Origin: an uncultured Ignavibacteriota bacterium
GTDB taxonomy: Bacteria > Bacteroidota > Ignavibacteria > Tepidaquicellales > Tepidaquicellaceae
DNA length: 64,000 nucleotides
Reading direction: 5' to 3'
Assembly: GCA_937983305.1 (NCBI GenBank)
Contig: CALKAJ010000030.1
Location: 20-64,019 of the forward strand
Notes under the pieces: generated by a model
What the model was told of the DNA's origin: nothing
The model's database searches: none
The model's input: the letters and a program-made list of their open reading frames with translations, nothing else
Made by a program: the position numbers and the translations under genes
Shown here: positions 1-64,000 of the stretch, piece by piece
How the letters are laid out: every line of letters starts with the position of its first letter
How positions within the stretch are numbered: position 1 is the first letter of the stretch

Positions 1-896
1 CCGTATTCTTCAAAGCTATTCTGTAAGTCTTCTTTGAATGCAACTGCTTTTGCCGCTATGATGTGCATTAATGGTCCGCCCTGAACTCCGGGAATAACCA
101 TTGAGTCATACAGCTCACTCATCATCTTCGTTCTGCCGGATTTTGGTGCTTTTAACCCAAAGGGATTTTCAAAATCTTTTCCCATTAAAATTAATCCGCC
201 TCTCGGACCTCTTAATGTTTTATGGGTGGTAGTTGCTACAACGTGGCAATGAGGCATCGGGTCGTTTAATAATTTTTTTGCTATCAAACCTGCCGGGTGC
301 GCAATATCTGCAAAAAGAAATGCACCTGCTTTATCTGCAATTTCTCTGAATATTTTATAATCAATATTCCTTGAATAGGCGCTTGCTCCAACGGTGATAA
401 GTTTCGGCTTTTCTTTCATCGCAACTTCTTCAACATTGTTATAATCTATATAACCTGTCTTTGGGTCAACACCGTAACTAACGAAATTATAAAGCTGTCC
501 CGAAAAATTTACGGGAGAACCGTGAGTTAAATGACCTCCGTGTGATAAATTCATACCGAGAACTTTATCTCCGGGTTTTACCAGGACAAAATAAACAGCC
601 ATATTTGCCTGACTGCCCGAATGAGGCTGAACGTTAGAATATTCCGCTCCAAAAAGCTCTTTTGCTCTGTCTCTTGCAAGATTTTCAGCTACATCAACCC
701 ATTCACATCCACCGTAATATCTTTTTCCCGGATATCCTTCCGCATATTTATTTGTCATAACACAGCTCATTGCTTCCCTCACCTCAGGGGATACAAAATT
801 TTCCGATGCAATTAATTCAAGCTTTTCTGATTGTCTCTTTGTTTCGTTTTGAATTGCATCAAATACTTCTTTGTCTTTTTGCTCTAATAAGTTCAT
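1..896 (-). CDS. glyA: serine hydroxymethyltransferase; the C-terminal end runs off the window start
   Basis: Absent from the ORF track because it is open at the window edge. The reverse complement of 841-896 reads [19 protein letters not shown]. In frame further on are [16 protein letters not shown] and [20 protein letters not shown], which are typical SHMT motifs. Confidence 0.93.
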
Positions 897-933
897 AACT
901 TTTGTCAAGTTTATAAAGTTTATAAATTGAAAT

Positions 934-1371
934 TTACTTAATATTGTTTAATTTATTAATTCTTCTTTCGTGTCTCTCACCGCCTTCGAAATTTGTTGAT
1001 ATAAATATTTTAAAATATTTTAAAGCGGTTTCTTTGTTAATAAAATCGGAACCAAAACAAATTATTCTTGCATCGTTATGCTTCCTCGACATCTCAGCCA
1101 TATTTTCATTTGTTGCATTTACCGCTCTTGCACCTTTTACCTTGTTTGCCGCAATGCTTACGCCAATCCCGCTGCCGCATATTGCTATTCCGTAATCTGC
1201 TTTTCCGGAAACAACGCTTCCGGCTACGCTTTCCGCATAATCGGGATAGTCAACGCTTGCCTCTGAATCGGTTCCAAAATCAATAACAGTAAAACTTTCA
1301 GATTTTAATTCTTTTATTAATTCTTCTTTTAATCCGAATCCTCTGTGGTCTGAGCCAATTGAAATTATCAT
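934..1371 (-). CDS. rpiB: ribose-5-phosphate isomerase B (RpiB/LacA/LacB family)
   Basis: 145 aa. [37 protein letters not shown] and [15 protein letters not shown] match the RpiB family over the full length. Confidence 0.93.
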
Positions 1372-1383
1372 AATATTAAAAAT

Positions 1384-2640
1384 TTATTTGTCTTCATCTT
1401 TAGGTCTGAGAAACCATAGCTCTCCAAAATTTACTCCAAAAGAAATTCTAAGTAAATCGTCTTTTAATAATCCGTTTGTGGTTTTTCCGCGGGTTTGATA
1501 ACTTAATGCAATATCAATAGAGTTAAATTTATTTAACGGAATACCCATCCCGATACTTGCTCCATATCCGTCAACTCCTTCTCCGTTAATACTGTATAAA
1601 CTCTTATCATAAAACACTCCGAACCTATATGCATTCTTTACGAGGAATGGTCTGTCAGGTCTTGCATTAGGTAAAATTTCAAGACCTAAACCTACTCTCA
1701 TTGAATTTCTAAGGTTTGGGTCCGGCGTTCCGTTGATTTTATAATTTGCCCATTGCTGAAATACCAAATCACCCGATAATAAATATTTATCACCAAATTT
1801 ATTTGTAATACCAAATCCAAACATATCCGGTATTTCAATGTCGCCGCCCGGTAGCTGAGTGGAATCATTGCCAAGGCTCGTTCCGTAAATTTTATCAACC
1901 GTTGAAGTTAATTTCAGCTTTGTTTGAAAAACAAAACCTATCGAAAGCTCATCAGCTTTTAACTCTTTAAACACTCTTCCAAGATTTATTACTATACCGC
2001 CTTTAACAAAGGAGCCGCCTAAATCGGTCTCTCTTCTTTGATATGTGCTTGTTATGTTAGGGTCTGTAAAATCCAGTACTGCGAGTTTTTTGATATTGCC
2101 AAAGGAATAATTATATTCAAAGCCAAGGCTTAGATTTTTCACCGGAGTATATGAAAGTCCTGCATTAATTCTGCTTAATCCTCCGTTGCCCGCATAAATG
2201 TGAGTAACCGGCTCTCCTAATTGAGAACTTAAACGAGTAACTTTGTAATTAATCTGATAAGAGGGATTAAAACCGATATTTAAAACCATTCCCCAGTCTT
2301 TTTGTAAAGGTATTCCGAAATTAAATCCGGAAATATTTGCATCGGTATTATCAGACTGACTTGCATCGCTTTTTGTTCTTAAAAAATTGTATCTGAATCC
2401 AAACGCAAGTTCGGTATGCTGAAGCCTGTAGTTCGCCGCAGGATTGAAGCTTGTTACATTATCTCCTGTTAATGATATACCCATAATGGACATACCTTCT
2501 GTCCTGTTATTCGAATAATATAAGTTATCGCCTACACCAAACACCGTATATGGAGAACCGCCGTTAAAATCTTCCTGTGCGAAGTTATAAGTTGATGAGA
2601 GTGCAAATATTAACAGAAATAAAAATTTTATTTTATTCAT
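1384..2640 (-). CDS. outer-membrane beta-barrel protein, function unknown
   Basis: 418 aa. Signal peptide MNKIKFLFLLIFALSSTYNFAQ. Alternating hydrophobic/polar strands rich in G/Y/N/F throughout. No family recognised confidently. Confidence 0.6.
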   Translation of the reverse strand: MNKIKFLFLLIFALSSTYNFAQEDFNGGSPYTVFGVGDNLYYSNNRTEGMSIMGISLTGDNVTSFNPAANYRLQHTELAFGFRYNFLRTKSDASQSDNTDANISGFNFGIPLQKDWGMVLNIGFNPSYQINYKVTRLSSQLGEPVTHIYAGNGGLSRINAGLSYTPVKNLSLGFEYNYSFGNIKKLAVLDFTDPNITSTYQRRETDLGGSFVKGGIVINLGRVFKELKADELSIGFVFQTKLKLTSTVDKIYGTSLGNDSTQLPGGDIEIPDMFGFGITNKFGDKYLLSGDLVFQQWANYKINGTPDPNLRNSMRVGLGLEILPNARPDRPFLVKNAYRFGVFYDKSLYSINGEGVDGYGASIGMGIPLNKFNSIDIALSYQTRGKTTNGLLKDDLLRISFGVNFGELWFLRPKDEDK

Positions 2641-2656
2641 TATTATGATTTCATTT

Positions 2657-3838
2657 TTAGTTTCTTGGAGTATATCTTATCTTAATACGTGGTCTTAAGG
2701 ATAAATTATTGTAGTTAGTTCCGTATAAATAAAACTGGTCGAGTCCCTGATAATCGTAAACATAGTAAATTAAAAAACCGTAATTTGTGAGGGTTCCGAG
2801 ATTCCATTTCTGAACAGTCGGTGTTATTCTGAAAGAATATTTTTGTGAATCCGCAATACTTCCGAGATATTCAATACCTGTTGTCATATTAGCCGTATCC
2901 GTAATTTCAGCGAGAATAATTCGTTTTTCCGCCATTTTAGTAAATGATTGTGTCTTGTCCAGATATAAATCAATTGTAGCATCATTAATCGAAACTTTAC
3001 CGCCAAGTTTAGATAAATCAAAACTGAATTTAGACCTGTACGCAACACCCGCCTGAACAAAAATCCTGTCTGCAGGAAGTGTGATGCTTCCGGAATTCGT
3101 TAGTGTTACAGTTTCCGATGAATTAAAAATCAGTGTGTCTATTTCGTTGTTCAATGAAACTACAGCTTTGATGTAAGGCTTTAGAGAGTCTGCATTTCTT
3201 GAAGTGAAAAATCCTTTAATTGTATTTGAATTTGCATTTGGTGAAATTGCAACTCCGTTATTGGAAAAAGAGTGATTAGAGTTAGCAGCTTTCCAAATCC
3301 ATTGCTTTGCAGTTTCATTATCAAAGGGTATGGTTATTTGTGATGTATCAACGGGATTTCCGCTGTAAGTCGCAAGTACGTTACTGCCAATCACCGATTG
3401 ATTAAAAGTACCAAAGTTAACGGTTGATAATCCGACAGTATCCGTTAAAGCGTAAACATTAAAGGAAGTCTGACCCAGAGAATCCTTAAAAAAGTAATTC
3501 CCATATCTGAAATTCAACGTTGCCGAGAGAACAGTGCAGCTGTCATAAGAAGCCGTAATGTCGTTGAACTTCAATAAAGTTTTGGATTCATATCCCTGGT
3601 ATTTTCCGACAAGAAAATACTGTGAGGAGTATGTATTCAGATATTTCAGGAAGCCTGATGATACTTGCAGTATTGTATCAACCTGGGAATCTAAAATTTT
3701 AGAGCCAAGGGTATCACCGGAATTAATGTAATTAAGACCTAAGTCACTCGGATTTTTTTCGCATCCGTTAATCATCATCAGCAGACCTGATAATAACAGA
3801 ATTAAAACTCCGGATTTCAATAAATTATATTTTCTCAT
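2657..3838 (-). CDS. lipoprotein, DUF4270-like (tentative)
   Basis: 393 aa. Signal peptide plus lipobox (LLMMINGC). Beta-rich and S/T/N-rich. From memory, a DUF4270-type lipoprotein lies near glgA in Bacteroidota; this is not verified. Confidence 0.5.
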   Translation of the reverse strand: MRKYNLLKSGVLILLLSGLLMMINGCEKNPSDLGLNYINSGDTLGSKILDSQVDTILQVSSGFLKYLNTYSSQYFLVGKYQGYESKTLLKFNDITASYDSCTVLSATLNFRYGNYFFKDSLGQTSFNVYALTDTVGLSTVNFGTFNQSVIGSNVLATYSGNPVDTSQITIPFDNETAKQWIWKAANSNHSFSNNGVAISPNANSNTIKGFFTSRNADSLKPYIKAVVSLNNEIDTLIFNSSETVTLTNSGSITLPADRIFVQAGVAYRSKFSFDLSKLGGKVSINDATIDLYLDKTQSFTKMAEKRIILAEITDTANMTTGIEYLGSIADSQKYSFRITPTVQKWNLGTLTNYGFLIYYVYDYQGLDQFYLYGTNYNNLSLRPRIKIRYTPRN

Positions 3839-3929
3839 TTAGTTTATATAAATCGTCAAATCTCTTAAAATAACATAATAAATTATAATATTCCAAACAC
3901 TTTGTAAGTACTAATTAAGTATGGGAATA

Positions 3930-4511
3930 TTAGTTGTTTAAAACAGAATTATTTAGTATAAAAGCCGCTGCTTCCAATAAATCGCCGGCAAGGCTTTCAA
4001 TATTGATTTTTTCGGCACGGCATTTTTCAATATCTCTTTTTCCGTAGCCGTTCATCATCATCACTTTTTTTAAATTTGCATTCGAAGCACATTTCATATC
4101 AGTATAAGAATCACCAACAAAAAATGATTCTTCTAAATTTATTTTATATTTCACTGCTGCTTTCTCAATCAAACCGATTCCGGGTTTTCTGTCAATATGT
4201 TCAATTTTATATTTTTCAATAACTCCGTCAACGTGATATGGAGAATATAAAATATCATCTATTAAAATTTTATTTTCCATATTTATCCTTCTAAAAAATT
4301 CTTCGTGAATAGTTTCAAGTTCCTTGATAGACAGCAAGCCTCTTGCAACTGCTGATTGATTTGTAATAATAATATTTAAAAACCCGGCTTTTTTCAACAT
4401 TTCGAGTGCATTAAAAAGACCGGGCATAAATTCAATATCTTCTGACCTTGTTAGGTAATTTACTTCTTTATTTATTGTTCCGTCTCTGTCAAAAAAAACA
4501 GCTTTATTCAC
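3930..4511 (-). CDS. HAD-IIIA phosphatase, D-glycero-D-manno-heptose-1,7-bisphosphate phosphatase-like
   Basis: 193 aa. FFDRDGTIN (DxDGT nucleophile motif), IITNQSAVARG and FFVGDSYTDM are typical of GmhB/HisB-N type HAD phosphatases. Confidence 0.8.
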   Translation of the reverse strand: MNKAVFFDRDGTINKEVNYLTRSEDIEFMPGLFNALEMLKKAGFLNIIITNQSAVARGLLSIKELETIHEEFFRRINMENKILIDDILYSPYHVDGVIEKYKIEHIDRKPGIGLIEKAAVKYKINLEESFFVGDSYTDMKCASNANLKKVMMMNGYGKRDIEKCRAEKINIESLAGDLLEAAAFILNNSVLNN

Positions 4512-4524
4512 TATTGAATCTGAA

Positions 4525-6006
4525 TCATTTACCTGTTAAAGATTTGTACAGCTCCATATACTTCTTAGCAGAGGCTTTCCATGAAAAGTCGAGAGACATA
4601 CCGTTTCTTATTAATGAATACCATTTGTCTTTTTTATTCTGATAAACATTTAAAGCTGATTTTATTGCTTTAAGGAAATCTGTACCATTAAATTTATCAA
4701 ATAAAAATCCTGTTCCGTTTGGTTTGTTCCAGTCCGTAATAGTATCCGAAAGTCCGCCTGTATTTCTGACGATGGGAATAGTTCCGTAACTCAGGCTGTA
4801 AAGCTGATTATATCCGCAAGGTTCATAGAGAGAAGGCATTAAGAGCATATCTGCACCCGCTTCGATATTATGAGCGAGCTCTTCATCAAATCCTATATGA
4901 ACAATTAATTTGTCGGAATATAATTTTTTTGCTTTCATAAAATACTTCTGATATTTTTCTTCGCCGACTCCAAGAATTATTACCTGTACATTTTCTTTCA
5001 AAAGTTTTGGAAGAATATCAACAAGAAGTTCTATACCTTTATGCTGGACCATTCTGGAAATTACTCCGATTAATGGTATGTTCTCGTCATACCGAAACTT
5101 AAATTTACTCAGAAGCTCTCTTTTGTTTTCATATTTCAACGGTATTTCCTGATAAGTATATCTGTAGGGAATAATTCTGTCAACACTCGGATTCCAGATT
5201 GTATAATCGATTCCGCTTAATATTCCGCTAATATCTTTTTTCCTTTTATGGAAGACGTCATCTAAACCTTTATTTAAACCCTTATCGGAAATAATTTCTT
5301 TTGCATATCTTTCGCTGACCGTAGTAATTTTATCTGCATAAATTAAACCGGTTTTCAAAAAATTAAATTTACCCGATTGTCCGTGAAGTTGTTCTTCAAA
5401 AACTTTTTCGGGAAGACCTGTTTTGTTAAAAGTTGACTTAGGAAAAACTCCCTGATTTTCAAGATTGTGAATCGTTAAAATAGTTTTGATATCCTTAATA
5501 TGAGCATTATCCTTATAGACGGTTTTCAATAATGCAGGTATCAAAGCAGTTTGCCAGTCATTGCAATGAATAACATCAGGTTTCCATTGCAATATTTCAA
5601 GGATTTCAAGTACAGCTTTAGAGAAAAACAAGAATCTCTCGTCATTGTTTGAAAATTCCTTCTTTGTTCTTGGGTTATAATAGACTCCTTTATTCTTGAA
5701 AAAATCCTGATTCTCGAGAAGATAGATTTGTGCTTTAGTATTTCTGCCGTGAATAAAAGAAGACTTGATGCTGAATCTTGATGCTTTTTCATTAATCGAA
5801 ATCTTGAGGTCTTTTAATCGCTTGATTTCGTGTATTTGAAGTTTTCTTTCGTCTAAAGGTCCGTATTTTGGCGATATTATTCTAACTTCATTTCCAAGTG
5901 AATTTAGAGCTTGTGGCAATGAATTGGAAACATCAGCTAAACCGCCGGTTTTTGAATAAGGGAGAACTTCGCTTGTTACAAATAGAACATTAAAACCTTT
6001 TTTCAT
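4525..6006 (-). CDS. glgA: glycogen/starch synthase (GT5)
   Basis: 493 aa. N-terminal VLFVTSEVLPYSKTGGLADV (KTGGL motif). C-terminal PSLYEPCGYNQLYSLSYGTIPIVRNTGGLSDT. Confidence 0.93.
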   Translation of the reverse strand: MKKGFNVLFVTSEVLPYSKTGGLADVSNSLPQALNSLGNEVRIISPKYGPLDERKLQIHEIKRLKDLKISINEKASRFSIKSSFIHGRNTKAQIYLLENQDFFKNKGVYYNPRTKKEFSNNDERFLFFSKAVLEILEILQWKPDVIHCNDWQTALIPALLKTVYKDNAHIKDIKTILTIHNLENQGVFPKSTFNKTGLPEKVFEEQLHGQSGKFNFLKTGLIYADKITTVSERYAKEIISDKGLNKGLDDVFHKRKKDISGILSGIDYTIWNPSVDRIIPYRYTYQEIPLKYENKRELLSKFKFRYDENIPLIGVISRMVQHKGIELLVDILPKLLKENVQVIILGVGEEKYQKYFMKAKKLYSDKLIVHIGFDEELAHNIEAGADMLLMPSLYEPCGYNQLYSLSYGTIPIVRNTGGLSDTITDWNKPNGTGFLFDKFNGTDFLKAIKSALNVYQNKKDKWYSLIRNGMSLDFSWKASAKKYMELYKSLTGK

Positions 6007-6121
6007 CTAAGATTTTATTTTTTATGAAGATACTCATTTGTGGAAGGAAATTCAATACAAATAGTTTGGACTATGTTACCGGAACTATATGTATTTTTGA
6101 TTTAATTGTGTAAAATTTCAA

Positions 6122-6141
6122 GTGTGGAATAATTCCTCACA
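6122..6141. promoter_or_regulatory. palindromic operator/UAS-like motif, copy A (GTGTGGAATAATTCCTCACA)
   Basis: Contains the perfect palindrome GGAAT-A-ATTCC flanked by GTGT/CAC(A). It lies 19 bp upstream of the ATG of the sigma-54 activator gene. 17 of 20 positions are identical to copy B at 7541-7560. Confidence 0.45.
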
Positions 6142-6159
6142 ATTATTTATCTTTAGGGT

Positions 6160-7503
6160 ATGAAAGAGAATATAAAAATACTTTTGGTTGACGATGAATC
6201 AAATTCAACCCAGATTCTCGGAAAAGTTCTGAGAAAAAAGGGCTATGAAGTTTTCGAGGAAAATAACAGTATTCAGGCAAAAGAACTAATCATACGAAAT
6301 TTTTATGATATAATAATATCAGATTTGCAAATGCCTAATGTATCAGGAATGGATTTGCTCGAAATCAAACCTGAAAGAAGTATATTTATTATGATAACAG
6401 GCTATGGCTCGGTAGTGTCAGCAGTAGAATCTATGAAAAAAGGAGCATTTGATTATGTTAATAAACCTTTCAATCTTGATGAGTTTATTGTAAAGGTTGA
6501 AAAAGCGGCTGAAAAAGTAGTGATGCAATCTGAGCTCAACAAATTGAAGGAAATAGTTGAAAACGAAAACAGCTTCTGCGGAATTATAGGAAAAAGTGAA
6601 AAAATGCTCGAAATTTTCGATTTATTGAGAAATGTTTCAAAAGTTAATATAAATTCCCTGATATACGGAGAAAGCGGAACAGGGAAAGAGTTGATAGCAA
6701 AGGCAATCCATAACTTAAGTGAACGCAGTTCGAAGCCTTTTGTAGCCGTAAACTGCAGTGCAATACCCGAAAACCTGCTGGAAAGTGAACTTTTTGGGCA
6801 CACGAAAGGAGCATTTACCGGAGCTATTGAATCACAAAAGGGGGTATTTGAACAGGCAAATGAAGGAACATTATTTTTAGATGAAATTGGAGAAATGCCG
6901 TTTAATCTTCAGGCAAAACTGCTAAGAGTTTTGGAAAATTTTGAGGTTAAACCGCTTGGAAGCGACAAAGTAAAAAAAATTGATATTAGATTAATATCTG
7001 CAACAAACCAAAACCTTGAAGAATTAACATCCGAGAAAAAATTCCGGGATGATTTATATTATCGAATAGCAACTGTAACAATTAATCTTCCGCCTTTAAG
7101 AGCAAGGCGTGGAGATATACCTTTAATAGCATATAATTACCTCAAAAAGCTTGCCATAAAATTTGGAAGTAAATATGAAATTACTGCGGAGGCGATGCAG
7201 GCAATAACTAATTATGAATGGAAAGGTAATGTTAGGGAGCTTGAAAATGTTCTTGATATGGCAGCTATAAAAAGTCCCTGTAAAATTATTGATGTGTCAT
7301 CTTTGCCGTTTCAAAGCGGAACTCAATTTAATACCGAAGTTGATATTTTAAATGAATCAAACTTTTGTACACTTATGGAGGTTGAAAAATCCTACATAAA
7401 ACGAATTCTTGCGGCTACAGAGGGGAACAAACAGAGAGCTGCTGAAATTTTAAAAATTGATAGAAAAACTCTTTATAAAAAGATAAAAGATTATAATTTG
7501 TAG
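6160..7503 (+). CDS. sigma-54-dependent response regulator (NtrC-family enhancer-binding protein)
   Basis: 447 aa. Receiver domain (LLVDDE, ISDLQMP, NKPF). AAA+ domain with Walker A GESGTGKE and the sigma-54 contact loop GAFTGA. C-terminal Fis-type HTH (NKQRAAEILKIDRKTLYKKIK). Confidence 0.93.
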   Translation: MKENIKILLVDDESNSTQILGKVLRKKGYEVFEENNSIQAKELIIRNFYDIIISDLQMPNVSGMDLLEIKPERSIFIMITGYGSVVSAVESMKKGAFDYVNKPFNLDEFIVKVEKAAEKVVMQSELNKLKEIVENENSFCGIIGKSEKMLEIFDLLRNVSKVNINSLIYGESGTGKELIAKAIHNLSERSSKPFVAVNCSAIPENLLESELFGHTKGAFTGAIESQKGVFEQANEGTLFLDEIGEMPFNLQAKLLRVLENFEVKPLGSDKVKKIDIRLISATNQNLEELTSEKKFRDDLYYRIATVTINLPPLRARRGDIPLIAYNYLKKLAIKFGSKYEITAEAMQAITNYEWKGNVRELENVLDMAAIKSPCKIIDVSSLPFQSGTQFNTEVDILNESNFCTLMEVEKSYIKRILAATEGNKQRAAEILKIDRKTLYKKIKDYNL

Positions 7504-7540
7504 TTTTTTGAACTGTAGATTAATTCCACATAACCTTTTG

Positions 7541-7559
7541 GTGTGTAATAATTCCCCAC
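7541..7559. promoter_or_regulatory. palindromic UAS-like motif, copy B (GTGTGTAATAATTCCCCAC), plus an extra half-site TAATTCCACA at 7521-7530
   Basis: Near-identical to copy A. Centred about 60 bp upstream of the -24 element at 7611. Confidence 0.45.
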
Positions 7560-7610
7560 TTAAACATTTATTTTTTATCAGTTTAAATTGACTATTAAAT
7601 CTTTCCCTTT

Positions 7611-7626
7611 TGGCACGATATTTGCT
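7611..7626 (+). promoter_or_regulatory. sigma-54 (-24/-12) promoter
   Basis: TGGCAC-GATAT-TTGCT is an exact match to the TGGCAC-N5-TTGCW consensus. It sits in the intergenic region directly downstream of a sigma-54 activator gene and upstream of a cytochrome operon. G/C-rich consensus positions are unlikely by chance in this AT-rich DNA. Confidence 0.8.
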
Positions 7627-7693
7627 GGGATTTTGTGTGAAGAAAATTTTAAAAATATTAGTTTTTAGTCTGAATCCTGAAATGTGTAAATTG

Positions 7694-8008
7694 ATGAAAA
7701 AGTTTTTTGCAAAGTTAAATTATAAATTTGACTGCGTGAAAATAGAAGTTGATTCGGATTGGAAAAATTTAATATTTGACGAGGAAATAGACTGCATTAT
7801 TCTCGATACCAACATAAACTCCGATATTCAAAGCGACATAAGAGAAAAATTCAATAAATCTTGTTTTTTTCTACTTCCCTCATTTTCAAGTGAAATTCAT
7901 TTGGATACTAATTCCGCTGATTTAATTTCAGAGCCGTTCAAATTCAGCGAATTAGAAAAGAACTTAAATGAACTATACGAATCTAAATCTGCTACGGATG
8001 CAAATTAA
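7694..8008 (+). CDS. small receiver-like (degenerate REC) protein; start uncertain (candidates GTG 7637, ATG 7682, ATG 7694)
   Basis: Residues IDCIILDTNINSD, FFLLPSF and ISEPFKFSELEKNL follow the CheY-fold pattern (beta3-Asp, beta4, K-P-F) but with Lys replaced by Glu. The in-frame upstream stretch KKILKILVFSLNPEMCKLMKKFF looks like beta1/alpha1 with the acidic pair replaced by SL. Confidence 0.5.
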   Translation: MKKFFAKLNYKFDCVKIEVDSDWKNLIFDEEIDCIILDTNINSDIQSDIREKFNKSCFFLLPSFSSEIHLDTNSADLISEPFKFSELEKNLNELYESKSATDAN

Positions 8009-9863
8009 TAAACTAATTGCAATATTATATTCATTTGTCGTATTAATTATTTTTGTTTCCGTTGTTACGTCTTCTGTTCCGGTTAAGGCAAAATATTCAG
8101 ATGACTGCCTTGTTTGTCACGAAGATAAGGACTTAACAATGGAAAAGAACGGGAAAAAGATATCGTTATATGTAAATCCATCAGTTTATAAAGCATCCGT
8201 CCACGGCGGCGCTGATTGCAAAGATTGTCACGTTGGTTATAATCCTGAAGAATTGCCGCATAATCCGAAAAGCTCAGGTGTGAATTGTAACGAATGTCAC
8301 GATATAAAAAAGAATCCTTCTTCGGCTCATAACAACGTAAAATGTTATACTTGTCACGGCGACCATAACGTTATTCCTGCAAAAGAATTTGCTAAATCAG
8401 ATAACTGTTTCACCTGTCATAATACAAAGAGCGTAAGTTCTTTTAAACAATCTGTTCATTTTAGAAAAAATATTTCCTGCGATAAATGTCATAAAAGCGG
8501 TCACGATGTTATAAAAATTTCAAAAAAAGAGTCAACAAGGCTTTGTGCTCAATGTCACAATAAAGCTTTTACTGAAGTTAATAACGGCGTACACAAGCAG
8601 TCATCGGGAAAAGGTAAGACACCAATTTGCGTTGATTGCCACGGTTATCACAGTATAAACACCAACAAACTTACCATAGAAACACAATCGTGTTATAAAT
8701 GCCATCTTAATGAGAAGTTGTTTCCCGGAAAAGAAAAGGGCTCAGCAGATTTTGTTGCGGAATATGAGAAAAGTGTACATAATTCTGTAAGAAAAAACGG
8801 AATACCTGCCGCTTCCTGTACGGATTGCCACGGAGACCATTTGATTAAGGGCTCAAAAGATCTTCAAACAAAAGACGGAATTCTTGAATCGTGTATAAGA
8901 TGCCACGAAAAAGCAGTAAAAGAGTTTAAGATGTCTAAACACGGAAACAATATTGAGAAGAGTCCGGGAAATCCGTTTGAATGTACAGATTGTCATGGAG
9001 AACATGGAATATTAGCAGTAAAGCTTGACACCAAACTTTCAAAGTTGATGCAAACTGATATGTGCCTTGAGTGCCATAAGGACAGTAAGTTTCAATCTAA
9101 ATACAAACCCGGAACGGAATTACATATTAATGATTATTTAAACAGCGCCCATTACAAAAAACTGAAAGAGGGCAACCCAAATGCCGCATCTTGTACAGAT
9201 TGTCACGGCTCACACTCAATGCTCAATGCACTTGACCCTAATTCTCCCGTAAGTCCAAAAAACATTTCTGCAACCTGCGGGCAGAATAATTGTCATATAA
9301 AAATCTATAACGAATATAAAGGTTCCATACACGATGTCTCAATTCAGACAAAAGAAAAATCAGATGCTCCAAGCTGCGTAAATTGTCACGGAAGTCACGG
9401 ATTGTTAAAAAAAGATGACCAAATGAATCCTTTGGCAAAACCAAACGGAGTTGTTCAGTTATGTGCTGATTGCCATTCTTCTGTCAGAATTATTGAAAAC
9501 AATAACCTGCCCAAAGGCATAGTATCCGATTTTAATAATAGTTTCCACGGACTCGCATTGCGTGGGGGCTCACAGGATGCAGCAGACTGTGGAAGCTGTC
9601 ACGGTGTTCATAATATACGTCCTTCTTCCGACCCATTATCAACCATACACGACGACAATCTGCCTCAAACCTGCGGCAGCTGCCATCCCGGTGCGACTCT
9701 TGCAACTTTCAAAACTCCGATTCATCTTGTGGAAACTGCAAAGGAAAATCCTTTACTTAAATGGATTGAGATTTTTTACATATTTTTAATAATAGCAACA
9801 ATTGGATTTATGGTGTTACATAATATTTTAGATTTAATAAAGAAATTAAGAACCAAACATTAA
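7998..9863 (+). CDS. membrane-anchored multihaem c-type cytochrome (18 CXXCH + 1 CX4CH)
   Basis: The ORF track gives 7968-9863; I prefer the ATG at 7998 (MQINKLIAILYSFVVLIIFVSVV, a signal or anchor). There are 19 haem motifs arranged as nine two-haem modules plus one extra. C-terminal TM helix WIEIFYIFLIIATIGFMVLHNIL followed by basic residues. Confidence 0.9.
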   Translation: MQINKLIAILYSFVVLIIFVSVVTSSVPVKAKYSDDCLVCHEDKDLTMEKNGKKISLYVNPSVYKASVHGGADCKDCHVGYNPEELPHNPKSSGVNCNECHDIKKNPSSAHNNVKCYTCHGDHNVIPAKEFAKSDNCFTCHNTKSVSSFKQSVHFRKNISCDKCHKSGHDVIKISKKESTRLCAQCHNKAFTEVNNGVHKQSSGKGKTPICVDCHGYHSINTNKLTIETQSCYKCHLNEKLFPGKEKGSADFVAEYEKSVHNSVRKNGIPAASCTDCHGDHLIKGSKDLQTKDGILESCIRCHEKAVKEFKMSKHGNNIEKSPGNPFECTDCHGEHGILAVKLDTKLSKLMQTDMCLECHKDSKFQSKYKPGTELHINDYLNSAHYKKLKEGNPNAASCTDCHGSHSMLNALDPNSPVSPKNISATCGQNNCHIKIYNEYKGSIHDVSIQTKEKSDAPSCVNCHGSHGLLKKDDQMNPLAKPNGVVQLCADCHSSVRIIENNNLPKGIVSDFNNSFHGLALRGGSQDAADCGSCHGVHNIRPSSDPLSTIHDDNLPQTCGSCHPGATLATFKTPIHLVETAKENPLLKWIEIFYIFLIIATIGFMVLHNILDLIKKLRTKH

Positions 9864-10561
9864 TGAAACCTTCTTCCGGCAAAAAATATTTAAGAATGTC
9901 TTTAAACGAAAGAATACAACATATACTTTTGTTAACTACATTCATTACATTGGTGATAACCGGTTTTGGACTGCTATATCCCGAAGCATTTTGGGTGAAA
10001 TGGATAGTTGCAATTGTCGGAAAAAACGCATTCGAAGCGAGAGGAGTTGTTCACAGAATAGCAGCAGTAATTATGGTGTTTGCTTCTGTTTATCATATTT
10101 TCTATATCATTTTTACGAAGAGAGGAAGAAGATTCGTATTTGATATGTGGTTCAATCTACAGGATATTAAGGATATGTTTCTGTATTTAAAATATCTTAT
10201 AGGTCTGTCAAAAGATAAACCAAAATTCGGCAGATTTAGCTACATAGAGAAAATGGAATATTGGGCAGTTATATGGGGCACTGTTGTTATGGGTGCCACA
10301 GGTGCAGTGCTTTGGTTTGAAAACGAATTTCTACCGATAATCGGTATGGAAGGAATGTATATCGCAACGGCAATACATTTGTACGAAGCCGTACTCGCTT
10401 CATTATCTATTCTTGTATGGCATTTTTATTTCATATTTATAAATCCCGATGTTTTTCCGATGAATAAGGCATGGATGACCGGTTTTCTGACACGCGAACA
10501 AATGGAACACGAACATCCGCTGGAACTCGAGCAGATTGAATCAAGTAATACTAATGAATAA
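9863..10561 (+). CDS. dihaem cytochrome b, FdnI/HydC (Ni/Fe-hydrogenase b-type cytochrome) family
   Basis: 232 aa. The start overlaps the upstream stop (TAATG). N-terminal LNERIQHILLL plus four predicted TM helices with conserved His (VVHRIAAV, SVYHIF, ATAIHLYEA, VWHFYF), typical of quinone-interacting b subunits. Confidence 0.85.
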   Translation: MKPSSGKKYLRMSLNERIQHILLLTTFITLVITGFGLLYPEAFWVKWIVAIVGKNAFEARGVVHRIAAVIMVFASVYHIFYIIFTKRGRRFVFDMWFNLQDIKDMFLYLKYLIGLSKDKPKFGRFSYIEKMEYWAVIWGTVVMGATGAVLWFENEFLPIIGMEGMYIATAIHLYEAVLASLSILVWHFYFIFINPDVFPMNKAWMTGFLTREQMEHEHPLELEQIESSNTNE

Positions 10562-10633
10562 TTGAATAATACACGTGAATATAAAAATAAATATATCTTA
10601 TTTTCCATTAACTAACTTAATTAATTAACTCCT

Positions 10634-11191
10634 ATGAAGGGCAAAAAAACTTTTCTAACGCTCACTGTTGTTGCGGCAATTGTTCTTTCTTTTTCTGCAT
10701 TTAATTTCCATCAAGGTGTGGGACAATTTAAGTACATTGGCGTAACAAAATGTGTAAGCGCCTGTCACAAATCAGACGCACAAGGCAAGCAGCTTGATAT
10801 TTGGAAAAATTCCAAACATTCAATGGCATATAAAACGCTTGAAACTCCCGAAGCAGATAAAATTGCTCAGGAAAAAGGCTTTCAAACGAAAGCCGCCGAA
10901 ACACCGAACTGTTTAAAGTGTCACGTTCTTGGTAAAGATATGGACCCGTCAGAATTTACTGAAAACTTTGATATGAAAGACGGTGTTCAGTGTGAAAGTT
11001 GTCACGGACCCGGTTCTGAATATAAGTCAATGTCAATTATGAAAGACAAACAAAAATCAATTGAAAACGGACTTATTGTGCATTCAGAAAAGGAAGCTTT
11101 TTGTACTAACTGTCATAATTCTGAAAGCCCAACTTTCAAAGGTTTTGAATATGACAAGATGTGGGATGCGATTAAACATCCTAAACCGTAA
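10634..11191 (+). CDS. periplasmic tetrahaem cytochrome, cytochrome c554-like
   Basis: 185 aa. Signal peptide. Haem motifs CVSACH (CX3CH), CLKCH, CESCH, CTNCH. The CESCHGPGSEY context resembles the c554-type multihaem family. Confidence 0.8.
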   Translation: MKGKKTFLTLTVVAAIVLSFSAFNFHQGVGQFKYIGVTKCVSACHKSDAQGKQLDIWKNSKHSMAYKTLETPEADKIAQEKGFQTKAAETPNCLKCHVLGKDMDPSEFTENFDMKDGVQCESCHGPGSEYKSMSIMKDKQKSIENGLIVHSEKEAFCTNCHNSESPTFKGFEYDKMWDAIKHPKP

Positions 11192-11219
11192 TTTTTTTTG
11201 ATGTAATTTATAAGTTACC

Positions 11220-11262
11220 CCCGTCCCTGTTAAACAGGGACGGGTTAGAATTTAATTTTTTT
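11220..11262 (+). terminator. intrinsic terminator
   Basis: Perfect 10-bp GC-rich stem CCCGTCCCTG / CAGGGACGGG with a TTAAA loop (11220-11244). A T7 run lies at 11256-11262, not immediately adjacent. Confidence 0.65.
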
Positions 11263-11283
11263 AAAAAAACCGAATTAAATGTG

Positions 11284-12585
11284 ATGAGAAAAATTATCTA
11301 CTTTTTTATTCCTCTTTTTGCGATTCTCTTCATTACTACCGGTTTATATTCTCAAACTGTTAATGCAAGATTCAGTACTTCGTTTTATACCTGGGAAAGG
11401 TATGATTCAATTGGCTCTGAATCTTCCACTAAACATTTAAGAGCATATCAGAATATTCTGCTTGATGTATCGCAGAAAAAATGGTCTTTTAACACAAATG
11501 CTCAGCTGGAAGGGGATATAATGGAAAAATCCGGAAGAGGATTTGCCTACAGATTTTACAGTCTGTATATCAAAGGTTCAAATCTGTTTGATGTAATGGA
11601 TGTTAAACTCGGAAGGCAATATGTTTCTGCAGGTGTTGGCAGGGGATATATTGACGGTGCACATCTGAAATTAAAACTCGGAAAAAGCAAAGAATATCAG
11701 TTAACTGCTTATGGAGGCGGACTTTCTCCGCTCTCGTATGATTTTGATTATGGAGAAAAATATCAGTTAAAAGATAACATCTCTTATGGAGCAATGTTCC
11801 AGTATTATGGCGTTAAAGATTTAATGCTTGGCGTCAGCTACTATAACAAACACAGAGCTGTTCCGAATTACTATGCTCCAAGACTTGACAGCGCCCTGTT
11901 TACAAAAATTGTTGAAATACAAACAGAACCCTTTGCCGACCAGCTCGCAGGTTTTGATTTTTCATTTTTCAAACCTTCTTATCAGGCAATGGGAAAGGTC
12001 TATTATGACGTTAACCTGAAAAAACTATTCAGAGCGGATGTCAATGCAGGTTTTAATGTTGCCCAAAATCTTCGTTTAAATGTAGGATTTTTGTATCGCG
12101 AACCTCAAATAAGTTACAATACGATTTTCTGGGTTTTTCAGCATAAGCCTCTTTCCGAATTTGAAGCAGGCTTAGATTACACTCTTCTGAAACAATACAA
12201 TATATATTTTAAGGTTTCAGATGTAATGTATGATAACGATAATTCAGCAAAATTCTCATTTGGATTTTCACATGCGAATTACGGATTATCTTTCGTTAAA
12301 TATACGGGATATGCAGGTGAATCCGACGGTGCATTTGGTTATTTTAATTATGAACTTCTCAGGTCGAAACTCGCTGTTACAACCGGTCTTAATTATTCCA
12401 ATTACAGTATTAAAAATTATTCCGAAGATAAAGTAAGTGCGTTTTCAGGAATGCTCGGATTGGTTTACAGACCTGTTAATCATTTCACCGTTGATTTACA
12501 GGGACAGATTATTACTAACAAAATTTATAAGACCGATACAAGAATATTACTTGGTTTTAACTATTGGTTATTTAAGAAATTTTAA
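11284..12585 (+). CDS. outer-membrane beta-barrel (porin-like) protein
   Basis: About 433 aa. Signal peptide MRKIIYFFIPLFAILFITTGLYSQ. Amphipathic beta-strand pattern throughout. C-terminal ...GFNYWLFKKF ends in Phe, as in BAM substrates. Sits between cytochrome genes. Confidence 0.75.
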   Translation: MRKIIYFFIPLFAILFITTGLYSQTVNARFSTSFYTWERYDSIGSESSTKHLRAYQNILLDVSQKKWSFNTNAQLEGDIMEKSGRGFAYRFYSLYIKGSNLFDVMDVKLGRQYVSAGVGRGYIDGAHLKLKLGKSKEYQLTAYGGGLSPLSYDFDYGEKYQLKDNISYGAMFQYYGVKDLMLGVSYYNKHRAVPNYYAPRLDSALFTKIVEIQTEPFADQLAGFDFSFFKPSYQAMGKVYYDVNLKKLFRADVNAGFNVAQNLRLNVGFLYREPQISYNTIFWVFQHKPLSEFEAGLDYTLLKQYNIYFKVSDVMYDNDNSAKFSFGFSHANYGLSFVKYTGYAGESDGAFGYFNYELLRSKLAVTTGLNYSNYSIKNYSEDKVSAFSGMLGLVYRPVNHFTVDLQGQIITNKIYKTDTRILLGFNYWLFKKF

Positions 12586-12596
12586 AATTCAACATT

Positions 12597-13865
12597 ATGA
12601 GAATTATGAAATTTTACGCTTTGCTTTTTGTCTGTTTAGCTTTTTTCGTTTCGATAACTGCTTATAATTTTTATTCCGGCGGTTCCGTTACTTCAAAAGG
12701 AATTTTTACAAAACAGGTGAAAGCAAACGATAATCCTGATAACAGGACAATTATCAAATTCAATCACTCAAAACACCTCAAAGATGCAGGTACTCAATGC
12801 ACTGATTGTCATAGTAAGGCGCCAAATTCTGTTAATGCACTCGAGAGCCTGATTCCCATAAAGGCTTCCTGTGCGAACTGCCATGATGTTGAAGATAAGA
12901 AAGAATGTGGACTTTGCCATTTTGAGGGAGTTTATAAAAAACTTAATCCGACTGTCAGAGAGTTACATTTTAATCATCAAAAACATATCAAGGACAGCGG
13001 AATGCAATGCCTCGATTGCCACAAAAATATGCCGGATTATAAATATTCGAGTGACAATCCTCAAAAATATCCTGAAATGGAAGTATGTGCAAAATGTCAT
13101 AACGATAATGATGCCACGATGAGCTGCGAAAAATGTCATACTAATCTGACTAATCTGAAACCGATGAATCATCTCAGGTCAAACTTTCTCAATGAGCACA
13201 AATGGGTATTTGATGCGGCAGGCGAAAAAAATAATTGTATGATGTGCCACTCAGAAAATTTCTGTCAGGTTTGTCATAGCGCCGGAAAATTCAAAGGGTC
13301 TAACACAAAGAAGGATTTTTATGCTCCGTTCTGGACAAAAAATTCAGGTACAAGAATTGATAGAGCAGAATTGCAGAAACTTAATACCGTTCACGAATTG
13401 AATTATCTATATACACACGGTATGGATGCATTGCATAAATCCTATGAATGTAAAACCTGTCACGACCCGGTCGAGTTCTGTTCTGCTTGTCATCAAACCG
13501 GCGGAAATCTTGTAACAGGCTTTGCACCTAAGAGCCATCTTGCACCTAACTTCAAAACTTTTGGCGTTGGAACAGGCGGCGGATTACATGCTGAGCTTGC
13601 AAGGAAAGATATTGAAGCCTGTCAATCTTGCCACGATGTAAACGGCGGTGACCAGATATGTATTAAATGCCATTTTGATAACGATGGTGTAAAAGGCACA
13701 AATCCCCGAACTCACGAATGGGGCTTTATGAAAGATGAAAAAGGAATCTGGCACGATACACAAGGAGCAATTTGCTTTAGATGTCATACCGATGCAAACG
13801 CAAGACCAAACGGAATTGCCGGAATAGGTTTCTGTGGTTATTGCCATAGTAAAGCAGTTAAATAA
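12597..13865 (+). CDS. periplasmic multihaem c-type cytochrome (14 CXXCH)
   Basis: 422 aa. Signal peptide and 14 CXXCH. Two N-terminal units FNH-x-KH...CxDCH...CxxCH...CxxCH resemble cytochrome c7/c3 trihaem domains. These are followed by closely paired CXXCH motifs. Confidence 0.9.
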   Translation: MRIMKFYALLFVCLAFFVSITAYNFYSGGSVTSKGIFTKQVKANDNPDNRTIIKFNHSKHLKDAGTQCTDCHSKAPNSVNALESLIPIKASCANCHDVEDKKECGLCHFEGVYKKLNPTVRELHFNHQKHIKDSGMQCLDCHKNMPDYKYSSDNPQKYPEMEVCAKCHNDNDATMSCEKCHTNLTNLKPMNHLRSNFLNEHKWVFDAAGEKNNCMMCHSENFCQVCHSAGKFKGSNTKKDFYAPFWTKNSGTRIDRAELQKLNTVHELNYLYTHGMDALHKSYECKTCHDPVEFCSACHQTGGNLVTGFAPKSHLAPNFKTFGVGTGGGLHAELARKDIEACQSCHDVNGGDQICIKCHFDNDGVKGTNPRTHEWGFMKDEKGIWHDTQGAICFRCHTDANARPNGIAGIGFCGYCHSKAVK

Positions 13866-13897
13866 AAAATAACAGTAAATTGAATATTAAGTTTAAT

Positions 13898-14770
13898 ATG
13901 AAAAAACATAATCTTTTATATCTTCTTCTGATACCTGCATTTATAATGATAATAACATTATATAGCTGCAGTAAACTTGAAGATAATCTGGTTAATGCTC
14001 CCAAAGCAGGTATTCACCCTGACGGCTGGACTAATCCCATTAATGCAAATTTTCACGGGAAATATTTTTTCTCCAACAAATGGGATTTTAAAATGTGTAC
14101 ACAGTGTCACGGTGCTGATTACAACGGAGGCAACACAGGTAAGAGTTGTAATGACCCCTCCTGTCACGGCAGTTCAACCCCCGAAGATTGCAAACTTTGT
14201 CATGGTAACAGAAGCAATACAATTTTCCCGCCGTTAGCATTAAATGGTTCGTCTTCCGTAACGTATATTGGGGTTGGTACCCATAACACTCATTTGAATA
14301 GAGATAGTTCAATCAGATTCTCGGCAAGACTGAGGTGTGTTTCCTGTCATAAGTCAATTTCAGGCTTTTTTGATCCGAACCACATCGGCTCAAATCCTGA
14401 TAACATTGCTGAGGTAGTATTTGATTCTCTTGCCATTACAACTACAAATGGAATTACTCCAAATCCGGTTTGGAACAGGAATAACCCGCAATCCTGCGCA
14501 GTTACTTATTGTCACGGTAATTTCAAAAACGGAAATTACAGGCTGAATCCGACCACAATGACAAATCCCGTTTGGACAGATCCTAATTCGGTATATTGCG
14601 GCACCTGCCACGGTAATCCGAGTACAGGAAATCCGCTACCGGGCGGAACCCATATTCAGGGCTTTACAATTTATAATTGCTATTTTTGTCACGGCTCGGT
14701 TATTAATAATGCCGGAAATATTATTAATAAATCCAAACATATTAACGGCGTAGTTAATATGAACCAATAA
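13898..14770 (+). CDS. lipoprotein multihaem cytochrome with CX4CH...CXXCH motifs (5 CXXCH + 2 CX4CH)
   Basis: The ORF track start is 13880 (TTG); an ATG at 13898 gives MKKHNLLYLLLIPAFIMIITLYSC with a lipobox Cys. Motifs CTQCH, CNDPSCH, CKLCH, CVSCH, CAVTYCH, CGTCH, CYFCH. The SCAVTYCHG...YCGTCHG...CYFCHG pattern matches the Geobacter CxxxxCH...CXXCH domain family. Confidence 0.85.
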   Translation: MKKHNLLYLLLIPAFIMIITLYSCSKLEDNLVNAPKAGIHPDGWTNPINANFHGKYFFSNKWDFKMCTQCHGADYNGGNTGKSCNDPSCHGSSTPEDCKLCHGNRSNTIFPPLALNGSSSVTYIGVGTHNTHLNRDSSIRFSARLRCVSCHKSISGFFDPNHIGSNPDNIAEVVFDSLAITTTNGITPNPVWNRNNPQSCAVTYCHGNFKNGNYRLNPTTMTNPVWTDPNSVYCGTCHGNPSTGNPLPGGTHIQGFTIYNCYFCHGSVINNAGNIINKSKHINGVVNMNQ

Positions 14771-14800
14771 GTTATATCGTTTAAAATCAGTTTCAAAGTT

Positions 14801-14838
14801 AAAAAGACCGTCAATTCACCGGCGGTCTTTTTATTTTT
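14801..14838 (+). terminator. intrinsic terminator
   Basis: AAAAAGACCG ... CGGTCTTTTT stem with a 13-nt loop, followed by a TTATTTTT tail, 30 bp after the stop codon. Confidence 0.7.
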
Positions 14839-14868
14839 ATAAATTGTGTGAAAAAGCAAAAAATCAAA

Positions 14869-14885
14869 TGTGGGATTTCTCCACA
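14869..14885. promoter_or_regulatory. palindromic UAS-like motif, copy C (TGTGG-GATTTCT-CCACA)
   Basis: 5-bp inverted arms TGTGG/CCACA. 13 of 18 positions match copy A. Centred about 89 bp upstream of the -24-like element at 14965. Confidence 0.35.
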
Positions 14886-14964
14886 CTGTATAATGAAAAA
14901 TGTCCAATTATACCCATAAATAGCAGTTTAAATAAAGTATTATTAATAGATTACTGCTATTATT

Positions 14965-14980
14965 TGGCACAGAATTTGAT
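14965..14980 (+). promoter_or_regulatory. candidate sigma-54 promoter (one mismatch in the -12 element)
   Basis: TGGCAC-AGAAT-TTGAT, about 48 bp upstream of the ATG at 15028. Caveat: a perfect TATAAT hexamer (14982-14987) follows directly, so a sigma-70-type promoter is an alternative. Confidence 0.5.
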
Positions 14981-15027
14981 GTATAATTTGTAAAATTATC
15001 TTTTTAAAATTTAAATGGAGGATACTC

Positions 15028-16422
15028 ATGAAAAGATATTTTACGTTTTTATTAGTTGTTTCTTTTATCTTCGTTTCTGAGTCCGTTTTTTCGCAATCAA
15101 CAAGTTTCCATATGCTTAGAAAAGGTCACTCTTACTTTTATGCATCGACAAATGGTGGTTTTGAAACCATTTCAAACATCCCGATTAACGCACTTCGCTG
15201 CTTGAAATGTCACCCCGGTAAACTGGCTAATAATACCCCGGTTGACACAGGCACTTATGCGCCTTCCTGTTTAGATTGCCATAATTTTTCAATTGGGAAT
15301 GCTGTACCGGATACCATTTGCTTAAGATGCCACAGCAGACAAAAGGTCGAAAAGGCAAACTTTACGGATAAACACAGATCTGCCGGTATGACCTGCGTAA
15401 CCTGTCATATCAAGGACGAACTGCATGCCGATGCAACAAATTATCAAACCCCGTTTGATACTGTACAGGGTAAGACTTGTTCAACTGTAGGATGTCATAA
15501 CGTCGTTCCTGTAACTCCCGATGATTCACTGGCTCACGCAATTCACAACGACAAGCTCGAATGTTCTTCCTGCCATGCGAGGTCTCAAATAGCCTGCTAT
15601 AACTGCCACTTCGAAACAGAAGTTTGGCAGGGGATGAGAGGCTTCAAAAGACCGATTGGTCAATATAAAGGCTTCATAATGCTGGCAAGACTACCAAAAA
15701 CCGGAAAAGTTGGAATTGTAAATTACCAATCCATCATTTATCAGGGAAATAAAACGTTTAACGCATGGGGTCCTTATTATCCGCATACAATTATGCCGAA
15801 GGACTCGACAAGAAGTTGCAGCGGATGCCACAATGCTCCAACAATTCAGGAATACAATAACACAACAAAAATTGTTGTAGCAAAATGGGATTCCACTCTG
15901 ACTCCTAAGAAGATTGTTCATACTCAGGGAATGATTCCGATTCCTCCTGATTATCTGACTTCATTGGTTTTTGATTTTGCAAACTATATCGGAAAAGTTG
16001 ATACTGCATATACAGACCCGTCGAAATGGGTATATGCAAAGACCGGCTTAACCGGAAATCAAATGCTATCTCAATATGTATTGCCGTTGACCGCTGCTCA
16101 AATGACTGCTCTTGGTTCAACAATTGGTATTACACCTATCAGCACTGAAGTACCAAGTAATTTTGAGCTGTTCCAGAACTTCCCGAATCCATTCAACCCG
16201 AGTACGATTATCAAATTTAACATTGCCAAATCTGCAAATGTAACGGTAAATGTTTATAATTCACTTGGAAAGCTTGTTACAACTTTGGTTTCTCAGAAGT
16301 TAAATGCAGGCACATATCAGGTTGATTTTGAAGGAAAAGAACTTTCAAGCGGTATCTATTTCTATTCAATGATAGTTGACGGAAATGTCTCCGCAGCTAA
16401 AAAGATGCTTTTGGTAAAGTAA
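15028..16422 (+). CDS. multihaem c-type cytochrome (7 CXXCH + 1 CX4CH) with a C-terminal T9SS sorting domain
   Basis: 464 aa. Signal peptide. Motifs CLKCH, CLDCH, CLRCH, CVTCH, CSTVGCH, CSSCH, CYNCH, CSGCH. The last ~80 aa, FELFQNFPNPFNPSTIIKFNI...VYNSLGKLV...GTYQVDFEGKELSSGIYFYSM...KKMLLVK, form a classic Por/T9SS type A C-terminal domain. Confidence 0.9.
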   Translation: MKRYFTFLLVVSFIFVSESVFSQSTSFHMLRKGHSYFYASTNGGFETISNIPINALRCLKCHPGKLANNTPVDTGTYAPSCLDCHNFSIGNAVPDTICLRCHSRQKVEKANFTDKHRSAGMTCVTCHIKDELHADATNYQTPFDTVQGKTCSTVGCHNVVPVTPDDSLAHAIHNDKLECSSCHARSQIACYNCHFETEVWQGMRGFKRPIGQYKGFIMLARLPKTGKVGIVNYQSIIYQGNKTFNAWGPYYPHTIMPKDSTRSCSGCHNAPTIQEYNNTTKIVVAKWDSTLTPKKIVHTQGMIPIPPDYLTSLVFDFANYIGKVDTAYTDPSKWVYAKTGLTGNQMLSQYVLPLTAAQMTALGSTIGITPISTEVPSNFELFQNFPNPFNPSTIIKFNIAKSANVTVNVYNSLGKLVTTLVSQKLNAGTYQVDFEGKELSSGIYFYSMIVDGNVSAAKKMLLVK

Positions 16423-16448
16423 AATAAGTTATGTTTCATAGTTTTACA

Positions 16449-16485
16449 AAAACCGGTCCCGGATTTATTCCGGAACCGGTTTTAA
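16449..16485 (+). terminator. intrinsic terminator
   Basis: AAAACCGGTCCCGGA / TCCGGAACCGGTTTT stem (14 of 15 bp) with a TTTAT loop and a T-tail. Confidence 0.8.
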
Positions 16486-16637
16486 TTATATGAAGTCTTT
16501 CAATAGAATTAAATAACCGTCTTTTTTGTTTAAAATACAAAATAAGAGATTCAAAAAATCTTTTTATAATAATTAAATATCTTTGCAAAAAAAATTAAAT
16601 TAAGTATATTTAATCCAATTAAAAAATAAATATTTAG

Positions 16638-17099
16638 ATGAAATATATATCACTTCTTACGCTGGTTCTGTTGGTACTTTCAGGTTGCTCCAAGATGGAG
16701 GAAAAGAAAGAAACAACCGGAAATAAAACTATGCCTCCAATGACTAAGGATGGTATGAATGACCCGCATTCAAATATGTCCGGAATGCAAAATAAGAACG
16801 ATTCTCAGGGAAATGATGAAGCCTTAAAGTTATCTCAGGAAGCAAATGAGTTTGAAAAAGCGTATGAGAAAACTAAAGATGATAAAACAAAAAAACAGCT
16901 TGTTGAAAAACATCTTGCAGCAGCTTTAGCACTTTCCCCGTCAACAAATCCTGAGCATATGAATAAAGAAACAATAAGAACCTCTTTAAAGCATTTCAAG
17001 AGAGTTCTTGAGCTTGACCCGGAAAATGCCGACGCAAAAGCAGGAAGAGAAGAGATTGTTCAAATGTATGAAATGATAGGTGTACCGTTGCCGGAATAA
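16638..17099 (+). CDS. lipoprotein with a Met/His-rich linker and a TPR-like C-terminus, function unknown
   Basis: 153 aa. Lipobox LVLSGC. TMPPMTKDGMNDPHSNMSGMQ segment. C-terminal LKHFKRVLELDPENADAKAG is TPR-like. Confidence 0.6.
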   Translation: MKYISLLTLVLLVLSGCSKMEEKKETTGNKTMPPMTKDGMNDPHSNMSGMQNKNDSQGNDEALKLSQEANEFEKAYEKTKDDKTKKQLVEKHLAAALALSPSTNPEHMNKETIRTSLKHFKRVLELDPENADAKAGREEIVQMYEMIGVPLPE

Positions 17100-17113
17100 G
17101 TAAGTTTGTAAAA

Positions 17114-17140
17114 TTCATAAAGTTCATAAAGTTCATAAAG
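17114..17140. repeat. perfect 9-bp tandem repeat (TTCATAAAG) x3
   Basis: Read directly at 17114-17122, 17123-17131 and 17132-17140, ending 7 bp before the TTG start of ccmC. Confidence 0.9.
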
Positions 17141-17147
17141 TATAGAA

Positions 17148-17807
17148 TTGAATATTGTTTATAAATCGGCGGTTTTTATTATAATAACAGGCGTGTTACT
17201 GGCAGCTTTCTTAGTGCCAATTCCAAATATTCCTGCACTTGGAGAGAAGGCAAGAATTTTATTCCTCCACGTGCCTACTGCCTGGCTAAGTGTTGTTGCT
17301 TTTTTAATTTCAATGATATACTCAGTTATTTATCTCAGGAAAAGAGATATTTATGCTGATGTAAAAGCTTTCGCTTCGGCAGAAATTGGTTTTTTGTTTT
17401 GCATTCTTGCAACTGTAACGGGCTCTGTATGGGCAAAATTCAGCTGGGGTTCTTTCTGGAACTGGGACCCGAGAGAGACATCAATTTTTATTTTACTTCT
17501 TATTTACGGAGCGTATTTTTCATTAAGGTCTGCAATTGATAATCCTGAGCAGAAAGCAAAACTTGCTTCGGTATATTCCATTATTGCTTTTATAACTGTG
17601 CCGTTTTTTATTTTTATTATGCCGAGACTTGTAGAAACTTTACATCCTGATCCTATTATAAACGACAGAGGTAAGATAAATATGTCCCCGAATATGCAGA
17701 TAATATTTTTTAGCTCATTGACCGGGTTTACTCTGCTCTTTTTCTGGATGTTAAATGTTAAAGTACGGCTTGAGAATTTAAGAATTAAAAAATTAAACGT
17801 TAATTAA
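17148..17807 (+). CDS. ccmC: cytochrome c maturation (System I) haem exporter protein CcmC
   Basis: 219 aa. WGSFWNWDPRET is the WWD haem-handling motif. Polytopic membrane protein. Only a TTG start is possible because an in-frame TAA lies at 17136. Confidence 0.9.
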   Translation: MNIVYKSAVFIIITGVLLAAFLVPIPNIPALGEKARILFLHVPTAWLSVVAFLISMIYSVIYLRKRDIYADVKAFASAEIGFLFCILATVTGSVWAKFSWGSFWNWDPRETSIFILLLIYGAYFSLRSAIDNPEQKAKLASVYSIIAFITVPFFIFIMPRLVETLHPDPIINDRGKINMSPNMQIIFFSSLTGFTLLFFWMLNVKVRLENLRIKKLNVN

Positions 17808-17818
17808 AAAATAAATTT

Positions 17819-17932
17819 ATGAGCGATATATATGTAGTTTTAACTATAGCATTGATAATCTGGTTTGGATTGTTTGTCTATCTGTTTATGATTGACAGGA
17901 GAGTTAAAAAACTTGAAGAAGAAAATAAATAA
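17819..17932 (+). CDS. ccmD: CcmD-like small membrane protein (37 aa), absent from the ORF track
   Basis: ATG at 17819. MSDIYVVLTIALIIWFGLFVYLFMIDRRVKKLEEENK* has one TM helix followed by a basic/acidic tail. It lies exactly between ccmC and ccmE, where ccmD normally sits. Confidence 0.6.
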   Translation: MSDIYVVLTIALIIWFGLFVYLFMIDRRVKKLEEENK

Positions 17933-17938
17933 AATTTT

Positions 17939-18325
17939 ATGAATAACAGAATTAAATTAATTATTGGAGTTGTCATTGTTTCAGTTTTTGTATCTATTGG
18001 TTTTTTCAAATTTATGGATACAAAAATAGAATATGTGAATTTCCGGGAGGCAACCGCAAAATCAAAAGTTGTGGAAGTTAAAGGCGTATGGCTGAAAGAC
18101 AAAGAAACAAAATTTGACCCGGGAACAAGTACATTCGAATTCTATATGAGAGATGATTATAACACCGAGATGAAAGTCATTTATCCCGGAGGTAAACCAA
18201 ATAACTTTGAAGTTGCAGACGCAATTGTTGTAAAAGGTCAGGTTAAAAACGGTTCCTTCCATGCAAAAGATATTCTGACAAAATGTCCGTCCAAATACGA
18301 AGGCAACGGACAGGATGTAAAATAA
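17939..18325 (+). CDS. ccmE: haem chaperone CcmE, Cys-variant (CXXXY)
   Basis: 128 aa. N-terminal anchor and OB-fold-like body. AKDILTKCPSKYEG aligns with E. coli AKEVLAKHDENYTP, so the haem-binding His is replaced by Cys116 (TGT at 18284-18286). Confidence 0.88.
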   Translation: MNNRIKLIIGVVIVSVFVSIGFFKFMDTKIEYVNFREATAKSKVVEVKGVWLKDKETKFDPGTSTFEFYMRDDYNTEMKVIYPGGKPNNFEVADAIVVKGQVKNGSFHAKDILTKCPSKYEGNGQDVK

Positions 18326-18352
18326 TTTCTCACCAAAAATTTAAATCTTATT

Positions 18353-20638
18353 ATGATAGGAAAAATTCTCATTTACATAACATTAGCTGCAAGTTTTGTT
18401 TCCATTGTAAGCTATGCTTTAACTTATTTCAGAAAAAGCAATCTGAAGAAAATATCAAGATTATTTTTTCATATAACCGTAATCAGTGTTCTCTTTGCTT
18501 CCGCATATTTACTCAGCCTGATTCTGTCTCATCAGTTCCAGTATTCCTACGTTTGGGAATATAGCAGCCGCTCTCTTGGAACTCCTTTGCTGATATCTAC
18601 TTTTTTCGCAGGGCAGGAAGGCAGTTTTTTGCTTTGGGCTTTGTTTGCATCAATTATAGGAATATTTCTGATTAACAGTGTTTCTAAGAATTCTGATTTT
18701 GAAGCACCCGTTATGATGATATATACACTGGTGATTGCATTTCTCGCAGTCCTTCTGATTCTCAAATCGCCATTCACTACGATATGGGAAGCATTCCCCG
18801 GACAGGTTCAGGAAAATTATATGCCCGAAGACGGTAGAGGTCTAAACCCGATTTTACAGAATTTCTGGATGGTTATACACCCCCCGATTTTATTTGTTGG
18901 TTTTGCTTCTCTTGCCGTTCCATTTGCATTTGCACTTGCAACTTTATTCAACAAAAAATACAACGAATGGGTTGTCTATGTAATGCCCTGGATGTTGTTT
19001 GCATCTGCTACACTTGGATTGGGTATAATACTCGGCGGTTATTGGTCTTATGGTGTGCTTGGCTGGGGCGGTTATTGGGCTTGGGACCCGGTCGAAAATT
19101 CTTCGTTGATTCCCTGGCTTGTTTCGATTGCGGCTTTGCATACTCTGATAGGTCAAAAAGCTACCGAAGGTTATAAAAAGACAAATATCATTTTATCAAT
19201 TATTGCTTATCTTCTCGTTCTTTATTCTACCTTTCTCACAAGAAGCGGAATACTTCAGGATTCTTCAGTTCACTCTTTTGTAAAACCGGGAATGGAAGTT
19301 TATATCGCTCTTGTTCTGTTTATTTCATCATTCATTATAATTTCTGTAATTGCACTTGCTGTCAGATATAAGTCTCTTAGTGAGGTAGCTAAAAAAGATA
19401 CGAAAGTTAATATTCTTTCAAGGGAAGCAATTTTATATATCGGTTCTTTAATTATTCTCGCATCCGGTGCCATCATAATTGCAGGTACAAGTTTACCGAT
19501 ATTTTCAAAGAGTACTGTTGATATAAGTTTTTACAATCAGATGAATATGCCAATTGCCATCGTAATGCTTGTATTTGCCGCAATAGCATTCTTTCTCGAT
19601 TGGAGAACAACAGATACTAAAAAGTTCTTCAATAAGCTGATTACACCCGCTGCGCTCGCTCTCGTTACAACTGTTATAATTTCAATATTTGCAATAAATG
19701 AAATAGTCTATATTATTTTCACATTTGCAATATTTTTTGCCTTCTTCTCGGGGATTGTAAAACTCGGGAATGTTTTTAAAGCAAAGAAAATAACTTTTGG
19801 AGCTGCCATTGCCCATATCGGACTTGCACTTTTCTTTCTCGGAATTATTGCTTCTTCGAAATACAGCGAAGAAGTAAGGATACCTTTGGAAATGGGAAAA
19901 CCATCGGAGGCGTTTGGATACGCATTTACTTACAAGGGAGCTGAACCTTTCAGCGACCCTGAGAATCCTAATGACGAGAAATATTATTTCAACGTATTGA
20001 TGGAAAAAGATAATAAGGAGATGGTTCTCAAACCTGTTATGTATTTCAGCAGTTTCAACGAAGGTGTGATGAAGAATCCCTATGTAGCAAGTTTTATAAC
20101 AAAGGATATTTATCTTTCTCCTATTGAGTTAATTGCTCCACAGACGTATGATCCTAAAGATGAGCACGTTGTCGGGCAGAACGAAGAAAAAGAAATCAAT
20201 GGAGTTAAAATCAAATTTATTGATTTTGACCTGAGTCAGGCACCAATGGGTAATAAAACAGAAGCGAGTGACTACTCAATTTTTGCGAATATAAACGCAA
20301 CTTATAACGGGAAAACACTTCCCGTAAAACTTGAATTGAAATATATTGGCGGCTCGCCTGAAGCAACGGAAATAAAACTGCCACAGGACGAGAAAATTTC
20401 ATTGATGTTTACAGGTATGAATGTTAAAAACGAGCAAAACCCCGTTTCTTCCGCTAAGATTGTTGTCCTTGACGAAGAGAAGAAATCTAAATTTAAAAAG
20501 CAGGATGAGATTATGCTTGTAAGCGTTTCAATAAAACCCTACATTGGGGTATTATGGCTTGGCTCGTTTATAATGATTTTTGGATTCTTCTATTCAATTA
20601 TTAAAAGAGTCAAGGATTTGAAAAAAAATAAAAGTTAG
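18353..20638 (+). CDS. ccmF: cytochrome c haem lyase subunit CcmF
   Basis: 761 aa polytopic protein. WGGYWAWDPVENSSLIPW is the WWD motif. Includes a long periplasmic CcmF C-terminal region and a final TM helix. Confidence 0.93.
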   Translation: MIGKILIYITLAASFVSIVSYALTYFRKSNLKKISRLFFHITVISVLFASAYLLSLILSHQFQYSYVWEYSSRSLGTPLLISTFFAGQEGSFLLWALFASIIGIFLINSVSKNSDFEAPVMMIYTLVIAFLAVLLILKSPFTTIWEAFPGQVQENYMPEDGRGLNPILQNFWMVIHPPILFVGFASLAVPFAFALATLFNKKYNEWVVYVMPWMLFASATLGLGIILGGYWSYGVLGWGGYWAWDPVENSSLIPWLVSIAALHTLIGQKATEGYKKTNIILSIIAYLLVLYSTFLTRSGILQDSSVHSFVKPGMEVYIALVLFISSFIIISVIALAVRYKSLSEVAKKDTKVNILSREAILYIGSLIILASGAIIIAGTSLPIFSKSTVDISFYNQMNMPIAIVMLVFAAIAFFLDWRTTDTKKFFNKLITPAALALVTTVIISIFAINEIVYIIFTFAIFFAFFSGIVKLGNVFKAKKITFGAAIAHIGLALFFLGIIASSKYSEEVRIPLEMGKPSEAFGYAFTYKGAEPFSDPENPNDEKYYFNVLMEKDNKEMVLKPVMYFSSFNEGVMKNPYVASFITKDIYLSPIELIAPQTYDPKDEHVVGQNEEKEINGVKIKFIDFDLSQAPMGNKTEASDYSIFANINATYNGKTLPVKLELKYIGGSPEATEIKLPQDEKISLMFTGMNVKNEQNPVSSAKIVVLDEEKKSKFKKQDEIMLVSVSIKPYIGVLWLGSFIMIFGFFYSIIKRVKDLKKNKS

Positions 20639-20759
20639 GTTTTGTTTTAAAATTTGACTTTCACAATTTACCTAAGTTGTTTATTTTTCAATACTTTTTT
20701 ATTCAGGATTTGAGGACTCTCATTTTCTACAATGATTATTAATTTTAACTTGTTATTAT

Positions 20760-21644
20760 ATGTTTCATTCCATCGTATTAGTAAAGCAGGTTCCCGACAC
20801 TACAAATATTACCGGACAGGTAATGAAAGAAGACGGTACCGTAAATAGAGCAAAACTGCCTGCGATTTTTAATTTTGAGGATATCGTCGCTCTTGAACTC
20901 GCACTTAAAGTAAAAGATAAGTTTGGAGGAAAAGTAACGGCTATAACTATGGGACCTCCAAGGGCATCTGATATTCTCAGAGAGTGCCTTTATATGGGAG
21001 CAGATACTGTATATGCAATCAGTGACAGGAAGTTTGCAGGTGCTGATACTCTGGCAACATCTTATGTCCTGAGCGAAGCTATAAAAAAGATTGGAGATTA
21101 TGATTTTATATTTGCCGGAAGACAGGCAATTGACGGAGATACTGCTCAGGTTGGACCTCAAACAGCGGAAAAGCTTGGAATACCTCAGGCGACCTATGTT
21201 GAAGAAATTCTTGATATTAAAGACGGAAAGGCAAAAATAAGAAAAAAGATAGACGGAGGATTCGAGATTGTTGAAGCAAAACTGCCTGTTTTATTGACTG
21301 TAATTAAAGGAGCCGCCGAGCCGAGACCTTTTAGCGCCAAGAAAGTTATGCAATACAAGGGCGCCAAATCTTTGATGGATTTGGAAAAACTTACGGAAGG
21401 CAATCCATTGCTGTATATTGATACACTTCAACACGAATATGAAGAAAGAAATTTATTTATCCCGACACTTACAACGGACGACTTGCCTGTTGATCTTACA
21501 AGAATTGGAATTAAAGGTTCTCCCACAAAGGTATATAAAATTGAATCAGTAGTTTTAGCCGGCGGAAATCAGGAAAGAATAGAGCCGACAAAGAAAGGTA
21601 TCGGAGAGCTGATAGATAAATTAATTGATGACCACATATTTTAA
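20760..21644 (+). CDS. etfB: electron transfer flavoprotein beta subunit
   Basis: 294 aa. VLVKQVPDT and GRQAIDGDTAQVGPQTAEKLGIPQATYV are typical EtfB. Confidence 0.93.
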   Translation: MFHSIVLVKQVPDTTNITGQVMKEDGTVNRAKLPAIFNFEDIVALELALKVKDKFGGKVTAITMGPPRASDILRECLYMGADTVYAISDRKFAGADTLATSYVLSEAIKKIGDYDFIFAGRQAIDGDTAQVGPQTAEKLGIPQATYVEEILDIKDGKAKIRKKIDGGFEIVEAKLPVLLTVIKGAAEPRPFSAKKVMQYKGAKSLMDLEKLTEGNPLLYIDTLQHEYEERNLFIPTLTTDDLPVDLTRIGIKGSPTKVYKIESVVLAGGNQERIEPTKKGIGELIDKLIDDHIF

Positions 21645-21680
21645 TTTTTATTAATCAAGGAAATATAAAGAATTTAGAAA

Positions 21681-22715
21681 ATGAGTAATAACGGAACAAA
21701 AAATAAACCCTCGGAAGTCTGGGTATTCATCGAACAAAGAGAAGGCAAACCTGCCGATGTGAGTTTTGAGCTTTTGAGCAAGGGAAGAAAACTTGCCGAC
21801 AATATGAATGGGCTCTTAAAGGCAGTTGTTATCGGAGATGATGTTTCCGGAATAGCAAAAGAGTCTTTCAGGTTTGGTGCAAATGAAGCTTATCTTATTC
21901 AGCATCCTGATTTAAAGCATTATAGAACTATTCCTTATTCAAGGATTTTGAATGAACTTATAGAAAAAGAAAATCCGAGAATAGTATTATTTGGCGCAAC
22001 TGTTATTGGAAGGGACTTAGCTCCAAGAGTTGCCTCTCACACGAAAAGCGGATTGACGGCAGACTGTACGGATTTAAAAATTGCAGACATCACTTATCTC
22101 AATAAAGATTACAAAGAACTTCTGCTTCAAATCAGACCTGCCTTTGGCGGCAATATTGTTGCTACCATTATAACACCCGATGTTTATGTACAAATGGCAA
22201 CCGTAAGAGAAGGTGTAATGGAAATGCATCAATTCGAAAATCCATTCAAAGTTAAAATTACTGAAATCCCGTATATTCCGAATGAAATAGATAATCTTGT
22301 TACATTTATTGAACAGCACAGAGAAGAATCAAAAATTAACCTGAAAGCCGCTCCTATAATTGTTGCAGGCGGATATGGACTTGGAACAAGAGAAAACTTT
22401 AACTTAATCTTTGAACTTGCTCATACACTCGGAGCTGAAGTTGCAGGAAGCCGTGCCGCAGTAGATGCAGGATTCATCCCGCACGAAAGACAGGTAGGGC
22501 AGACAGGAGTTACTGTTCGTCCAAAACTTTATATTGCTGTTGGGATTTCAGGAGCTATCCAGCACAGAGCAGGAATGCAGGAAGCCAATAAAATAATTGC
22601 AATAAACAGCGACCCCGATGCTCCGATTTTTGATATTGCACATTACGGAATAGTCGGAGATGCGGCGGAAATAATTCCGTCTTTTATTGAAACTTATAAA
22701 AGTAAATTGAAATAA
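21681..22715 (+). CDS. etfA: electron transfer flavoprotein alpha subunit
   Basis: 344 aa. C-terminal FAD-binding region GSRAAVDAGFIPHERQVGQTGVTVRPKLYIAVGISGAIQH. Confidence 0.93.
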   Translation: MSNNGTKNKPSEVWVFIEQREGKPADVSFELLSKGRKLADNMNGLLKAVVIGDDVSGIAKESFRFGANEAYLIQHPDLKHYRTIPYSRILNELIEKENPRIVLFGATVIGRDLAPRVASHTKSGLTADCTDLKIADITYLNKDYKELLLQIRPAFGGNIVATIITPDVYVQMATVREGVMEMHQFENPFKVKITEIPYIPNEIDNLVTFIEQHREESKINLKAAPIIVAGGYGLGTRENFNLIFELAHTLGAEVAGSRAAVDAGFIPHERQVGQTGVTVRPKLYIAVGISGAIQHRAGMQEANKIIAINSDPDAPIFDIAHYGIVGDAAEIIPSFIETYKSKLK

Positions 22716-22722
22716 AAATAAT

Positions 22723-24444
22723 ATGCCTAATTTTTTCACAGACAATAAAGACCTTCTTTTTCAGTTTGAAAGACTTGACCTGAAAGAAGTTGTACAGATA
22801 GCGGAAAATAATTACGAGGAATCAAAGAAATTTCCTTATGCACCCGTAGATTTTGAAGATGCTATGGAAAATTACCGAAAGGTTCTCGAAGTAGTTGGAG
22901 ATATTGCAGGAAACTATATTGATGCAAGAGCGAGCGAAGTTGATTCCGAAGGTGCTCACTATAATAACGGCGATGTTAATTATGCATCCGGTACTGTAGA
23001 AAATCTGAAACAGCTTTCACAGGCAGATCTGATGGGTATGGTACTCCCGAGAAAATTCGGCGGATTGCATTTTCCTACATCGGTTTATATGATGGCTACT
23101 GAAATGATTGCCCGTGCCGATGCATCACTTATGAATATTTTCGGTTTACAGGATATCGGCGAGATGATTAATAAATTTGGAGACGAGAGCCAGAGAGAGG
23201 AATTTTTGCCAAAGTTCTGCACAGGCGAATATACAGGTGCAATGGCTTTAACAGAGCCCGATGCAGGCTCTGACCTTCAGGCAGTGAAACTTACTGCCTA
23301 TCAGGATGAAAAGGGGCAATGGTTCTTAAAAGGCGTGAAAAGATTTATAACCAACGGTAATGCCGATATACATCTTGTTCTTGCCCGTTCTGAAGCCGGA
23401 ACAAAAGACGGCAGAGGTTTAAGTATGTTTGTTTGCTATCGGGATAAATCTCTTGTAATAAGAAGAATAGAAAATAAACTTGGAATTCACGGCTCTCCTA
23501 CTTGCGAACTGCAGTTTAACGATACTCCTGCCTGGCTTGTCGGCAAAAGAAAATTTGGATTAATAAAATATGTTTTTGATTTAATGTTCCGCGCAAGACT
23601 CGGAGTTTCGGCGCAGGCTCTTGGCATTTCGCAGGCGGCTTATGAAGAAGCATTGAAATATGCAAAAGACAGAGTGCAATTCGGAAAATCAATTTACAAT
23701 ATTCCCGCAGTTACAAACATTCTGCTTGATATGAGAACAACTCTTGAAACAAACAGAACCATTATGTATGCGGCAGGAACTGCGGTTGATTTGAAAGAAA
23801 AACTTGAAGAGCTTGTTGAGAAAAACAAAGCAGAAGGAAAAAATGATGTTGCTTTAAATGAAAGACTTAAATCAGTTACAAAGTTTGCAAATTTCGTTAC
23901 TCCTCTTGCCAAGTATATTCTGACGGAAAGTTCAAATAAGATTACTTACGATGCTCTCCAGATTCACGGAGGAACGGGATATATGAAAGAATTCAGAGTG
24001 GAAAGACTTGCACGCGATGCGCGCATAACAAATATTTACGAAGGAACATCACAGCTTCATATTGTAGCCGCTATTGGTGCAGTGATTGGTGATATACTTA
24101 AAGATATGTTTGATAAAAAAGAAAAGAAAGAATATCCCGGAGGACTTTCAAGACTTTCTGAAATATTAAAAGAAATCCGTGTAATATTTTACGATTGTCT
24201 GAAATATGTTGTTGATAAAAAAGATGTAAGTTTTCAGGATGTTGCGGCAAAAGATTTGGTTGAACTGTACAGCTATATTTACACCGGCTGGCTGCTGCTC
24301 GATGAGGCTGAAGTAAACGAAGGTAAGAAATTTATTGCAAACAGGTATATAATTGAGTCTCTTGCCAATGCAAGAAGAAATGCGGAAAATATCAAGAACG
24401 AACTATTTACCGACATACTCCATGCCGATAAGATATTAATATAA
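22723..24444 (+). CDS. acyl-CoA dehydrogenase (long form, about 570 aa)
   Basis: 573 aa. ALTEPDAGSDL, ITNG and QIHGGTGYMKEFRVERLARDARITNIYEGTSQL match the ACAD family. There is an extra C-terminal helical domain. Confidence 0.9.
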   Translation: MPNFFTDNKDLLFQFERLDLKEVVQIAENNYEESKKFPYAPVDFEDAMENYRKVLEVVGDIAGNYIDARASEVDSEGAHYNNGDVNYASGTVENLKQLSQADLMGMVLPRKFGGLHFPTSVYMMATEMIARADASLMNIFGLQDIGEMINKFGDESQREEFLPKFCTGEYTGAMALTEPDAGSDLQAVKLTAYQDEKGQWFLKGVKRFITNGNADIHLVLARSEAGTKDGRGLSMFVCYRDKSLVIRRIENKLGIHGSPTCELQFNDTPAWLVGKRKFGLIKYVFDLMFRARLGVSAQALGISQAAYEEALKYAKDRVQFGKSIYNIPAVTNILLDMRTTLETNRTIMYAAGTAVDLKEKLEELVEKNKAEGKNDVALNERLKSVTKFANFVTPLAKYILTESSNKITYDALQIHGGTGYMKEFRVERLARDARITNIYEGTSQLHIVAAIGAVIGDILKDMFDKKEKKEYPGGLSRLSEILKEIRVIFYDCLKYVVDKKDVSFQDVAAKDLVELYSYIYTGWLLLDEAEVNEGKKFIANRYIIESLANARRNAENIKNELFTDILHADKILI

Positions 24445-24469
24445 TTATTAACTATATAATAAAATTAAA

Positions 24470-24667
24470 ATGTTTTATTACAGAATTTTTGACGATAAAG
24501 ACGAATTGAACTTTTTCAAAAGTTCATTAAAGTATGAAAAAATTGTTGAATTGATGGCTCAGTTTGAGAAAGAACATCAGGAATACTTAAACTGTGAGTT
24601 CATAGATTTTCTAAAGAAAAGTGATGCCGAAGCTGAGATTATTGAAGTTACTAACATTTACTACTAA
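24470..24667 (+). CDS. hypothetical small protein (65 aa)
   Basis: ORF only. It is followed at once by a strong terminator, consistent with being the last gene of the etf-acd transcript. No family recognised. Confidence 0.3.
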   Translation: MFYYRIFDDKDELNFFKSSLKYEKIVELMAQFEKEHQEYLNCEFIDFLKKSDAEAEIIEVTNIYY

Positions 24668-24672
24668 AGTTT

Positions 24673-24703
24673 AAAAGGACTGCTCTTTACGGGCAGTCCT
24701 TTT
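24673..24703. terminator. intrinsic terminator, possibly bidirectional between convergent genes
   Basis: Perfect 11-bp stem AAAAGGACTGC / GCAGTCCTTTT with a 9-nt loop and A/T runs on both sides. Confidence 0.8.
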
Positions 24704-24753
24704 AATAAATATCTTTTTGTTTACTTTTTTAAAATAAAAAAATTCGAAGGAGT

Positions 24754-25125
24754 TTACTTCTTCGCCCAAAGACCGATTACGTTATTATCAAGGTCTCTGA
24801 AAAGTCCGTAGAAACCTGCCGATTCACTAATCAGAGTTTTATGCTCTTCAATCTTGCCGCCTAGTTCAGCCGCTTTTTTCAGGCTTTCCTCAATATCTTC
24901 GACTTCAATATAAATTACAATTGACTGACCGCCGTTTTCGGAAAGTTCACGCTTTGTAAATCCGCCTCCGACTGAATTTTCACCGGTGAAAATATTCCAG
25001 TATATTGTCTTTGATGCCTGTGATAATTTGAAATCCCAGTTAAAAAGCTGTGAATAAAAATTTTTTGCTTTCTCGAAATCGCTTACTTTTATCTCAAACC
25101 AACCTATTGGGTTTTTTAATGACAT
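24754..25125 (-). CDS. VOC (glyoxalase/bleomycin-resistance/dioxygenase) family protein
   Basis: 123 aa. IGWFEIKVSDFEKAKNFYSQLFNW and DLDNNVIGLW are typical of small VOC-fold proteins. Confidence 0.75.
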   Translation of the reverse strand: MSLKNPIGWFEIKVSDFEKAKNFYSQLFNWDFKLSQASKTIYWNIFTGENSVGGGFTKRELSENGGQSIVIYIEVEDIEESLKKAAELGGKIEEHKTLISESAGFYGLFRDLDNNVIGLWAKK

Positions 25126-25285
25126 TTGTATTTTCTCCTTTTTAATGTTTTATATCTTTAACCAAAATATTGATTATTTAATTCTATTTCTATGGAAAAT
25201 TAAATATTGGTAATAAAATAAACCATTTTATTATTAATATTTTTTATATACATTCCAATATTACCTTAAATTAAATTATAAGAAT

Positions 25286-26221
25286 ATGAAAAAATTACTA
25301 CTTCTTTTCTTTTTCCTTTCTCTGCCGGTTTTAGCTTTTTCTCAATATTACACAGAGAGTTTCGAACCTTATGATTCAATCACTCATCCGCCTGATTGGA
25401 AAGTTGTAAATAATGCAGGATTCCCCATAAATGAATTTGCTAATTGGTGTATCAGAGATACAGGCAGAATTCTTCCTAATATTACTCCATATCCCCCCAC
25501 AGGCGGGCCAAAACTTTCAAGGGCTTATGACGGTATTAAAGCCTATAATGTAACCTGGGGTGCAGGAATTCCTTTAGATACTAACAGTTCAACCGTAAGC
25601 GATGCGTGGTTAATTTCAAAAAAATTCAATAACATTCCCTCAGATGCATTTTTCTCATTTTACGCTTGTGGCGGTTCTGCAAGTTTTCTCGATAGTTTGC
25701 AGATTTTGGTAAGTCCTACTGGCGATACAGCTTTGTCAAGCTTTACGAATAAAATCCAGACAATAATCTGGACTCCTCCCGTAACCTATGGTGAATTCCA
25801 GAATTATACATACGATTTTTCTCAGTTTGCCGGGCTTAATATTAGGGTGGCATTCAGGTATTATATGGAGACTTCCCAAATGGGATATGTAGTTATGTTA
25901 GACTATGTTCAGATGTTTGGTTCAGTAGGTATTAAACCCATAAATTCCAATATTCCTGATAAATTTGCATTAAAGCAAAATTTCCCAAATCCATTTAACC
26001 CTCAAACTACTATCAGATTTGACCTTGCAAAAAGCACTAATGTCAGACTTGATGTTTATAATTCATTGGGACAAGTTGTCCAAACCCTTCAAGACGGGTT
26101 TAAACCTGCAGGCTACTATGAAGCTACTTTTAATGCATCATCTTTGTCAAGCGGCATCTATTTCTATAAACTGACAACCGACCAGTTTACAGAAACTAAA
26201 AAGATGATGGTTATAAAATAG
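25286..26221 (+). CDS. secreted protein with a T9SS C-terminal sorting domain (N-terminal choice-of-anchor-J-like domain, tentative)
   Basis: 311 aa. Signal peptide. C-terminal FALKQNFPNPFNPQTTIRFDL...VYNSLGQVV...SSGIYFYKL...KKMMVIK. Confidence 0.75.
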   Translation: MKKLLLLFFFLSLPVLAFSQYYTESFEPYDSITHPPDWKVVNNAGFPINEFANWCIRDTGRILPNITPYPPTGGPKLSRAYDGIKAYNVTWGAGIPLDTNSSTVSDAWLISKKFNNIPSDAFFSFYACGGSASFLDSLQILVSPTGDTALSSFTNKIQTIIWTPPVTYGEFQNYTYDFSQFAGLNIRVAFRYYMETSQMGYVVMLDYVQMFGSVGIKPINSNIPDKFALKQNFPNPFNPQTTIRFDLAKSTNVRLDVYNSLGQVVQTLQDGFKPAGYYEATFNASSLSSGIYFYKLTTDQFTETKKMMVIK

Positions 26222-26451
26222 TATAATATGGCTATCATAATATTAATTAATCGTTTTAAAGTCGTTCTTTCGCAACAATAAATAATTTTTGTGGAGTCTC
26301 TATCCAAAAACTAAATATCGAGGAGACTCCACAACAAAAATAAACTTATTTATAATTATTTTTAAAAGGAGTTAATGATGAAACCGCCATAGTAAAGCCA
26401 AACCCCCCTCACCAAACAAACAAATTATTGATTAAAACGATAATTATAGTT

Positions 26452-27177
26452 ATGAAAAAAAATAGAATCTTAATAGCAATAATAATAGTACTAACAAGTA
26501 TAGCAACAGTATATCCCCAATCCTTAAAAAGTATTTTTAACAAAAACGATCTCGGTTTATTAAAGAGTAAAGTTGAAACCACCTCGTCAATATATTCCCC
26601 AAATTCAACATTTCAACCAAATAATTTAAAACCCAATTATAAAAACAACGAGAAAAATTTAATGTTTGGCTTCGGGCTTGGGTTTGAAATACCTATTTCT
26701 AATATGAAGGATAGATATGGTTTAATGCTGTTTGGAAATATATCAGGTCATAATAAGATTAATAATGACATTTATATCGGTTTTAATATATTTACTTCCC
26801 CGGAGTTTGCGACTTTATTTCCATCTAACACAGCAACAAATGAAACCGGACTTACTTCAATCTGTGCAGACATCCGTTATAAGTTCTTTACGGATAAAAG
26901 AAACACTTCTGCTTACTTTAACTTCGGTATAGGAATTTACCTGACAAAAGATAAATATGAATCAACAGACCCTGTTAACAATTCAAGACTAAGTGTTAGC
27001 CCCGGTGTAAATCTTGGTGTAGGTCTTTTCGGTAATATATCAGATGACATAATACTTGATGTAAACTCTTCATATAATTTATACTATAATTCACACATAA
27101 TGGAATATCCCAAATATAGTTCAAGTAAACTCTTTAACTACGTTTTAATATCAGCATCATTAAAATTTTTTATGTAA
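26452..27177 (+). CDS. small outer-membrane beta-barrel protein
   Basis: ATG at 26452 gives MKKNRILIAIIIVLTSIATVYPQ. Alternating strands and G/N/Y-rich loops. Ends ...ISASLKFFM. Confidence 0.55.
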   Translation: MKKNRILIAIIIVLTSIATVYPQSLKSIFNKNDLGLLKSKVETTSSIYSPNSTFQPNNLKPNYKNNEKNLMFGFGLGFEIPISNMKDRYGLMLFGNISGHNKINNDIYIGFNIFTSPEFATLFPSNTATNETGLTSICADIRYKFFTDKRNTSAYFNFGIGIYLTKDKYESTDPVNNSRLSVSPGVNLGVGLFGNISDDIILDVNSSYNLYYNSHIMEYPKYSSSKLFNYVLISASLKFFM

Positions 27178-27199
27178 ATTTTAATAAATTATCCAATTT

Positions 27200-27775
27200 A
27201 TGAAAAACCTCATAATAACAATAGCAATAATTTTTGGAATAGTCACTTCTGTAAACTCTCAAAGTCTTAATAGAAATGAATCTTTTATTCATAAATTCTC
27301 ATTAGATGTGGGTCTCGGTGCTGAAATTCCAACACAGGATTGGCCTTATTTAAAGAGCAAATCAACCTTACTCGGAAATTTAGGAATTCAGTATCAAATC
27401 AATAAAAACATCTCTGTCAAATTAAACACAGCTTTCGTAGAGAATTCGGGATTTGAAATCTCCTATTCCACAATAGGCGCAAAATATTCTTATTTAAATT
27501 ACGAGAATACCTTACTCCCTTATTTTGGATTGGATATGGGAGCATATTTCTATAAACAATATTATGTGAGTACTTTCGAAATAGAGAATTGGCAGGTTTA
27601 CAAAGACAAAGGAAGAAAAGCATTATTCGGAGGTAGTATCGGAACAGGACTTGACTTAAAAATGTCTAATCATACTACATTCGATATAAATGTAAAACTC
27701 CATTCTTTTGAATTGGCAAAAAGTAATTCAACTTATTTTATAACTGTTTTAACCGCTTTAAGAATAAATTATTAA
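27200..27775 (+). CDS. small outer-membrane beta-barrel protein
   Basis: 191 aa. Signal peptide MKNLIITIAIIFGIVTSVNSQ and beta-strand periodicity. Ends ...LTALRINY. Confidence 0.55.
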   Translation: MKNLIITIAIIFGIVTSVNSQSLNRNESFIHKFSLDVGLGAEIPTQDWPYLKSKSTLLGNLGIQYQINKNISVKLNTAFVENSGFEISYSTIGAKYSYLNYENTLLPYFGLDMGAYFYKQYYVSTFEIENWQVYKDKGRKALFGGSIGTGLDLKMSNHTTFDINVKLHSFELAKSNSTYFITVLTALRINY

Positions 27776-27819
27776 GCTGTCTTAAATTTTACTTTTGAAA
27801 AAAATAGAATCATACAATT

Positions 27820-27855
27820 AAAAGGTCAGAAGTATTTCTTCTGACCTTTTTTATT
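27820..27855 (+). terminator. intrinsic terminator
   Basis: Perfect 13-bp stem AAAAGGTCAGAAG / CTTCTGACCTTTT with a 5-nt loop and a T-tail. Confidence 0.85.
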
Positions 27856-27896
27856 TGCAAGAATAAATTATCTTGTTTGAAATAAAAAAACGTTTT

Positions 27897-28406
27897 ATGT
27901 ACAACATCGAAATAAAAGCTAAATGCAGTAATCCCGCTGAAGTCAGAGAGAAACTTCTGAATGAAAAAGCAGACTTTAAAGGAACGGATTTTCAAACCGA
28001 TACATATTTTATGGTTAAAGAAGGCAGATTAAAACTCAGGCAGGGCAACATTGAGAATTCGCTTATCTACTACAAGCGTGAAAATATTTCCGGCTCTAAG
28101 AAGTCATCTGTCATACTATATAAAACTACTCCCGATTCAACACTAAAAGAAATTCTGGCTCAAACTCTTGGAATACTTGTCGAAGTAAAAAAGAAACGGG
28201 AAATTTATTTTATTGATAACGTAAAATTTCATATTGACGAAGTTGAATCACTCGGCTCTTTTGTCGAGATTGAAGCTATTAACTCGGTTCCAAATAAAGA
28301 AGAGATATACTTCCGCAGTCAGTGCGAAAAATATATCTCTCTTTTAAAAATCAATAGTGATGATTTAATTTCAATTTCCTACAGCGATATGCTGCTGCAA
28401 AAATAA
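27897..28406 (+). CDS. CYTH-domain protein (class IV adenylate cyclase / triphosphatase-like)
   Basis: ATG at 27897 gives MYNIEIKAK..., and later FVEIEA; these match the CyaB/CYTH tunnel-fold signature. About 169 aa. Confidence 0.7.
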   Translation: MYNIEIKAKCSNPAEVREKLLNEKADFKGTDFQTDTYFMVKEGRLKLRQGNIENSLIYYKRENISGSKKSSVILYKTTPDSTLKEILAQTLGILVEVKKKREIYFIDNVKFHIDEVESLGSFVEIEAINSVPNKEEIYFRSQCEKYISLLKINSDDLISISYSDMLLQK

Positions 28407-29411
28407 TTACATCTCAAGTACTGCTCTGTAACGGATTGTGTTACTGCGAACTTTCTCAACTGCTTTGTTTACGTCAGCTGCTTTGAAAAGCTCTGTTTTC
28501 GCTTTTATGCCGTTCCTTGCGGCAAAGTCAAGCATCTCTTTTAATATTGCAATACCGCCAATTACGCTTCCGCCTACTATCTTCTGACCGAGCACAAGAG
28601 CCATCGGAGGAATCTCAATATTTCCGGGGGCGGCTCCGACAAAAATCAGTTTTCCGTTTGGACGCAATACATTCATATAGTCCATCCAGTCTAATGATGC
28701 AGTCACTGTAGATAATATAAAATCAAGCTTGCCCGTCATTTCTTGCATCTGCTTCTTGTCTTTAGAATTTACAAATTTATGAGCTCCGAAACTTTTTGCT
28801 TCTTCCTCTTTATCCGCAGATGTTGAAAATGCAGTTACTTCACAGCCCATTGCTCTCGCAAATTGCAAGGCAAGATGTCCGAGTCCGCCTATACCTATTA
28901 CTCCAACTTTGTGACTTGGTTTTACTTCGTAATTCTTCAAAGGCGAATAGACCGTAATTCCGCCGCAAAGCAGGGGAGCTGCATTTTCAGAATCAAGAGC
29001 TTCGGGAATAGGGAAGGCAAATCTGCTGTCAGTAATAATATGGTCTGCAAATCCCCCAAACTTTCCGACGCAGGTTGCAACTGATTTCGCACAAAGGTTT
29101 TCCTGACTCGTTGTACACCATTCACATTCGTGGCAGGCACCTGATTGCCAGCCGACGCCAACTCTCATTCCGGGTTTTAAATCTGTTACGTCTTTTCCTG
29201 TCTTGGTAACTATTCCTACTATTTCGTGACCGGGAACAAGAGGATATTGAGATATCATCCAATCGTTATCTATAAGATGAATGTCGCTGTGACAAATTCC
29301 ACAGTGTGTTATTTTTATTTCGACTTCCTTTCCTTCAGGTACTTTGGAGTCGTAATTAAATTCTTTTAAATTTTCTTTTGCCTGATATGCCGCATAAGCA
29401 TTTACTTGCAT
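28407..29411 (-). CDS. zinc-dependent NAD(P) alcohol dehydrogenase (cinnamyl-alcohol-DH-like)
   Basis: 334 aa. CGICHSD, GHEIVG, the structural-zinc Cys cluster CHECEWC...C, and GIGGLGH. Confidence 0.9.
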   Translation of the reverse strand: MQVNAYAAYQAKENLKEFNYDSKVPEGKEVEIKITHCGICHSDIHLIDNDWMISQYPLVPGHEIVGIVTKTGKDVTDLKPGMRVGVGWQSGACHECEWCTTSQENLCAKSVATCVGKFGGFADHIITDSRFAFPIPEALDSENAAPLLCGGITVYSPLKNYEVKPSHKVGVIGIGGLGHLALQFARAMGCEVTAFSTSADKEEEAKSFGAHKFVNSKDKKQMQEMTGKLDFILSTVTASLDWMDYMNVLRPNGKLIFVGAAPGNIEIPPMALVLGQKIVGGSVIGGIAILKEMLDFAARNGIKAKTELFKAADVNKAVEKVRSNTIRYRAVLEM

Positions 29412-29544
29412 TTATAAATCTCCTTATATTGTTTGTTTCCATATTAAACAAATTTGGATATAAAAAAGTCCCTCAATAATTTCTTTCTTTAATATCTCGT
29501 AATAATTTAATAAATTAAGAGAAAACTTAAAGAACGGCGAGTTT

Positions 29545-31800
29545 ATGAAAAAAATATTTTACACCTTAATATTATCTTTCTTTTTCTTCACGGGATTGTA
29601 TTCCCAGCAAAGCAGAGTTGAAATTAAAAACTTCTTTTCAGACCGGCTGGGTATTAATAAATCATATTATATCTATCTTCCACTGGGCTATGACTCTACA
29701 ACTCAGCGATATCCTGTAGTTTACTTTTTTCGTGCGAATGAAGCGGAATGGTTTAATGCATCATATCGTTCATACGGGAAAATGCTGAAACACGTTGCAG
29801 ATTCTCTGATAGCCAATAATATTATAGGGAAAATTATTATGGTAGCTCCGAATACGGTCGGAGTTCTGCCAACACCTATATACGCTCCCGGAGTAAATAT
29901 GCTTCGCCCTGATTTAACAACAGACCCGGGAATCGGAACAGGAAAATTCGAAGATTATCTCTTAAAAGATGTTATAAGAAATGTTGATTCTGCATACAGA
30001 ACAATTGCGGATTTTAATCACAGAGCCGCAGACGGATTTTCGCTCGGCGGATATACCTCAACTATGCTCGCACTTCGTAATCCCGGATTTTTTGGCTCGG
30101 TTGGCTCTTACGATGGAACACTGATGTGGTATAATCTTCACGATATTTATGCTCCCGGCTCAGGCTATAACGATGAAACCTGGATGACGGATAACGCCGC
30201 ATACTTCTCCCCGATTTTCAATCTGCCTCGCAATGTTCCGTATATGTTACTGCACGATGCTTCAAATATTCTTTTTGATGCCTCGGGTTCAAAACTTGAC
30301 AGCATTAAAAATATAAGATTTCATATAACAACCGGCGAAGAATATGCTTTAACCAATATTGACAGGAATACTCAGTTTGTAAATTTTATGAAACAGAAAA
30401 ATATATGCAACAGTTTCAGAGAATATATTCTTAAACCTGAATCGGTTCATAACTGGGATTATGCGGATTATCACGCTTCAGTCACGCTTGTAAGGCATTG
30501 GCAGAAATTTAACGGCTCAAGAATATCTGCTCCGCTTAATATTGATTTTGGAAATGTTGAGTTTGGCAGTTCCGATACTGTTCGTTTTCTGATTTTTAAT
30601 TACAGCTCACAGCCGCTTTCGATAAATAACATTAGTCTTGGTTCTTCATCTTTTTCACTTGCCGGAAATCCTGCCCCGCATATTTTGCAGGGAAGATATG
30701 ATACGCTCCCGGTTAAAGTGGTTTTCAAACCCGTTTCAACTTCGTTAACTAATGCCTCAATAACAATTCAAAGCACTGATACTGCAAGTCCTTCAACTGT
30801 AATAAATCTTTCTGGAAAAGGATTTCAGATTAATACTGCAATGCCGGATATACTTTATGCTGTTACGGGAATAGTAGATACTGTCTCACTTATAACCCTA
30901 AACACGACAACAGGTGCCTCAACTCATATTGGTAAATCAGGGTTATCAAAAGCAGGCGGACTTGCAATAAGACCTTCAACAGGGAAATTGTTCACAACAT
31001 TTCCATCGGTTAGTATCACTAATCTTATTAAAATGAATGTTACAAACGGCTCCGCTTTTAAATATTCAAAAATATGGATTTCTAATATGCAGTCAATTGC
31101 TTTTGATTTGAATGATGATTTATACTCGGCAATTGATACTAACGGACTGCTTTTCAAAGTTAATCCTAAAACAGGAGATACAGTAAGAATTGGCTCGACA
31201 GGTATTTCTAATCTTACCGGACTTGCCGTGAATCCTCTTAATTTTCAACTCTGGGGAATATCTAATGCCGGAAATATATACAGAATAAACAAAACCAATG
31301 CTGTATCAACTCTTGTCGGTGCTGCCGGATTTTCAAATTCAAAATCTATTGCATTTAATCTTTCCGGAAAACTCTACGGTGTGAACGGCTCTGCATCACA
31401 AATAAGTAATCTCTACTCCATTGATACTGCAAGCGGTGTCGGAACTTTAATCGGTTCAACAGGAAAACGCGGAATAACCGGAATAGCTTTCCTTGCCTAT
31501 CCCGTTACCGCACTGAAAACTTCCGAAGTAATTCCGGAAATTTATGAGTTAAAGCAAAATTATCCGAATCCGTTTAATTCAATTACAAATGTTCAATTTC
31601 AAATTATATATTCAGGCATTGTTAAAATAAAAGTATATGATTTACTCGGCAGAGAAGTAAAAACCCTCGTCAATGAATACAAACAACCCGGAACATATCA
31701 GGTCAGCTTTAATGCGGAAGGGCTCTCGTCAGGAATTTATTTTTATAAGATGACAGCCGGTGATTTTACTGATGTGAAGAGAATGGTGCTGGTCAAATAA
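29545..31800 (+). CDS. secreted esterase-family (alpha/beta hydrolase) protein with beta-propeller-like repeats and a T9SS sorting domain
   Basis: 751 aa. Signal peptide. YPVVYFFR...DGFSLGG (GxSxG). Repeated ...GLAV/GIAF... propeller-like units. C-terminal YELKQNYPNPFNSITNVQF...VYDLLGREV...SSGIYFYKM...RMVLVK. Confidence 0.8.
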   Translation: MKKIFYTLILSFFFFTGLYSQQSRVEIKNFFSDRLGINKSYYIYLPLGYDSTTQRYPVVYFFRANEAEWFNASYRSYGKMLKHVADSLIANNIIGKIIMVAPNTVGVLPTPIYAPGVNMLRPDLTTDPGIGTGKFEDYLLKDVIRNVDSAYRTIADFNHRAADGFSLGGYTSTMLALRNPGFFGSVGSYDGTLMWYNLHDIYAPGSGYNDETWMTDNAAYFSPIFNLPRNVPYMLLHDASNILFDASGSKLDSIKNIRFHITTGEEYALTNIDRNTQFVNFMKQKNICNSFREYILKPESVHNWDYADYHASVTLVRHWQKFNGSRISAPLNIDFGNVEFGSSDTVRFLIFNYSSQPLSINNISLGSSSFSLAGNPAPHILQGRYDTLPVKVVFKPVSTSLTNASITIQSTDTASPSTVINLSGKGFQINTAMPDILYAVTGIVDTVSLITLNTTTGASTHIGKSGLSKAGGLAIRPSTGKLFTTFPSVSITNLIKMNVTNGSAFKYSKIWISNMQSIAFDLNDDLYSAIDTNGLLFKVNPKTGDTVRIGSTGISNLTGLAVNPLNFQLWGISNAGNIYRINKTNAVSTLVGAAGFSNSKSIAFNLSGKLYGVNGSASQISNLYSIDTASGVGTLIGSTGKRGITGIAFLAYPVTALKTSEVIPEIYELKQNYPNPFNSITNVQFQIIYSGIVKIKVYDLLGREVKTLVNEYKQPGTYQVSFNAEGLSSGIYFYKMTAGDFTDVKRMVLVK

Positions 31801-31876
31801 TTTCAAAGCACATTGAATTGAATTAATAGAAATCTAAAACTATTTTACGTAAATAAATAAAATTAAATCTAATATA

Positions 31877-32986
31877 ATGCGAAAACTAATTTTTAAAATT
31901 ATCCTTGCTTCGGTACTCTTTGTTGGAACTATAAACTTTGTTAACGCTCAGGAACTTGAAGACATTAAACTTCTACCTTACACAAGCGTTAAAGATCAGG
32001 CAATGAGCGGTACATGCTGGTGTTTCTCTGTAATTTCAATGCTTGAATCAGAGTTGATGAAAAAAGGAATTGAATATCCTGACCTTTCGGAAATGTTTGT
32101 AGTAAGAAATATTTATTTCGATAAAGCTCAAAATTATATCCTGAGACAGGGTTTTACCCGTTTTGCGGAAGGAGCGTTTACTCACGATGTTATTCCCGCA
32201 ATTGAAAAGTATGGTATTGTCCCGCAATCGGTTTTTAAAAATTCAGACGGCGGTAAAATTAATCATATGGGATTTGATGCCAAACTTAAAAAATTTCTTG
32301 ACAGCGTTATTGCAAAAACTCCAATATCTCCGGATTGGAAAGTTAATTTTAATAAAATGCTTGATGAAAAATTTGGTGAGTCTCCAAAAACTTTTATTTA
32401 TGAAGGTAAAGAATATACTCCAAAACAATTTGCGGAAGAAGTTTTACAATTCAAGTCCTCGGATTTTATTGGTCTGACGTCATATACACACCATCCTTTT
32501 TATAAACCGTTTAACGTGGAAGTCCCTGATAATTATTCAGGCGGTTTATTCTATAATGTTCCCGTTGATGAGTTAATAGAGATTACTAAAGATGCCGTTT
32601 TAAACGGATACACAGTCGGATGGGATTCAGATGTCTCAAACAATTTTTTCAATCAGAAAGCCGGATTTGCAATGATTCCCGAGGGAAAAAATAACCTTGA
32701 AGGAAAAATAAATCCGGATGATAAAGAAGTTTCCTATACACAGCAATCAAGGCAGGAGCTTTTTGAAATCCTTGAAACTCAGGACGACCACCTTATGCAC
32801 CTTGTCGGGCTGAAAAAATCTGAAGGCGGTAAAACTTTCTTCTATGTAAAAAATTCATGGGGAGAGGTTGGACCTTTCAAAGGATTTATTAATGTATCCG
32901 AAACATATTTTGGCATTAACACTATAACTATCGTTTTACCCGTGAATGCCTTAAAACCGGAAGTAAAAGCAAAACTCGGCATATAG
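31877..32986 (+). CDS. C1-family cysteine peptidase (aminopeptidase C / bleomycin hydrolase-like), secreted
   Basis: 369 aa. Signal peptide. DQAMSGTCWCFS (catalytic Cys), DDHLMHLVG (His) and VKNSWGE (Asn-Ser-Trp). Confidence 0.85.
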   Translation: MRKLIFKIILASVLFVGTINFVNAQELEDIKLLPYTSVKDQAMSGTCWCFSVISMLESELMKKGIEYPDLSEMFVVRNIYFDKAQNYILRQGFTRFAEGAFTHDVIPAIEKYGIVPQSVFKNSDGGKINHMGFDAKLKKFLDSVIAKTPISPDWKVNFNKMLDEKFGESPKTFIYEGKEYTPKQFAEEVLQFKSSDFIGLTSYTHHPFYKPFNVEVPDNYSGGLFYNVPVDELIEITKDAVLNGYTVGWDSDVSNNFFNQKAGFAMIPEGKNNLEGKINPDDKEVSYTQQSRQELFEILETQDDHLMHLVGLKKSEGGKTFFYVKNSWGEVGPFKGFINVSETYFGINTITIVLPVNALKPEVKAKLGI

Positions 32987-33068
32987 TTAATTAACTGAAA
33001 CATCTATAGCTTTGCTTTTGTTATCAATATTAGTTTAATATTTAAAATTTATTAGTATTTAATAATTT

Positions 33069-34025
33069 ATGCTGACAACTATTTTATTTGTTATCGGATT
33101 GGTGATATTAATTAAAGGAGCTGATTTCCTTGTTGAAGGAGCATCTTCTATTGCAAAAAAGTTAAACGTTTCAGGAATTGTTATTGGTTTAACTATCGTA
33201 GCTTTCGGAACATCCACTCCCGAATTGATAGTGAACATCTTTGCTTCGGTTGAGGGAAATACAGATATTGCAATCGGTAATATTCTTGGAAGTAATATTG
33301 CAAATGTACTTTTAATTCTTGGTATCTCATCAATAATTTACCCTATAACTGCTAAACGCAATACTGTCCTTAAAGAAATTCCTTTTAGTCTTTTTGCGGC
33401 TCTGCTTCTCGGGATAATGGCAAACGATTTACTAATTGACGGAAAAGGTTTTTCTGAAATAACAAGGATTGACGGTTTAGTTTTTTTGATGTTCTTTGCG
33501 ATTTTTATTTATTATACTTTTAGTATTACAAAGTCTCAGGATGATATTGCCGAAACAGAAGTGAAATCATACAGTTATTTAAAATCTGTTCTTTATATAT
33601 TATTAGGTCTTGCCGGATTAGTATTAGGCGGGAAATGGATTGTTGATGGAGCAGTTAAATTTGCCGAATCGCTTAATGTCAGTCAGTCTTTGATTGGTTT
33701 GACTGTGGTTGCTATTGGGACATCACTTCCCGAACTTGCAACTTCTGCAGTTGCTGCTTATAAAAAACAAACCGATATAGCCATTGGAAATGTAGTCGGC
33801 TCAAATATTTTTAATATCTTCTTTGTTTTGGGAATAAGTTCAGTTATTAATCCGCTTCCCTTTAAACCCTCGTCTAACATTGATATATTAATGACCATTT
33901 TTGCAAGTTTATTACTTTTTATAACTATGTATATTGGGAAAAAACATATTCTCGAACGCTGGGAAGGAATCATTATGGTCCTGATTTATATTGGATATGT
34001 TGTATTCCTGGTTTTTAATCAGTAA
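33069..34025 (+). CDS. Ca2+/Na+ antiporter (CaCA family, YrbG-like)
   Basis: 318 aa. Two alpha-repeats: GTSTPEL...GNILGSNIAN and GTSLPEL...GNVVGSNIFN. Confidence 0.9.
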   Translation: MLTTILFVIGLVILIKGADFLVEGASSIAKKLNVSGIVIGLTIVAFGTSTPELIVNIFASVEGNTDIAIGNILGSNIANVLLILGISSIIYPITAKRNTVLKEIPFSLFAALLLGIMANDLLIDGKGFSEITRIDGLVFLMFFAIFIYYTFSITKSQDDIAETEVKSYSYLKSVLYILLGLAGLVLGGKWIVDGAVKFAESLNVSQSLIGLTVVAIGTSLPELATSAVAAYKKQTDIAIGNVVGSNIFNIFFVLGISSVINPLPFKPSSNIDILMTIFASLLLFITMYIGKKHILERWEGIIMVLIYIGYVVFLVFNQ

Positions 34026-34030
34026 CGTTA

Positions 34031-36841
34031 CTATTTGTAGCAAATTCCCGAGTATTCGCACCAACTGCAGGTTTTTTCGTTTTCTGTCTGTACAAAAGGG
34101 ATATCTGCATTGCCTATCTCTTCTATAATTTCTTTAAGCATAGTTTTAAATCCTGACATAATTTCATCTGAGATGTAATTATCGGCAATTTCTACAAGTC
34201 CTTTCTTAGCTCCTCTTAAATAGTACATTCCGGCATTTACTTTTTCGTTTGAATCCTTCCCGAACAGGTATGCATACATTAATGCCTGCAATGTGTGTTC
34301 ATTTTCTTTGCCGCCTTTTAGTAATTCAAAAAATATGTCCTTATTCTTTTCGTTGTACTTAATGATTTTAGCATTACCTGTTTTATAATCAATAATCAAA
34401 ACAATTCCGTCTTTTTTCTCTATTCTGTCAACAAATCCTTTAATTCTGACTTCTGTCAGTTTTTTATTTATTGATACCTTGATATTTCTTTCAAATCTTT
34501 TTTCCAGCCCAATTATTTTAAAGGGTGCCTTTTCACTGTCTTTCGTTATGGTTTTAGTGATAAGCTCTTTTAATATCTCTTTGTATATCAGGTTTCGGGG
34601 GAGCAGCTCCTGACTTATACTGTTTTTATTATAAATATGCTTTATTGTTTCCGAGAAAATATTGTCGTAATCAGAAATAAAACTTTCAAGAATTTTCCTG
34701 AAATCATTCTTTTCAATTTCTTTATTCAAATAATCTTTATAAACGTAACTCATAATATAATGATATGCCGAGCCAAAATCTTTGTCGTCCATACTTTCCG
34801 AGATTTCTTTTCTGTCCTCAATACCTGCAATTTTACTGAAATAAAATGCGAGCGGACATCCGATATATTTGCTTAAAGAGGATGCCGAATAGTTTGGAAG
34901 ATTTTCAATTGCGGTTAATATTTCGTCTGACTTATCTATATTCACGGGAATTCTTTTAGTAAATGAAATATCTGGTGACATTAATATTTCCTCAATATTT
35001 ACTGATTTATTTACTTTACATAGTTCATAATTCAATTGATATATGAACCTGCTTTTTCCTTTTGAGCCCGTTTCTGTTTCCGTGTTAAATACAACATAAA
35101 TATTTTTTGCCCGCTGTAATAGTCTGTAAAAATAATATGCGGTGATTGATGCTTCGTCATCTTTAACAGGCATTCCAAAAACTTTTCTTAACGTATAAGG
35201 AATGTAACTGTTTTCAGTTCCTGATGATGGTAAAAATCCCTCATTGGCTGAAAGCAGTATCACATTTTCGAAATCAATTTGTCTTGTCTCAAGCAATCCC
35301 ATTACCTGTAAGCCTTTAAGCGGCTCTCCGGAAAACGGTACTTTCAATCCGTTTAACGCTTTCTCAATCATATTCCATATTGTCTCATTTTTTATCTCTA
35401 TCTTAAATTCTTTCAGAGATTCGGATAAAATATTAATGCTCGTATAAAAATGATATAAAAACTCGTTTTCAAATTTGTCCCGGGTGTTACTCTCTCCTGA
35501 AACTGCAACTATAATTTCCTTTATATATTCGAAAACATTATTACAGTCCGTGAAAATAACTTCAATTATATCGGGCTCTCCGAGTTTTCGGTTCTCAATC
35601 ACGGCAGGATTGAAGTATGCCGTGTTATTGTTCTTCATTTCAGCAATTAAATCATAAATAAATTTCGAATTGCTGTATTTAATATAAGGATGAAGCAAAA
35701 CCTTTTCTATATCCTTATGGTGGAATAAGATTTTTCCTCCTTTATGAATACGATTCTTTTGCAAATCTCTGAGGATTTTAAATAAATTATATACCTGAGA
35801 ATACTTAAAAGGATAGCCCATAGTAACATTAAATTCACCCGCTTCTTCCGGAATTGAATAGAGTACCGGAAGTAAAAGATTCTCGTCCGGTAAAACTATT
35901 GCAGTGTTTGTCTCGTTAAAAAGCCCTTTGCTGATAAGTTCTTTTACGAAAACACCCGATGACTTTGCAACTCCGCTGTTTAAAGCAGTACCGGAAAACG
36001 TGATGTTTTTTTCTCCGTTAATCAGTTTGTCTGAGAAAAATCTTCCGGACTCCTTCTTATCAAATTTTTTCAAATGCTTTCTTATAAAAAAACCTGCTTC
36101 CTGTTTCTTGTCATTCACAAAATATTCATCTGCATCAAAATATATCTCGGCTTTTCCGGCTTCTTTCAATATAGTAAAAATCTCTGATTCGCTTTTTGAA
36201 ATTCCGTTAAATCCCGCAAAAATTATTTTATCGAAATTAATAATTCTTTTTCCTGTCTTCAATTCTTCCGCAAATTTCCTGAAAGCCAGCCCTTCATAAG
36301 AAAATCCGGTTTCAATCAGCTTGTTCTTAAATTCTTTGTAAACAGAGCCCAAAATTTTCCATATTCTTAAAAATTCACCTTTCACTTCATCTTCGCCGTT
36401 CAACACGGATTTCCAGAATCTTATGTATTCAGCAGGTAACTCCTCTTCAAATCTTTCTTCGATTTCTTTTATGTCTTCTATAGCTCTGAATAACCTGTCC
36501 GTATTTACCATAAACTTATCTGCTATATCAAAATCACCAAGCATCATTTCTCCCCATTTATAAAAATCATCAAACTCCTGCTTGTCATACTTTATATAGA
36601 TACCATACAATTCCAATACAAGTTTAATTTCCTCAAGCGGCTTCAAACTTCCACATTCGTAAATAAAATCATTCATTGAATATACATCAGGCGACCAGCT
36701 CGGTTTTCCGATGGTTTTTGCCAGATCACGCTTGAAAAATATACCCGCACGTCTTGATGGAAATACAACGGCAATCTTTTGTAATTTACCGGAATATTCT
36801 TCTGAAACATAATCGGCAAGTTCATTTAAAAAAGTTTTCAT
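34031..36841 (-). CDS. AddB-like PD-(D/E)XK nuclease subunit with a C-terminal Fe-S Cys cluster
   Basis: 936 aa. C-terminal nuclease motif (LIIDYKTGN). Cys pattern GCPLAFYF ... CSWCEYSGIC (C...C-x2-C-x5-C), as in the AddB iron staple. Overlaps the upstream helicase gene by 4 nt. Confidence 0.8.
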   Translation of the reverse strand: MKTFLNELADYVSEEYSGKLQKIAVVFPSRRAGIFFKRDLAKTIGKPSWSPDVYSMNDFIYECGSLKPLEEIKLVLELYGIYIKYDKQEFDDFYKWGEMMLGDFDIADKFMVNTDRLFRAIEDIKEIEERFEEELPAEYIRFWKSVLNGEDEVKGEFLRIWKILGSVYKEFKNKLIETGFSYEGLAFRKFAEELKTGKRIINFDKIIFAGFNGISKSESEIFTILKEAGKAEIYFDADEYFVNDKKQEAGFFIRKHLKKFDKKESGRFFSDKLINGEKNITFSGTALNSGVAKSSGVFVKELISKGLFNETNTAIVLPDENLLLPVLYSIPEEAGEFNVTMGYPFKYSQVYNLFKILRDLQKNRIHKGGKILFHHKDIEKVLLHPYIKYSNSKFIYDLIAEMKNNNTAYFNPAVIENRKLGEPDIIEVIFTDCNNVFEYIKEIIVAVSGESNTRDKFENEFLYHFYTSINILSESLKEFKIEIKNETIWNMIEKALNGLKVPFSGEPLKGLQVMGLLETRQIDFENVILLSANEGFLPSSGTENSYIPYTLRKVFGMPVKDDEASITAYYFYRLLQRAKNIYVVFNTETETGSKGKSRFIYQLNYELCKVNKSVNIEEILMSPDISFTKRIPVNIDKSDEILTAIENLPNYSASSLSKYIGCPLAFYFSKIAGIEDRKEISESMDDKDFGSAYHYIMSYVYKDYLNKEIEKNDFRKILESFISDYDNIFSETIKHIYNKNSISQELLPRNLIYKEILKELITKTITKDSEKAPFKIIGLEKRFERNIKVSINKKLTEVRIKGFVDRIEKKDGIVLIIDYKTGNAKIIKYNEKNKDIFFELLKGGKENEHTLQALMYAYLFGKDSNEKVNAGMYYLRGAKKGLVEIADNYISDEIMSGFKTMLKEIIEEIGNADIPFVQTENEKTCSWCEYSGICYK

Positions 36842-39800
36842 TTCACCTCCTTTATGATATGTTTGCTTCCTGAATCCATATCAAGATATAATAGATATTT
36901 TCCGGTTACGTTATAATTCATTGCAGAAAGTGCTTCCGCATATTTATTTATCTGTGTAATATGTTCGGGCTTTTCGGCTCCCGTTTTATAATCTATAACT
37001 TTTACATCTTTACCGTTTATGATTATTCTGTCAGGTCTTATAAAATTTCCTTCGGGAAGCAGGATATCTTTTTCATTCATAACCTCCCACCCTGGCGAGA
37101 ACCAACCGGCAATTATTTCATTCTCAAAAAATTTCCTGATACTTTTTATAATATTTTCACTGTTTTCTTTAATGAAATCACCGTTCTTAGTTCCTTGTTC
37201 AATAATGTTTTCCAAATCATCAAAAGTCTTCATTTCCGAAAGTATGTTGTGCACTATATTACCTGTTGTTATTCCTGCAAAAGCTTTATCCCATGGCTTT
37301 ACGGAATAATTCTTCGGCTTAACAACAATCTTGGATTTCCATTTCGATGATATATGTTCAAATGCCCGGTTATTTTTAATTACTCCATTTTCTTTTCCGG
37401 CTATTTTCTCAACCTTTCCTGTCTCATAAATACCGTCTTTTATTTTGTCTTTAAATTCATCGCTTTCGGAAATTGTCTTTTCCAGTAATTTGCTGATTTT
37501 ATTATCCGAACTCATAGGAACCATCGCAAAAAGCATATCTTCCGGTCTTGTAAATGCAACGTATAATAAATTCAGGTTATCTATTCTTGTTAATTCGGAT
37601 TCCTCAATGTAATCGTTTTTAAAAAAAGTATCGTTCAAACCCTTTGCCGGATTCACGAGATATGCAGGAAATTTGTTGAAAGGAGCTTCAGCGGAAGATG
37701 CCCAGATATATCCTTTGTTTGGCTCAATATTCAGTCCCCAAACAACAAAAGGAACAATAACGATTTTGCTCTGTAATCCCTTGGCTTTGTGTATGGTCAT
37801 AACTGCAACAGAGTTTCCGGATTCCGAAACTGAAATTGAAAGTTTATCTTTATTGTTATCCCACCATTCGAGGAAACTCACTACGTCTGACTGTTTCCCG
37901 GATGAAAATTCAAGGATTGAGTTTAAAAACTTAATAAGATAAGCATCGGCAGATTTATCCATTCCCGTTATTTCAACAAGACGTTCAGCAAGTTCATAAA
38001 CATTTAATCCAAGCAGTTCAGGCTCTATTAATTTTTTCGCGGAACGGTTACTTTTATTATCTGCAAATAATCCTTGAGGTAATTCATTAAAAAAAGTGCC
38101 TTCTATTCCGGCAGGTGCAAATAATTTATTTAGCTCTTTGTTATTTTGCTTAATATAAACCGAATAGTTCGTAATGGCTTCCGCTTCGGCTAATACATCT
38201 TTTGAATCAGTAACATAACGGAATAAGCTGACTATCAGATTTACTTTTGGCGAGCTCGTTACAAGAAGAGATTCTGATGAGACGACGCTATATCCGTTTT
38301 CAACAAGGTAGTTAGATACTTCGATGCTTTCAAGGCGTGTTCTTATCAAAATCATAATATCCGAATGAGAATAGCCTTTACTTATAACTTCTTCAATAAT
38401 ACCCGGAATTTTTTTTAGAGCTTTTGCCTTTGCTTTTTCTTCTTCGTCTTTGTTCTCCTCAATGAATTCAATCCGGACATATCCTCCCTTGTTATTTTCA
38501 AGATAGTTTTGCTCTAAATCTTTTAAATATGCTTTCTCCAGAAGCTCCTTTTGCTCACCATCTGCAAGCTCTATATGAAGGTGTGCGTTTTTAAAAAAGT
38601 TGTTGTTAAATTCCACAATCTCTTTTTTACTCCTGTAGTTATTTCCGAGATTTATAGTATCAATTTCATTTTTAAAATCCGTCAAATCATCTTTCACTTT
38701 ACCGAGAAGTAATTTCATATTTCCGCTTCGCCATCTGTATATTGATTGCTTGACGTCGCCTACGATAATTGATTTATTGCCTTCGCTGAGAGAATTTATA
38801 ATCAGAGGTCTCAGGTTTTTCCACTGAAAGCTTGATGTATCCTGAAATTCATCTATCAGAAAATTATTATATCTGTTACCTGTTTTCTCAAAAATGAAAG
38901 GCGAATTATCCGCCGACATTAAATTAAGCAGAATATTATTAATATCGCTTTGGAGTAAAATATTATTTTCTTTCCTGTAATCTTTAAGGTTTGAAATAAA
39001 ATCAGTGAAAATCCCAAGTATGTATATTGTCTTTAAAATCTCATTTGCAGTGTAAAATTTTTCCTTGTTTGAATCATAATAATTTTTTGCATCAATCAGA
39101 GCTTGCAGAAATCCGTCGTTAATACATTTCTCTAATTCGGATTTTTTTGCTGACGTTTTTTTAATTAACTTTGATTGGTCATTTATTACATCTGTGACTC
39201 TTGATCCGAAATCGTATTCTTCGTTCACCAGGATTTTATTAAATAAATATCCGGCGGCACCGTTTTTTCCATAATTAAAATCTTCAAGAACTAAATTATA
39301 TCTATCGGCAGTTTCTTTTGCTTTTAAAGCAATTCCTTTCATATCTGCTTTAAATATTCTCGTTATTTCATTAAGCTCGCCAATCAGCTTTACAAACTCT
39401 TCTCTGCTTTCTGTCGAAGTATTTCCGGATTCATGTTTTTTCTCCCAGTACCGCTCTTTGAAAATTTCACCGGAAATATTTGAAATATTATAATCAATAT
39501 TCCAGCCGGAATTTTTTTCAACTCTGTCTTTAATATAATCAATAATATATTTCATAAGCTCCGGGTCGTCTTCCGTTTGTTTCCAGAGTCTTTCCGTAAT
39601 ATCTTCAAGAACTTCATCTGTATCAAGTTGAATTTCAAAACCGGCAGGTATTTTCAATTCCTTCGCAAATGCTCTTACAATTTTATTAAAAAAACTGTCA
39701 ATAGTGCTTATGGAAAAATCAGAAAACCCGTGCAAAATCTTTTCAATTACAATTTTTGCTTTTGTCTGAATTTCTTCCGGAAGTGTATCTTCGTCACACA

Positions 39801-40029
39801 GTTGATTCTTTAAGTCAAGAAATTTACTGCTTTCGTCACCCTCGCTCAGTTTTTCAAGGTATTCTATTATCCTGCTCTTCATTTCTTCCGTTGCCTTATT
39901 CGTAAATGTAATGGCAAGTATATTTCTGAAACGTTCGGGACTTTTAAAAGCAATTTTCAAATATTCTTTGACTAATGTATGTGTCTTTCCCGAGCCGGCA
40001 GACGATTTATAAATTAATAAATTCCCCAT
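36838..40029 (-). CDS. AddA/UvrD-family ATP-dependent helicase-nuclease
   Basis: 1063 aa. Walker A SSAGSGKTH and motif II IDEFQDTS. C-terminal PD-(D/E)XK motif (RPDRIIING...VIDYKTG). Confidence 0.85.
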   Translation of the reverse strand: MGNLLIYKSSAGSGKTHTLVKEYLKIAFKSPERFRNILAITFTNKATEEMKSRIIEYLEKLSEGDESSKFLDLKNQLCDEDTLPEEIQTKAKIVIEKILHGFSDFSISTIDSFFNKIVRAFAKELKIPAGFEIQLDTDEVLEDITERLWKQTEDDPELMKYIIDYIKDRVEKNSGWNIDYNISNISGEIFKERYWEKKHESGNTSTESREEFVKLIGELNEITRIFKADMKGIALKAKETADRYNLVLEDFNYGKNGAAGYLFNKILVNEEYDFGSRVTDVINDQSKLIKKTSAKKSELEKCINDGFLQALIDAKNYYDSNKEKFYTANEILKTIYILGIFTDFISNLKDYRKENNILLQSDINNILLNLMSADNSPFIFEKTGNRYNNFLIDEFQDTSSFQWKNLRPLIINSLSEGNKSIIVGDVKQSIYRWRSGNMKLLLGKVKDDLTDFKNEIDTINLGNNYRSKKEIVEFNNNFFKNAHLHIELADGEQKELLEKAYLKDLEQNYLENNKGGYVRIEFIEENKDEEEKAKAKALKKIPGIIEEVISKGYSHSDIMILIRTRLESIEVSNYLVENGYSVVSSESLLVTSSPKVNLIVSLFRYVTDSKDVLAEAEAITNYSVYIKQNNKELNKLFAPAGIEGTFFNELPQGLFADNKSNRSAKKLIEPELLGLNVYELAERLVEITGMDKSADAYLIKFLNSILEFSSGKQSDVVSFLEWWDNNKDKLSISVSESGNSVAVMTIHKAKGLQSKIVIVPFVVWGLNIEPNKGYIWASSAEAPFNKFPAYLVNPAKGLNDTFFKNDYIEESELTRIDNLNLLYVAFTRPEDMLFAMVPMSSDNKISKLLEKTISESDEFKDKIKDGIYETGKVEKIAGKENGVIKNNRAFEHISSKWKSKIVVKPKNYSVKPWDKAFAGITTGNIVHNILSEMKTFDDLENIIEQGTKNGDFIKENSENIIKSIRKFFENEIIAGWFSPGWEVMNEKDILLPEGNFIRPDRIIINGKDVKVIDYKTGAEKPEHITQINKYAEALSAMNYNVTGKYLLYLDMDSGSKHIIKEVK

Positions 40030-40071
40030 ATAATTATATTTTAATCTTCATTGTTTTCTTCAAATATACAA

Positions 40072-40124
40072 AATCCATATTTAAAAATATTCTCACAAAA
40101 TGAGAAAAAATATAAATATGGATT
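40072..40124 (-). terminator. AT-rich nested hairpin, possible terminator of the upstream minus-strand gene
   Basis: Outer arms AATCCATATTTA / TAAATATGGATT and inner arms TTCTCA / TGAGAA around a CAAAA loop. On the minus strand it is followed by TTTGTATATTTG. The stem is weak. Confidence 0.35.
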
Positions 40125-40194
40125 CAAATTAATATTAAATCGTAATTAATAATCTTCCTGAAGTACTAAATTGTTAACAAAAATTGCTGAATTC

Positions 40195-40557
40195 TTACGC
40201 AGGTGGATTATATGTCTCTGTGATTGCCTGTGGGATTTCTTTCTTAATAAGGTTGTTTTTGGCATCCATTACTAAAGTGACAACTCTGTTCATAACCTGA
40301 AATACGTTATCAACATAAAGTCTTACTGCTTCAATATCCCTTGCATCAGGTCTGTTTGCAATTAATTCAAACAAATCATTTTGCGCAGAATCAAGCATGC
40401 CGATTTCAATTTCGAAAATTTTCATCCCCGATATTTTTGTTACTTTCAAAGGGGTTTTAGCTGCTTTTTTTATTTGCTTTTTGGCAGTTGCTGCCTTTTT
40501 AACCGGTTTTTTACTTTTAACCGGTTCTTTTTTTAACTTTTTTGTTGTTTTTGACAT
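40195..40557 (-). CDS. hypothetical protein with a Lys/Ala/Pro-rich histone-H1-like N-terminal tail
   Basis: 120 aa. The first ~40 residues are MSKTTKKLKKEPVKSKKPVKKAATAKKQIKKAAKTPLKVTK. The C-terminal ~75 aa are helical and unrecognised. Confidence 0.5.
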   Translation of the reverse strand: MSKTTKKLKKEPVKSKKPVKKAATAKKQIKKAAKTPLKVTKISGMKIFEIEIGMLDSAQNDLFELIANRPDARDIEAVRLYVDNVFQVMNRVVTLVMDAKNNLIKKEIPQAITETYNPPA

Positions 40558-40701
40558 AGCAAAATCCTATAATATTTTTTATAAATATAGTTGAGTTTTT
40601 CTTCATTCCTTAGTACAAAAATCCGTAAATTATTCTTAATTTGAAAGTCATTTGTTCTCTATATTAAGACAAATTTACCTCGTTTTAACATTCATATTCA
40701 A

Positions 40702-42087
40702 TCATAAAGGCAATGTTATTATAAACGCAGTTCCCGGATTGTTTTCACTTCCAATCGGAGAAGGACTTTCAAAATATAATTCGCCGTTATGCTGCTCTAT
40801 AATTTGCTTAACTATGTTTAACCCCAAACCTGTTCCTTCAAACCCTTTACTTTTAGCGTTTGATGCTCTGAAGAAATCAGTGAAAATTCTCGCTCTGTCC
40901 TTTTCAGGTATTCCAATTCCGTTATCAGATACGGTTATATTAATCATTTCATTATTCTCGGATTTATTCGCTTTAATTTCTACTTTTCCGCCTTTATTTG
41001 TATATTTTATGGAGTTTCCTATGATATTTGAAAACGCCATTTCAAGAAGAGCAGAATCAGCTGAGATGGTAATATCGTCTATATCTATATCTTCGTATTT
41101 GATATTGATTTCCTTTGCCTCAGCTGTTGATAATTTCAGATTAACAATTTTATTTAATAATTCTTTTACGCTAATTTGAGACTTCGTTATCTTATTTAAC
41201 AGTTTCAGTTTTGATATATTAAGTATATCATTAATTATCTGAACTGCTTCAACTGTTCTTGCTCTTGCCCTGACAAGTTTTGTTTCAACAGGCTGAGATA
41301 TAGGACCCGCATATTTCCCGAGTATTAAATCAATATTTGATTGAACAGCTACAATGGGAGATTTTATTTCGTGTACAATTCCCATCGTATATTTCTGCTT
41401 TACTGTTTCTGCCTCCTTTAAGCCGTCCAAGGCAACTCGCAATTCCTGCTCCCTTTTGTAAAGGACTGTTGCAAGGGAGTCTGCAAAATAAATACCCAGA
41501 TAGAGCGTAATAGTTAATGAAACAATCGTGAGAAGTAAAAAACCAACCTCGTTATGTGTTCCGGGATGAATAAAACCCTGTATATCAAAATGAGGAATAA
41601 AAGAAAAATATTCCAACAAATTAGTTATAATAAAAACAACATTCACAAAGGTGCAAAGAGTATAAACTACCCAGCCCGGTAAAATCATACTCCCGATAAT
41701 CATATGGAAAATAAAAAAAAGAATGAAAGGGCTTTCAACATTTCCCGTTAAATACGTAATCAGCAGCAAAGAAATCAAATCAAGAATAATTTGTAACAAT
41801 GATATATGCAGATGATTAAAATTCTCAGGTGATTCTTTTACGAACTCCGTTTTAGATATATACTTGAATAAAAAATTATAAGCTAAGATTAAAAGCGAAA
41901 TTAATACTAATGCAATAAATTGATAATCAGTAAGCCCAAGCCCGGGCGTAAATTTTAGCATTACAGCCAATAGCAAAGCAGATATTCCGGCAATAAATCT
42001 TAATTTTATAAACCATTTATTCCGGTTTCTTATAGTTTGCCATAATTGATCTAAATTATAAGTACTTGAAGGTATTAAATTTATCAT
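40702..42087 (-). CDS. membrane sensor histidine kinase
   Basis: 461 aa. About six N-terminal TM helices, H-box VHEIKSPI, and the ATPase motifs GNSIKYT, DNGIGI and GTGLGL. Confidence 0.9.
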   Translation of the reverse strand: MINLIPSSTYNLDQLWQTIRNRNKWFIKLRFIAGISALLLAVMLKFTPGLGLTDYQFIALVLISLLILAYNFLFKYISKTEFVKESPENFNHLHISLLQIILDLISLLLITYLTGNVESPFILFFIFHMIIGSMILPGWVVYTLCTFVNVVFIITNLLEYFSFIPHFDIQGFIHPGTHNEVGFLLLTIVSLTITLYLGIYFADSLATVLYKREQELRVALDGLKEAETVKQKYTMGIVHEIKSPIVAVQSNIDLILGKYAGPISQPVETKLVRARARTVEAVQIINDILNISKLKLLNKITKSQISVKELLNKIVNLKLSTAEAKEINIKYEDIDIDDITISADSALLEMAFSNIIGNSIKYTNKGGKVEIKANKSENNEMINITVSDNGIGIPEKDRARIFTDFFRASNAKSKGFEGTGLGLNIVKQIIEQHNGELYFESPSPIGSENNPGTAFIITLPL

Positions 42088-42153
42088 AAAATCTCGTTTT
42101 GTACCTACAAATTAGCTAATATTAGTTGATATTTGAAATACAAAAAAAAATAC

Positions 42154-44130
42154 TTATCTCAACAAAACAAACTTCCTCGCTTCTGAATAATCATTTACTT
42201 TGATTCTGTAAAAATATACTCCGCTTGATAAAGTTTCGAAATCAGCATTTATCTTGTAATTTCCGCTTTCAAGTCTCTGATTTATTAGAGATGTTATCTT
42301 TTTCCCTTTTATATCAAATACATCAATTGATACATCTCCGGAGACAGGAATTGAAAATTTAAATACAGTTGAAGAATTAAACGGATTTGGATAATTCTGA
42401 AACAACTCATATTTTTCGGGGATTTCATTTTCAGCTTTAGTTATTGCCGTAGGAAATGTTCTGAAGCTGAAAACTTCTGACCATACATTGCTTCCGGTAT
42501 ATTTAACTCTCCAGTAATATTTTTCATTTGGCTCAAGTAAATTAGAGCTTATCTGATAACTTGTTGCAGAATGATTTTGAACATAAATCAAAGAACTTGA
42601 GAAAATCTCTGATGTTGACAATTGAATCGTGTATAAATGTGAGCCGCTTGCTCCGCTCCATACAAGCAGCGGGTTGTATAAAACATTTATAGCCCCGTTT
42701 GCCGGACTTATCAAAGTTGGTGCGTATAGGTTTTGCTCGGGCTTAAACAGTTTAACTTTTATGAACTTCTGTGAGGCATAAGATTTGCCGTTCAGTCTTC
42801 CGTTGACAAATGAGCCGGGTATCGTATCAGAAGTTGCAGATAAATAACTATAGTGAAAATTATTATCATATCCATTATTTGGAGAAATTGAAACATCACT
42901 CCAATCAAGCCTCGGTGATACCGGATTTATTCTTATCGGTGTAATTGCTTTAGTACCTTTTTCCAGAGGTATAACTCCTTCTTCTGAAATAAAATAAATA
43001 TCCTTGAATGATGTTGGTATTGAGTTTCCTCCCGTTTGATTCGATGTTGCCGTAAATGCAACACTAATATTATAATTTTCAATAGCACCTATTACCGGTT
43101 TACATACCGGAGCACAATTGTCATTTACACCGATATACGGATAGAATGGAACGTTTGAAGAATCAGCAATAATAGCACTTCTGTTTGGGTCTGTTCCGAC
43201 AAATTCTGATGACCAAAATCTTATTTGAGAAGGAAGCAGCGGAGAGTATTCCCCCTGCTGGTTGTACTTTACTACATCAAAAACTACATTTGGAGATTTC
43301 TTTATAAATACAATTGAGATTCCCTGAAAACCACCAAGTCCATCCCCGGATAAATTTGCATCAAATATTTTAACAGGATAACCAAATGTTATTCCATTGT
43401 CATTGGATTGCATATAAAATACATCACCGAACTCATTTAAATCAGACAAAGATTTCTTAATATAAGCTATCCCTATTATACCGTTAGAACCCTTTCCAAT
43501 TGCATAGTTCTCTTTGCCTTTAGCACCCATTCCTGCCCATTGTCCAAAAATATCTGATGTTAATGAAGTAGAATAATTCCTGAAAGCAGTGTCACTGCCG
43601 TTAGAACAAACAAAAACAAACTTAACAGGATTTGAAACATTTTCTGTAAACACAAACCGCGGATACATAGTCTGATAAGAGGGTATCAACGCAGGCTGAA
43701 GAAGAAAAAACGATCCTAATCCCGGAAGTGCATCATAAAAAAACTGAACTCTAAGATTTCCTCCAATTTGTGAATGAACACCAATTAGTGCATTTCCTTC
43801 AGATGATATGGTTATAGAAGGATATCTTGTTAATATAGGTGTCAAATTTGCTATATATGACCATGTAATTCCTTCGTCGGATGAGAAAAAATATACAGTT
43901 TGCATACCGGAAAAATTTGTATCCGAATAAGAAGTAGCCATATATACTGAATGAACATATCCTGTTTCTTTATCGAAAGCAATCTGCATCGGAGATGCAT
44001 TTGACTGATAATCGTGCAAGGTCTTTGCACCTGTAGGAATGATTGATATTACAGTCGAAGTTTTATTTTGTGAGAGCAAAAAGCTCTGAAAGCCAAAAAA
44101 TAAGATAACTAAAATAAACCCTTTAATCAT
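42154..44130 (-). CDS. secreted BNR/Asp-box repeat protein with FN3-like and T9SS sorting domains
   Basis: 658 aa. Signal peptide. Asp-boxes SSDEGITW and SNDNGITF. C-terminal YELFQNYPNPFNSSTVFKF...VFDIKGKKI...SSGVYFYRI...RKFVLLR. Confidence 0.75.
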   Translation of the reverse strand: MIKGFILVILFFGFQSFLLSQNKTSTVISIIPTGAKTLHDYQSNASPMQIAFDKETGYVHSVYMATSYSDTNFSGMQTVYFFSSDEGITWSYIANLTPILTRYPSITISSEGNALIGVHSQIGGNLRVQFFYDALPGLGSFFLLQPALIPSYQTMYPRFVFTENVSNPVKFVFVCSNGSDTAFRNYSTSLTSDIFGQWAGMGAKGKENYAIGKGSNGIIGIAYIKKSLSDLNEFGDVFYMQSNDNGITFGYPVKIFDANLSGDGLGGFQGISIVFIKKSPNVVFDVVKYNQQGEYSPLLPSQIRFWSSEFVGTDPNRSAIIADSSNVPFYPYIGVNDNCAPVCKPVIGAIENYNISVAFTATSNQTGGNSIPTSFKDIYFISEEGVIPLEKGTKAITPIRINPVSPRLDWSDVSISPNNGYDNNFHYSYLSATSDTIPGSFVNGRLNGKSYASQKFIKVKLFKPEQNLYAPTLISPANGAINVLYNPLLVWSGASGSHLYTIQLSTSEIFSSSLIYVQNHSATSYQISSNLLEPNEKYYWRVKYTGSNVWSEVFSFRTFPTAITKAENEIPEKYELFQNYPNPFNSSTVFKFSIPVSGDVSIDVFDIKGKKITSLINQRLESGNYKINADFETLSSGVYFYRIKVNDYSEARKFVLLR

Positions 44131-44255
44131 TTTTTTAGTTTTTAAATTTTATAATAGTTTTTTAAAGACATTAGATTACTGTTTCTTTGCATAGATATTA
44201 AGTTGAACTCCGTAAAATTAATACTTATTTTTAATTAAAACAACAATAATTTTTT

Positions 44256-45353
44256 ATGATAATATTAAGAACGCTTGCAGTAATTTTATTCGCTTTCAGT
44301 TTTAACTGCGGAAGTGAAGAGAAAAATAATATTACCGCAGATACTGTCAGTAAAACTATCCCGGTAAAAGATACCGTTTCGGAATATATTTCCATTATTG
44401 GAGTCGGAGATATTATGCTCGGCTCTAATTATCCTACATCTTCGTCGCTTCCTCCAAATGACGGGGAAAACATTCTTGACGATGTAAAAGATATTCTTGC
44501 GGATGCCGATATCACAACAGGTAATCTTGAAGGATGTTTTTTAGATAAAGGCGGCACTCCTAAAGATTGCGGAGGCACAGGAGAAAATTGTCATTCGTTT
44601 CGTATGCCGACTCATTATGCGGGTTATCTGAAAAATGCAGGATTCGATTATTTATCCGTTGCAAATAATCACAGCGGTGATATGGGTAAAACTGGAAGAG
44701 AATCAACATACAATACTTTGAATGAATACGGGATTGCATTTTCCGGTACGGAGGATTATCCATATACAATAATTGAATCAAATGGAAAGAAAATCGGAAT
44801 AGCAGGATTTGCACCTAACAGAGGCTGTGTTGATATAAGGAAAATCCGGGAAGCAAAAGAGATAATTACAGAACTTAAATCAAAATCCGATATAGTAATT
44901 GTTTGGTTTCACGGCGGTGCAGAAGGGTCGGGAGCACAGCATATAACAAAGAAATCGGAAACATATATGAATGAAAACCGCGGAAATGTATATGAGTTTT
45001 CTCATTCCGTAATTGATGCAGGTGCTGATATAGTTTTCGGCTCAGGTCCTCACGTAACGAGAGCTGTTGAATTATACAAAGGTAAATTTATTGCTTACAG
45101 TCTCGGTAACTTTTGCACCTATGGAAAATTCGGTTTGGGAGGACAACTTGGTATTACTCCAATAATTAAAGTGTATATAAACGCAAAAGGTGATTTTGTA
45201 AAAGCTGAAGTTACATCTGTAAAACAAATTAAGCGTGGATTTCCTGTTATTGATGAAACAGGTAAGGCGTTTTCTACTTTACAGAAACTTACCGAATCTG
45301 ATTTTCCCGAAACGGAATTAATATTTGAGGGAAACGAAATAAAAAGGAAATAA
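44256..45353 (+). CDS. CapA-family (PGA_cap metallophosphatase-like) lipoprotein
   Basis: 365 aa. Lipobox-like AFSFNCG. GVGDIMLG, TTGNLEG, VANNHSGD and VWFHGGAEG match the CapA/PGA_cap pattern. Confidence 0.75.
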   Translation: MIILRTLAVILFAFSFNCGSEEKNNITADTVSKTIPVKDTVSEYISIIGVGDIMLGSNYPTSSSLPPNDGENILDDVKDILADADITTGNLEGCFLDKGGTPKDCGGTGENCHSFRMPTHYAGYLKNAGFDYLSVANNHSGDMGKTGRESTYNTLNEYGIAFSGTEDYPYTIIESNGKKIGIAGFAPNRGCVDIRKIREAKEIITELKSKSDIVIVWFHGGAEGSGAQHITKKSETYMNENRGNVYEFSHSVIDAGADIVFGSGPHVTRAVELYKGKFIAYSLGNFCTYGKFGLGGQLGITPIIKVYINAKGDFVKAEVTSVKQIKRGFPVIDETGKAFSTLQKLTESDFPETELIFEGNEIKRK

Positions 45354-45355
45354 AA

Positions 45356-46546
45356 TTATTTTAAAGTTGAAATTAATTTTAGAAGTGATTTAAAAGGACG
45401 CCTGAAAAAGGAGGAATCCTGAGAAATATAATAAATAAAAACCGGAACTGTGGAAAATGCAAGATTCAGTGCATTCGAGAAATTTTTATACCTGCCGGAT
45501 TTTAAAATCATATCAGTTAACGGTTTTTTCAACTCAACACTTATGGCAGTAAAGTTAAAGATAAGAAATACTGCCCTGAGACTCATTTCAATTCCTGCCG
45601 ATAATCCATTTGAATTTAAGCCCCAGCTGTCGTCTTTAACTCCGCTGATAAAATAAGATGCAAGCAGTGTTATTGCAATAACCGGAATCCAGAATTTTGG
45701 TTTTACAATTTTTTTGATGACAGGCTTATACCAGATTAATATCAGAATACAACTTGCAATTACAAACGAAGCCTTTACATATATGCTGACAAAATAATTT
45801 AAACTAAGAAATGAAACCGTAATAATAAAAACAGTTAATAATTTAATTTTTGAATAACGAAAATTTACATTTGGTTTTATTATATCACCGGTATTAATTG
45901 AAGCTAAAGATTCAGATGTTCCGGTTTCTTTTAATGCCTTCCTGCCGACTATATATCCAATCAGAGCTGCAATACTTCCAAAGAGCATATAAATTACTAC
46001 AAGAAAAACTAAAGGCATTACGGGACTGCCGGAAGCAAACGGAATTGATTTCAGAGCATATTCGTATATATTATTATATAGTATTATCAAATCCGTTCCA
46101 TATAATATCAAATAGTTGAAAATTCTTTGAAGCAATACCCATACTATCGCAAATCCTCCGCCTATCAAATACGCGGGTAGATTTCTACCGAAGATTAAAA
46201 TTGCAAATTCGATTAAAGCGGCTTCTGCCATTATCGCTATTACAGGACCAAAAATATTCATACCCGGAGAAAAGAGTTTCATAACCGCACAGATAACACC
46301 TGCCCTGATAATAATCCCTTTAATATTCCAGACTTGAAAAACAGCAATAAGGAGGACTACTGAGGCAGAGGCAAGAAACTGACCTGAGAAAGGAATCTTT
46401 AACGAATGAAGAAAATTCCCTGCAATAATTTCAAATGATGCCCAGAGACTTCCCAGTATTGCGGATTTTATCCAAATGCTTTCGGGATTTTTTTTAATTA
46501 TTTCATTCAATGTATTCAAATATAATTCAATTTTATAAAATATCAA
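45356..46546 (-). CDS. polytopic membrane protein, function unknown
   Basis: 396 aa with about 9-10 hydrophobic helices. TTG start per the ORF track. No family recognised confidently. Confidence 0.5.
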   Translation of the reverse strand: MIFYKIELYLNTLNEIIKKNPESIWIKSAILGSLWASFEIIAGNFLHSLKIPFSGQFLASASVVLLIAVFQVWNIKGIIIRAGVICAVMKLFSPGMNIFGPVIAIMAEAALIEFAILIFGRNLPAYLIGGGFAIVWVLLQRIFNYLILYGTDLIILYNNIYEYALKSIPFASGSPVMPLVFLVVIYMLFGSIAALIGYIVGRKALKETGTSESLASINTGDIIKPNVNFRYSKIKLLTVFIITVSFLSLNYFVSIYVKASFVIASCILILIWYKPVIKKIVKPKFWIPVIAITLLASYFISGVKDDSWGLNSNGLSAGIEMSLRAVFLIFNFTAISVELKKPLTDMILKSGRYKNFSNALNLAFSTVPVFIYYISQDSSFFRRPFKSLLKLISTLK

Positions 46547-46615
46547 AGATGGAATAATTAATAGATATTATAATATTTTATTACTGATTATATTTAAATA
46601 TTATATTATCGAACT

Positions 46616-48022
46616 ATGTCGGCTAAAATTATTTTTGTACTGAATAACAAGTTAACGGAAACTGACTCAAATCCTGCTATTACTTTGGCGGATTTTTTAA
46701 GGTATGAAAAGAAATTACCCGGAACCAAAATTGCATGCAGGGAAGGAGATTGCGGGGCTTGTACTATAATCTCCGGAGAAACTGTAAATAATAATTTAGT
46801 ATATAAAAATCTGGTTTCCTGTATATTACCTCTTAACGCGGCTCATAAAAAGCATATCGTTACTATTGAAGGATTATCCGGTGATAATTTAAATCCCATA
46901 CAGGAAGAATTTCTAAAACAAGGTGCAACACAATGCGGATTTTGTACTCCGGGATTTATTAATTCGCTTACAAGTTTTTTCCTGTCATCGCCTGTAATCA
47001 GTTATGAAATTGCCTTAAAATATGTTGCAGGAAATATCTGCAGGTGTACGGGATATTTTTCCATCAAGCGAGCGATAAAAGAACTGGTAAATAAATATTC
47101 ACCTGAATTAAATAATTTTGATACAAGGATAGATGATTTAATAAGGCTCGGTATCATTCCCGGATATTTTAAAGAAATTAAGGCAAGGCTTATTAATATT
47201 ACGGATACCAAAAGTCAGTTTCCAAAAGATAATGCCGATTACCTTATTTCAGGAGGTACAGATTTATATGTAACCGGATATCCGGCGGTTAAATATGGAA
47301 ACGTTAATTTTATTGAAAGCACGGTTAAAGAGCCCGTTACTGAAACACATGATTCCATACATATTAATGCTTCTTCAACAATTGATGATATTTTGACTTC
47401 TGAAATAATTAAAAAATATTTCCCTGCTATTTCAGAATTGGAAATTCATTTTGGCTCAAAACAAATCAGGAGCAGAGCAACTGCTGCGGGAAATATTATA
47501 AATGCCTCGCCAATTGGTGATTTTACTATATTTTTGCTTTCTCTTGGAGCAGAGGCAGTTTTTAAAAACGATTTCCGAAAAAGAAAAATATTTTTGAAAG
47601 ATTTATTTTTAGGGTACAAGAAACTTGATTATAAAAAAGATGAGATTCTCGAAGAAATAATTTTCAGGAAACCTTCCTCAAAAGCATTTCTTAATTTTGT
47701 AAAAATTTCAAGAAGAGAGCACCTTGATATTGCAAGCGTAAACAGCGGATTTTTTGCGGAAATTGAATCAGGAGTTTTAAAAAGAGTCGGTATTTCTGCC
47801 GGAGGTGTTGCCCCCGTTCCAAAATTCTTAAATGAAGTATCCGCATTTCTGGAGAGAAAAACTATAAGCGGCGAAAATATTGATGTTGCCGTTAGTCTTG
47901 CCGGAAATGAAATAAAACCAATAACGGATGCTCGCGGAAGTGATGTATATAAATCCGGTCTAATGAAAAAAATTCTTAAAAACCATTTTGCTAAGCTAAA
48001 AAAGTTTGTTGAAAAAAATTGA
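46616..48022 (+). CDS. xdhA: xanthine dehydrogenase-family small subunit (two [2Fe-2S] domains + FAD-binding domain)
   Basis: 468 aa. CREGDCGACT and QCGFCTPGF...CRCTGY iron-sulfur motifs, followed by a FAD-binding (CO-dehydrogenase flavoprotein-like) domain. Confidence 0.85.
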   Translation: MSAKIIFVLNNKLTETDSNPAITLADFLRYEKKLPGTKIACREGDCGACTIISGETVNNNLVYKNLVSCILPLNAAHKKHIVTIEGLSGDNLNPIQEEFLKQGATQCGFCTPGFINSLTSFFLSSPVISYEIALKYVAGNICRCTGYFSIKRAIKELVNKYSPELNNFDTRIDDLIRLGIIPGYFKEIKARLINITDTKSQFPKDNADYLISGGTDLYVTGYPAVKYGNVNFIESTVKEPVTETHDSIHINASSTIDDILTSEIIKKYFPAISELEIHFGSKQIRSRATAAGNIINASPIGDFTIFLLSLGAEAVFKNDFRKRKIFLKDLFLGYKKLDYKKDEILEEIIFRKPSSKAFLNFVKISRREHLDIASVNSGFFAEIESGVLKRVGISAGGVAPVPKFLNEVSAFLERKTISGENIDVAVSLAGNEIKPITDARGSDVYKSGLMKKILKNHFAKLKKFVEKN

Positions 48023-50285
48023 TTACATATCGAAAGATTATGACAGGTATCTTCACATAACCGGAAAATCCGAATTTGTTGACGATATGAATATTCCTTC
48101 TGATACTATGTATGCTTCTGTGTTCTATTCATCTGTTGCAAAAGGGAAAATTAAGAATATTGATTTTAAAGGAGCAGATAAATTACATAATGTTTTTATT
48201 TTTACCGCTAAAGATATTCCCGGTGAAAATCAAATTGGCGGTATAATAAAAGATGAGTTATTGTTTGCCGAAGATGAGGTAGATTTTGTCGGGGAACCGA
48301 TAGGTGTTTTAGTTGCGGAAACAAGAGAGAAAGCCGAAGAATATTCAAAGAAAATTGAAGTTGAATATGAACAGTTCGAGCCGATTACAACGGCAAGAGA
48401 AGCTTTCCTGAAAAATAGTTTTATAATGCCGCCAAGAATATTTGAGTCTGGCGATATAGTGAAAGGTTTTAAAAAATGCGAATACATTTTCGAAGATAAA
48501 GTTGAATTTGGCGGACAGGAACATTTGTATCTCGAAACGCAGGGTGCCATAGCATTACCGCTTGAAGGAAATAACTTAAAGATAATTTCATCAACACAGA
48601 ATCCAACGGCAGTCCAAAGAATTACCGCTTCAATACTGGGGATTTCCAATAATAATATTGAAGTAGATGTGCTTAGACTGGGCGGGGCTTTCGGCGGCAA
48701 AGAAGATCAGGCAAATGCCTGGGCGGTAATTGCGGGATTAGCGGCATATAAATTAAAGAAGCCGGTAAAATTAATTCTTGAGCGTTCTGATGATATTAAA
48801 TTAACAGGAAAAAGGCATCCATATTCTATTGACTATAGAATTGGCTTTGCAAAAGACTACAAGATTATTGCATACGAAGTAATATTTTACCAAAATGCAG
48901 GAGCTGCCGCCGATTTATCTCCGGCAGTATTAGACAGAACTCTTTTTCATTGCAACGGAAGTTATTTCATTCCAAATCTGAAAGCAACCGGATTTTCCTG
49001 TAAAACTAATCTGCCTCCAAATACGGCATTCAGAGGGTTTGGAGCTCCACAGGGAATTTTTGCGATCGAATCGGCAATTTTTAAGTCAGCCCGAAAACTT
49101 GGAATCAGTCCTCGGAAAATTCAGGAAATTAATTTATTAACAGAAGGAAAAGTATTCCATTATGGACAGGTTGCAAAAAATTGTACGGTAAAAAATTGTT
49201 ATGATGCAATTGCCCGGAAAATAAATATTCCCAAAAAGGAAAAAGAAATTTCTTTGTTTAATACCGGCAACACAGAATTCAGAAAAGGCTTCTATATTAT
49301 GCCGCTTACTTTTGGCATATCATTCACAAATACTATGATGAATCAGGCGAGCGCCTTGGTTAATATTTATTCCGATGGAAGTGTCAGTATCAGTACCGCT
49401 GCAATAGAAATGGGACAGGGTGTTAATTATAAAATCAGACAAGTTGCCTCCGAAGAGTTGGGAATTGACATTGCAAAAATCAGACTTGAAACTACAAATA
49501 CTTCCCGTATTGCAAACACTTCTCCCACTGCCGCAAGCAGTGGAGCAGACCTGAACGGAAATGCGGCAAGGATTGCGTGCAGAGAAATATTAAACAGAAT
49601 TTCAAAATACTATTCGGATAAGCAAAAAGGAAATAAGAAGCTGAAGGTTGAATTTAAAAAAGAGCAATTATTTATTAACGGAAAAAAACAAGGTCAACAT
49701 TGGAAGTCAGCGGTTACTGAACTGCTGATGAACAGAATTAGTTTGTCCGCTCATTGCAATTATGCTACCCCTGAGATAAAGTTTGATAAAATTAAAAATA
49801 AAGGTAACCCCTTTTCTTATCACACATACGGAGCGGCTTATTTTGAGGTTACCGCAGATATATCACTTGGAACATTTAAGCTTGATAATATTGTAATAGT
49901 TCACGACGGAGGAAAAGTTATTAATAAAGTAATTGATATAGGACAGATAGAAGGAGCTTTGGCTCAGGGAATAGGGATGATGACAATGGAAGAAATAATT
50001 TATGACGAAAAAGGCAGCTTAACCACAAACTCTTTATCGAAATACAAAGTCCCTGATATTTATTTTATGCCCGATGATATCAATATTACTTTTTATCAAA
50101 ACAATGATTTTAAGTCCGGATTGAAAGGCTCTAAAGCTGTTGGCGAACCGCCTTTGATATATGGCATCGGAGCCTATTTCGCGATAATTAATGCAATTGG
50201 TTTTAATAAGGAAATAGATTATACATTTGAATCTCCACTAACAAACGAAAGAATATTCAAATACTTAAACCGGCAAACAAATTAG
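48006..50285 (+). CDS. xdhB: xanthine dehydrogenase-family molybdopterin-binding subunit
   Basis: 759 aa. LGGAFGGKE, NTAFRGFGAPQG and GSKAVGEPPL match the XDH/aldehyde-oxidase Moco subunit motifs. A TTG start is required because the conserved N-terminus (HITGKSEFVDD) precedes the first in-frame ATG. Confidence 0.88.
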   Translation: MLKKIDYISKDYDRYLHITGKSEFVDDMNIPSDTMYASVFYSSVAKGKIKNIDFKGADKLHNVFIFTAKDIPGENQIGGIIKDELLFAEDEVDFVGEPIGVLVAETREKAEEYSKKIEVEYEQFEPITTAREAFLKNSFIMPPRIFESGDIVKGFKKCEYIFEDKVEFGGQEHLYLETQGAIALPLEGNNLKIISSTQNPTAVQRITASILGISNNNIEVDVLRLGGAFGGKEDQANAWAVIAGLAAYKLKKPVKLILERSDDIKLTGKRHPYSIDYRIGFAKDYKIIAYEVIFYQNAGAAADLSPAVLDRTLFHCNGSYFIPNLKATGFSCKTNLPPNTAFRGFGAPQGIFAIESAIFKSARKLGISPRKIQEINLLTEGKVFHYGQVAKNCTVKNCYDAIARKINIPKKEKEISLFNTGNTEFRKGFYIMPLTFGISFTNTMMNQASALVNIYSDGSVSISTAAIEMGQGVNYKIRQVASEELGIDIAKIRLETTNTSRIANTSPTAASSGADLNGNAARIACREILNRISKYYSDKQKGNKKLKVEFKKEQLFINGKKQGQHWKSAVTELLMNRISLSAHCNYATPEIKFDKIKNKGNPFSYHTYGAAYFEVTADISLGTFKLDNIVIVHDGGKVINKVIDIGQIEGALAQGIGMMTMEEIIYDEKGSLTTNSLSKYKVPDIYFMPDDINITFYQNNDFKSGLKGSKAVGEPPLIYGIGAYFAIINAIGFNKEIDYTFESPLTNERIFKYLNRQTN

Positions 50286-50288
50286 AGA

Positions 50289-52784
50289 ATGAAAGAGAGA
50301 GAAAAACGATACAGCTATTTTCTGGAGCACAGTTACGAAGGTATTACGTATATAGAGTTTGAAAATAGTATTGATACTTCGCTTCCTGTTAACGAACAGG
50401 TAAGGCTGTTTTATAAGGAGGGATTTATTTCATCGTGTAATCCTTCGTTTATGAAAATGTACGGATACTTATCCCAATCTGATGTGCTTGGGAAAAGACT
50501 TGTAGAACTACACGGAGGAGATAACATTAAGGAAAATGTTGATGCCTTTGGTTCTTTTATTGAAAGCGGTTATAATGTTTTAAATATTGAAACTCTTGAG
50601 GTTGATAAAAACGGGAACAGGTTGTATTTCCTTAATAACTCCGTAGGAGTAATTGATAACAATAAAATACTTGGAATATGGAGTGCACAGATAGATATAA
50701 CCAATAGAAAGAAAGAAGAAATTCTAAGGGAAGCAATATATAAAATTTCTCAGTCGGTTCACAACTCTGAAAATCTTGATGAATTATATGAACAAATTCA
50801 TAAAATCATTGAAACAATTATTCCGTCAAAGAATGTATATATTGCAATTTATGATATTAGAAAGAATTTAATCAGATTTCCATATTACAAAGATGAGTCA
50901 GGCTTTGTAGTTACAGAAAAGGAATTCGGAAAAGGTTTAACGGAATATGTTATTCAAACAGGAAAGCCCCTGCTTGCTACACCGGAAAAGTTTAACGAGC
51001 TTGTTAATGCAGGCAAGGTTGAACTTTTAGGAGAAGACTCCGTTGATTGGCTTGGAGTTCCTTTGAAAAAAGGTAAAAAAACATTTGGAGTACTTGCAGT
51101 TCAGTCGTATGATAAAAAAATCAGATATACTAAAGAAGACAAAGAAATGCTGTCTTTTGTTTCCGAGCAGATAGCTTTTTCCATAGAAAAAAAACAAACT
51201 GAAGATGCGTTAAGAATAAGCGAAAATAAATACAGGAATTTTGTGGAAACAGGCTTAGAAGGTGTATATTACATTGAATATAAAGAACCGATAAATATAA
51301 AAACAGTTATTGAAGAACAGGCAATGCTTATGTATAACACCGGTGTTTTAATTGAATGCAACGATTTTCACGCAAAAATGTACGGATATAAAAAGAAGGA
51401 GGATATGATTGGAAAAGAAATGAAAGAGCAATACGGTTATAATCTGAGCGAAGAAAACAAGAAAGCTTTTATGGAATTTGCAAAATCCGGATATAAAATT
51501 CAAAATCTTGAAACAAGAGAAATTGATAAAAACGGTAACGAAAAATATTTTATTAATAATGTGGTAGGAGTAATCGAAAACGGATATTTAATAGGTAATT
51601 GGGGTACTCAACTGGATATTACCGAAAGAAAAAAGTTTGAAGATGAATTAATTGAGGCAAAAGAAAAAGCGGAGGAAATGAGTAAAATCAAATCTAATTT
51701 CCTCTCAAATATGAGTCACGAGTTAAGAACCCCTCTTCATGGAATTATGGGATTTGCACAACTTTTAAGAGATTCGCTTGACGGTGAAAATGGTGAAATG
51801 GCAAATGTGATTTTCAACAGCGGTAAGCGATTAATGGAAACTCTTAATCTGATTTTGAATTTCTCCAAAGCCGAAGCAGAAAAGATTAAAACCGAAAGAA
51901 AGAATGTCAGAATTGAAAAACTCATCTGTGAGGTTTACAATCTTTTTGAAATCAATGCGAAAGAAAAAGGTCTTCAATTCGAAAAAATAGTTAAACCTAA
52001 AAATATAGTAGCAGAAACAGATGAAAAACTTCTGCGTGATATTTTAAATAATATTGTAAATAATGCAATTAAGTTTACGGATAAAGGTTCGGTTACCGTT
52101 GAAGCTTGCTCAAAAAATAAAGACCTCATTATTAGAGTAACGGATACAGGAATTGGAATATCGAAACACAATAGGAATTTAATTTTCGAAGAGTTCAGGC
52201 AGGAAAGCGAAGGCTTGAGCAGAAGTTTTGAAGGTACCGGACTCGGGCTCACAATTTCAAAAAAATATACAAAGATTCTTGGAGGTGAAATTTCCCTTGA
52301 AAGCGAGTTTGGAAAAGGGACAACTTTTATACTTACTTTTCCAAATTCTGTTCGTAAATTTGAATCTGAAATTACGGATATCCCGGATGAAAAAGAGACT
52401 TTAAAAGCAGAATGTAGAAATCATAAAATAAAAAAGATTTTAGTAGTAGAAAACGATATTATTAGTATTGAACTTCTAAAAGCTATTGTCAGGAAATCTG
52501 CGGAAATAGATTTTGCCATAGACGGCAAAAAAGCACTTGATAAAGTTAAAGAGAGAAACTACGATTTAATACTAATGGATATTAACTTGGGAGAAGGATT
52601 AACAGGACTTGAAGTAACAAAAAAAATCAGGAAATTAAAAGATTACAAAGAAACCCCAATAGTTGCAATTACTGCCTTTGCAATGGATGGTGATAGAGAA
52701 GAGTTTTTAAGTGCAGGCTGTACACATTATTTGTCAAAACCATTTAGGAAATCCGAATTTATTGAACTGTATAATGAGTTATGA
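50289..52784 (+). CDS. hybrid sensor histidine kinase (PAS - GAF - PAS - HisKA - HATPase - receiver), cytoplasmic
   Basis: 831 aa with no TM segment. Two similar PAS-like units end in IDITNRKK and LDITERKK. H-box SHELRTPLH, then NNAIKFT, DTGIGI and GTGLGL. C-terminal receiver (ILVVEND...LILMDINL...SKPF). Confidence 0.9.
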   Translation: MKEREKRYSYFLEHSYEGITYIEFENSIDTSLPVNEQVRLFYKEGFISSCNPSFMKMYGYLSQSDVLGKRLVELHGGDNIKENVDAFGSFIESGYNVLNIETLEVDKNGNRLYFLNNSVGVIDNNKILGIWSAQIDITNRKKEEILREAIYKISQSVHNSENLDELYEQIHKIIETIIPSKNVYIAIYDIRKNLIRFPYYKDESGFVVTEKEFGKGLTEYVIQTGKPLLATPEKFNELVNAGKVELLGEDSVDWLGVPLKKGKKTFGVLAVQSYDKKIRYTKEDKEMLSFVSEQIAFSIEKKQTEDALRISENKYRNFVETGLEGVYYIEYKEPINIKTVIEEQAMLMYNTGVLIECNDFHAKMYGYKKKEDMIGKEMKEQYGYNLSEENKKAFMEFAKSGYKIQNLETREIDKNGNEKYFINNVVGVIENGYLIGNWGTQLDITERKKFEDELIEAKEKAEEMSKIKSNFLSNMSHELRTPLHGIMGFAQLLRDSLDGENGEMANVIFNSGKRLMETLNLILNFSKAEAEKIKTERKNVRIEKLICEVYNLFEINAKEKGLQFEKIVKPKNIVAETDEKLLRDILNNIVNNAIKFTDKGSVTVEACSKNKDLIIRVTDTGIGISKHNRNLIFEEFRQESEGLSRSFEGTGLGLTISKKYTKILGGEISLESEFGKGTTFILTFPNSVRKFESEITDIPDEKETLKAECRNHKIKKILVVENDIISIELLKAIVRKSAEIDFAIDGKKALDKVKERNYDLILMDINLGEGLTGLEVTKKIRKLKDYKETPIVAITAFAMDGDREEFLSAGCTHYLSKPFRKSEFIELYNEL

Positions 52785-53548
52785 TTTATAAAAAAATCAA
52801 TACATTGTTAAACGAAAACAAAGTATTCTGGCTTGCAACAGTGACAAAAGCCGAAGGACACACACCGGCAAAAGCAGGAATGAAAATGATTGTCGAGCCC
52901 GGAAAAAAGTTTACCGGAACTATTGGCGGTGGGGAGATAGAGAAAAAAGTAATAGATTATATTCTCGAAAACAAACCATCTTTACCGATAAGCCTTGATT
53001 TTGACTTGGGAGCGAAATCAGACTCCGATATTAAAACAGAAATGATTTGCGGAGGAATTCAAACTGTTTTTATTGAACCGAATAATTCTAAAACAGAATT
53101 GTATATTATTGGCGGGGGGCATTGCGGCAAAGCATTGTCGGAATTAGCAGCTAAGGTTGGATTCAAAGTTATCGTAATAGATAACAGAGAAGAAATTTTA
53201 AGTCATTATGACAAAGAAATTATAAGAACGGAATTAATCAATTATGAAAATATTGATAAAGCAATTTCTTTTTCTGAGGATGTGTTCATCGTGATTATGA
53301 CTCACGGACACATTCACGATGAACTTGTGCTTGAAAAACTAATCGAAAAAAAATATAAGTATCTCGGAATGCTTGGCAGCAGTAAAAAAGTGGCATCTGT
53401 TTTTCGAAATCTCAAAAGCAGAGGAATAAAAGAAGAATACATAGAAAAAGTCTATTCGCCAATAGGTATTGAAATTGGCTCGCACACACCTGATGAAATA
53501 GCCATAAGCATTATGGCTCAGATAATACGAATTACTAATAAAACATAA
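52781..53548 (+). CDS. xdhC: XdhC/CoxI-family Moco-insertion accessory protein
   Basis: 255 aa. WLATVTKAEGHTPAKAGMKM and LYIIGGGHCGKAL (Rossmann). ATGA overlap with the stop of the upstream kinase. Confidence 0.85.
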   Translation: MIYKKINTLLNENKVFWLATVTKAEGHTPAKAGMKMIVEPGKKFTGTIGGGEIEKKVIDYILENKPSLPISLDFDLGAKSDSDIKTEMICGGIQTVFIEPNNSKTELYIIGGGHCGKALSELAAKVGFKVIVIDNREEILSHYDKEIIRTELINYENIDKAISFSEDVFIVIMTHGHIHDELVLEKLIEKKYKYLGMLGSSKKVASVFRNLKSRGIKEEYIEKVYSPIGIEIGSHTPDEIAISIMAQIIRITNKT

Positions 53549-53554
53549 AATCGC

Positions 53555-54325
53555 TTAAAAAACCAGCGATGTTAAAGCACTGTATATTATAAAAATCGCG
53601 AATAAAATAATCATAACGGGCATGGTTTTTACTTTTCCGACTTTAGCAATTCCAATCGAAATAACAACATAAAACCAAATGTAAAAAGCATCGAGCTTCG
53701 TCAGAAATGTATTTATTTTGGCTCCTGTCATTTCTTCTTTAAAAATCAATGCCGGACTTACACCGGATAAATCACCCATAATAACAGATAAAACAGTCCC
53801 GATTATTACACCAATTGCAATAATCACGTTCCCAAGTCCAATTACATTTAAAATGCTGACAAAGTTAAAATCTCCTTTCAATATCTTTACTATCACTAAA
53901 GCAATTAAACTTAAAAGGAAAAGAAGTATAAACGGACTAAAAACCGCCATTATATATCCTATAATCTTAAAGAACAAACCTTTCGGATCCATAAATTTTT
54001 CCGCAGATTCGATTGCAACATTTGCATCTTCTCTGGTCATATCTCCTTTTTGTACTTTTTCATCCATTTGCTCTCTGAGCTGCTTTTTTTGTTTGTCCAT
54101 TACTTTGGAAGTCAGCTCTTCATCCTGAAAGAAAAGGAAAGTTCCAATTATGTTTGCAACGATAATTAATATCATCGGGAAAATCCAGTAATTGGTTCTA
54201 CTGAATCTGCTGATATTTTCGAAAGTATTACCCGGGTCTGTAATTACTCCGGTAACCGCTTCAATTTTGGAAAGTTGTTCCATTTCTGTCTGCGGCTCTG
54301 AATTTGTATTATAAGAATCCTGCAT
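53555..54325 (-). CDS. Yip1-family membrane protein
   Basis: 256 aa. Cytoplasmic N-terminus followed by five hydrophobic helices. General Yip1/DUF1282-like organisation. Confidence 0.6.
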   Translation of the reverse strand: MQDSYNTNSEPQTEMEQLSKIEAVTGVITDPGNTFENISRFSRTNYWIFPMILIIVANIIGTFLFFQDEELTSKVMDKQKKQLREQMDEKVQKGDMTREDANVAIESAEKFMDPKGLFFKIIGYIMAVFSPFILLFLLSLIALVIVKILKGDFNFVSILNVIGLGNVIIAIGVIIGTVLSVIMGDLSGVSPALIFKEEMTGAKINTFLTKLDAFYIWFYVVISIGIAKVGKVKTMPVMIILFAIFIIYSALTSLVF

Positions 54326-54329
54326 AAAA

Positions 54330-54926
54330 TTATTTATTTAGTTTATATAAATTGTTTTTTAAAATATACTCTTCCACTTCAGGAAGAATTTGATATTTAA
54401 CAGACTTTTTTTGATATATTAAATCTCTTATCTGCGATGAAGATATATCAAGTGAAGGAACAGGTACATAAGTAACACGTTTTGCAAATTCATTTGTGAC
54501 CTTATCAATATAATAACCCGGACGGTTTATTACAATTACCTCGCAGATACCAAAGATTTTTCCCGGAGTTTTCCACAAGTGCAAATCAATCAGGTTATCC
54601 ATTCCGATGATTAAAAAAAATTTTATAAAATCGTCTTTGTATTTTTCCCGGAGTTTCAGAAGTGTATCAACAGTGTATGTTTTTTCTCCGTCATTGAACA
54701 GTTCAATATCGGAAACCTCAAAATTCTTGTCTCTCTCAAAAGCTATTTTTGCCATATTAAGTCTGTGCTCTGCGGATACATTCACATCTTCCTTAAGCGG
54801 AGGATTTCCTGAAGGAATAAATATTACTTTATCAAGAGACATTTGTTCTCTTACGCTTTCTGCGTGTATCAGGTGTGCAATATGCGGAGGGTTGAAAGTA
54901 CCTCCAAAAATTCCATATCTTTTCAT
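54330..54926 (-). CDS. nadD: nicotinate-nucleotide adenylyltransferase
   Basis: 198 aa. GIFGGTFNPPHIAHL (the (H/T)xxH motif) and ISSSQIR. Confidence 0.93.
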   Translation of the reverse strand: MKRYGIFGGTFNPPHIAHLIHAESVREQMSLDKVIFIPSGNPPLKEDVNVSAEHRLNMAKIAFERDKNFEVSDIELFNDGEKTYTVDTLLKLREKYKDDFIKFFLIIGMDNLIDLHLWKTPGKIFGICEVIVINRPGYYIDKVTNEFAKRVTYVPVPSLDISSSQIRDLIYQKKSVKYQILPEVEEYILKNNLYKLNK

Positions 54927-56017
54927 CAGGTTAAATTTATTTTTTCCAGAATTTCATTCAGACTTAAAAAGACTTCCTCAACGGAAATTTCCTTTATACA
55001 TTCGTGAGTTCCCGTGTTACATAGAAATTCATTTCCTTTATAATAAGTTTTATTGTTTCTGTCTATTGATGTTTGTGGAGTGTAGCAAGGACTGCACTCC
55101 GGTTGTTTCCAGATGTATTTATGAAATATACCGTTGTTATAATTTAATGGTGCTACCAATCTTGGATCTGACGGACCGAAAAGCCCTATCGTATGAATTC
55201 CAAACGCAGCAGCTAAATGAAGCGCACCTGTATCTGCCGATAGGAAAACATTACAGGAATACATCAGGTCATTATTTATTATGGAATGAATTTTAACATT
55301 TCCCGGAAATTTCATAGCACTGTCGAACTTTTCATCTTCGTGGGTTCCTTCAAATAGTATAATATTATATTCAGGGTGTTCTTGCGTTAACTTTTCAATA
55401 ATTTTAAAATAATTATTTAAATCCCACCTTTTAATTTTCATTACGGTACCGGGATTTATTCCGCCGAATGGGAAAATGCCTATTGTAACGGAATCTTTTG
55501 GAATATCATTTTTCTCTTTGACAGATTCAATATTCCTGATTCTTGTTAATTTTGGCTCAGTATCCGTAACTTCCATTCCGTTTTCAGTTAGTATGTTTAA
55601 ATATCTCAGTGTTTCATGAACAGTATCGTCGTATTCCGAAAAATAATTAATAAAGGAGGTATTTTTAAAACCGAGTCTGTATCGGATACCTGAAAGCATA
55701 AGCATAGTTCCAAAAGAGGAGTCTCTGTGACAGGAAAGAGCAAGGTCGAAGTTTTCTTTCTTAATTAAACGGATGAGTTTGTATGCAGATGAAATTTTAT
55801 TAATAATACCGCCTTTAAATGGAGGATCAAAAACCAGAAAGTTATTTACATCCGGGATGTATTTATAAATATTCTTAACCCATGATGAAGAAATTAATGT
55901 AATCTTTGCATCCGGGAAATTTCTTTTTAGATTTGAAATTGCCGGAAGAATAAAAACCATATCTCCTAGACAGCATAATTTAAGAATCAGTATTTTATTA
56001 ACGTTATTAAAAATCAT
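54926..56017 (-). CDS. glycosyltransferase family 9 (heptosyltransferase-like)
   Basis: 363 aa. ILILKLCCLGDMV and SADTGALHLAAAFGIHTIGLFGPSDP are typical GT9. Confidence 0.85.
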   Translation of the reverse strand: MIFNNVNKILILKLCCLGDMVFILPAISNLKRNFPDAKITLISSSWVKNIYKYIPDVNNFLVFDPPFKGGIINKISSAYKLIRLIKKENFDLALSCHRDSSFGTMLMLSGIRYRLGFKNTSFINYFSEYDDTVHETLRYLNILTENGMEVTDTEPKLTRIRNIESVKEKNDIPKDSVTIGIFPFGGINPGTVMKIKRWDLNNYFKIIEKLTQEHPEYNIILFEGTHEDEKFDSAMKFPGNVKIHSIINNDLMYSCNVFLSADTGALHLAAAFGIHTIGLFGPSDPRLVAPLNYNNGIFHKYIWKQPECSPCYTPQTSIDRNNKTYYKGNEFLCNTGTHECIKEISVEEVFLSLNEILEKINLT

Positions 56018-56886
56018 TTCTTTAAACCTGCTGCAAGTAATATTATTTTAAAAAAAACCGGTTTGAAAGTTGTTAAATATTTAATCGAAAATTTCGCAAA
56101 CATATATAGTCTTAGCTTTAGAAGCTCTATATTGGAAAGATGAATTTTGTAATATAAAAGTTGGGATTGCTTTGCAACATAATATGTTGAATTTGTAAAA
56201 TTGCTGTTTGTGTTCTCTCCTTTTAAATGCTTGATTTTTATGAAAGGGTAATAATAATTCTTATTGCCCGAAAGCGCTATTCTTTTGCATAAGTCGGAAT
56301 CTTCATAGTATAAAAAAAATCTTTCGTCGAAACCATTTACTTTATCAAAAACAACCCTTGAAATCATCATAGCGGCTCCGCTAACCCAGTTTACCGGTGT
56401 TATCTCGGAATATTTAATTTCAATATCTTCGATTGCTCTATGTGATTTATTACGAAATTCCTTTTCGAGGTGTTTATTTTTAATTTCTCCTTTTATATTA
56501 ATATCTTCTCCGAATGAAAGCTGAAGTGATGAATCCGGGTTAAGTAATTTAAAGCCAAAGCTTCCTGCGTTTAACTGCTCATAAGATTTTATTGCATTTT
56601 CAAAGTCATCATTTTGAATCGTTGTATCCGGATTAAGAAAAAACAGGTAATTCCCCGATGAATTAAATGCACCAATGTTGCAGGCATTAGCAAAACCGCG
56701 ATTGCTGTTTTCAATTATTTTCAGATTATTCCTGTTGACGGATACTGAGGATATATCTTCTTCCGGTGAGTTGTTAACAATAATAACCTCAAAATCGCAG
56801 GATGATAAAACCGCGTATATTGATTCAATACAACTTTTCAGATACTCAATACTGTGATAATTTATTATTATTATTGATAATGTCAT
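56014..56886 (-). CDS. glycosyltransferase family 2
   Basis: I prefer the ATG at 56886 (MTLSIIIINYHS), which forms an ATGA overlap with the upstream stop, over the track start at 56925. VIIVNNSPEED and FLNPD motifs. Confidence 0.85.
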   Translation of the reverse strand: MTLSIIIINYHSIEYLKSCIESIYAVLSSCDFEVIIVNNSPEEDISSVSVNRNNLKIIENSNRGFANACNIGAFNSSGNYLFFLNPDTTIQNDDFENAIKSYEQLNAGSFGFKLLNPDSSLQLSFGEDINIKGEIKNKHLEKEFRNKSHRAIEDIEIKYSEITPVNWVSGAAMMISRVVFDKVNGFDERFFLYYEDSDLCKRIALSGNKNYYYPFIKIKHLKGENTNSNFTNSTYYVAKQSQLLYYKIHLSNIELLKLRLYMFAKFSIKYLTTFKPVFFKIILLAAGLKK

Positions 56887-57926
56887 TTGCTGAATTCCAC
56901 AGTTTTTAATCCTGTTATATTGCAATAAAAAGCCGACAGGTTGTTTATGATAATTTCAAATCTGTTGTCTCCGTTAAAAATCTTGCAGGTGAGATATTCA
57001 AGCACGAGTCTGTATTTTATTTTCTTGTAAGGTTTTATTTTTTCTCTTTCTTTTATAATTAATCCCGGATGAAAAGTCAGCCATAAATGAGCACGTATTA
57101 TCCCAAATAGCGAATATTTTTTCTTAAAAAGAGAAAGCAATATTTTAGACAATATATTAAAAATAAAATACGGAATCAGCAAAATAAGAAATAAAAAAGG
57201 GAAGAAAATCAGAAAGTTAAGAAACCTGTTTCGCTCCTGATAATAAGTGACAAAAGAAGATTTTGATTTTTTGGTCGTTCCGCTGCCTTTGTGATAGACT
57301 ATTGATTTAGCGTTATGATAATTCTTAAATCCTGAGAATATACTGAAAAAGCTCAGATATGTATCTTCCGAATATAAAAAATACTCATCGGGAAAAATTT
57401 CTTTCTTATCTCCAAGAAGTGTTTTTCTGAAAATTAATGAAGCTCCTCCGGCAAGAAATATTTCTCCTTTCCCGTTTTCATCAATCGGGAAAATTTCCAT
57501 TATATTATGTCCGAGAAAATTTATTGTTCCGTTTTTCTCGTAATATTTTTTTGGAATCCCGTCTGTAAATACAAGGGATTGAACGAGTCCGGCATTTTCG
57601 TATGTCTCAAGCGCTTTTACAAGTTCCTCAAGCCAGTTTGGCTCGACAACAGTATCATTATTAAGAAGTACGATATATTCTCCGCTTGAATTTTTATAAC
57701 CGAGATTATTTCCTCCCGTAAAACCGAGATTATTTCCGGATGAAATGTATTTGAAATTTTTTCTTGAGCCGAACAGTAATTCGATTACTTTCCCGCTGTT
57801 ATCCGTTGAGCCGTTATCAACAAAAATTATTTCGAAATCCTTATAAGTCTGATTATATACCGTTTTCAGGCATACTTCGTTGAATAGTAATCCGTTGTAA
57901 TTTAATATTATTATTGAAACTTTCAC
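56883..57926 (-). CDS. glycosyltransferase family 2 (with a C-terminal membrane segment)
   Basis: 347 aa. VSIIILNYNG, IIFVDNGSTDNS and LLNNDT. GTG start. Confidence 0.85.
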   Translation of the reverse strand: MKVSIIILNYNGLLFNEVCLKTVYNQTYKDFEIIFVDNGSTDNSGKVIELLFGSRKNFKYISSGNNLGFTGGNNLGYKNSSGEYIVLLNNDTVVEPNWLEELVKALETYENAGLVQSLVFTDGIPKKYYEKNGTINFLGHNIMEIFPIDENGKGEIFLAGGASLIFRKTLLGDKKEIFPDEYFLYSEDTYLSFFSIFSGFKNYHNAKSIVYHKGSGTTKKSKSSFVTYYQERNRFLNFLIFFPFLFLILLIPYFIFNILSKILLSLFKKKYSLFGIIRAHLWLTFHPGLIIKEREKIKPYKKIKYRLVLEYLTCKIFNGDNRFEIIINNLSAFYCNITGLKTVEFSK

Positions 57927-58915
57927 TTCAGAGTTTTTTCTTTGATTTTTAAGTCTGAAAAATTAACGTCAAGTAATATACTTTTTATGTATTCGTTCGA
58001 TACTTTTTTGTTCTTATGAATTAATCTTCGTTTAGGTACCATTTTATATAACTTCAGGACTCCGCTCAGATAACCTTTAATCGCATATATTGAAAGTGAA
58101 AAAGAATAGTATCTTGCAAAGATATACAATCTGCGCATTCTTCCAAAGGTGAAGTGGAAAAAATATTTGAGCAGCAATCCCGGCGGATAATTTTTAAATC
58201 TTAGGAAAACAATATTTCTTTCAGAATAAAAAGTTGGAAGATAACTTTTATTTAAAGTCGTTGCTCCGCGGATGTGATAGCAAACGGATTTTGGATTATA
58301 AAAGCATTTATAGCCAAAAAGCTGAAGTCTGAAGCCAAAATCAATATCTTCAAGGTATGCAAAAAATTCTTCGTCAAACAGTCCGGCTCTCTCAAATACT
58401 TCTCTCTTGTACATAGCGGCTCCGGCGCAGGCGCTGAAAATAAATTCCGGTGTGTCATACTGACCGCTATCTTCTTCTCCGAATCCGCGCGGAATTGATA
58501 ATCCGCCTTTTCGCAGAAAGTCACCGGTGTCATCTATGATATTACGTTTGTAAAAATTGAGCATTTTACAGGCAACCGAGCCGACTGATTCATCAATAAA
58601 TCCATTGAGCAATTCTGCAAGAAAATCCTGTTCACATTCTATATCATTGTTCAGCAATACTATGTGTGATACGTCTTTATTGTCGAGGGATGATTTTATT
58701 CCGTCGTTTACTGCTCCGGCGAAGCCTGTATTAACTTTGTGTGAAATAATCCTGACCTCGCAAAAATTCTTTTTAAGTAATTCCACGGAATTGTCCTCAG
58801 AACCGTTATCAACAACAATAATTATAAAATCTTTATAAGTTTGATTTCGAAGGGATGCCAGACAAACTTCAAGATGTTTATATCCGTTAAAATTTGGAAT
58901 TACTATTGATATCAA
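57923..58915 (-). CDS. glycosyltransferase family 2
   Basis: 330 aa. ISIVIPNFNG, IIVVDNGSEDNS and LLNNDI. TTG start. Paralogue of the next gene. Confidence 0.85.
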   Translation of the reverse strand: MISIVIPNFNGYKHLEVCLASLRNQTYKDFIIIVVDNGSEDNSVELLKKNFCEVRIISHKVNTGFAGAVNDGIKSSLDNKDVSHIVLLNNDIECEQDFLAELLNGFIDESVGSVACKMLNFYKRNIIDDTGDFLRKGGLSIPRGFGEEDSGQYDTPEFIFSACAGAAMYKREVFERAGLFDEEFFAYLEDIDFGFRLQLFGYKCFYNPKSVCYHIRGATTLNKSYLPTFYSERNIVFLRFKNYPPGLLLKYFFHFTFGRMRRLYIFARYYSFSLSIYAIKGYLSGVLKLYKMVPKRRLIHKNKKVSNEYIKSILLDVNFSDLKIKEKTLK

Positions 58916-58916
58916 T

Positions 58917-59867
58917 TTACTTAAATAAGTTTTCTATATAAGAACTTGAAGCTGTTTTGGTTTTTTGAATTTTATATCTTTTGATAATTGCATCAGGTAT
59001 TCTTGTTAATCCAAGTATTGAGCCGTAAAACAAAATCATTATTTCTTTGAACTGAGATTTCCTAAAATGAAATAAATATCTTCTCAGTTCTCCCGAAAAA
59101 AATTTCGGCAGAAAACGAAAATACAAAAATAACGGATAATTTTTAATTCTTAAAGCAGTTAGGTTTCTTCTGCACATCTTTAAGTCATAAAAATTTAACT
59201 TACCGTATGTTCCTCCCCGCTTGTGGAAACAAATTGCATCGGGGTTATAATAGCATTTCATATCCATCAATTGCAAACGAAATGAGAAATCTATGTCTTC
59301 GTAATATGCTATAAATGCGTCGTCAAAATAGCCGGCTTTTTCAAATACTTCCCGCCTGTATATTGCGGCTCCGGCACAGGCTCCGAAAATAAATTCCTCT
59401 TTGTCATATTGACCTTTGTCTTCTTCTCCATGACCTCTTGCATAAGGCAGCCCGTTTTTATTAATGAAATCACCGCAGTCATCTATAATAGTTCTGTCAT
59501 AATAATTCATCATTTTGCATGCAGAACTAAAAACGATTGGTTGAATAAAAGATTTCGAAATTTGCTCTATGAAATCGCTATTGCAAACTATGTCATTATT
59601 CAGAAGTAAAATAAACTTGACATCAGTGTATTCAAGGGCTTTTTTAATTCCGAAGTTTACTGCTTTTGCAAATCCGTAGTTCTTATCAAGCTTATGCCAG
59701 ATTGTGTTAGAAAAATCTTTTACGGTATCCTCCGAATTATCCGAAGAATTATTATCAACTGCAATAACAAAAAAATTATCAACGGTTTGTTCGTCAAGAG
59801 ATTGTAAACATTCCTTAAGATGTGATGCTCCGTTGTAATTTGGTATTATTATTGCAATTTCATTCAA
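58917..59867 (-). CDS. glycosyltransferase family 2
   Basis: 316 aa. IAIIIPNYNG, VIAVDNNSSDNS and LLNNDI. TTG start. FGACAGAAIYRREVFEKAGYFDDAFIAYYEDIDFSFRLQL aligns colinearly with the neighbouring gene. Confidence 0.85.
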   Translation of the reverse strand: MNEIAIIIPNYNGASHLKECLQSLDEQTVDNFFVIAVDNNSSDNSEDTVKDFSNTIWHKLDKNYGFAKAVNFGIKKALEYTDVKFILLLNNDIVCNSDFIEQISKSFIQPIVFSSACKMMNYYDRTIIDDCGDFINKNGLPYARGHGEEDKGQYDKEEFIFGACAGAAIYRREVFEKAGYFDDAFIAYYEDIDFSFRLQLMDMKCYYNPDAICFHKRGGTYGKLNFYDLKMCRRNLTALRIKNYPLFLYFRFLPKFFSGELRRYLFHFRKSQFKEIMILFYGSILGLTRIPDAIIKRYKIQKTKTASSSYIENLFK

Positions 59868-59869
59868 TA

Positions 59870-60799
59870 CTATATTTTATATAAGTTTTTCAAAATGTAT
59901 TTATGTGCGGTTGAAGTTCCTTTCAAATCCTTTTTAAAAGGTGATAAGAAAAAGTTGAAAATCAGTTTTGTTAAAGTATTTGATAAACAAAGCAGAAGTA
60001 AAATAATATATTTTAAAAAACCGTAATTATATTTAAAAAACTTCAGCATACTTATAATAAAAATCCCGTAAAGAACATCGTTTGTTTTCTGCTCCATACT
60101 TGATGCTCCTGTGTGAATAACTCCGAGTTCGGATGTGAGAGCAAGGTTTCCGTGCTTAGATAACTTATAACTCAGCTCCACGTCTTCAAAGAAAAGGAAA
60201 TATTTCTCGTTGAATAATTTAACTGCCTTGAAAGTATCTCTTTTTAAAAAAACAAATGCTCCGGGCAGTTGTGTTATTGAAGGATATTTTTCGTTAGAAA
60301 CTGCGTTTGAATCACGCAGGTATTTATCAATGAATCTTTTTCTGTTCTTGAAAAATTTCGCATATATTGAGTAAAAGAATAAATACTGCCTGATTGATGG
60401 AAATCTCTGGTAATATTCAAATTGATACTTCCCGTCTTCTCCGTATAGTTTCGGAGCAATAGCCGCGATATTTTTTGTTAATCCCTGCCTTAAATTTTCA
60501 AACAAAGGCTCACGGAAACAAATATCCGGATTAAGTATTAAAATGTAATCTCCTGATGAAATATCATATCCCCGGTTATTTCCGAAAGCAAATCCTTTAT
60601 TTGAATCGAGGAATACAGCTTTAACAAAACCATATTTATTAGCGAGTAAACTTATTATTTCCTTTGAATTATCGGTAGAATTATTATCAACGACAATGAT
60701 TTCAATTTCAGATGTATTCTCATATTTAATTATTGACTCAACACATCTCTCAATATATTTTGAAGTATTATAGTTTACTATAAGAATTGAAACATTCAA
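59870..60799 (-). CDS. glycosyltransferase family 2
   Basis: 309 aa. VSILIVNYNT, IIVVDNNSTDNS and ILNPD. TTG start. Confidence 0.85.
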   Translation of the reverse strand: MNVSILIVNYNTSKYIERCVESIIKYENTSEIEIIVVDNNSTDNSKEIISLLANKYGFVKAVFLDSNKGFAFGNNRGYDISSGDYILILNPDICFREPLFENLRQGLTKNIAAIAPKLYGEDGKYQFEYYQRFPSIRQYLFFYSIYAKFFKNRKRFIDKYLRDSNAVSNEKYPSITQLPGAFVFLKRDTFKAVKLFNEKYFLFFEDVELSYKLSKHGNLALTSELGVIHTGASSMEQKTNDVLYGIFIISMLKFFKYNYGFLKYIILLLLCLSNTLTKLIFNFFLSPFKKDLKGTSTAHKYILKNLYKI

Positions 60800-60805
60800 T
60801 TGAAA

Positions 60806-63187
60806 TTATTCTCCCGCTTTAATTAAATAGTATTTTAACCTTCTGATTATCCTTTTTCTGCTGAAAAGACCGGAAAGTTTACGCTTAATCTTGTATGTTA
60901 AAGGCAGAATTTTGTTGAATTCAATGTATTTGTTCTTAAAGGGATTGCCAAAGAAATTGTTGTAATATTCACCTGTTGCGTGATAGACTTTGAAACCCTT
61001 TAATATTCCGGTTCTAAACCCAAGATTATCTGCTCTGAGTTGATAATCGCCGTCTTCCGCAATAAAAGTGCGGGTTTTATCATACATCAATTTCCCGACT
61101 TCGTTATAAACTTTTCTTGAAAGTAAAAAACACCAGCCGCCAATAGGTCCTTTTTGCAATATGAAATTTCCATTACAGAAATTTTCTTCCAGATAATCGC
61201 CCTCGTCAAATTTTCCTCCGTTTGTATGAGCATCCTTAATTACGTCGGCAACCATATATCCCATTTCAGGTATGGATTTATAGGCAGTAATGAATCCGCT
61301 TATCCAATTTTCCGGGAAATCAATTATGTCGTCATCGAGACCGATTATAAAATCTCCGGTTGCAAGTTCAAACGCCTTGCTTTTGGCATTATTCCCGACA
61401 TTTACCGGGTTGTGAATAATTCGAATGCTCCCATGGGATTTTGATATTTCATCAATAAATTCTCCGCTTCCATCAGTTGAATTATTATCCCAAATAATTA
61501 ATTCGTGATTTATATCGGTTAAAGTCGGTAGTAACTTTTCAAGGCACAGCTTCAAAGCATTAATCTTATTGTAAGTAATTAAAACTAAACTGACCTTCTC
61601 ACCGGTATAATTTTTAATGTCCTCGTCAGGTTTTGGTAAGTATTTAACCGGTATCAGTTTACGGAAAATTTTTGCAATTACAATTTTATCCCTGTGATTC
61701 AGATATTTGAAAATTAAAATCTGAATTGAATATAGCATAATAAATATTAAAACTAATGACGCTATGATTATTGCTACTTTTATTCGGGAATCTATAACCA
61801 ATGAGGAGGCGGAAAAGAATCTTAAGAGAAAGAACAAAATTATTCCCGGTATTATACTATATAGTAAAGGAGGGAAGTACTCTTTGGAAAATATTTGCAC
61901 AATATTTTTTCTGAAAAATAAAACAGAAGTAACAAAAATAAAAACCGAGGAAATAATGGTTGCAGAACTGTTACCGTAAGCGGCTCCAAGAACACCGTAA
62001 TATTTTATAAGGAAATAACTGAAAATTACATTTATTATAAGGTGAAGTAATCCTTCGTACATCTGATATTTGGGAATACCTATGTTTGGAAGAATTGAAT
62101 TTCCCGGAGAAGAAATAATCAGATTTAAAAGCTGTCCGACTATTAATACTCTTAATATGTGAGATGAGACCTCATACCCGGGACCCATCCACGTATAAAT
62201 AATCTCATCGGAAAAAATAAAAACAAAAACAGATATTGGGATTGAAATCAGTGAAAGATAACGAATTGTATCTTCAAAAAGTCTTGATAGTTTTTCTTTG
62301 TCTTCTTTTGCATTAATCTCAGCCGCAACCGGAGCAACCTGAATAATAAATTGCAATGGTATAACCCTTGCAAATCTTAGAAGTCTTGTACTGATATTGA
62401 AAAAAGTCACATTGTTGAGAACGCTGAAAAATCCAAGCAGAAATTCATCAAACTTTTCAGAAAAGAAACCGGCAAGTTTTGAGACCTGCATTTGCAGACC
62501 GAAAGACCCCATTTCCTTAAGTGATTTCGGACTGAAATAATTAAGACGAAGTTTTAATTCGGGTACGGATTTTTGTGCAATAAAAAATATTACAATTGAA
62601 TTCACAACGGATGCGAAGAGTTGGCTTATCAAAAGTCCTTCAATTCTGAAATCCAAAAGGAGAAGAATAATGACGGAAATAAAATTCAGGAGATTTACAA
62701 TCGTATTCATCACTGAAGTAATATACATCTTTTGAATACTGATAAGAAGCGACGAATATATAGTGAAAATATTATTAATAAAAAAAATAATTAATGCGAT
62801 ATAAAAAGCATTTTTTCCCGCATTGAGCAGTTCCGCCGGGATGTTTATAAGAGATAAAAGAGAGTCCGTAAAAATAAACCCTGCAATTAATATAAGGAGT
62901 GAAAATAAAAAATAAAATAAAAAGCCTGTGTTTATTGTGTGATTAAGTTCGTCATATTTTTTTTTATTGTAATATTCCGAAATGAATTTAATAAATGATG
63001 ACGAAAGACTTAAATCAAATAAACCAAAAGATCCGATAAAACCGAGAACAATAGCGTAGATACCGAATTCAACCTGTCCGATTTTTGATATTATAAAAGG
63101 TGTTAACAGTAACGGGAAAATAACCGAGGCAATCTGTGAAAAGAAATAATAAAAAGTATTTTTTATTACTTTATCTGTAAGTGACAT
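60806..63187 (-). CDS. fusion protein: Wzx-like polysaccharide flippase (MOP superfamily) + C-terminal GT2 domain
   Basis: 793 aa. The first ~500 aa are polytopic with the typical Wzx N-terminus (KNTFYYFFSQIASVIFPLLLTPFIISKIGQVEFGIY). The last ~270 aa contain VSLVLITYNK, LIIWDNNSTDGS and GLDDDI, a GT2 signature. Confidence 0.8.
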   Translation of the reverse strand: MSLTDKVIKNTFYYFFSQIASVIFPLLLTPFIISKIGQVEFGIYAIVLGFIGSFGLFDLSLSSSFIKFISEYYNKKKYDELNHTINTGFLFYFLFSLLILIAGFIFTDSLLSLINIPAELLNAGKNAFYIALIIFFINNIFTIYSSLLISIQKMYITSVMNTIVNLLNFISVIILLLLDFRIEGLLISQLFASVVNSIVIFFIAQKSVPELKLRLNYFSPKSLKEMGSFGLQMQVSKLAGFFSEKFDEFLLGFFSVLNNVTFFNISTRLLRFARVIPLQFIIQVAPVAAEINAKEDKEKLSRLFEDTIRYLSLISIPISVFVFIFSDEIIYTWMGPGYEVSSHILRVLIVGQLLNLIISSPGNSILPNIGIPKYQMYEGLLHLIINVIFSYFLIKYYGVLGAAYGNSSATIISSVFIFVTSVLFFRKNIVQIFSKEYFPPLLYSIIPGIILFFLLRFFSASSLVIDSRIKVAIIIASLVLIFIMLYSIQILIFKYLNHRDKIVIAKIFRKLIPVKYLPKPDEDIKNYTGEKVSLVLITYNKINALKLCLEKLLPTLTDINHELIIWDNNSTDGSGEFIDEISKSHGSIRIIHNPVNVGNNAKSKAFELATGDFIIGLDDDIIDFPENWISGFITAYKSIPEMGYMVADVIKDAHTNGGKFDEGDYLEENFCNGNFILQKGPIGGWCFLLSRKVYNEVGKLMYDKTRTFIAEDGDYQLRADNLGFRTGILKGFKVYHATGEYYNNFFGNPFKNKYIEFNKILPLTYKIKRKLSGLFSRKRIIRRLKYYLIKAGE

Positions 63188-63192
63188 TATTT

Positions 63193-64000
63193 TTAATAAG
63201 GTCTGTTATTGTCGTTCTGCTGATACTTCAATGAGGCATCGTAAAACATTCGTTTAATCATATATCGTAAATTTTCCACATCGGTTTCATACCTTCTCCT
63301 TGAAAAGCCGGTAGTGTTTTTCATCTGAAATTTTCTCAGTCCGAGCATCACTGCGGTTTTTACATATTCCTTCTGGTTAACGAACTGCGGGCACCAGCCG
63401 TATTTATATTTTTTGGTAACAAAGGGAATGAACCTCAAATGTTCCTGTGGAATTAAACCTGATGATGCTTCTTCGGTAAGTTCTCTTAATACGGTTCTGC
63501 TTTCAAGATACAGGGCGATTTGGAAAATTGCAAGAAGTGCTATCAGATAAGAAAACATAAAGAAAAATCCTGCAAGTGCCGTTTCTTCAAAACTCACGGT
63601 AAGATTCCATGCAAAATGCAGAAAAACTGCGGCGAAATATCCTGTTGGTATTAAAATAAATTTCAATATTGCGGGTTTGAATTTACTGAAGCCGATAAAA
63701 CCTCCAAATGTTGCCTGTGCCATTGCATGCATTACAGCTGAGAAAAATGTTCTGATGATTACAATTAACAGCCAGTTATCTGCATTGGTAACGAAGTACA
63801 TAAAATTTTCTGTCATACCAAAACCGAGTCCTATAGCTCCGCCATATACAACTCCGTCAACTATTCCGTCAAATTTTCTTGTTGAAGCCATAATCATTAA
63901 GAATATTCCTTTAGTAAACTCTTCAACAAGAGGAGCCGTAACTACTGCTCCCGATAAACTTATGAGCTCTTCCGCATTTCCGTCATAAGAATTTGAAATC
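63193..64000 (-). CDS. PrsW-family intramembrane metalloprotease; the N-terminal part runs off the window end
   Basis: The track starts it at 63897, but the frame stays open to the window edge. Upstream it reads ...APLVEEFTKGIFL, the PrsW EExxK motif. Downstream are multiple TM helices with HAMAQATFG and HFAWN His motifs. Confidence 0.75.
   Translation of the reverse strand, partial: ISNSYDGNAEELISLSGAVVTAPLVEEFTKGIFLMIMASTRKFDGIVDGVVYGGAIGLGFGMTENFMYFVTNADNWLLIVIIRTFFSAVMHAMAQATFGGFIGFSKFKPAILKFILIPTGYFAAVFLHFAWNLTVSFEETALAGFFFMFSYLIALLAIFQIALYLESRTVLRELTEEASSGLIPQEHLRFIPFVTKKYKYGWCPQFVNQKEYVKTAVMLGLRKFQMKNTTGFSRRRYETDVENLRYMIKRMFYDASLKYQQNDNNRPY

What the first reader, a model, noticed from the sequence alone, without database searches (positions are those of the whole stretch)
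6122..16485. Sigma-54-controlled gene island that looks like a complete inner-membrane-to-cell-surface multihaem electron conduit (52 haem sites in 5 proteins)
Seen in sequence: nine same-strand genes lie between a sigma-54 activator gene (6160-7503) and the ccm haem-attachment genes (17148-20638), and five of them are c-type cytochromes.

Counting motifs in the translations gives:
- 18 CXXCH + 1 CX4CH (7998-9863)
- 3 CXXCH + 1 CX3CH (10634-11191)
- 14 CXXCH (12597-13865)
- 5 CXXCH + 2 CX4CH (13898-14770)
- 7 CXXCH + 1 CX4CH (15028-16422)

That totals 52 sites. Targeting signals cover every envelope layer:
- a TM-anchored cytochrome plus a dihaem cytochrome b (inner membrane)
- signal-peptide cytochromes (periplasm)
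- a beta-barrel OMP
- a lipobox cytochrome
- a cytochrome with a T9SS sorting tail (cell surface)

Inference: this is one regulon moving electrons between the quinone pool and an extracellular acceptor or donor (mineral Fe/Mn, an electrode, or Fe(II) uptake in reverse).

Porin-cytochrome clusters are known from Geobacter and relatives. I do not recognise as a described system the combination of such a trio with a T9SS-delivered surface cytochrome, an FdnI-type quinol module and sigma-54/EBP control in one locus.
Basis: partly seen in the sequence, partly recalled or inferred. Interest (0 to 1): 0.85.

Follow-up and report, generated by a model that had tools for sequence, protein, structure and literature searches.

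The report
Ignavibacterium sigma-54-controlled porin-cytochrome electron conduit island
This is the Ignavibacterium version of the already-described "porin-cytochrome" gene cluster for moving respiratory electrons out through the cell envelope; what appears to be new is its regulatory wiring (one sigma-54 activator, a shared DNA palindrome) and an eight-haem surface cytochrome carrying a type IX secretion tail.

Summary
Five c-type cytochromes carry 47 CXXCH plus 5 CX3-4CH motifs, 52 in all. They sit with a dihaem cytochrome b and an outer-membrane beta-barrel, between a sigma-54 activator gene and ccmCEF.

The core (tetrahaem c554-like cytochrome, barrel, 14-haem cytochrome, lipoprotein cytochrome) matches the pcc cluster published for Ignavibacterium album (IALB_1840-1837, Shi et al. 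2014). It is conserved in all 66 related Ignavibacteria loci fetched.

The inner-membrane module is a 19-haem cytochrome with a C-terminal anchor plus an FdnI-like cytochrome b. With its regulator it mirrors Geobacter BccR/CbcBA.

Findings I could not locate in the literature:
- A perfect -24/-12 promoter lies at 7611, preceded by a palindrome, TGTGGA-N5-TCCACA.
- Promoter and palindrome are conserved across about 30 species.
- A pseudo-receiver is the first gene of the operon.
- A monocistronic octahaem cytochrome has a type IX secretion (T9SS) tail. It keeps the same promoter and palindrome whether inside the island or elsewhere in the genome.
- This T9SS cytochrome family is widespread (Ignavibacteria, KSB1, Calditrichia, Kryptoniota). 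No searchable paper links T9SS to multihaem cytochromes.

Function (outward extracellular electron transfer) is inferred, not shown. I. album reportedly does not grow on Fe/Mn oxides.

Verdict: a new variant of a known kind, of moderate interest.

The parts
6123..6139 (.). Palindrome TGTGGAataatTCCtCA, 37 nt upstream of the activator gene; a candidate binding site for autoregulation
   Evidence: One of only three hits with at most 1 mismatch to TGTGGA-N5-TCCACA in the 64 kb window. A similar site lies 37-56 nt upstream of the activator gene in 6 related loci, and within 200 nt in 8 of 20.
6160..7503 (+). Sigma-54 enhancer-binding response regulator (receiver + AAA+ + Fis-type HTH)
   Evidence: Pfam Response_reg, Sigma54_activat E 5e-71, AAA_lid_14 and HTH_8. 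GAFTGA motif present. Conserved at 56-64% identity upstream of the cytochrome operon in most related loci with enough flank.
7514..7558 (.). Two copies of the palindrome (7514-7530 and 7542-7558); candidate upstream activator sequences
   Evidence: A palindrome TGTrGA-N5-TCyACA lies about 63-66 nt upstream of the -24/-12 element in related loci. Across the related loci, 30 of 86 hits fall in 1% of the sequence, p 5e-38.
7611..7626 (+). Sigma-54 promoter TGGCACgatatTTGCT (-24/-12)
   Evidence: The only 0-mismatch match in 64 kb. An equivalent element is present in 30 of 41 related loci, about 85 nt upstream of the first gene.
7637..8008 (+). Small pseudo-receiver protein, first gene of the operon (likely GTG start at 7637)
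   Evidence: No Pfam hit. Conserved just upstream of the 19-haem gene in about 30 loci. Its profile hits receiver domains of solved response regulators, E 9e-6. It lacks the acidic pair and has SEPF in place of KPF.
7998..9863 (+). 19-haem c-type cytochrome with an N-terminal signal peptide and a C-terminal membrane anchor that contains a conserved His (alternative start 7968)
   Evidence: 18 CXXCH + 1 CX4CH, the same in 31 of 33 orthologues. Hydrophobic segments at residues 9-42 and 595-625. The HNILD motif in the anchor is also present in L018 and L004.
9863..10561 (+). Dihaem cytochrome b of the FdnI/HydC type; its start overlaps the stop of the 19-haem gene
   Evidence: Ni_hydr_CYTB E 8e-12 and TIGR01583 E 1.5e-15. 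H20/H64/H173/H188 align with FdnI His18/57/155/169 in 1KQF_C. The gene overlap is 1 nt.
10634..11191 (+). Tetrahaem cytochrome c554-like periplasmic protein (counterpart of IALB_1840)
   Evidence: Cytochrome_C554 E 5e-17. 3 CXXCH + 1 CX3CH; 15 of 53 orthologues have 4 CXXCH. Signal peptide present.
11284..12585 (+). Outer-membrane beta-barrel of about 24 strands (counterpart of IALB_1839; alternative GTG start 11281)
   Evidence: AlphaFold model pLDDT 76 with 24 strands after a signal helix. Foldseek hits are all outer-membrane barrels. C-terminal Phe. More than 190 homologues; every hit that carries an organism name, and every related genome locus, is an Ignavibacteria/Bacteroidota-labelled bin.
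12597..13865 (+). 14-haem cytochrome with a signal peptide; candidate barrel-inserted wire (counterpart of IALB_1838)
   Evidence: 14 CXXCH, the same in 60 of 61 orthologues. Starts 11 nt after the barrel gene.
13898..14770 (+). Heptahaem lipoprotein cytochrome (counterpart of IALB_1837)
   Evidence: 5 CXXCH + 2 CX4CH. TIGR01904 (CxxxxCH/CxxCH domain) 54 bits against a cut-off of 27. All 57 orthologues have a lipobox Cys followed by S-E/K-x-acidic residues.
14800..14833 (+). Intrinsic terminator ending the seven-gene operon
   Evidence: 13-bp stem followed by a T run. Folding energy -18.7 kcal/mol, z -6.9.
14869..14885 (.). Palindrome TGTGGGatttcTCCACA, 96 nt upstream of the second promoter
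   Evidence: The same arrangement lies upstream of T9SS-cytochrome orthologues in L067, L070 and L072.
14965..14980 (+). Sigma-54-like promoter TGGCACagaatTTGAT, 63 nt upstream of the T9SS cytochrome
   Evidence: One mismatch. Conserved in L001 and L065. Found at 58-66 nt from the ATG in L067, L070, L071 and L072.
15028..16422 (+). Octahaem cytochrome with a Sec signal peptide and a type A T9SS C-terminal sorting domain
   Evidence: 7 CXXCH + 1 CX4CH. Por_Secre_tail and TIGR04183 above their cut-offs. AlphaFold pLDDT 88.8. The C-terminal sandwich matches PorU, RemA and RemZ sorting domains. 100 homologues of 440-490 aa have invariant haem-motif columns.
16449..16483 (+). Hairpin terminator after the T9SS cytochrome gene
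   Evidence: Folding energy -22.3 kcal/mol, z -4.7, followed by UUUUAAUU.
16638..20638 (+). Lipoprotein (16638-17099) plus ccmC (17148-17807), ccmE (17939-18325) and ccmF (18353-20638): System I haem-attachment genes
   Evidence: Pfam Cytochrom_C_asm, CcmE and CcmF_C. The lipoprotein stays next to ccmE/F even where these genes are inverted or moved.

Best explanation
The island is the Ignavibacterium form of a porin-cytochrome (Pcc-type) extracellular electron transfer pathway, joined to its own quinol-side module and regulator.

What the sequence shows:
- A receiver-type sigma-54 activator gene sits next to a perfect -24/-12 promoter, which is preceded by conserved palindromes.
- That promoter heads a seven-gene operon ending at a strong terminator. 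The genes are a pseudo-receiver, a 19-haem cytochrome with a C-terminal membrane anchor, an FdnI-type dihaem cytochrome b, a tetrahaem c554-like cytochrome, a beta-barrel of about 24 strands, a 14-haem cytochrome and a heptahaem lipoprotein cytochrome.
- A separate monocistronic gene for an octahaem cytochrome with a T9SS type A tail has its own sigma-54-like promoter and the same palindrome.
- The System I haem-attachment genes follow directly.

Inferred mechanism:
1. When the activator is phosphorylated by an unidentified kinase, it binds the palindromes and opens the sigma-54 promoters. The signal is probably a redox or electron-acceptor cue.
2. The b/c pair oxidises menaquinol and passes electrons into the periplasm along its 19 haems.
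3. The c554-like protein, or direct contact, carries them to the 14-haem cytochrome threaded in the barrel.
4. The surface lipoprotein cytochrome receives them outside the outer membrane.
5. The T9SS-exported octahaem cytochrome is haem-loaded in the periplasm by Ccm, exported folded, then anchored to the surface or released. It extends the chain to an insoluble or macromolecular acceptor such as Fe/Mn minerals, humics, sulfur, an electrode or a partner cell.
For: Anatomy and targeting:
- Anatomy and targeting signals were established.
- The four-gene core is conserved in all 66 related loci. The activator plus bc module lies upstream in most loci with enough flank.
- Haem counts are nearly invariant across orthologues, and the lipobox is universal.

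Match to the published cluster: gene order, the 14-haem protein of about 400 aa and the atypical motif in the outer cytochrome all match the published I. album pcc cluster (PMC4245776).

Regulation:
- There is a unique perfect sigma-54 site.
- The palindrome gives 7 hits against 1.46 expected, with 0 of 100 shuffles reaching 7. Four of the seven lie in the island's regulatory regions.
- Promoter and palindrome keep a fixed spacing in 30 of 41 loci. Enrichment p is 5e-38.
- T9SS-cytochrome orthologues keep promoter and palindrome when unlinked (L067, L070) and when inserted at a different place in the island (L072).
- Two terminators define the transcription units.

Analogy and ecology:
- Geobacter BccR/CbcBA is genetically shown to be required for low-potential Fe(III) and electrode reduction, and it is sigma-54/activator dependent.
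- Ignavibacteria with pcc clusters are enriched on anodes, and Melioribacter reduces Fe(III).
- No catalytic reductase signature was found. There is no CXXCK motif, and the T9SS cytochrome's haem domain shows no fold match to NrfA, OTR or HAO.
Against: - There are no expression, localisation or genetic data for any Ignavibacteria member.
- I. album was reported unable to grow with Fe(III) or Mn(IV) oxides, so the acceptor is unknown.
- The barrel has no detectable sequence relation to Geobacter or Shewanella porins here. It was described as only distantly related.
- The -12 element of the second promoter is TTGA rather than TTGC.
- Binding of the palindrome by this activator is inferred from position and conservation only.
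- T9SS core genes are not in the window.
- Homology of the b/c pair to CbcBA or CbcL could not be tested, because no reference sequences were available.
Confidence: 0.6

Rival explanations
1. The hardware is the same but runs inward. The conduit would take electrons from extracellular Fe(II), reduced sulfur minerals, a cathode or a partner cell and deliver them to the quinone pool or to periplasmic oxidases.
For: CbcL/MtoC-type bc modules and porin-cytochrome conduits occur in both metal reducers and metal oxidisers, with no sequence feature that tells the direction. The closest relative is a genome bin whose isolate name (SulCav) suggests a sulfidic cave sample. I. album does not grow on Fe/Mn oxides.
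Against: Cultured Ignavibacteria are organoheterotrophs. Related organisms are enriched on anodes, and Melioribacter reduces Fe(III). The closest regulatory analogue, BccR/CbcBA, serves outward transfer.
Confidence: 0.15
2. The cytochromes form a periplasmic or membrane respiratory chain for a soluble substrate (nitrite or NO, sulfite, polysulfide, arsenate). The barrel would be an ordinary porin, so nothing leaves the cell.
For: The tetrahaem protein is c554-like, and a c554-type protein is proposed as an NO reductase in I. album. In other Ignavibacteria, NrfC/NrfD-like and NapC/NirT-like genes lie inside the island. Pcc clusters also occur in sulfur and selenate respirers.
Against: - The window's island has no catalytic subunit, molybdopterin protein or CXXCK haem.
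- A universally conserved lipoprotein cytochrome and a barrel gene immediately followed by a 14-haem gene are the signature of a trans-outer-membrane complex.
- The T9SS tail specifies export across the outer membrane.
Confidence: 0.08
3. The T9SS cytochrome is an independent surface redox protein that merely shares a global sigma-54 regulator. It would not be a working part of the conduit, and its position in the island would be incidental. Possible roles include haem or iron acquisition, detoxification or redox sensing.
For: It is monocistronic and flanked by terminators. It is absent from the island in 63 of the 66 related loci. Elsewhere it lies among housekeeping genes.
Against: It was inserted into the island at two different positions in two lineages: after the lipoprotein cytochrome here, and after the activator in L072. 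It keeps the island's palindrome and promoter with the same spacing when unlinked. Eight invariant haem sites argue for electron transfer.
Confidence: 0.17

Closest known systems
Porin-cytochrome (pcc) gene cluster of Ignavibacterium album JCM 16511, IALB_1840-1837 (Shi et al. 2014, PMC4245776)
   Same: Same order: periplasmic cytochrome, porin-like protein, 14-haem periplasmic cytochrome of about 400 aa, outer cytochrome with an atypical CXnCH motif. Same genus-level lineage: the closest genome bin, at 98% identity, is labelled I. album.
   Different: The published description stops at four genes. It does not cover the activator, the promoter or palindrome, the pseudo-receiver, the 19-haem/cytochrome b pair or the T9SS cytochrome. 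I could not align directly to the IALB proteins, because the type-strain sequences were not retrievable.
Geobacter sulfurreducens OmbB-OmaB-OmcB and ExtABCD-type porin-cytochrome complexes
   Same: A three-part logic of barrel, periplasmic multihaem cytochrome and outer lipoprotein multihaem cytochrome. The CxxxxCH/CxxCH domain (TIGR01904) is present in the outer cytochrome.
   Different: There is no detectable sequence similarity for the barrel. It has about 24 predicted strands. The periplasmic partner has 14 haems rather than 8, and the outer cytochrome has 7 rather than 12.
Geobacter BccR / CbcBA (Cbc5) low-potential quinol oxidoreductase operon (Joshi et al. 2021, bioRxiv 10.1101/2021.04.15.440034)
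   Same: An adjacent activator with receiver, sigma-54-interaction and HTH domains. A sigma-54 promoter. An operon that includes a receiver-type protein, a dihaem cytochrome b with four helices, and a multihaem cytochrome c held by a C-terminal helix containing a His.
   Different: - 19 haems rather than 7.
- Gene order is c then b.
- The activator is co-directional rather than divergent.
- All four b-haem histidines are in the b subunit, which is FdnI-like.
- The operon continues into the outer-membrane conduit.
- Sequence homology was not tested.
CbcL / MtrH / MtoC family (PMC6295460)
   Same: A multihaem periplasmic domain coupled to an FdnI/HydC-like cytochrome b, often next to outer-membrane conduit genes. 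The family spans 3-23 haems and is recorded in Ignavibacteriae.
   Different: CbcL-type proteins are single fused polypeptides with about six helices. Here there are two translationally coupled genes.
Type A cargo of the type IX secretion system (gingipains, RemA, chitinase ChiA and others)
   Same: A Sec signal peptide plus a C-terminal sorting domain of about 80 aa, above the Pfam and TIGRFAM cut-offs. The predicted sandwich matches sorting domains seen in the SprA translocon structures.
   Different: The cargo is an octahaem c-type cytochrome. I found no paper describing multihaem cytochromes as T9SS cargo.
Shewanella MtrCAB with T2SS-delivered MtrC/OmcA
   Same: The overall concept: a barrel-sheathed multihaem wire plus surface cytochromes delivered by a dedicated secretion system.
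   Different: There are no MtrB or MtrA family hits above cut-off. The proposed secretion route is T9SS rather than T2SS.

Membership tests
Porin-cytochrome (Pcc) trans-outer-membrane conduit | Adjacent genes for an outer-membrane beta-barrel and a periplasmic multihaem cytochrome with a signal peptide | tested here: met
   The barrel model has about 24 strands. The 14-haem gene starts 11 nt downstream. The pair is conserved in 66 loci.
Porin-cytochrome (Pcc) trans-outer-membrane conduit | An outer-membrane (lipoprotein) multihaem cytochrome in the same cluster | tested here: met
   A heptahaem protein whose lipobox Cys is conserved in 57 of 57 orthologues. TIGR01904 domain above cut-off.
Porin-cytochrome (Pcc) trans-outer-membrane conduit | Sequence homology of the barrel to Geobacter OmbB/OmbC or ExtB-type porins | not testable with these tools
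   No Pfam or NCBIfam model hit and no reference sequences on hand. The literature calls IALB_1839 only distantly related.
Porin-cytochrome (Pcc) trans-outer-membrane conduit | A physical complex that transfers electrons across the outer membrane | not testable with these tools
   This needs purification and proteoliposome assays.
BccR/CbcBA-type sigma-54-regulated bc quinol oxidoreductase | A dihaem cytochrome b plus a multihaem cytochrome c anchored by a C-terminal helix | tested here: met
   Four ligand histidines align with FdnI. The C-terminal hydrophobic segment 595-625 carries a conserved His. The two genes overlap.
BccR/CbcBA-type sigma-54-regulated bc quinol oxidoreductase | A sigma-54 promoter and a neighbouring receiver-AAA-HTH activator | tested here: met
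   Dependence of expression on the activator was not tested.
BccR/CbcBA-type sigma-54-regulated bc quinol oxidoreductase | Sequence homology to CbcB and CbcA (heptahaem) | not testable with these tools
   No Geobacter reference sequences were available. The haem number differs (19 against 7), so at most this is a distant relative or an analogue.
CbcL/MtrH/MtoC | A single polypeptide fusing the multihaem domain to a six-helix FdnI/HydC-like cytochrome b | tested here: not met
   There are two separate ORFs here and in all orthologous loci examined. The 120 best cytochrome b homologues are all 226-326 aa and unfused.
T9SS type A cargo | An N-terminal Sec signal peptide and a C-terminal type A sorting domain | tested here: met
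   Signal peptide ending in SQS. PF18962 at 39.3 bits against 27, and TIGR04183 at 36.6 bits against 23. The sorting-domain fold matches 6za2, 8gl8_D and 8gl6_D.
T9SS type A cargo | T9SS machinery present in the same genome, and export demonstrated | not testable with these tools
   No T9SS core gene lies in the window. Three other proteins with the sorting domain in the same 64 kb show that the organism uses the signal widely.
Shewanella-type MtrCAB | An MtrB-family barrel and a decahaem MtrA/DmsE-family partner | tested here: not met
   Only partial, sub-threshold hits to TIGR03508. For the 19-haem protein the score is 92.7 bits against a cut-off of 192. There is no MtrB model hit for the barrel.

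The most novel reading that the evidence does not exclude
In Ignavibacteria and neighbouring phyla (KSB1, Calditrichia, Kryptoniota), a conserved family of octahaem cytochromes (in some members 16-haem) is exported by the type IX secretion system and attached to the cell surface. There it would serve as the terminal element of extracellular electron transfer. It would be co-regulated with the porin-cytochrome conduit by a dedicated sigma-54 activator that recognises TGTGGA-N5-TCCACA. This would be a previously unrecognised role for T9SS, and a new answer to how bacteria outside the Proteobacteria place multihaem cytochromes outside the outer membrane.
Probability: 0.4. Interest if true: 0.7.

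Novelty: new variant of a known kind. Interest (0 to 1): 0.5.

Why it matters
Ignavibacteria are abundant in anode biofilms, iron-rich springs, aquifers and anammox reactors. Their porin-cytochrome clusters are often used as markers of metal respiration, yet nothing is known about how they are regulated or what sits at the cell surface.

This locus offers three concrete, testable handles:
- a defined promoter and operator pair, conserved across about 30 species
- a candidate quinol-side module analogous to the low-potential CbcBA of Geobacter
- a T9SS-tailed octahaem cytochrome family that could extend genome-based prediction of extracellular electron transfer to the whole Fibrobacterota-Chlorobiota-Bacteroidota (FCB) group

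If the T9SS link holds, it also broadens the known cargo range of that secretion system to cofactor-loaded redox proteins.

Tried and rejected
- **Exact look-up of the barrel protein:** it found nothing with the GTG start. A 433-aa version on a 64.1-kb NCBI/ENA contig is probably the window's own record.
- **Type-strain proteins:** I tried to find the I. album type-strain proteins by cluster look-up, but no named IALB entries came back. Equivalence with IALB_1840-1837 therefore rests on the published description, not on an alignment.
- **Fused CbcL-type relatives:** I searched with the cytochrome b. The best 120 hits were all unfused Ignavibacteria orthologues.
- **Small first ORF:** I first translated it in the wrong frame and corrected this. 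It had looked dubious or fast-evolving but is a conserved gene.
- **Haem domain of the T9SS cytochrome:** Foldseek matched only the C-terminal sandwich. No relation to MtrC, OmcS, NrfA, OTR or HAO could be shown or excluded, because the model lacks haems.
- **Melioribacter papers:** the multi-omics and genome papers contained nothing on this cluster. The I. album genome paper does not discuss it.
- **Inverted-repeat finder:** it missed the 17-bp palindrome because of its seed length. A pattern search found it.
- **Kryptoniota orthologue (L069) and L073:** neither shows a convincing promoter or palindrome. The regulon claim is therefore limited to Ignavibacteria.

Full report
**1. The observation**

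- Motif counting reproduces the figures exactly: 18+1, 3+1, 14, 5+2 and 7+1, 52 sites in total.
- The five cytochromes carry 47 CXXCH in 1,997 residues. The other 39 ORFs of at least 150 aa in the window carry 1 in 16,668 residues.

The non-canonical CX3CH and CX4CH motifs are not noise.
- In orthologues of the c554-like protein, the CX3CH is a plain CXXCH in 15 of 53.
- Most orthologues of the lipoprotein cytochrome have 6 CXXCH + 1 CX4CH, where the window has 5 + 2.
- Half of 100 homologues of the T9SS cytochrome have 8 CXXCH, and all eight motif columns are invariant.

Pfam and NCBIfam confirm the domain assignments:
- the activator (Response_reg, Sigma54_activat E 5e-71, HTH_8)
- the cytochrome b (Ni_hydr_CYTB E 8e-12; TIGR01583 E 1.5e-15, below its cut-off)
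- cytochrome c554 (E 5e-17)
- the CxxxxCH/CxxCH domain (TIGR01904, 54 bits against a cut-off of 27)
- the T9SS tail (PF18962 39.3 bits against 27; TIGR04183 36.6 bits against 23)
- ccmC, ccmE and ccmF

**2. Anatomy and targeting**

- **19-haem protein.** It has an N-terminal signal peptide and a C-terminal hydrophobic helix (residues 595-625) containing a His in a conserved HNILD motif. Its stop overlaps the start of the cytochrome b gene.
- **Cytochrome b.** It aligns end to end with E. coli FdnI (1KQF chain C). H20, H64, H173 and H188 sit opposite the four b-haem ligands.
- **Barrel.** It has no family hit, but its AlphaFold model (pLDDT 76, pTM 0.64) is a barrel of about 24 strands after a signal helix. 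Foldseek returns only outer-membrane barrels: Occ porins, AlgE and the FimD usher. It ends in Phe.
- **14-haem gene.** It follows the barrel gene after 11 nt.
- **Lipoprotein cytochrome.** The lipobox Cys is present in all 57 orthologues. It is followed by S-E/K-x-acidic residues. From my own knowledge, this resembles the lipoprotein surface-export signal of Bacteroidota; that is a lead, not a test.
- **T9SS cytochrome.** It has a Sec signal peptide. The AlphaFold model is confident (pLDDT 88.8, pTM 0.75). Its C-terminal sandwich matches the PorU sorting domain and the RemA/RemZ sorting domains captured in the SprA translocon (6za2, 8gl8_D, 8gl6_D). The haem domain matches nothing solved.

**3. 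Organism and conservation**

- The barrel has more than 190 homologues. Every hit that carries an organism name is labelled Ignavibacteria.
- A scan of one genome per species returned 66 loci. All are metagenome-assembled bins, nearly all labelled Ignavibacteria and a few labelled Bacteroidota or left unclassified.
- The closest (98% identity) is a bin labelled Ignavibacterium album.
- tblastn of every island protein against these loci shows that the four-gene core is universal: c554-like cytochrome, barrel, 14-haem cytochrome and lipoprotein cytochrome.
- The activator, the 19-haem cytochrome and the cytochrome b lie upstream in most loci that reach far enough.
- In other genomes, 2-7 kb of extra respiratory genes separate the two modules. 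These are a NapC/NirT-type multihaem protein of about 675 aa, a 423-aa multihaem protein, and NrfC-like and NrfD-like proteins. The window therefore holds a compact version.
- The 153-aa lipoprotein stays with ccmE/F wherever those genes go.

**4. Regulation**

Main promoter and palindrome:
- TGGCACgatatTTGCT at 7611-7626 is the only perfect sigma-54 consensus match in 64 kb.
- Upstream lie two copies of a 17-bp palindrome, TGTGGA-N5-TCCACA. A third copy precedes the activator gene and a fourth lies at 14869.
- The window has 7 hits with at most 2 mismatches, against 1.46 expected, and 0 of 100 shuffles reach 7. All three hits with at most 1 mismatch are in the island.
- In 30 of 41 related loci, a -24/-12 element lies about 85 nt before the first gene and the palindrome lies 63-66 nt before that.
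- Across 1.15 Mb of related loci, 30 of 86 palindrome hits fall in the 1% of sequence that is this upstream region (p 5e-38).
- The site before the activator gene recurs within 200 nt in 8 of 20 loci.

First gene and transcription units:
- The first gene after the promoter has no Pfam hit, yet it is conserved in about 30 loci. Its profile finds receiver domains of solved response regulators at E 9e-6.
- It keeps the Asp at the end of strand 3 but lacks the acidic pair and the conserved Lys. It is a pseudo-receiver.
- A strong terminator at 14800-14833 (-18.7 kcal/mol, z -6.9) closes a seven-gene operon.
- The T9SS cytochrome has its own promoter, TGGCACagaatTTGAT at 14965, and its own terminator at 16449-16483 (-22.3 kcal/mol, z -4.7).

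**5. The T9SS cytochrome**

- Full-length homologues are found in the island only in the two closest relatives among the 66 loci.
- The family itself is large. At least 120 clusters at 33-80% identity were listed, from Ignavibacteria, KSB1, Calditrichia and Kryptoniota. These include doubled forms with 14-16 CXXCH motifs, about 16 haem sites.
- In two Ignavibacteriaceae bins the gene lies between EF-G and 2-oxoglutarate dehydrogenase. One of these bins is the same one that holds pcc locus L004.
- In another contig (L072) it lies inside the island, between the activator and the pseudo-receiver.
- In the window, L067, L070, L071 and L072, a sigma-54-like element sits 58-66 nt before the ATG.
- In the window, L067, L070 and L072, the palindrome sits 94-97 nt further upstream.
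- Two independent insertions into the island, plus retention of the operator when unlinked, argue that the gene belongs to the same regulon.
- The Kryptoniota gene (L069) and the orthologue at L073 show no convincing sites.

**6. Comparison with the literature**

- Shi et al. 2014 (PMC4245776) list a pcc cluster in I. album JCM 16511: IALB_1840 (periplasmic cytochrome), IALB_1839 (porin-like), IALB_1838 (14 haem motifs, 400 aa, the largest Pcc periplasmic cytochrome) and IALB_1837 (outer cytochrome with an atypical motif). They note that I. album did not grow on Fe(III) or Mn(IV) oxides.
- Later metagenomic work finds such clusters in Ignavibacteria from iron springs and anode biofilms. It also notes that Melioribacter, which has one, reduces Fe(III).
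- Joshi et al. 2021 describe the Geobacter cbcBA operon. It has a sigma-54 promoter, the adjacent receiver-AAA-HTH activator BccR and a response regulator gene in the operon. It encodes a dihaem CbcB and a heptahaem CbcA with a C-terminal helix that may supply a haem ligand. They mention homologous clusters near BccR-like regulators in Calditrichaeota and Bacteroidetes.
- The CbcL/MtrH/MtoC family is a fusion of the same two kinds of domain, with 3-23 haems.
- No paper in the searchable library contains T9SS or 'type IX secretion' together with multihaem cytochromes or extracellular electron transfer. The one exception is an unrelated review. Subscription journals are not covered.

**7. Interpretation**

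The best reading is a Pcc-type extracellular electron transfer pathway with a CbcBA-like quinol module, switched on by a dedicated sigma-54 activator. The T9SS octahaem cytochrome would be an accessory surface element of the same regulon.
- Shown: gene content, motif conservation, targeting signals, barrel fold, promoter and operator conservation, and transcription-unit boundaries.
- Inferred: activator-operator binding, the order of electron flow, T9SS export, the direction of flow and the substrate.
- Rivals: inward electron uptake, a soluble-substrate chain, and an unrelated role for the T9SS cytochrome. All remain open at lower probability.

**8. Verdict**

The apparently new parts are the conserved operator and promoter architecture, the pseudo-receiver, the split 19-haem bc module in this phylum, and the T9SS-tailed cytochrome family tied to the regulon. 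This makes it a new variant of a known kind, of moderate interest (0.5). The T9SS-cytochrome idea is the most valuable lead.

Noticed in passing
window 25286-26221, 29545-31800, 42154-44130: Three further proteins with a T9SS type A sorting tail (Por_Secre_tail E 8e-13 to 9e-11). One carries an esterase domain. The organism uses this export signal heavily.
   Followed up: partly
L018 3916-9190; L004 7074-9113; L072 10513-12600: In other Ignavibacteria the island holds extra inner-membrane modules between the cytochrome b and the c554-like gene. These are a NapC/NirT-type multihaem protein of about 675-695 aa, a 423-aa multihaem protein, a TAT-signal 4Fe-4S protein (NrfC-like) and an NrfD-like membrane protein. 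The window lacks all of them.
   Followed up: partly
proteins P0138, P0141, P0144, P0145, P0146, P0149: Versions of the T9SS cytochrome of about 800 aa with 14-16 CXXCH motifs (about 16 haem sites, an apparent internal duplication); P0138 and P0141 are labelled candidate division KSB1.
   Followed up: no
window 13898-13990 and orthologues: The lipobox Cys of the heptahaem cytochrome is followed by S-E/K-x-D/E-D/N-L in nearly all 57 orthologues. The 153-aa lipoprotein has CSKMEE. This looks like the acidic surface-export signal of Bacteroidota lipoproteins, which would place the cytochrome on the outer leaflet.
   Followed up: no
window 20760-24444: Directly downstream of ccmF lie etfB, etfA and a 573-aa acyl-CoA dehydrogenase. 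This is a possible quinone-reducing electron input from fatty-acid or amino-acid oxidation. No link to the island was tested.
   Followed up: no
window 46616-53548: A molybdenum hydroxylase set of the xanthine/CO dehydrogenase family: a 2Fe-2S + FAD subunit, a large MoCo subunit and XdhC. A PAS-GAF hybrid histidine kinase with a receiver domain (50289-52784) is embedded in it. The kinase is a conceivable but untested partner for the orphan activator.
   Followed up: no
window 34031-40029 (- strand): An AddAB-like pair: a 1,063-aa UvrD-type helicase and a 936-aa PD-(D/E)XK nuclease.
   Followed up: no
window 7637 relative to promoter 7611-7626: The best-supported start codon of the pseudo-receiver (GTG 7637) lies only about 12 nt after the -12 element. 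The operon mRNA may therefore be leaderless or nearly so.
   Followed up: no
window 1384-3838 (- strand) and 45356-46546 (- strand): Three ORFs of 393-418 aa have no Pfam family at E 1e-5 (0.1 for the third).
   Followed up: no

Follow-up and report, generated by a model that had tools for sequence, protein, structure and literature searches.

Outer-membrane electron conduits are best compared through three described systems. In Geobacter sulfurreducens, OmbB-OmaB-OmcB and OmbC-OmaC-OmcC (Liu et al. 2014) each consist of a porin, a periplasmic multihaem cytochrome and a lipoprotein multihaem cytochrome encoded in that order, and this porin-cytochrome (Pcc) complex has been assayed in proteoliposomes after purification. 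Shewanella MtrCAB (6R2Q) has the same logic, with a barrel-sheathed periplasmic decahaem wire capped by a surface lipoprotein cytochrome. The closest system is the cluster IALB_1840-1837 of Ignavibacterium album JCM 16511, described as pcc and including a 14-haem periplasmic cytochrome (Shi, Fredrickson & Zachara 2014, Front Microbiol 5:657, PMC4245776). According to that paper, the I. album 14-haem protein of ~400 aa is the largest known Pcc periplasmic cytochrome, the outer-membrane cytochrome carries atypical CXnCH motifs, IALB_1840 is listed as a periplasmic Pcc-associated cytochrome, and Pcc-family porins are predicted to have 18-22 strands. IALB_1839 and IALB_1838 are tree outliers there, distant from all five Pcc groups. 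Similarity of the porin and the periplasmic cytochrome to Geobacter pcc has been reported, the criterion of Shi 2014 being a BLAST E < 0.01. Later metagenomic papers have repeatedly reported the I. album-type cluster, and homologues of the Geobacter pcc porin have been reported for Ignavibacteriales MAGs.

The window, a stretch of 64,000 nucleotides from an uncultured Ignavibacteriota bacterium, holds the same four genes in identical order. Three reading frames on the + strand (11281/11284-12585, 12597-13865 and 13880-14770) encode an outer-membrane protein (OMP) with a C-terminal Phe, a cytochrome with 14 CXXCH motifs and a lipoprotein with five CXXCH and two CX4CH, just as the original prediction had it, and this pattern is far beyond chance. 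The succession of an OMP of ~430-440 aa, a 14-CXXCH cytochrome of ~400-420 aa and a CX4CH lipoprotein of ~280-300 aa is that of the I. album-type Pcc subfamily. The window DNA is 91-95% identical to a MAG named Ignavibacterium album, and its OMP is 98% and 94% identical to those of two Ignavibacterium MAGs (L001 and L002). Nothing substantive separates the window from IALB_1840-1837, which belongs to the same genus or species group; it is the same system or a strain-level orthologue. The proposal of a Geobacter-type porin-cytochrome conduit in an FCB-group organism is supported and agrees with the published description of IALB_1839/1838/1837. As the identical cluster was published for I. album in 2014, the trio is an already known case, and our analysis of it is a confirmation without discovery that by itself adds little.

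The porin-like OMP (11284..12585, +; counterpart of IALB_1839) comprises 434 aa if it starts at a GTG (11281) or 433 aa from the ATG (11284). It has a signal peptide, ends in ...NYWLFKKF and contains no haem motif anywhere in the protein. Its AlphaFold2 (AF2) model is a barrel of 22 long strands (pLDDT 79.5), in which strand 1 begins directly past the signal peptide and leaves no plug domain, and in which the loops are uniformly short with no inward-folding L3-type loop. The strand count, the signal peptide and the C-terminal Phe are those of the porin-like barrel of ~18-22 strands typical of a pcc cluster. We therefore see no small, plugged or narrow barrel, and the lumen is predicted by the model to be wide enough for a haem wire. 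The barrel had been thought much smaller than MtrB. This is correct for its length (434 aa compared with ~700 aa in MtrB), but not for its architecture (22 strands compared with 26).

Profile searches of Pfam, NCBIfam and PDB gave no sequence match for the OMP, and no Geobacter name appears among the best 150 profile matches of its family, which comprises 433 representative clusters. The fold search returned exclusively outer-membrane barrels, all of them generic matches with a TM score below 0.5 in the PDB (e.g. OccK/OprD, AlgE, OmpM), and the best 50 do not include MtrB. The most conserved motif of the OMP, REPQISYNTIFWVF (residues 273-286), is the loop that AF2 fails to place without a partner.

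The periplasmic cytochrome (12597..13865, +; 422 aa; counterpart of IALB_1838) starts 11 nt past the OMP stop and has an N-terminal signal peptide without a conserved Cys. Like its Pcc equivalents, which are Sec-exported non-lipoprotein cytochromes with 5-14 haems encoded next to the porin, it adjoins the OMP, and it carries exactly 14 CXXCH, the final one 5 residues before the C-terminus. Its first six haems form two c7-type trihaem domains, in which FNHSKH (residues 55-60) and FNHQKH (125-130) are each followed by three CXXCH; the Pfam match is Cytochrome_C7 with 62.5 bits. A profile of the family matches the Geobacter dodecahaem cytochrome GSU1996 (3ov0) with an E value of 2e-26 over profile positions 45-184. 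By sequence, the N-terminal half is homologous to this elongated c7-polymer "nanowire", the likeness being between its domains and the first six haems. The C-terminal eight haems have no solved relative. None of the 14 motifs varies among 36 aligned orthologues, three of which are only 37% identical, and 73 of 76 orthologues have exactly 14. Membership in the MtrCAB/MtoAB/PioAB group by sequence was considered and rejected, as the same profile matches MtrA (6r2q_A) with an E value of only 0.81.

The third gene (13880..14770, +; counterpart of IALB_1837) encodes the adjacent multihaem outer-membrane lipoprotein that some Pcc members lack. The product of the reading frame has 296 aa, although the true start is likely the ATG at 13898. 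The protein contains a lipobox (LYSC, Cys30) and seven haem sites, namely five CXXCH and two CX4CH (CNDPSCH at residue 90 and CAVTYCH at 206). The CxxxxCH/CxxCH domain TIGR01904, which is named for Geobacter, scores 54.1 bits against a curated cut-off of 27, so that the Geobacter-type domain claimed for this protein is indeed there. Only the lineage of the window has the CX4CH at residue 90, which results from a 2-residue insertion; in 65 of 73 orthologues this site is a CXXCH. Hence, the family pattern is six CXXCH and one CX4CH, again with seven haem sites, and it is found in 65 of the 73.

The lipobox Cys is invariant in all 73 orthologues, and the stretch that follows it, S-[EKD]-x-[DEK]-[DN], is conserved among them. 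By sequence, this acidic stretch resembles the Bacteroidota surface-export signal K-(D/E)2 (Lauber 2016). However, it has no discriminating power because a neighbouring 153-aa lipoprotein encoded before the ccm genes (16638-17099, +) shares the motif (CSKMEEKKE). The model of the lipoprotein cytochrome is of low confidence (pLDDT 66.6), and a fold search with it gave no match. This cytochrome is probably the cell-surface partner of the complex.

Virtually every one of the ~70 related Ignavibacteriota genomes preserves the gene order OMP, 14-haem cytochrome, 7-haem lipoprotein. Wherever the contig is long enough (74 loci), the OMP is followed by a match to the 14-haem cytochrome; by a strict count, 70 of these matches lie within 400 nt, and the remaining four start between 58 nt ahead of the inferred OMP end and 549 nt past it. 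The lipoprotein cytochrome comes next in 70 of 70 loci, and the c554-like gene adjoins the OMP upstream in about 62 of 69. Much more distant OMPs, 20-25% identical, are matched by hhalign with a probability of 100% and an E value of 4e-67. In such loci, which come from organisms with a G+C content of 38% or, in unrelated high-GC ones, 65-68%, the next gene encodes a cytochrome with 14 or 13+1 haem motifs, and the third gene varies, its product being a lipoprotein of either 1073 aa with 31 haems or 131 aa with a single haem. The spacing between the first two genes is usually 12 nt, and their adjacency is strict down to 20% identity and across phyla, which argues for a physical partnership.

The trio had been described as a self-contained unit bracketed by two hairpin terminators. 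Both hairpins are present, but they are not equivalent. The downstream one (14800..14843, +), located by the terminator scan, resembles an intrinsic terminator at the end of the operon, with a 13-bp stem (14800-14833, 5 G-C pairs) followed by TTTTTAT (TTTTTATAAA). The upstream one (11220..11262, +) has an 11-bp G+C-rich stem (11220-11244), but its T-rich tail is interrupted and it failed the T-run rule of the scan; the best 50-nt stretch there folds with about -23.5 kcal/mol and also includes a weaker neighbouring stem. In more than half of the orthologous loci, the c554-OMP intergenic region likewise contains a stable hairpin, though its sequence is unrelated. The notion of a self-contained unit does not hold, as the upstream stem is ~36 nt from the ATG at 11284, the c554-like gene is conserved beside the OMP and a sigma-54 promoter lies farther upstream. 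This hairpin is probably a leaky or partial terminator, or an mRNA-stability element, within a longer operon that appears to be sigma-54-driven and runs from a receiver-like reading frame through a 19-haem cytochrome, a cytochrome b and the c554-like cytochrome to the leaky hairpin and the trio.

The promoter element TGGCACGATATTTGCT (7611..7626, +) matches the -24/-12 consensus of sigma-54 perfectly. Of 42 orthologous loci, 21 carry the pattern TGGYAY-N5-TTGCW at a distance of 337-400 nt before the 19-haem gene, and these 21 sites make up most of the 27 matches in 1.16 Mb of + strand. The gene at 6160..7503 (+) encodes a sigma-54-dependent response regulator with a receiver, an AAA+ activator and a Fis-type HTH domain (Response_reg 73.7 bits, Sigma54_activat 238, HTH_8 49.7), which probably controls the cluster. 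A second sigma-54-like element with one mismatch, TGGCACAGAATTTGAT (14965..14980, +), precedes the next cytochrome gene by 48 nt. By itself it has no significance (2 sites, where 1.37 would be expected), but both its location and its strand are suitable.

The first gene after the promoter (7682..8008, +, the start at 7682 being inferred) is a small conserved frame of ~108 aa with a receiver-like look. It gave no match in a Pfam search, and tblastn places it immediately before the 19-haem gene in 32 loci. The 19-haem gene (7968..9863, +) encodes a 631-aa cytochrome with 18 CXXCH, one CX4CH and a hydrophobic C-terminal helix, matched by Cytochrom_c3_2, Cytochrome_C7 and NapC/NirT, which is probably a periplasmic haem chain anchored in the inner membrane. 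Its stop overlaps by 1 nt the start of a gene for a 232-aa membrane cytochrome b of FdnI/Ni_hydr_CYTB type (9863..10561, +; PF01292 45.7 bits, cut-off 30.1), the probable quinol-oxidising partner. Together they are a split CbcL-like module. CbcL is a quinol oxidase of metal reducers, and in Geobacter it is a cytochrome b fused to a multihaem c domain with 9 haems, whereas the pair in the window has 19 haem sites on two polypeptides. In distant relatives both parts belong to a single product, with Ni_hydr_CYTB and 11 CXXCH occurring within one called protein (L081, L082), and this is probably also the case in L029, where a single 895-aa reading frame spans the tblastn match positions of both. 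Between this module and the OMP lies the counterpart of IALB_1840 (10634..11191, +), a 185-aa c554-like tetrahaem cytochrome with a signal peptide, three CXXCH and one CX3CH (Cytochrome_C554, 63 bits), which is probably a periplasmic shuttle.

Downstream of the trio, a 464-aa cytochrome with seven CXXCH and one CX4CH (15028..16422, +) ends in a type IX secretion (T9SS) sorting domain of type A (residues 385-460; Por_Secre_tail PF18962, 39.3 bits against 27; TIGR04183, 36.6 against 23). Among the orthologous loci, a cytochrome with this tail occupies the same position only in L001 and L002. Judged by its sequence, it is possibly the extracellular end of the pathway in the lineage of the window; the literature searched contains no description of a haem protein exported by T9SS. 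The System I cytochrome c maturation genes ccmC, ccmE and ccmF (17148..20638, +; Pfam Cytochrom_C_asm, CcmE and CcmF_C) follow, and many orthologous loci also have ccm genes after the gene for the lipoprotein cytochrome.

From the gene content, the motifs, the barrel model, the synteny, the lipoprotein domain family and the promoter motif we infer complex formation, topology and direction of flow, and we consider it likely that the trio, orthologous to IALB_1839-1837, is a Pcc-type trans-outer-membrane electron conduit fed by the rest of the operon. The OMP would fold as a 22-strand barrel with no plug. Sec would export the 14-haem cytochrome and the Ccm system encoded nearby would mature it; it would then sit in the lumen of the barrel as an insulated wire of haems, with both N-terminal c7-type trihaem domains extending into the periplasm. 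Its C-terminal haem, near the cell surface, would meet the 7-haem lipoprotein anchored in the outer leaflet, placing ~21 haems in series. Electrons would pass from quinol to the cytochrome b, the membrane-anchored 19-haem cytochrome, the soluble c554-like tetrahaem and the conduit, and in the lineage of the window the type-IX-secreted 8-haem cytochrome may carry them farther outward. Expression would probably be under the adjacent sigma-54 activator.

An observation that counts against such a conduit is the report that I. album cannot use oxides of Fe(III) or Mn(IV) (Iino 2010, cited in Shi 2014). The apparent sigma-54 control of the pathway may explain why Fe(III) reduction was absent under the tested conditions. 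The same report would suit a complex that works mainly inward, a mode that has been proposed for MtoAB/PioAB: electrons from a source outside the cell (e.g. Fe(II) minerals, reduced humics, a cathode or a partner cell) would enter the periplasm and the quinone pool. In principle a haem wire can run either way, some distant members have just the 131-aa monohaem lipoprotein in place of a large surface cytochrome, an "mto-like" layout lacking such a cytochrome has been linked to oxidisers (Fortney 2018), and Cyc2 homologues have been reported in Ignavibacteriaceae MAGs. Nevertheless, we regard mainly inward flow as unlikely, since no pcc cluster from a known Fe(II) oxidiser had been found as of Shi 2014, links to anodes and Fe(III) reduction have been made for the related Melioribacter roseus and Ignavibacteriales enrichments, the pairing of an FdnI-type cytochrome b with a multihaem protein resembles CbcL, and the window contains no carbon-fixation context.

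A respiratory module confined to the periplasm and serving a dissolved or colloidal substrate (e.g. polysulfide, selenite or arsenate), with the OMP as an ordinary substrate porin that no haem chain traverses, would fit the lack of a recognisable OMP family, the weak NCBIfam similarity of the neighbouring cytochromes to selenite/tellurite Ext operon proteins (E ~0.01) and the non-metal substrates that Shi 2014 propose for some pcc clusters, but it is very improbable given a barrel that differs from 16-18-strand diffusion porins in its strand number and loops, the strict adjacency of the OMP and 14-haem genes, the conserved loop that the model cannot place on its own and a cluster in which motif and Pfam searches found no catalytic subunit (molybdopterin, NrfA-type CXXCK).

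Returning to the conduit, its haem total is close to that of Geobacter (~20; 8+12 there, 14+7 here), but the distribution is inverted, the long wire of the window being periplasmic and the surface protein small. MtrCAB differs from it in both strands and haems (26 and 10+10 compared with 22 and 14+7). We suggest, tentatively and with more doubt than conviction, that the Ignavibacterium-type system is no peripheral offshoot of the Geobacter Pcc but a separate and widespread conduit family, present in several phyla. In it, a 22-strand barrel would be paired with an invariant 14-haem wire whose length suffices to span the outer membrane and to extend ~8-10 nm into the periplasm, the surface module would be exchangeable (a lipoprotein with 7 or 31 haems, or next to nothing), and the I. 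album lineage would hand electrons to a T9SS-exported multihaem cytochrome.

Iron-rich springs, sediments, anode biofilms and wastewater reactors all harbour abundant Ignavibacteriota, and the pcc cluster is the chief genomic ground for calling them electroactive. Beyond Shi 2014, the present analysis contributes the AF2 strand count, the T9SS cytochrome, the setting of the trio in an operon with its promoter, and conservation data for ~79 genomes and for a broader family. The predicted 22-strand barrel, the 14-haem partner that stays invariant even beside barrels of 20% identity, the swappable surface component and the apparent sigma-54 control could serve as guides for experiments.

[quoted passage not shown] Motif counting gave exactly 14 CXXCH motifs in the 14-haem cytochrome, three of them after FNHSKH and three after FNHQKH, and a lipobox LYSC with Cys30 plus five CXXCH and two CX4CH motifs in the lipoprotein cytochrome, as described; the OMP has zero haem motifs. 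In Pfam and NCBIfam, the 14-haem cytochrome has c7-type matches and the lipoprotein cytochrome matches TIGR01904, the CxxxxCH/CxxCH domain, with 54.1 bits (cut-off 27), while the OMP has no family match. The window has a G+C content of 34%, and Rfam and tRNA scans of it found nothing.

The observation of the trio is real and its interpretation is correct, and the predicted conduit is already known. Shi, Fredrickson and Zachara (2014; PMC4245776) listed a porin-cytochrome (pcc) cluster of I. album JCM 16511, in which IALB_1839 is the porin-like OMP, IALB_1838 the 14-haem periplasmic cytochrome, IALB_1837 an outer-membrane cytochrome with atypical motifs and IALB_1840 an associated periplasmic cytochrome. 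The window matches this cluster gene for gene, so the proposal of a Pcc-type conduit coincides with the published reading. Later metagenomic papers have repeatedly reported OmbB-like Pcc clusters in Ignavibacteria. The words multiheme, porin, OmcB, ferrihydrite and outer membrane are all absent from a multi-omics paper on Melioribacter.

When each species was represented by a single genome, a scan yielded 79 orthologous loci, all from Ignavibacteriota or Bacteroidota MAGs; the best belongs to a MAG named Ignavibacterium album (98% protein identity, with 91-95% DNA identity across 13 kb). The named OMP homologues are all from Ignavibacteria. Synteny was counted by tblastn of the window proteins on the 79 loci and at the ORF level, only where the contig extends far enough. 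The 14-haem cytochrome gene lies 3' of the OMP gene in 74/74 loci, and in 70 of them the distance is within a strict limit of 400 nt. Three of the four loci outside this limit have inferred ORF ends that overlap or were wrongly placed; in the fourth, L026, the best 14-haem match starts ~0.5 kb downstream of the OMP. The lipoprotein cytochrome gene is next in order in 70/70 loci (68 by the strict count), and a c554-like gene lies upstream of the OMP gene in about 62 of 69. The median spacers are 12 nt between the OMP and 14-haem genes, 22 nt between the 14-haem and lipoprotein genes and 87 nt between the c554-like and OMP genes.

An AF2 model of the OMP, computed from an alignment of 32 homologues (pLDDT 79.5, pTM 0.69), has 22 long strands, the first directly after the signal peptide, short loops and no plug domain. 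One extra short hairpin at residues 197-213 is predicted with low confidence, and because distant relatives lack that segment (a gap in the hhalign alignment), it is an insertion in a loop. Calculated from textbook barrel geometry (n=22, S about 24), the barrel measures ~40 Å across from Cα to Cα, compared with ~47 Å for a 26-strand MtrB-type barrel. The original prediction had called the barrel much smaller than MtrB; it is indeed shorter in sequence, but it is not much narrower, and the question of how haems thread it is therefore largely answered. In Foldseek, the fold matched only generic barrels, FimD, AlgE, OccK and OmpM, with TM <0.5, and no sequence relative of the OMP was found in the PDB. 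The most conserved motif of the family is REPQISYNTIFWVF at residues 273-286 (window about 12100-12141), with P275, N280, F283 and F286 invariant; distant members have R-P-V-NS-FS in its place. In the model, the loop that holds it has a pLDDT <50 at residues 277-287. We infer that loop 273-286 is a candidate partner-contact site, at which the 14-haem cytochrome may dock.

The profile of the 14-haem cytochrome matches the Geobacter dodecahaem c7-polymer GSU1996 (3ov0) at profile positions 45-184 with an E-value of 2e-26 and the ActA-type pentahaem subunits of ACIII at about 1e-14, which confirms the two c7-like units proposed for it. Shewanella MtrA (6r2q_A) reaches only E 0.81, and the profile search found no solved relative for the C-terminal eight haems. 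The CXXCH count is exactly 14 in 73 of 76 orthologues, and the final motif, five residues from the C-terminus, is invariant.

A search of 1.84 billion representatives with the OMP profile retrieved 433 clusters (E ≤ 1e-3), the most distant of them about 20% identical along the whole protein; among the best 150 of these 433 matches, the named ones are from Ignavibacteriota and KSB1. A homology search with a profile of the distant members gave 19 matches, and of ten distant clusters looked up, the only one with a name comes from candidate division KSB1. In hhalign, the OMP profile of the Ignavibacteria matches that of the distant members with a probability of 100% and an E-value of 4e-67. In all three distant loci on long contigs (L080, L081 and L082), the next gene after that of the OMP encodes a cytochrome that has 13+1 or 14 haem motifs, each of the 14 aligning with its counterpart in the window. 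The third gene differs: it encodes a 1073-aa lipoprotein with 26 CXXCH and five CX4CH motifs in L080 (38% G+C) and a 131-aa monohaem lipoprotein in L081 and L082 (65-68% G+C). This arrangement indicates, at the level of gene content, that the conserved unit is the barrel plus the 14-haem wire, with a swappable surface partner.

In the lipoprotein cytochrome, the lipobox Cys is invariant among 73 orthologues and is followed by S-[EKD]-x-[DEK]-[DN]. This acidic stretch resembles K-(D/E)2, the export signal of Bacteroidota surface lipoproteins (Lauber 2016). As proof of surface exposure the motif was downgraded, because a neighbouring 153-aa lipoprotein of unknown orientation carries a similar CSKMEEKKE. 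The motif set is six CXXCH plus one CX4CH in 65 of the 73 orthologues; the second CX4CH of the window is a CXXCH that has gained two residues, a change specific to its lineage. The AF2 model of this protein is poor (pLDDT 66.6), and Foldseek returned zero PDB matches for it. Apparent in-frame stops in some orthologues were considered as selenocysteine codons and rejected, as the tblastn alignments overrun the true stop. L012 is the only locus with a frameshifted lipoprotein cytochrome gene (10579-11466, several disruptions), its OMP and 14-haem genes being intact; either the assembly is wrong here or the surface component is decaying.

Upstream of the trio, a 19-haem cytochrome with a hydrophobic C-terminal helix (7968-9863, +) is encoded by a gene that overlaps an FdnI-type cytochrome b gene (9863-10561, +) by 1 nt; after these comes the c554-like gene, whose product is a tetrahaem cytochrome. 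Judged from the gene arrangement, the 19-haem and cytochrome b pair is a split CbcL-like module. In Geobacter CbcL both parts are in one product, as they are in L081 (1-2058, -) and L082 (8-2086, -), where Ni_hydr_CYTB and 11 CXXCH motifs lie within one called product, whereas the window has two genes. L029 has an 895-aa reading frame (2552-5239) that runs across the positions of both cytochrome matches. Five loci (L006, L013, L019, L029 and L042, about 5250-7320) have an extra 620-690-aa cytochrome with 16-17 CXXCH and one CX4CH between the cytochrome b and c554-like genes. It was found in 5/5 other Ignavibacteriota loci inspected and, judged by spacing, is probably present in most other loci too; the window lineage does not have it, and its cytochrome b and c554-like genes are 72 nt apart (10561-10634).

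Directly 3' of a sigma-54 activator/response-regulator gene (6160-7503), positions 7611-7626 (+) hold a perfect sigma-54 element. Among loci L001-L067, 21 of 42 have the same -24/-12 motif at a distance of 337-400 nt before the 19-haem gene, and these 21 positioned sites are 21 of only 27 sigma-54 motif matches in 1.16 Mb. The entire electron-transfer operon probably depends on sigma-54. An ORF of ~108 aa (7682-8008, +) fills the gap from the promoter to the 19-haem gene and, by tblastn, is similarly placed in 32 loci; it has a receiver-like look (DCIILD, PFKFSELE) and no Pfam match. The two hairpins proposed to bracket the trio both exist; the upstream one has an 11-bp G+C-rich stem at 11220-11244, and its T-rich tail is interrupted. 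A separate trio promoter was rejected, since a sigma-70 scan did not outperform shuffled sequence (30 sites, 27.7 expected) and the stem is only ~36 nt away from the ATG at 11284. Over half of the loci have a hairpin of unrelated sequence between the c554-like and OMP genes, and we read the one at 11220 as a leaky terminator or stabiliser within one operon rather than the edge of a self-contained unit. The downstream terminator-like hairpin (14800-14843) has a 13-bp stem and a T run.

Beyond it, a second sigma-54-like site with one mismatch (14965-14980) precedes the gene of a 464-aa, 8-haem cytochrome (15028-16422, +; seven CXXCH and one CX4CH) with a type IX secretion (T9SS) C-terminal sorting domain (PF18962, 39.3 bits; TIGR04183, 36.6 bits). 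Only the I. album lineage (L001, L002) has this gene in that place. No paper that joins "type IX secretion" with "multiheme cytochrome" came up in a full-text search, so that T9SS export of a haem-loaded cytochrome may be undescribed. The ccmCEF genes follow downstream. The 153-aa lipoprotein (16638-17099, +; LSGC, then SKMEEKKE) has no family match, and many loci keep its gene in the interval from the lipoprotein cytochrome gene to ccmC. It may assist cytochrome maturation or be a further surface lipoprotein. After the ccm genes, 20760-24444 (+) encodes electron-transfer flavoprotein beta and alpha subunits and an acyl-CoA dehydrogenase, possibly linking fatty-acid or amino-acid oxidation to the quinones that supply the conduit.

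Taken as a sequence-based reading, the window genes quite probably encode a Pcc-type conduit with outward electron flow. Electrons would pass from quinol through cytochrome b to the 19-haem cytochrome, then through the c554-like shuttle to the 14-haem wire inside the barrel, and from there to the 7-haem surface lipoprotein and possibly on to the T9SS cytochrome. I. album is reportedly unable to use Fe(III) or Mn(IV) oxides (Iino 2010, as cited in Shi 2014, PMC4245776). That the same complex runs inwards is unlikely, and we give very little credence to a purely periplasmic cytochrome module beside an OMP that is an ordinary porin. With the Pcc cluster itself already published, what is still new is threefold: the view across the family of a 22-strand barrel and an invariant 14-haem wire with a swappable surface module, the probable sigma-54 control and the putatively T9SS-exported cytochrome.

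Follow-up and report, generated by a model that had tools for sequence, protein, structure and literature searches.

An octahaem c-type cytochrome with a T9SS type A C-terminal sorting domain, and the adjacent putative porin-cytochrome cluster, in an Ignavibacteriota bacterium

Mechanistic knowledge of extracellular electron transfer comes mainly from Shewanella and Geobacter, in which the outer cytochromes are lipoproteins or are otherwise secreted. For Ignavibacteria and Bacteroidota, which are often met on anodes and in iron-rich sediments and wastewater reactors, we know of no described route that places cytochromes outside the cell. The T9SS moves folded cargo across the outer membrane, often anchoring it covalently to the surface after cleavage of the C-terminal sorting domain (CTD), and its known cargo are hydrolases, adhesins and similar proteins. 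We know of no T9SS cargo with covalently bound haems, and none emerged from our literature search, which also returned no paper tying the T9SS to multihaem cytochromes; nor, to our knowledge, has any c-type cytochrome been shown experimentally to cross a T9SS. In Ignavibacteriota, the T9SS has been described only as one that ‘may be present’ (PMC11285876). Porin-cytochrome clusters of the Geobacter type (ombB-omaB-omcB) have been described in Ignavibacterium album and Melioribacter roseus (PMC7399161).

We analysed a 64-kb stretch of Ignavibacteriota DNA (the window), in which the gene at 15028-16422 encodes a 464-residue protein comparable in several respects to these systems. MtrC and OmcA of the Shewanella MtrCAB system form a Ccm-matured multihaem outer layer of a conduit and have haem-rich and beta-rich parts, as the present protein does or is predicted to do; they are, however, T2SS-exported lipoproteins with ten haems, whereas the present protein has a type I signal peptide, a T9SS CTD and eight haem sites. 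Membership of the MtrC/OmcA family was rejected (PF22113, 14.2 bits against a cut-off of 30; no TIGR03507 match; no lipobox), as was membership of the NrfB/DmsE (MtrA-like) group (TIGR03508, 29.2 bits against 192; PF22678, 23.4 against 27; TIGR03146, 14.4 against 166.6). Foldseek searches with the full model and with the haem-bearing module alone returned neither MtrC, OmcA nor nanowire cytochromes. The secreted Geobacter cytochromes PgcA, OmcZ, OmcS and OmcE are likewise multihaem proteins, extracellular and transferring electrons beyond the outer membrane, but they use another export route and were absent from the PDB sequence matches (E<=1) and Foldseek lists for this protein. In the comparison with the surface multihaem cytochromes of Gram-positive bacteria (OmhA, OcwA), a match to 6qvm was weak and at the level of motifs only (E 0.0025). 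In its Sec signal and TIGR04183/PF18962 CTD, the protein resembles the T9SS type A cargo RgpB, ChiA, RemA and the haem-binding HBP35 of Porphyromonas gingivalis.

Signal peptide and C-terminal sorting domain

The features of the gene are as follows.

15028..16422, + strand: octahaem c-type cytochrome with a T9SS type A C-terminal sorting domain (ORF, 464 aa, stop codon included)
15028..15093, + strand: type I signal peptide, aa 1-22 (MKRYFTFLLVVSFIFVSESVFS), Gln at +1, from inspection of the translation
15097..16152, + strand: octahaem module, aa 24-375, with a haem-rich N-terminal part and a beta-rich part
16180..16419, + strand: T9SS type A C-terminal sorting domain, aa 385-464, motifs NFPNPFNPSTIIKF, GIYFYSM and KKMLLVK

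Examined by eye, the N-terminus reads MKRYFTFLLVVSFIFVSESVFS followed by QSTS, which indicates a type I signal peptide, the Sec signal carried by T9SS type A cargo. The Gln at +1 fits the ‘Q-rule’ formulated for Bacteroidetes and Ignavibacterium album (PMC5837995).

Comparison with curated models placed a sorting domain at the extreme C-terminus. PF18962 (Por_Secre_tail) matched aa 385-460 of 464 with 39.3 bits (gathering cut-off 27; model positions 2-73 of 75), and TIGR04183 scored 36.6 bits (cut-off 23). In the AlphaFold (AF2) model, the CTD is an Ig-like beta-sandwich with six strands over aa 392-462 (pLDDT ~90), which Foldseek matched, among others, to the CTDs of PorU (6za2, E 1e-4) and of RemA as bound in the SprA translocon (8gl6_D, 8gl8_D); with the full-length model, matches were confined to the CTD. 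The sorting domain named in the preliminary description was thus borne out by both secretion-tail models and by the expected fold. Three further proteins in the window carry CTDs identified by profile and CTD comparison, which are 44-52% identical to that of the cytochrome.

25286..26221, + strand: T9SS type A CTD protein with a choice-of-anchor J domain
29545..31800, + strand: T9SS type A CTD protein, esterase / S9 peptidase-like
42154..44130, - strand: T9SS type A CTD protein

A rival reading keeps the cytochrome in the periplasm and takes its C-terminal Ig-like domain not for a working secretion signal but, for example, for a relic or a domain with a structural or binding function. No T9SS machinery was seen in the window: SprA, PorV, PorU, PorZ and GldK-N, the T9SS core, were absent among all larger ORFs of the 64 kb compared with Pfam or NCBIfam. 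A FadL-like ORF at 1384-2640 was rejected as PorV, being of the BamG family, and the same profile collections gave no SprA, PorU or PorV in five long ORFs taken from loci of Ignavibacteria and Bacteroidetes. That the genome may encode the machinery is indirectly supported by the four type A CTD proteins of the window and by the literature on Ignavibacteriota (PMC11285876). In addition, FlgD_ig weakly matches the domain, but this match lies below the cut-off (23.2 bits), as does that of CHU_C (type B), while both type A models are passed. The domain sits at the very end of the protein with all its signature motifs and is nearly invariant, motifs included, across >100 orthologues; four such CTDs occur within 64 kb on unrelated proteins; and the haem-bearing module is found without the CTD in other phyla. 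We therefore regard a purely periplasmic cytochrome as very improbable.

Haem sites, axial ligands and the octahaem family

The preliminary description had combined a signal peptide, eight haem motifs and a CTD in one ORF. This combination stands, although ‘eight’ is correct only when a CX4CH motif is counted: the product has seven CXXCH motifs, with Cys at 58, 81, 98, 123, 179, 190 and 264, and one CX4CH (CSTVGCH at 151), a site that many relatives have as CXXCH. No cysteine among the 16 in the protein falls outside these motifs, and all eight sites are invariant in 50 aligned homologues. Together with ccmC, ccmE and ccmF in the window, these motifs mark the product as a multihaem c-type cytochrome. 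Seven sites lie in the haem-rich N-terminal part of the module (aa 58-194), and the eighth (CSGCH at 264) is borne by the beta-rich part (aa ~205-372). The AF2 model of the module (pLDDT 88.7, pTM 0.88) gave no Foldseek match in the PDB with E<1, a search that performs poorly when multihaem proteins are modelled without their haems, and the only Pfam or NCBIfam family above its cut-off was Cytochrome_C7 (aa 54-103, 30.9 bits, cut-off 24.8).

The product is a member of a large unnamed octahaem family that has no Pfam or NCBIfam model. More than 100 orthologues of ~460 aa retain all eight haem sites and the CTD, and tandem versions with 16 and 24 haems occur. Searching with the CTD-less module yielded 350 clusters (50% identity) at E<=1e-3, and the CTD was present in only 19 of the 146 best representatives. 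All CTD-bearing members with a source name belong to the FCB group (Ignavibacteria, Bacteroidetes, KSB1, Calditrichia, Kryptoniota), and the named CTD-less relatives come from Phycisphaerae, Armatimonadia, Gemmatimonadota and ‘bacterium HR10’. Many CTD-less relatives are lipoproteins with long linkers. With a CTD in some members and a lipobox and linker in others, the same module bears alternative devices for anchoring or export; OmhA of Carboxydothermus ferrireducens and OcwA of Thermincola potens, Gram-positive surface cytochromes in which an anchoring device is fused to a multihaem module, are comparable to these lipoprotein relatives. A scan of the genome collection with the full-length alignment was discarded, its 80 loci being unrelated T9SS cargo drawn in by the CTD peptide PNPFNPxTxI, and a repeat of the search on metagenome contigs with a CTD-less alignment was successful.

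The 464-residue protein has eight His outside the haem motifs, the same number as its haems, and for this reason its haems are probably of the bis-His type only. Across the family, only five non-motif His are invariant, position 34 is Lys in 69%, Met in 17% and His in 6% of members (all possible axial ligands), and position 170 varies between H, Y and N, so that a catalytic haem is conceivable in some members. This bears on a different reading, that of an extracellular or surface redox enzyme, for example one that reduces a soluble oxyanion, a metalloid or a reactive species, with one haem in which an axial position is unusual or open and forms the active site. Besides the ligand pattern, such an enzyme would be in keeping with an N-terminal motif, S-x-H-x-x-R-x-G-K...Y, that is invariant or nearly so in the family alignment, with weak sequence similarity to octahaem tetrathionate reductase (1sp3) and NrfB, with a weak ExtM match, and with the TerC gene that adjoins the orthologue in two loci (L085/L086). 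The similarities, however, are limited to haem-motif stretches and lie far under family cut-offs, the count of non-motif His in this protein is exactly eight, and what recurs beside the gene is a porin-cytochrome conduit with a sigma-54 activator rather than the accessory genes of an enzyme. We consider an enzymatic role improbable.

Promoters, the neighbouring cluster and synteny

The genes and signals around the cytochrome gene are listed here in order along the window.

6160..7503, + strand: NtrC-type response regulator / sigma-54 enhancer-binding protein (profile match), preceding the cytochrome cluster
7611..7626, + strand: sigma-54 promoter-like site TGGCACGATATTTGCT, heading the cytochrome/porin operon
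7968..10561, + strand: putative inner-membrane quinol-oxidising module of two genes (profile matches)
7968-9863, + strand: 19-haem membrane-anchored cytochrome, part of this module
9863-10561, + strand: FdnI-like cytochrome b, part of this module
10634..11191, + strand: cytochrome c554-like tetrahaem protein with a signal peptide, putative periplasmic carrier
11281..12585, + strand: 434-aa outer-membrane beta-barrel-like protein with a signal peptide and C-terminal ...WLFKKF, candidate porin of the conduit
12597..13865, + strand: 14-haem cytochrome, candidate periplasm-facing or porin-inserted partner
13880..14770, + strand: 7-haem lipoprotein cytochrome with lipobox LYSC and a CxxxxCH/CxxCH domain (TIGR01904, 54.1 bits, cut-off 27)
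14800..14843, + strand: terminator-like hairpin and T-run closing the upstream cytochrome operon (-18.7 kcal/mol, z = -6.9)
14869..14885, + strand: inverted repeat TGTGGGATTTCTCCACA, candidate enhancer site for a sigma-54 activator, ~90 nt 5' of the promoter
14965..14979, + strand: sigma-54 (-24/-12) promoter-like site TGGCACAGAATTTGA, 63 nt 5' of the cytochrome ATG
16449..16487, + strand: terminator-like hairpin 3' of the cytochrome stop codon (-22.3 kcal/mol, z = -4.9)
17148..20638, + strand: cytochrome c maturation genes ccmC (17148-17807), ccmE (17939-18325) and ccmF (18353-20638)

The cytochrome gene is monocistronic, with terminator hairpins on both sides and a sigma-54 promoter in front. 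The strong terminator and the gene's own promoter lie between it and the upstream operon, and we therefore rejected the possibility that it is the last gene of that operon. We took as the mark of a sigma-54-dependent gene a -24 GG and -12 GC element (TGGCAC-N5-TTGC) accompanied by a cognate enhancer-binding protein. Such a promoter and an activator gene are found here, though the -12 element is TTGA rather than TTGC, and the upstream regions of orthologues retain TGGYAY-N5-TTG. The motif has two matches in the 64 kb against 0.26 expected by chance, one 5' of the cytochrome gene and one 5' of the adjacent cluster, and occurs nowhere else in the window. From its sequence and position, the TGTGGGATTTCTCCACA repeat may be an enhancer site for the activator, and GTGGA...TCCAC elements resembling it are found at two orthologous loci (L081, L084). 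At least 12 distant loci have a homologue of the activator (38-44% identity) beside the cytochrome gene.

The region 10634-14770 thus combines multihaem cytochromes, one with a lipobox and a TIGR01904 domain, and a 434-aa putative barrel with a C-terminal Phe. It follows the same logic as Geobacter ombB-omaB-omcB, in that a porin-like protein is accompanied by two multihaem cytochromes, one putatively periplasmic and the other an outer lipoprotein, but the described Geobacter clusters have no T9SS-tagged octahaem protein, which is an extra component here, and the candidate porin has no match among the HMMs it was compared with. An arrangement of cluster, activator and cytochrome recurs in four distant loci. 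In three of them (L140, L141, L165), synteny is full and extends over cytochrome b, the c554-like protein, the porin candidate (with homologues at each), the 14-haem cytochrome, the lipoprotein cytochrome, the activator and the octahaem gene; the fourth (L170, KSB1) has a similar, not identical, cluster. A 91% identical orthologue (L089) has the same lipoprotein cytochrome upstream. In the majority of orthologous loci whose flanks are long enough, the gene has only unrelated neighbours (for example L081, L084, L087, and L085/L086 with TerC), and a universal linkage to the conduit was rejected. The preliminary description had suggested that the protein could be the terminal reductase of the neighbouring conduit. 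A link to that conduit is upheld by the shared type of sigma-54 promoter and by the four-locus recurrence; the designation as ‘the’ terminal reductase is not, and since the cluster already has a lipoprotein cytochrome of its own, the protein is better seen as an additional outer layer.

The solitary, monocistronic genes also bear on whether the protein stays on the cell. It may be secreted by the T9SS and released after CTD removal, to diffuse or settle in the extracellular matrix and carry electrons, in soluble or matrix-bound form, without being tied to a particular conduit, for which Geobacter PgcA and OmcZ offer comparable cases. Many type A cargo outside Porphyromonas are released, as is Flavobacterium ChiA, so that covalent anchoring is not a given, and the tandem 16- and 24-haem versions would suit long-range carriers. 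On the other hand, the CTD-less homologues of other phyla are lipid-anchored, an indication that the module works attached to the cell, and the synteny with a porin-cytochrome cluster is recurrent in distant loci. We judge release in place of covalent anchoring to be unlikely, although it is the strongest of the alternatives considered.

Proposed export route and its meaning

From these features we infer that the 464-residue protein is loaded with haem, exported and located at the surface, where it takes part in electron transfer. Our preferred reading, which we consider moderately probable, is that of a Ccm-matured holo-cytochrome exported by the T9SS and forming the outermost part of a sigma-54-controlled electron conduit. 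The gene would be read from a sigma-54 promoter of its own, and the NtrC-type activator encoded at 6160-7503 probably switches it on along with the adjacent cluster. Its precursor would be exported by Sec and cut by signal peptidase I before Gln23. Haem attachment by Ccm takes place in the periplasm, and ccmC, ccmE and ccmF lie directly downstream of the gene; their products would covalently load eight haems there, and the module would fold. The T9SS would then recognise the C-terminal beta-sandwich, pass the folded holo-protein through the outer membrane and remove the CTD. Outside, whether anchored or released, the cytochrome would lengthen the porin-cytochrome path to or from insoluble or extracellular redox partners.

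The distribution of the family allows a broader proposal, to which we give about even chances. Across the FCB superphylum (Ignavibacteriota, Bacteroidota, KSB1, Calditrichota, Kryptoniota), the T9SS may serve generally to export fully haem-loaded multihaem cytochromes with 8 to 24 haems, which would form the outer layer of sigma-54-regulated conduits and replace the T2SS/lipoprotein route of Proteobacteria. If so, this would be an undescribed secretion path for respiratory proteins that bear cofactors, built on a module without a solved structural relative, and the range of T9SS cargo would widen to folded proteins with many covalent cofactors.

Taken together, these results suggest that a T9SS-tagged octahaem cytochrome is an undescribed way to place electron-transfer proteins on the cell surface. 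The octahaem module in combination with TIGR04183 provides a marker for genomic surveys, and the activator and promoter provide a regulatory handle for finding the inducing conditions. For Ignavibacteria and Bacteroidota, the T9SS-tagged family, the porin-cytochrome cluster and the sigma-54 activator offer a concrete and testable answer to how cytochromes are placed outside the cell.

The octahaem cytochrome and its sorting domain

The octahaem cytochrome under study and three further proteins of the window with the same kind of C-terminal sorting domain (CTD; 44–52% identical to its own, range over the three) are as follows:

15028-16422 (+), octahaem cytochrome with T9SS CTD, ORF of 464 aa
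25286-26221, further T9SS CTD protein
29545-31800, further T9SS CTD protein
42154-44130 (-), further T9SS CTD protein

Analysis of the cytochrome confirmed the preliminary description of a signal peptide, eight haem-attachment motifs and a T9SS CTD in a single ORF, with seven of the sites being CXXCH and one CX4CH (CSTVGCH at 151). All of its cysteines (16/16) fall inside these motifs. By its sequence (MKRYFTFLLVVSFIFVSESVFS/QSTS), the N-terminus is an apparent type I signal peptide followed by Gln at +1, in agreement with the pattern reported in Bacteroidetes and Ignavibacterium album (PMC5837995). The CTD, in the final 80 residues, matched both curated models end to end at the extreme C-terminus (PF18962, 39.3 bits, cut-off 27; TIGR04183, 36.6 bits, cut-off 23). 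The FlgD_ig and type B CHU_C models both scored under their own cut-offs. The CTD is a beta-sandwich in the full-length AlphaFold model (pLDDT 87.2), and its Foldseek matches included the PorU CTD (6za2) and the RemA CTD in the SprA translocon (8gl6_D, 8gl8_D). The protein has the sequence and fold of T9SS type A cargo.

From 5.8 billion proteins searched, we recovered over 100 full-length relatives (~460 aa, 33-80% identity), all with eight haem sites and all but a few with the CTD. Named relatives come from Ignavibacteria, Bacteroidetes, KSB1, Calditrichia/Calditrichaceae and Kryptoniota, and are labelled by NCBI only as 'T9SS type A sorting domain-containing protein'. Every haem Cys and His is invariant in an alignment of 50 sequences, as are H28, R31, Y38, H133, H173, R208, H253, D316 and W334, and the CTD motifs are almost invariant. 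No Pfam or NCBIfam family spans the octahaem module (the protein without its CTD), in which only short cytochrome c7/c3-type stretches were matched, and membership of NrfB, DmsE or MtrC/OmcA was rejected, with scores far under the model cut-offs. A profile search of PDB sequences gave matches at the level of motifs only, to NrfB (7e-10), Otr (2e-9), MtrA (3e-8), MtrF (1e-6) and OmcA (5e-5). Foldseek comparison of a module-only model (aa 24-375; pLDDT 88.7, pTM 0.88) with the PDB returned nothing with E<1. In this model, the N-terminal part is predicted to be haem-rich and mainly helix and coil, and a beta-rich part to hold the eighth haem site.

In the window protein, exactly eight His residues lie outside the haem motifs for the eight haems, and five of these are invariant among 219 single-module relatives. 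At position 34 (nt 15127-15129), 69% of these relatives have Lys, 17% Met and 6% His, and position 170 is His in 74%, Tyr in 12% and Asn in 4%. Lys, Met and His are each possible axial ligands of haem, and the residues at position 34 suggest a ligand switch at one haem within the family. Since both positions vary, haem ligation may differ between members, and some of them may hold a catalytic site. The target itself has His at position 34, and its equal numbers of non-motif His residues and haems fit an electron carrier with all haems bis-His ligated.

Gene neighbourhood and sigma-54 promoters

The genes and signals upstream of and around the cytochrome gene are:

6160-7503, NtrC-type response regulator/sigma-54 activator, upstream of the cytochrome cluster
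7611-7626, second sigma-54 promoter-like site (TGGCACGATATTTGCT), directly past the activator gene and heading the cytochrome/porin cluster
7968-9863, membrane-anchored cytochrome, 19 haems
9863-10561, cytochrome b, FdnI-like
10634-11191, tetrahaem protein, c554-like
11281-12585, 434-aa protein with a signal peptide and C-terminal ...WLFKKF, no HMM match
12597-13865, cytochrome, 14 haems
13880-14770, lipoprotein, 7 haems, CxxxxCH/CxxCH domain
14800-14843, hairpin with 13-bp stem and T-run, 3' of the lipoprotein cytochrome gene (-18.7 kcal/mol, z = -6.9)
14965-14979, near-consensus sigma-54 promoter-like site (TGGCACAGAATTTGA), between both hairpins and 63 nt 5' of the target ATG
16449-16487, hairpin 3' of the target (-22.3 kcal/mol, z = -4.9)

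The ...WLFKKF end of the 434-aa protein is typical of outer-membrane barrels and marks it as a porin-like candidate; the layout of the cluster is that of a putative porin-cytochrome conduit that includes a quinol-oxidising module of its own. Ignavibacteria have already been reported to possess such conduits (PMC7399161). A small lipoprotein gene, ccmC, ccmE and ccmF lie 3' of the target.

The sequence TGGCAC-N5-TTG has only two occurrences in the 64-kb window, 0.26 being expected by chance. Flanked by terminator hairpins and preceded by its own promoter, the target reads as monocistronic in the window, yet it probably forms one sigma-54 regulon with the conduit, since the promoter type is common to both. 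That the sole two promoter-like sites head the cluster and the target, with the activator gene just upstream, suggests an extracellular electron transfer regulon under sigma-54. Close orthologues carry TGGYAY-N5-TTG at an equal distance (loci L081/L082, L084, L085, L089, L092-L094, L096 and L098), and in distant orthologues TGGCAA-N5-TTGC-type sites head a small conserved TPR-like ORF followed by the cytochrome gene.

The gene for this TPR-like protein (~150-158 aa, N-terminus MSEMLGNQYF...) immediately precedes the cytochrome gene in distant CTD-bearing clades (L088 9504-9980, L141 8410-8871, L165 9456-9932, L170 9561-10004 and others); no obvious counterpart was seen 5' of the target in the window. 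An inverted repeat (TGTGGGATTTCTCCACA, 14869-14885) falls within a class found ~60-100 nt 5' of sigma-54 promoters, and distant loci have GAAACA-N4-TGTTTC-type repeats 5' of theirs (repeats noted in L146, L155, L141 and L088). These repeats are candidate activator sites, differing by clade. A small ORF (7694-8008 (+), 104 aa) 3' of the sigma-54 promoter-like site at 7611-7626, with no Pfam/NCBIfam match, shows some resemblance to a degenerate receiver domain (IDCIILD..., EPFKFSEL); a longer TTG-started version overlapping the promoter (7610-8008) is probably not real.

A scan of ORFs within the 64-kb window found no T9SS core genes. An outer-membrane protein (1384-2640 (-), 418 aa) was rejected as PorV, the BamG model giving 243.5 bits, just below its cut-off of 250; weak FadL/TodX matches were also seen. 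Elsewhere, electron-transfer flavoprotein beta and alpha genes and a long acyl-CoA dehydrogenase gene lie directly past the ccm genes (20760-24444), a xanthine-dehydrogenase-like molybdoenzyme cluster (46616-53548; xdhA-, xdhB- and xdhC-like) is split by a large hybrid histidine kinase gene (50289-52784), and 34031-40029 (-) encodes an AddB-like nuclease (936 aa) paired with a RecB/AddA-like helicase (1063 aa).

Orthologous loci and the module without the sorting domain

We compared gene context using exact look-ups and 80 metagenome loci that a CTD-less alignment had retrieved. The CTD was present in 48 of 86 module-bearing loci and absent in 38. In L089, whose cytochrome is 91% identical to the target, the same lipoprotein cytochrome lies upstream (85% identical); this 2.4-kb contig ends within the cytochrome gene, placing the CTD region out of view. 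The target homologue is only 39% identical in L140, L141 and L165, two of the three being 16-haem double modules, and the set of cytochrome b, c554-like protein, porin, 14-haem cytochrome, lipoprotein cytochrome, activator and target is syntenic there. The KSB1 locus L170 (KSB1 bacterium GCA_034505895.1) contains a 16-haem family member, a PAS-sigma-54 activator, the TPR ORF, two multihaem cytochromes and, in the position of the porin-like gene, a protein of 430 aa that matches no Pfam family. Homologues of the window activator (38-44% identical) adjoin the cytochrome gene in at least 12 loci. However, several long-flank orthologues are isolated among housekeeping genes (L081, L084, L087), and TerC adjoins the orthologue in L085 and L086. 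Conduit linkage is thus recurrent over a large evolutionary distance but not universal. The proposal that the target belongs with the neighbouring conduit is strengthened by the synteny and the promoter, and tempered by the orthologues that lack a conduit. In these two loci, which are otherwise different, a DDAH-like enzyme is encoded beside the cytochrome gene along with the TerC-family membrane protein (L085 11507-12424, L086 12151-13815).

A further multihaem cytochrome in L170, not related to the family member there, also bears a T9SS CTD (1-2059 (+), 934 aa, truncated where the locus ends), and T9SS-tagged cytochromes are therefore not confined to the octahaem family.

A search of 1.84 billion cluster representatives with the CTD-less module returned 350 clusters at E<=1e-3 and 130 at E<=1e-30. 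Among the 146 best representatives, just 19 have a CTD at their end; most stop just past the module, where a conserved PLTxxQMxxL motif lies. CTD-less members with a source name belong to Phycisphaerae, Armatimonadia, Gemmatimonadota and 'bacterium HR10', and a CTD-less clade of ~370-393 aa often occurs in other cytochrome-rich clusters (L114, L121, L126, L159). Many CTD-less members start with a lipoprotein signal (e.g. VWGC, LAGC, LTAC) and have long Asp/Asn-, Pro/Thr- or Gly-rich linkers ahead of the module, or in some cases a segment that, by eye, looks Ig/FN3-type (lipoprotein examples include P0135, P0137, P0140, P0145, P0155, P0160, P0175 and P0184, some from unnamed lineages). Given lipoprotein and CTD forms across phyla, the family is therefore a single conserved redox module joined to differing export or anchoring devices, with the T9SS tag found in FCB-group lineages. 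This variation of devices between phyla speaks for a functional CTD and suggests that it is important for the module to be located at the cell envelope or outside it. The whole module also occurs as tandem duplications and triplications, which have 16 and 24 haem sites and may carry or lack a CTD (P0121, 1150 aa; P0122, 978 aa; P0018/P0021/P0024-P0026, ~800 aa; L140, L141, L108).

Proposed export route

The Ccm system attaches haem in the periplasm, from which folded CTD-bearing proteins leave via the SprA/PorV translocon of the T9SS, their CTD being removed by PorU; cargo is anchored in Porphyromonas and released in the case of many Flavobacterium proteins. By this route, the holo-octahaem protein would leave the cell and carry the electron path of the conduit outside, with the mature protein either anchored or released. 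All that could be tested in silico agrees with the original reading of a T9SS-exported surface cytochrome, which is supported in part. The sequence features, Ccm genes, promoter, terminators, family distribution and synteny are observed directly; export and a role in electron transfer are inferred.

The closest functional analogues of such a putative outer multihaem cytochrome are MtrC/OmcA and, likewise, the outer lipoprotein cytochromes of Geobacter-type conduits. Unlike these, the target scores below the cut-offs of the respective HMMs, lacks a lipobox and has no fold match, and it is placed outside both families for these reasons. No link of the T9SS to multihaem cytochromes or extracellular electron transfer was found in the full-text literature searched, which comprised papers available without subscription, and a 2024 review says only that the T9SS 'may also be present' in Ignavibacteriota (PMC11285876). 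We rate the target as a putative outer component of an electron conduit, a multihaem cytochrome with what would be a new export route, a probable dedicated sigma-54 control and an uncharacterised fold.
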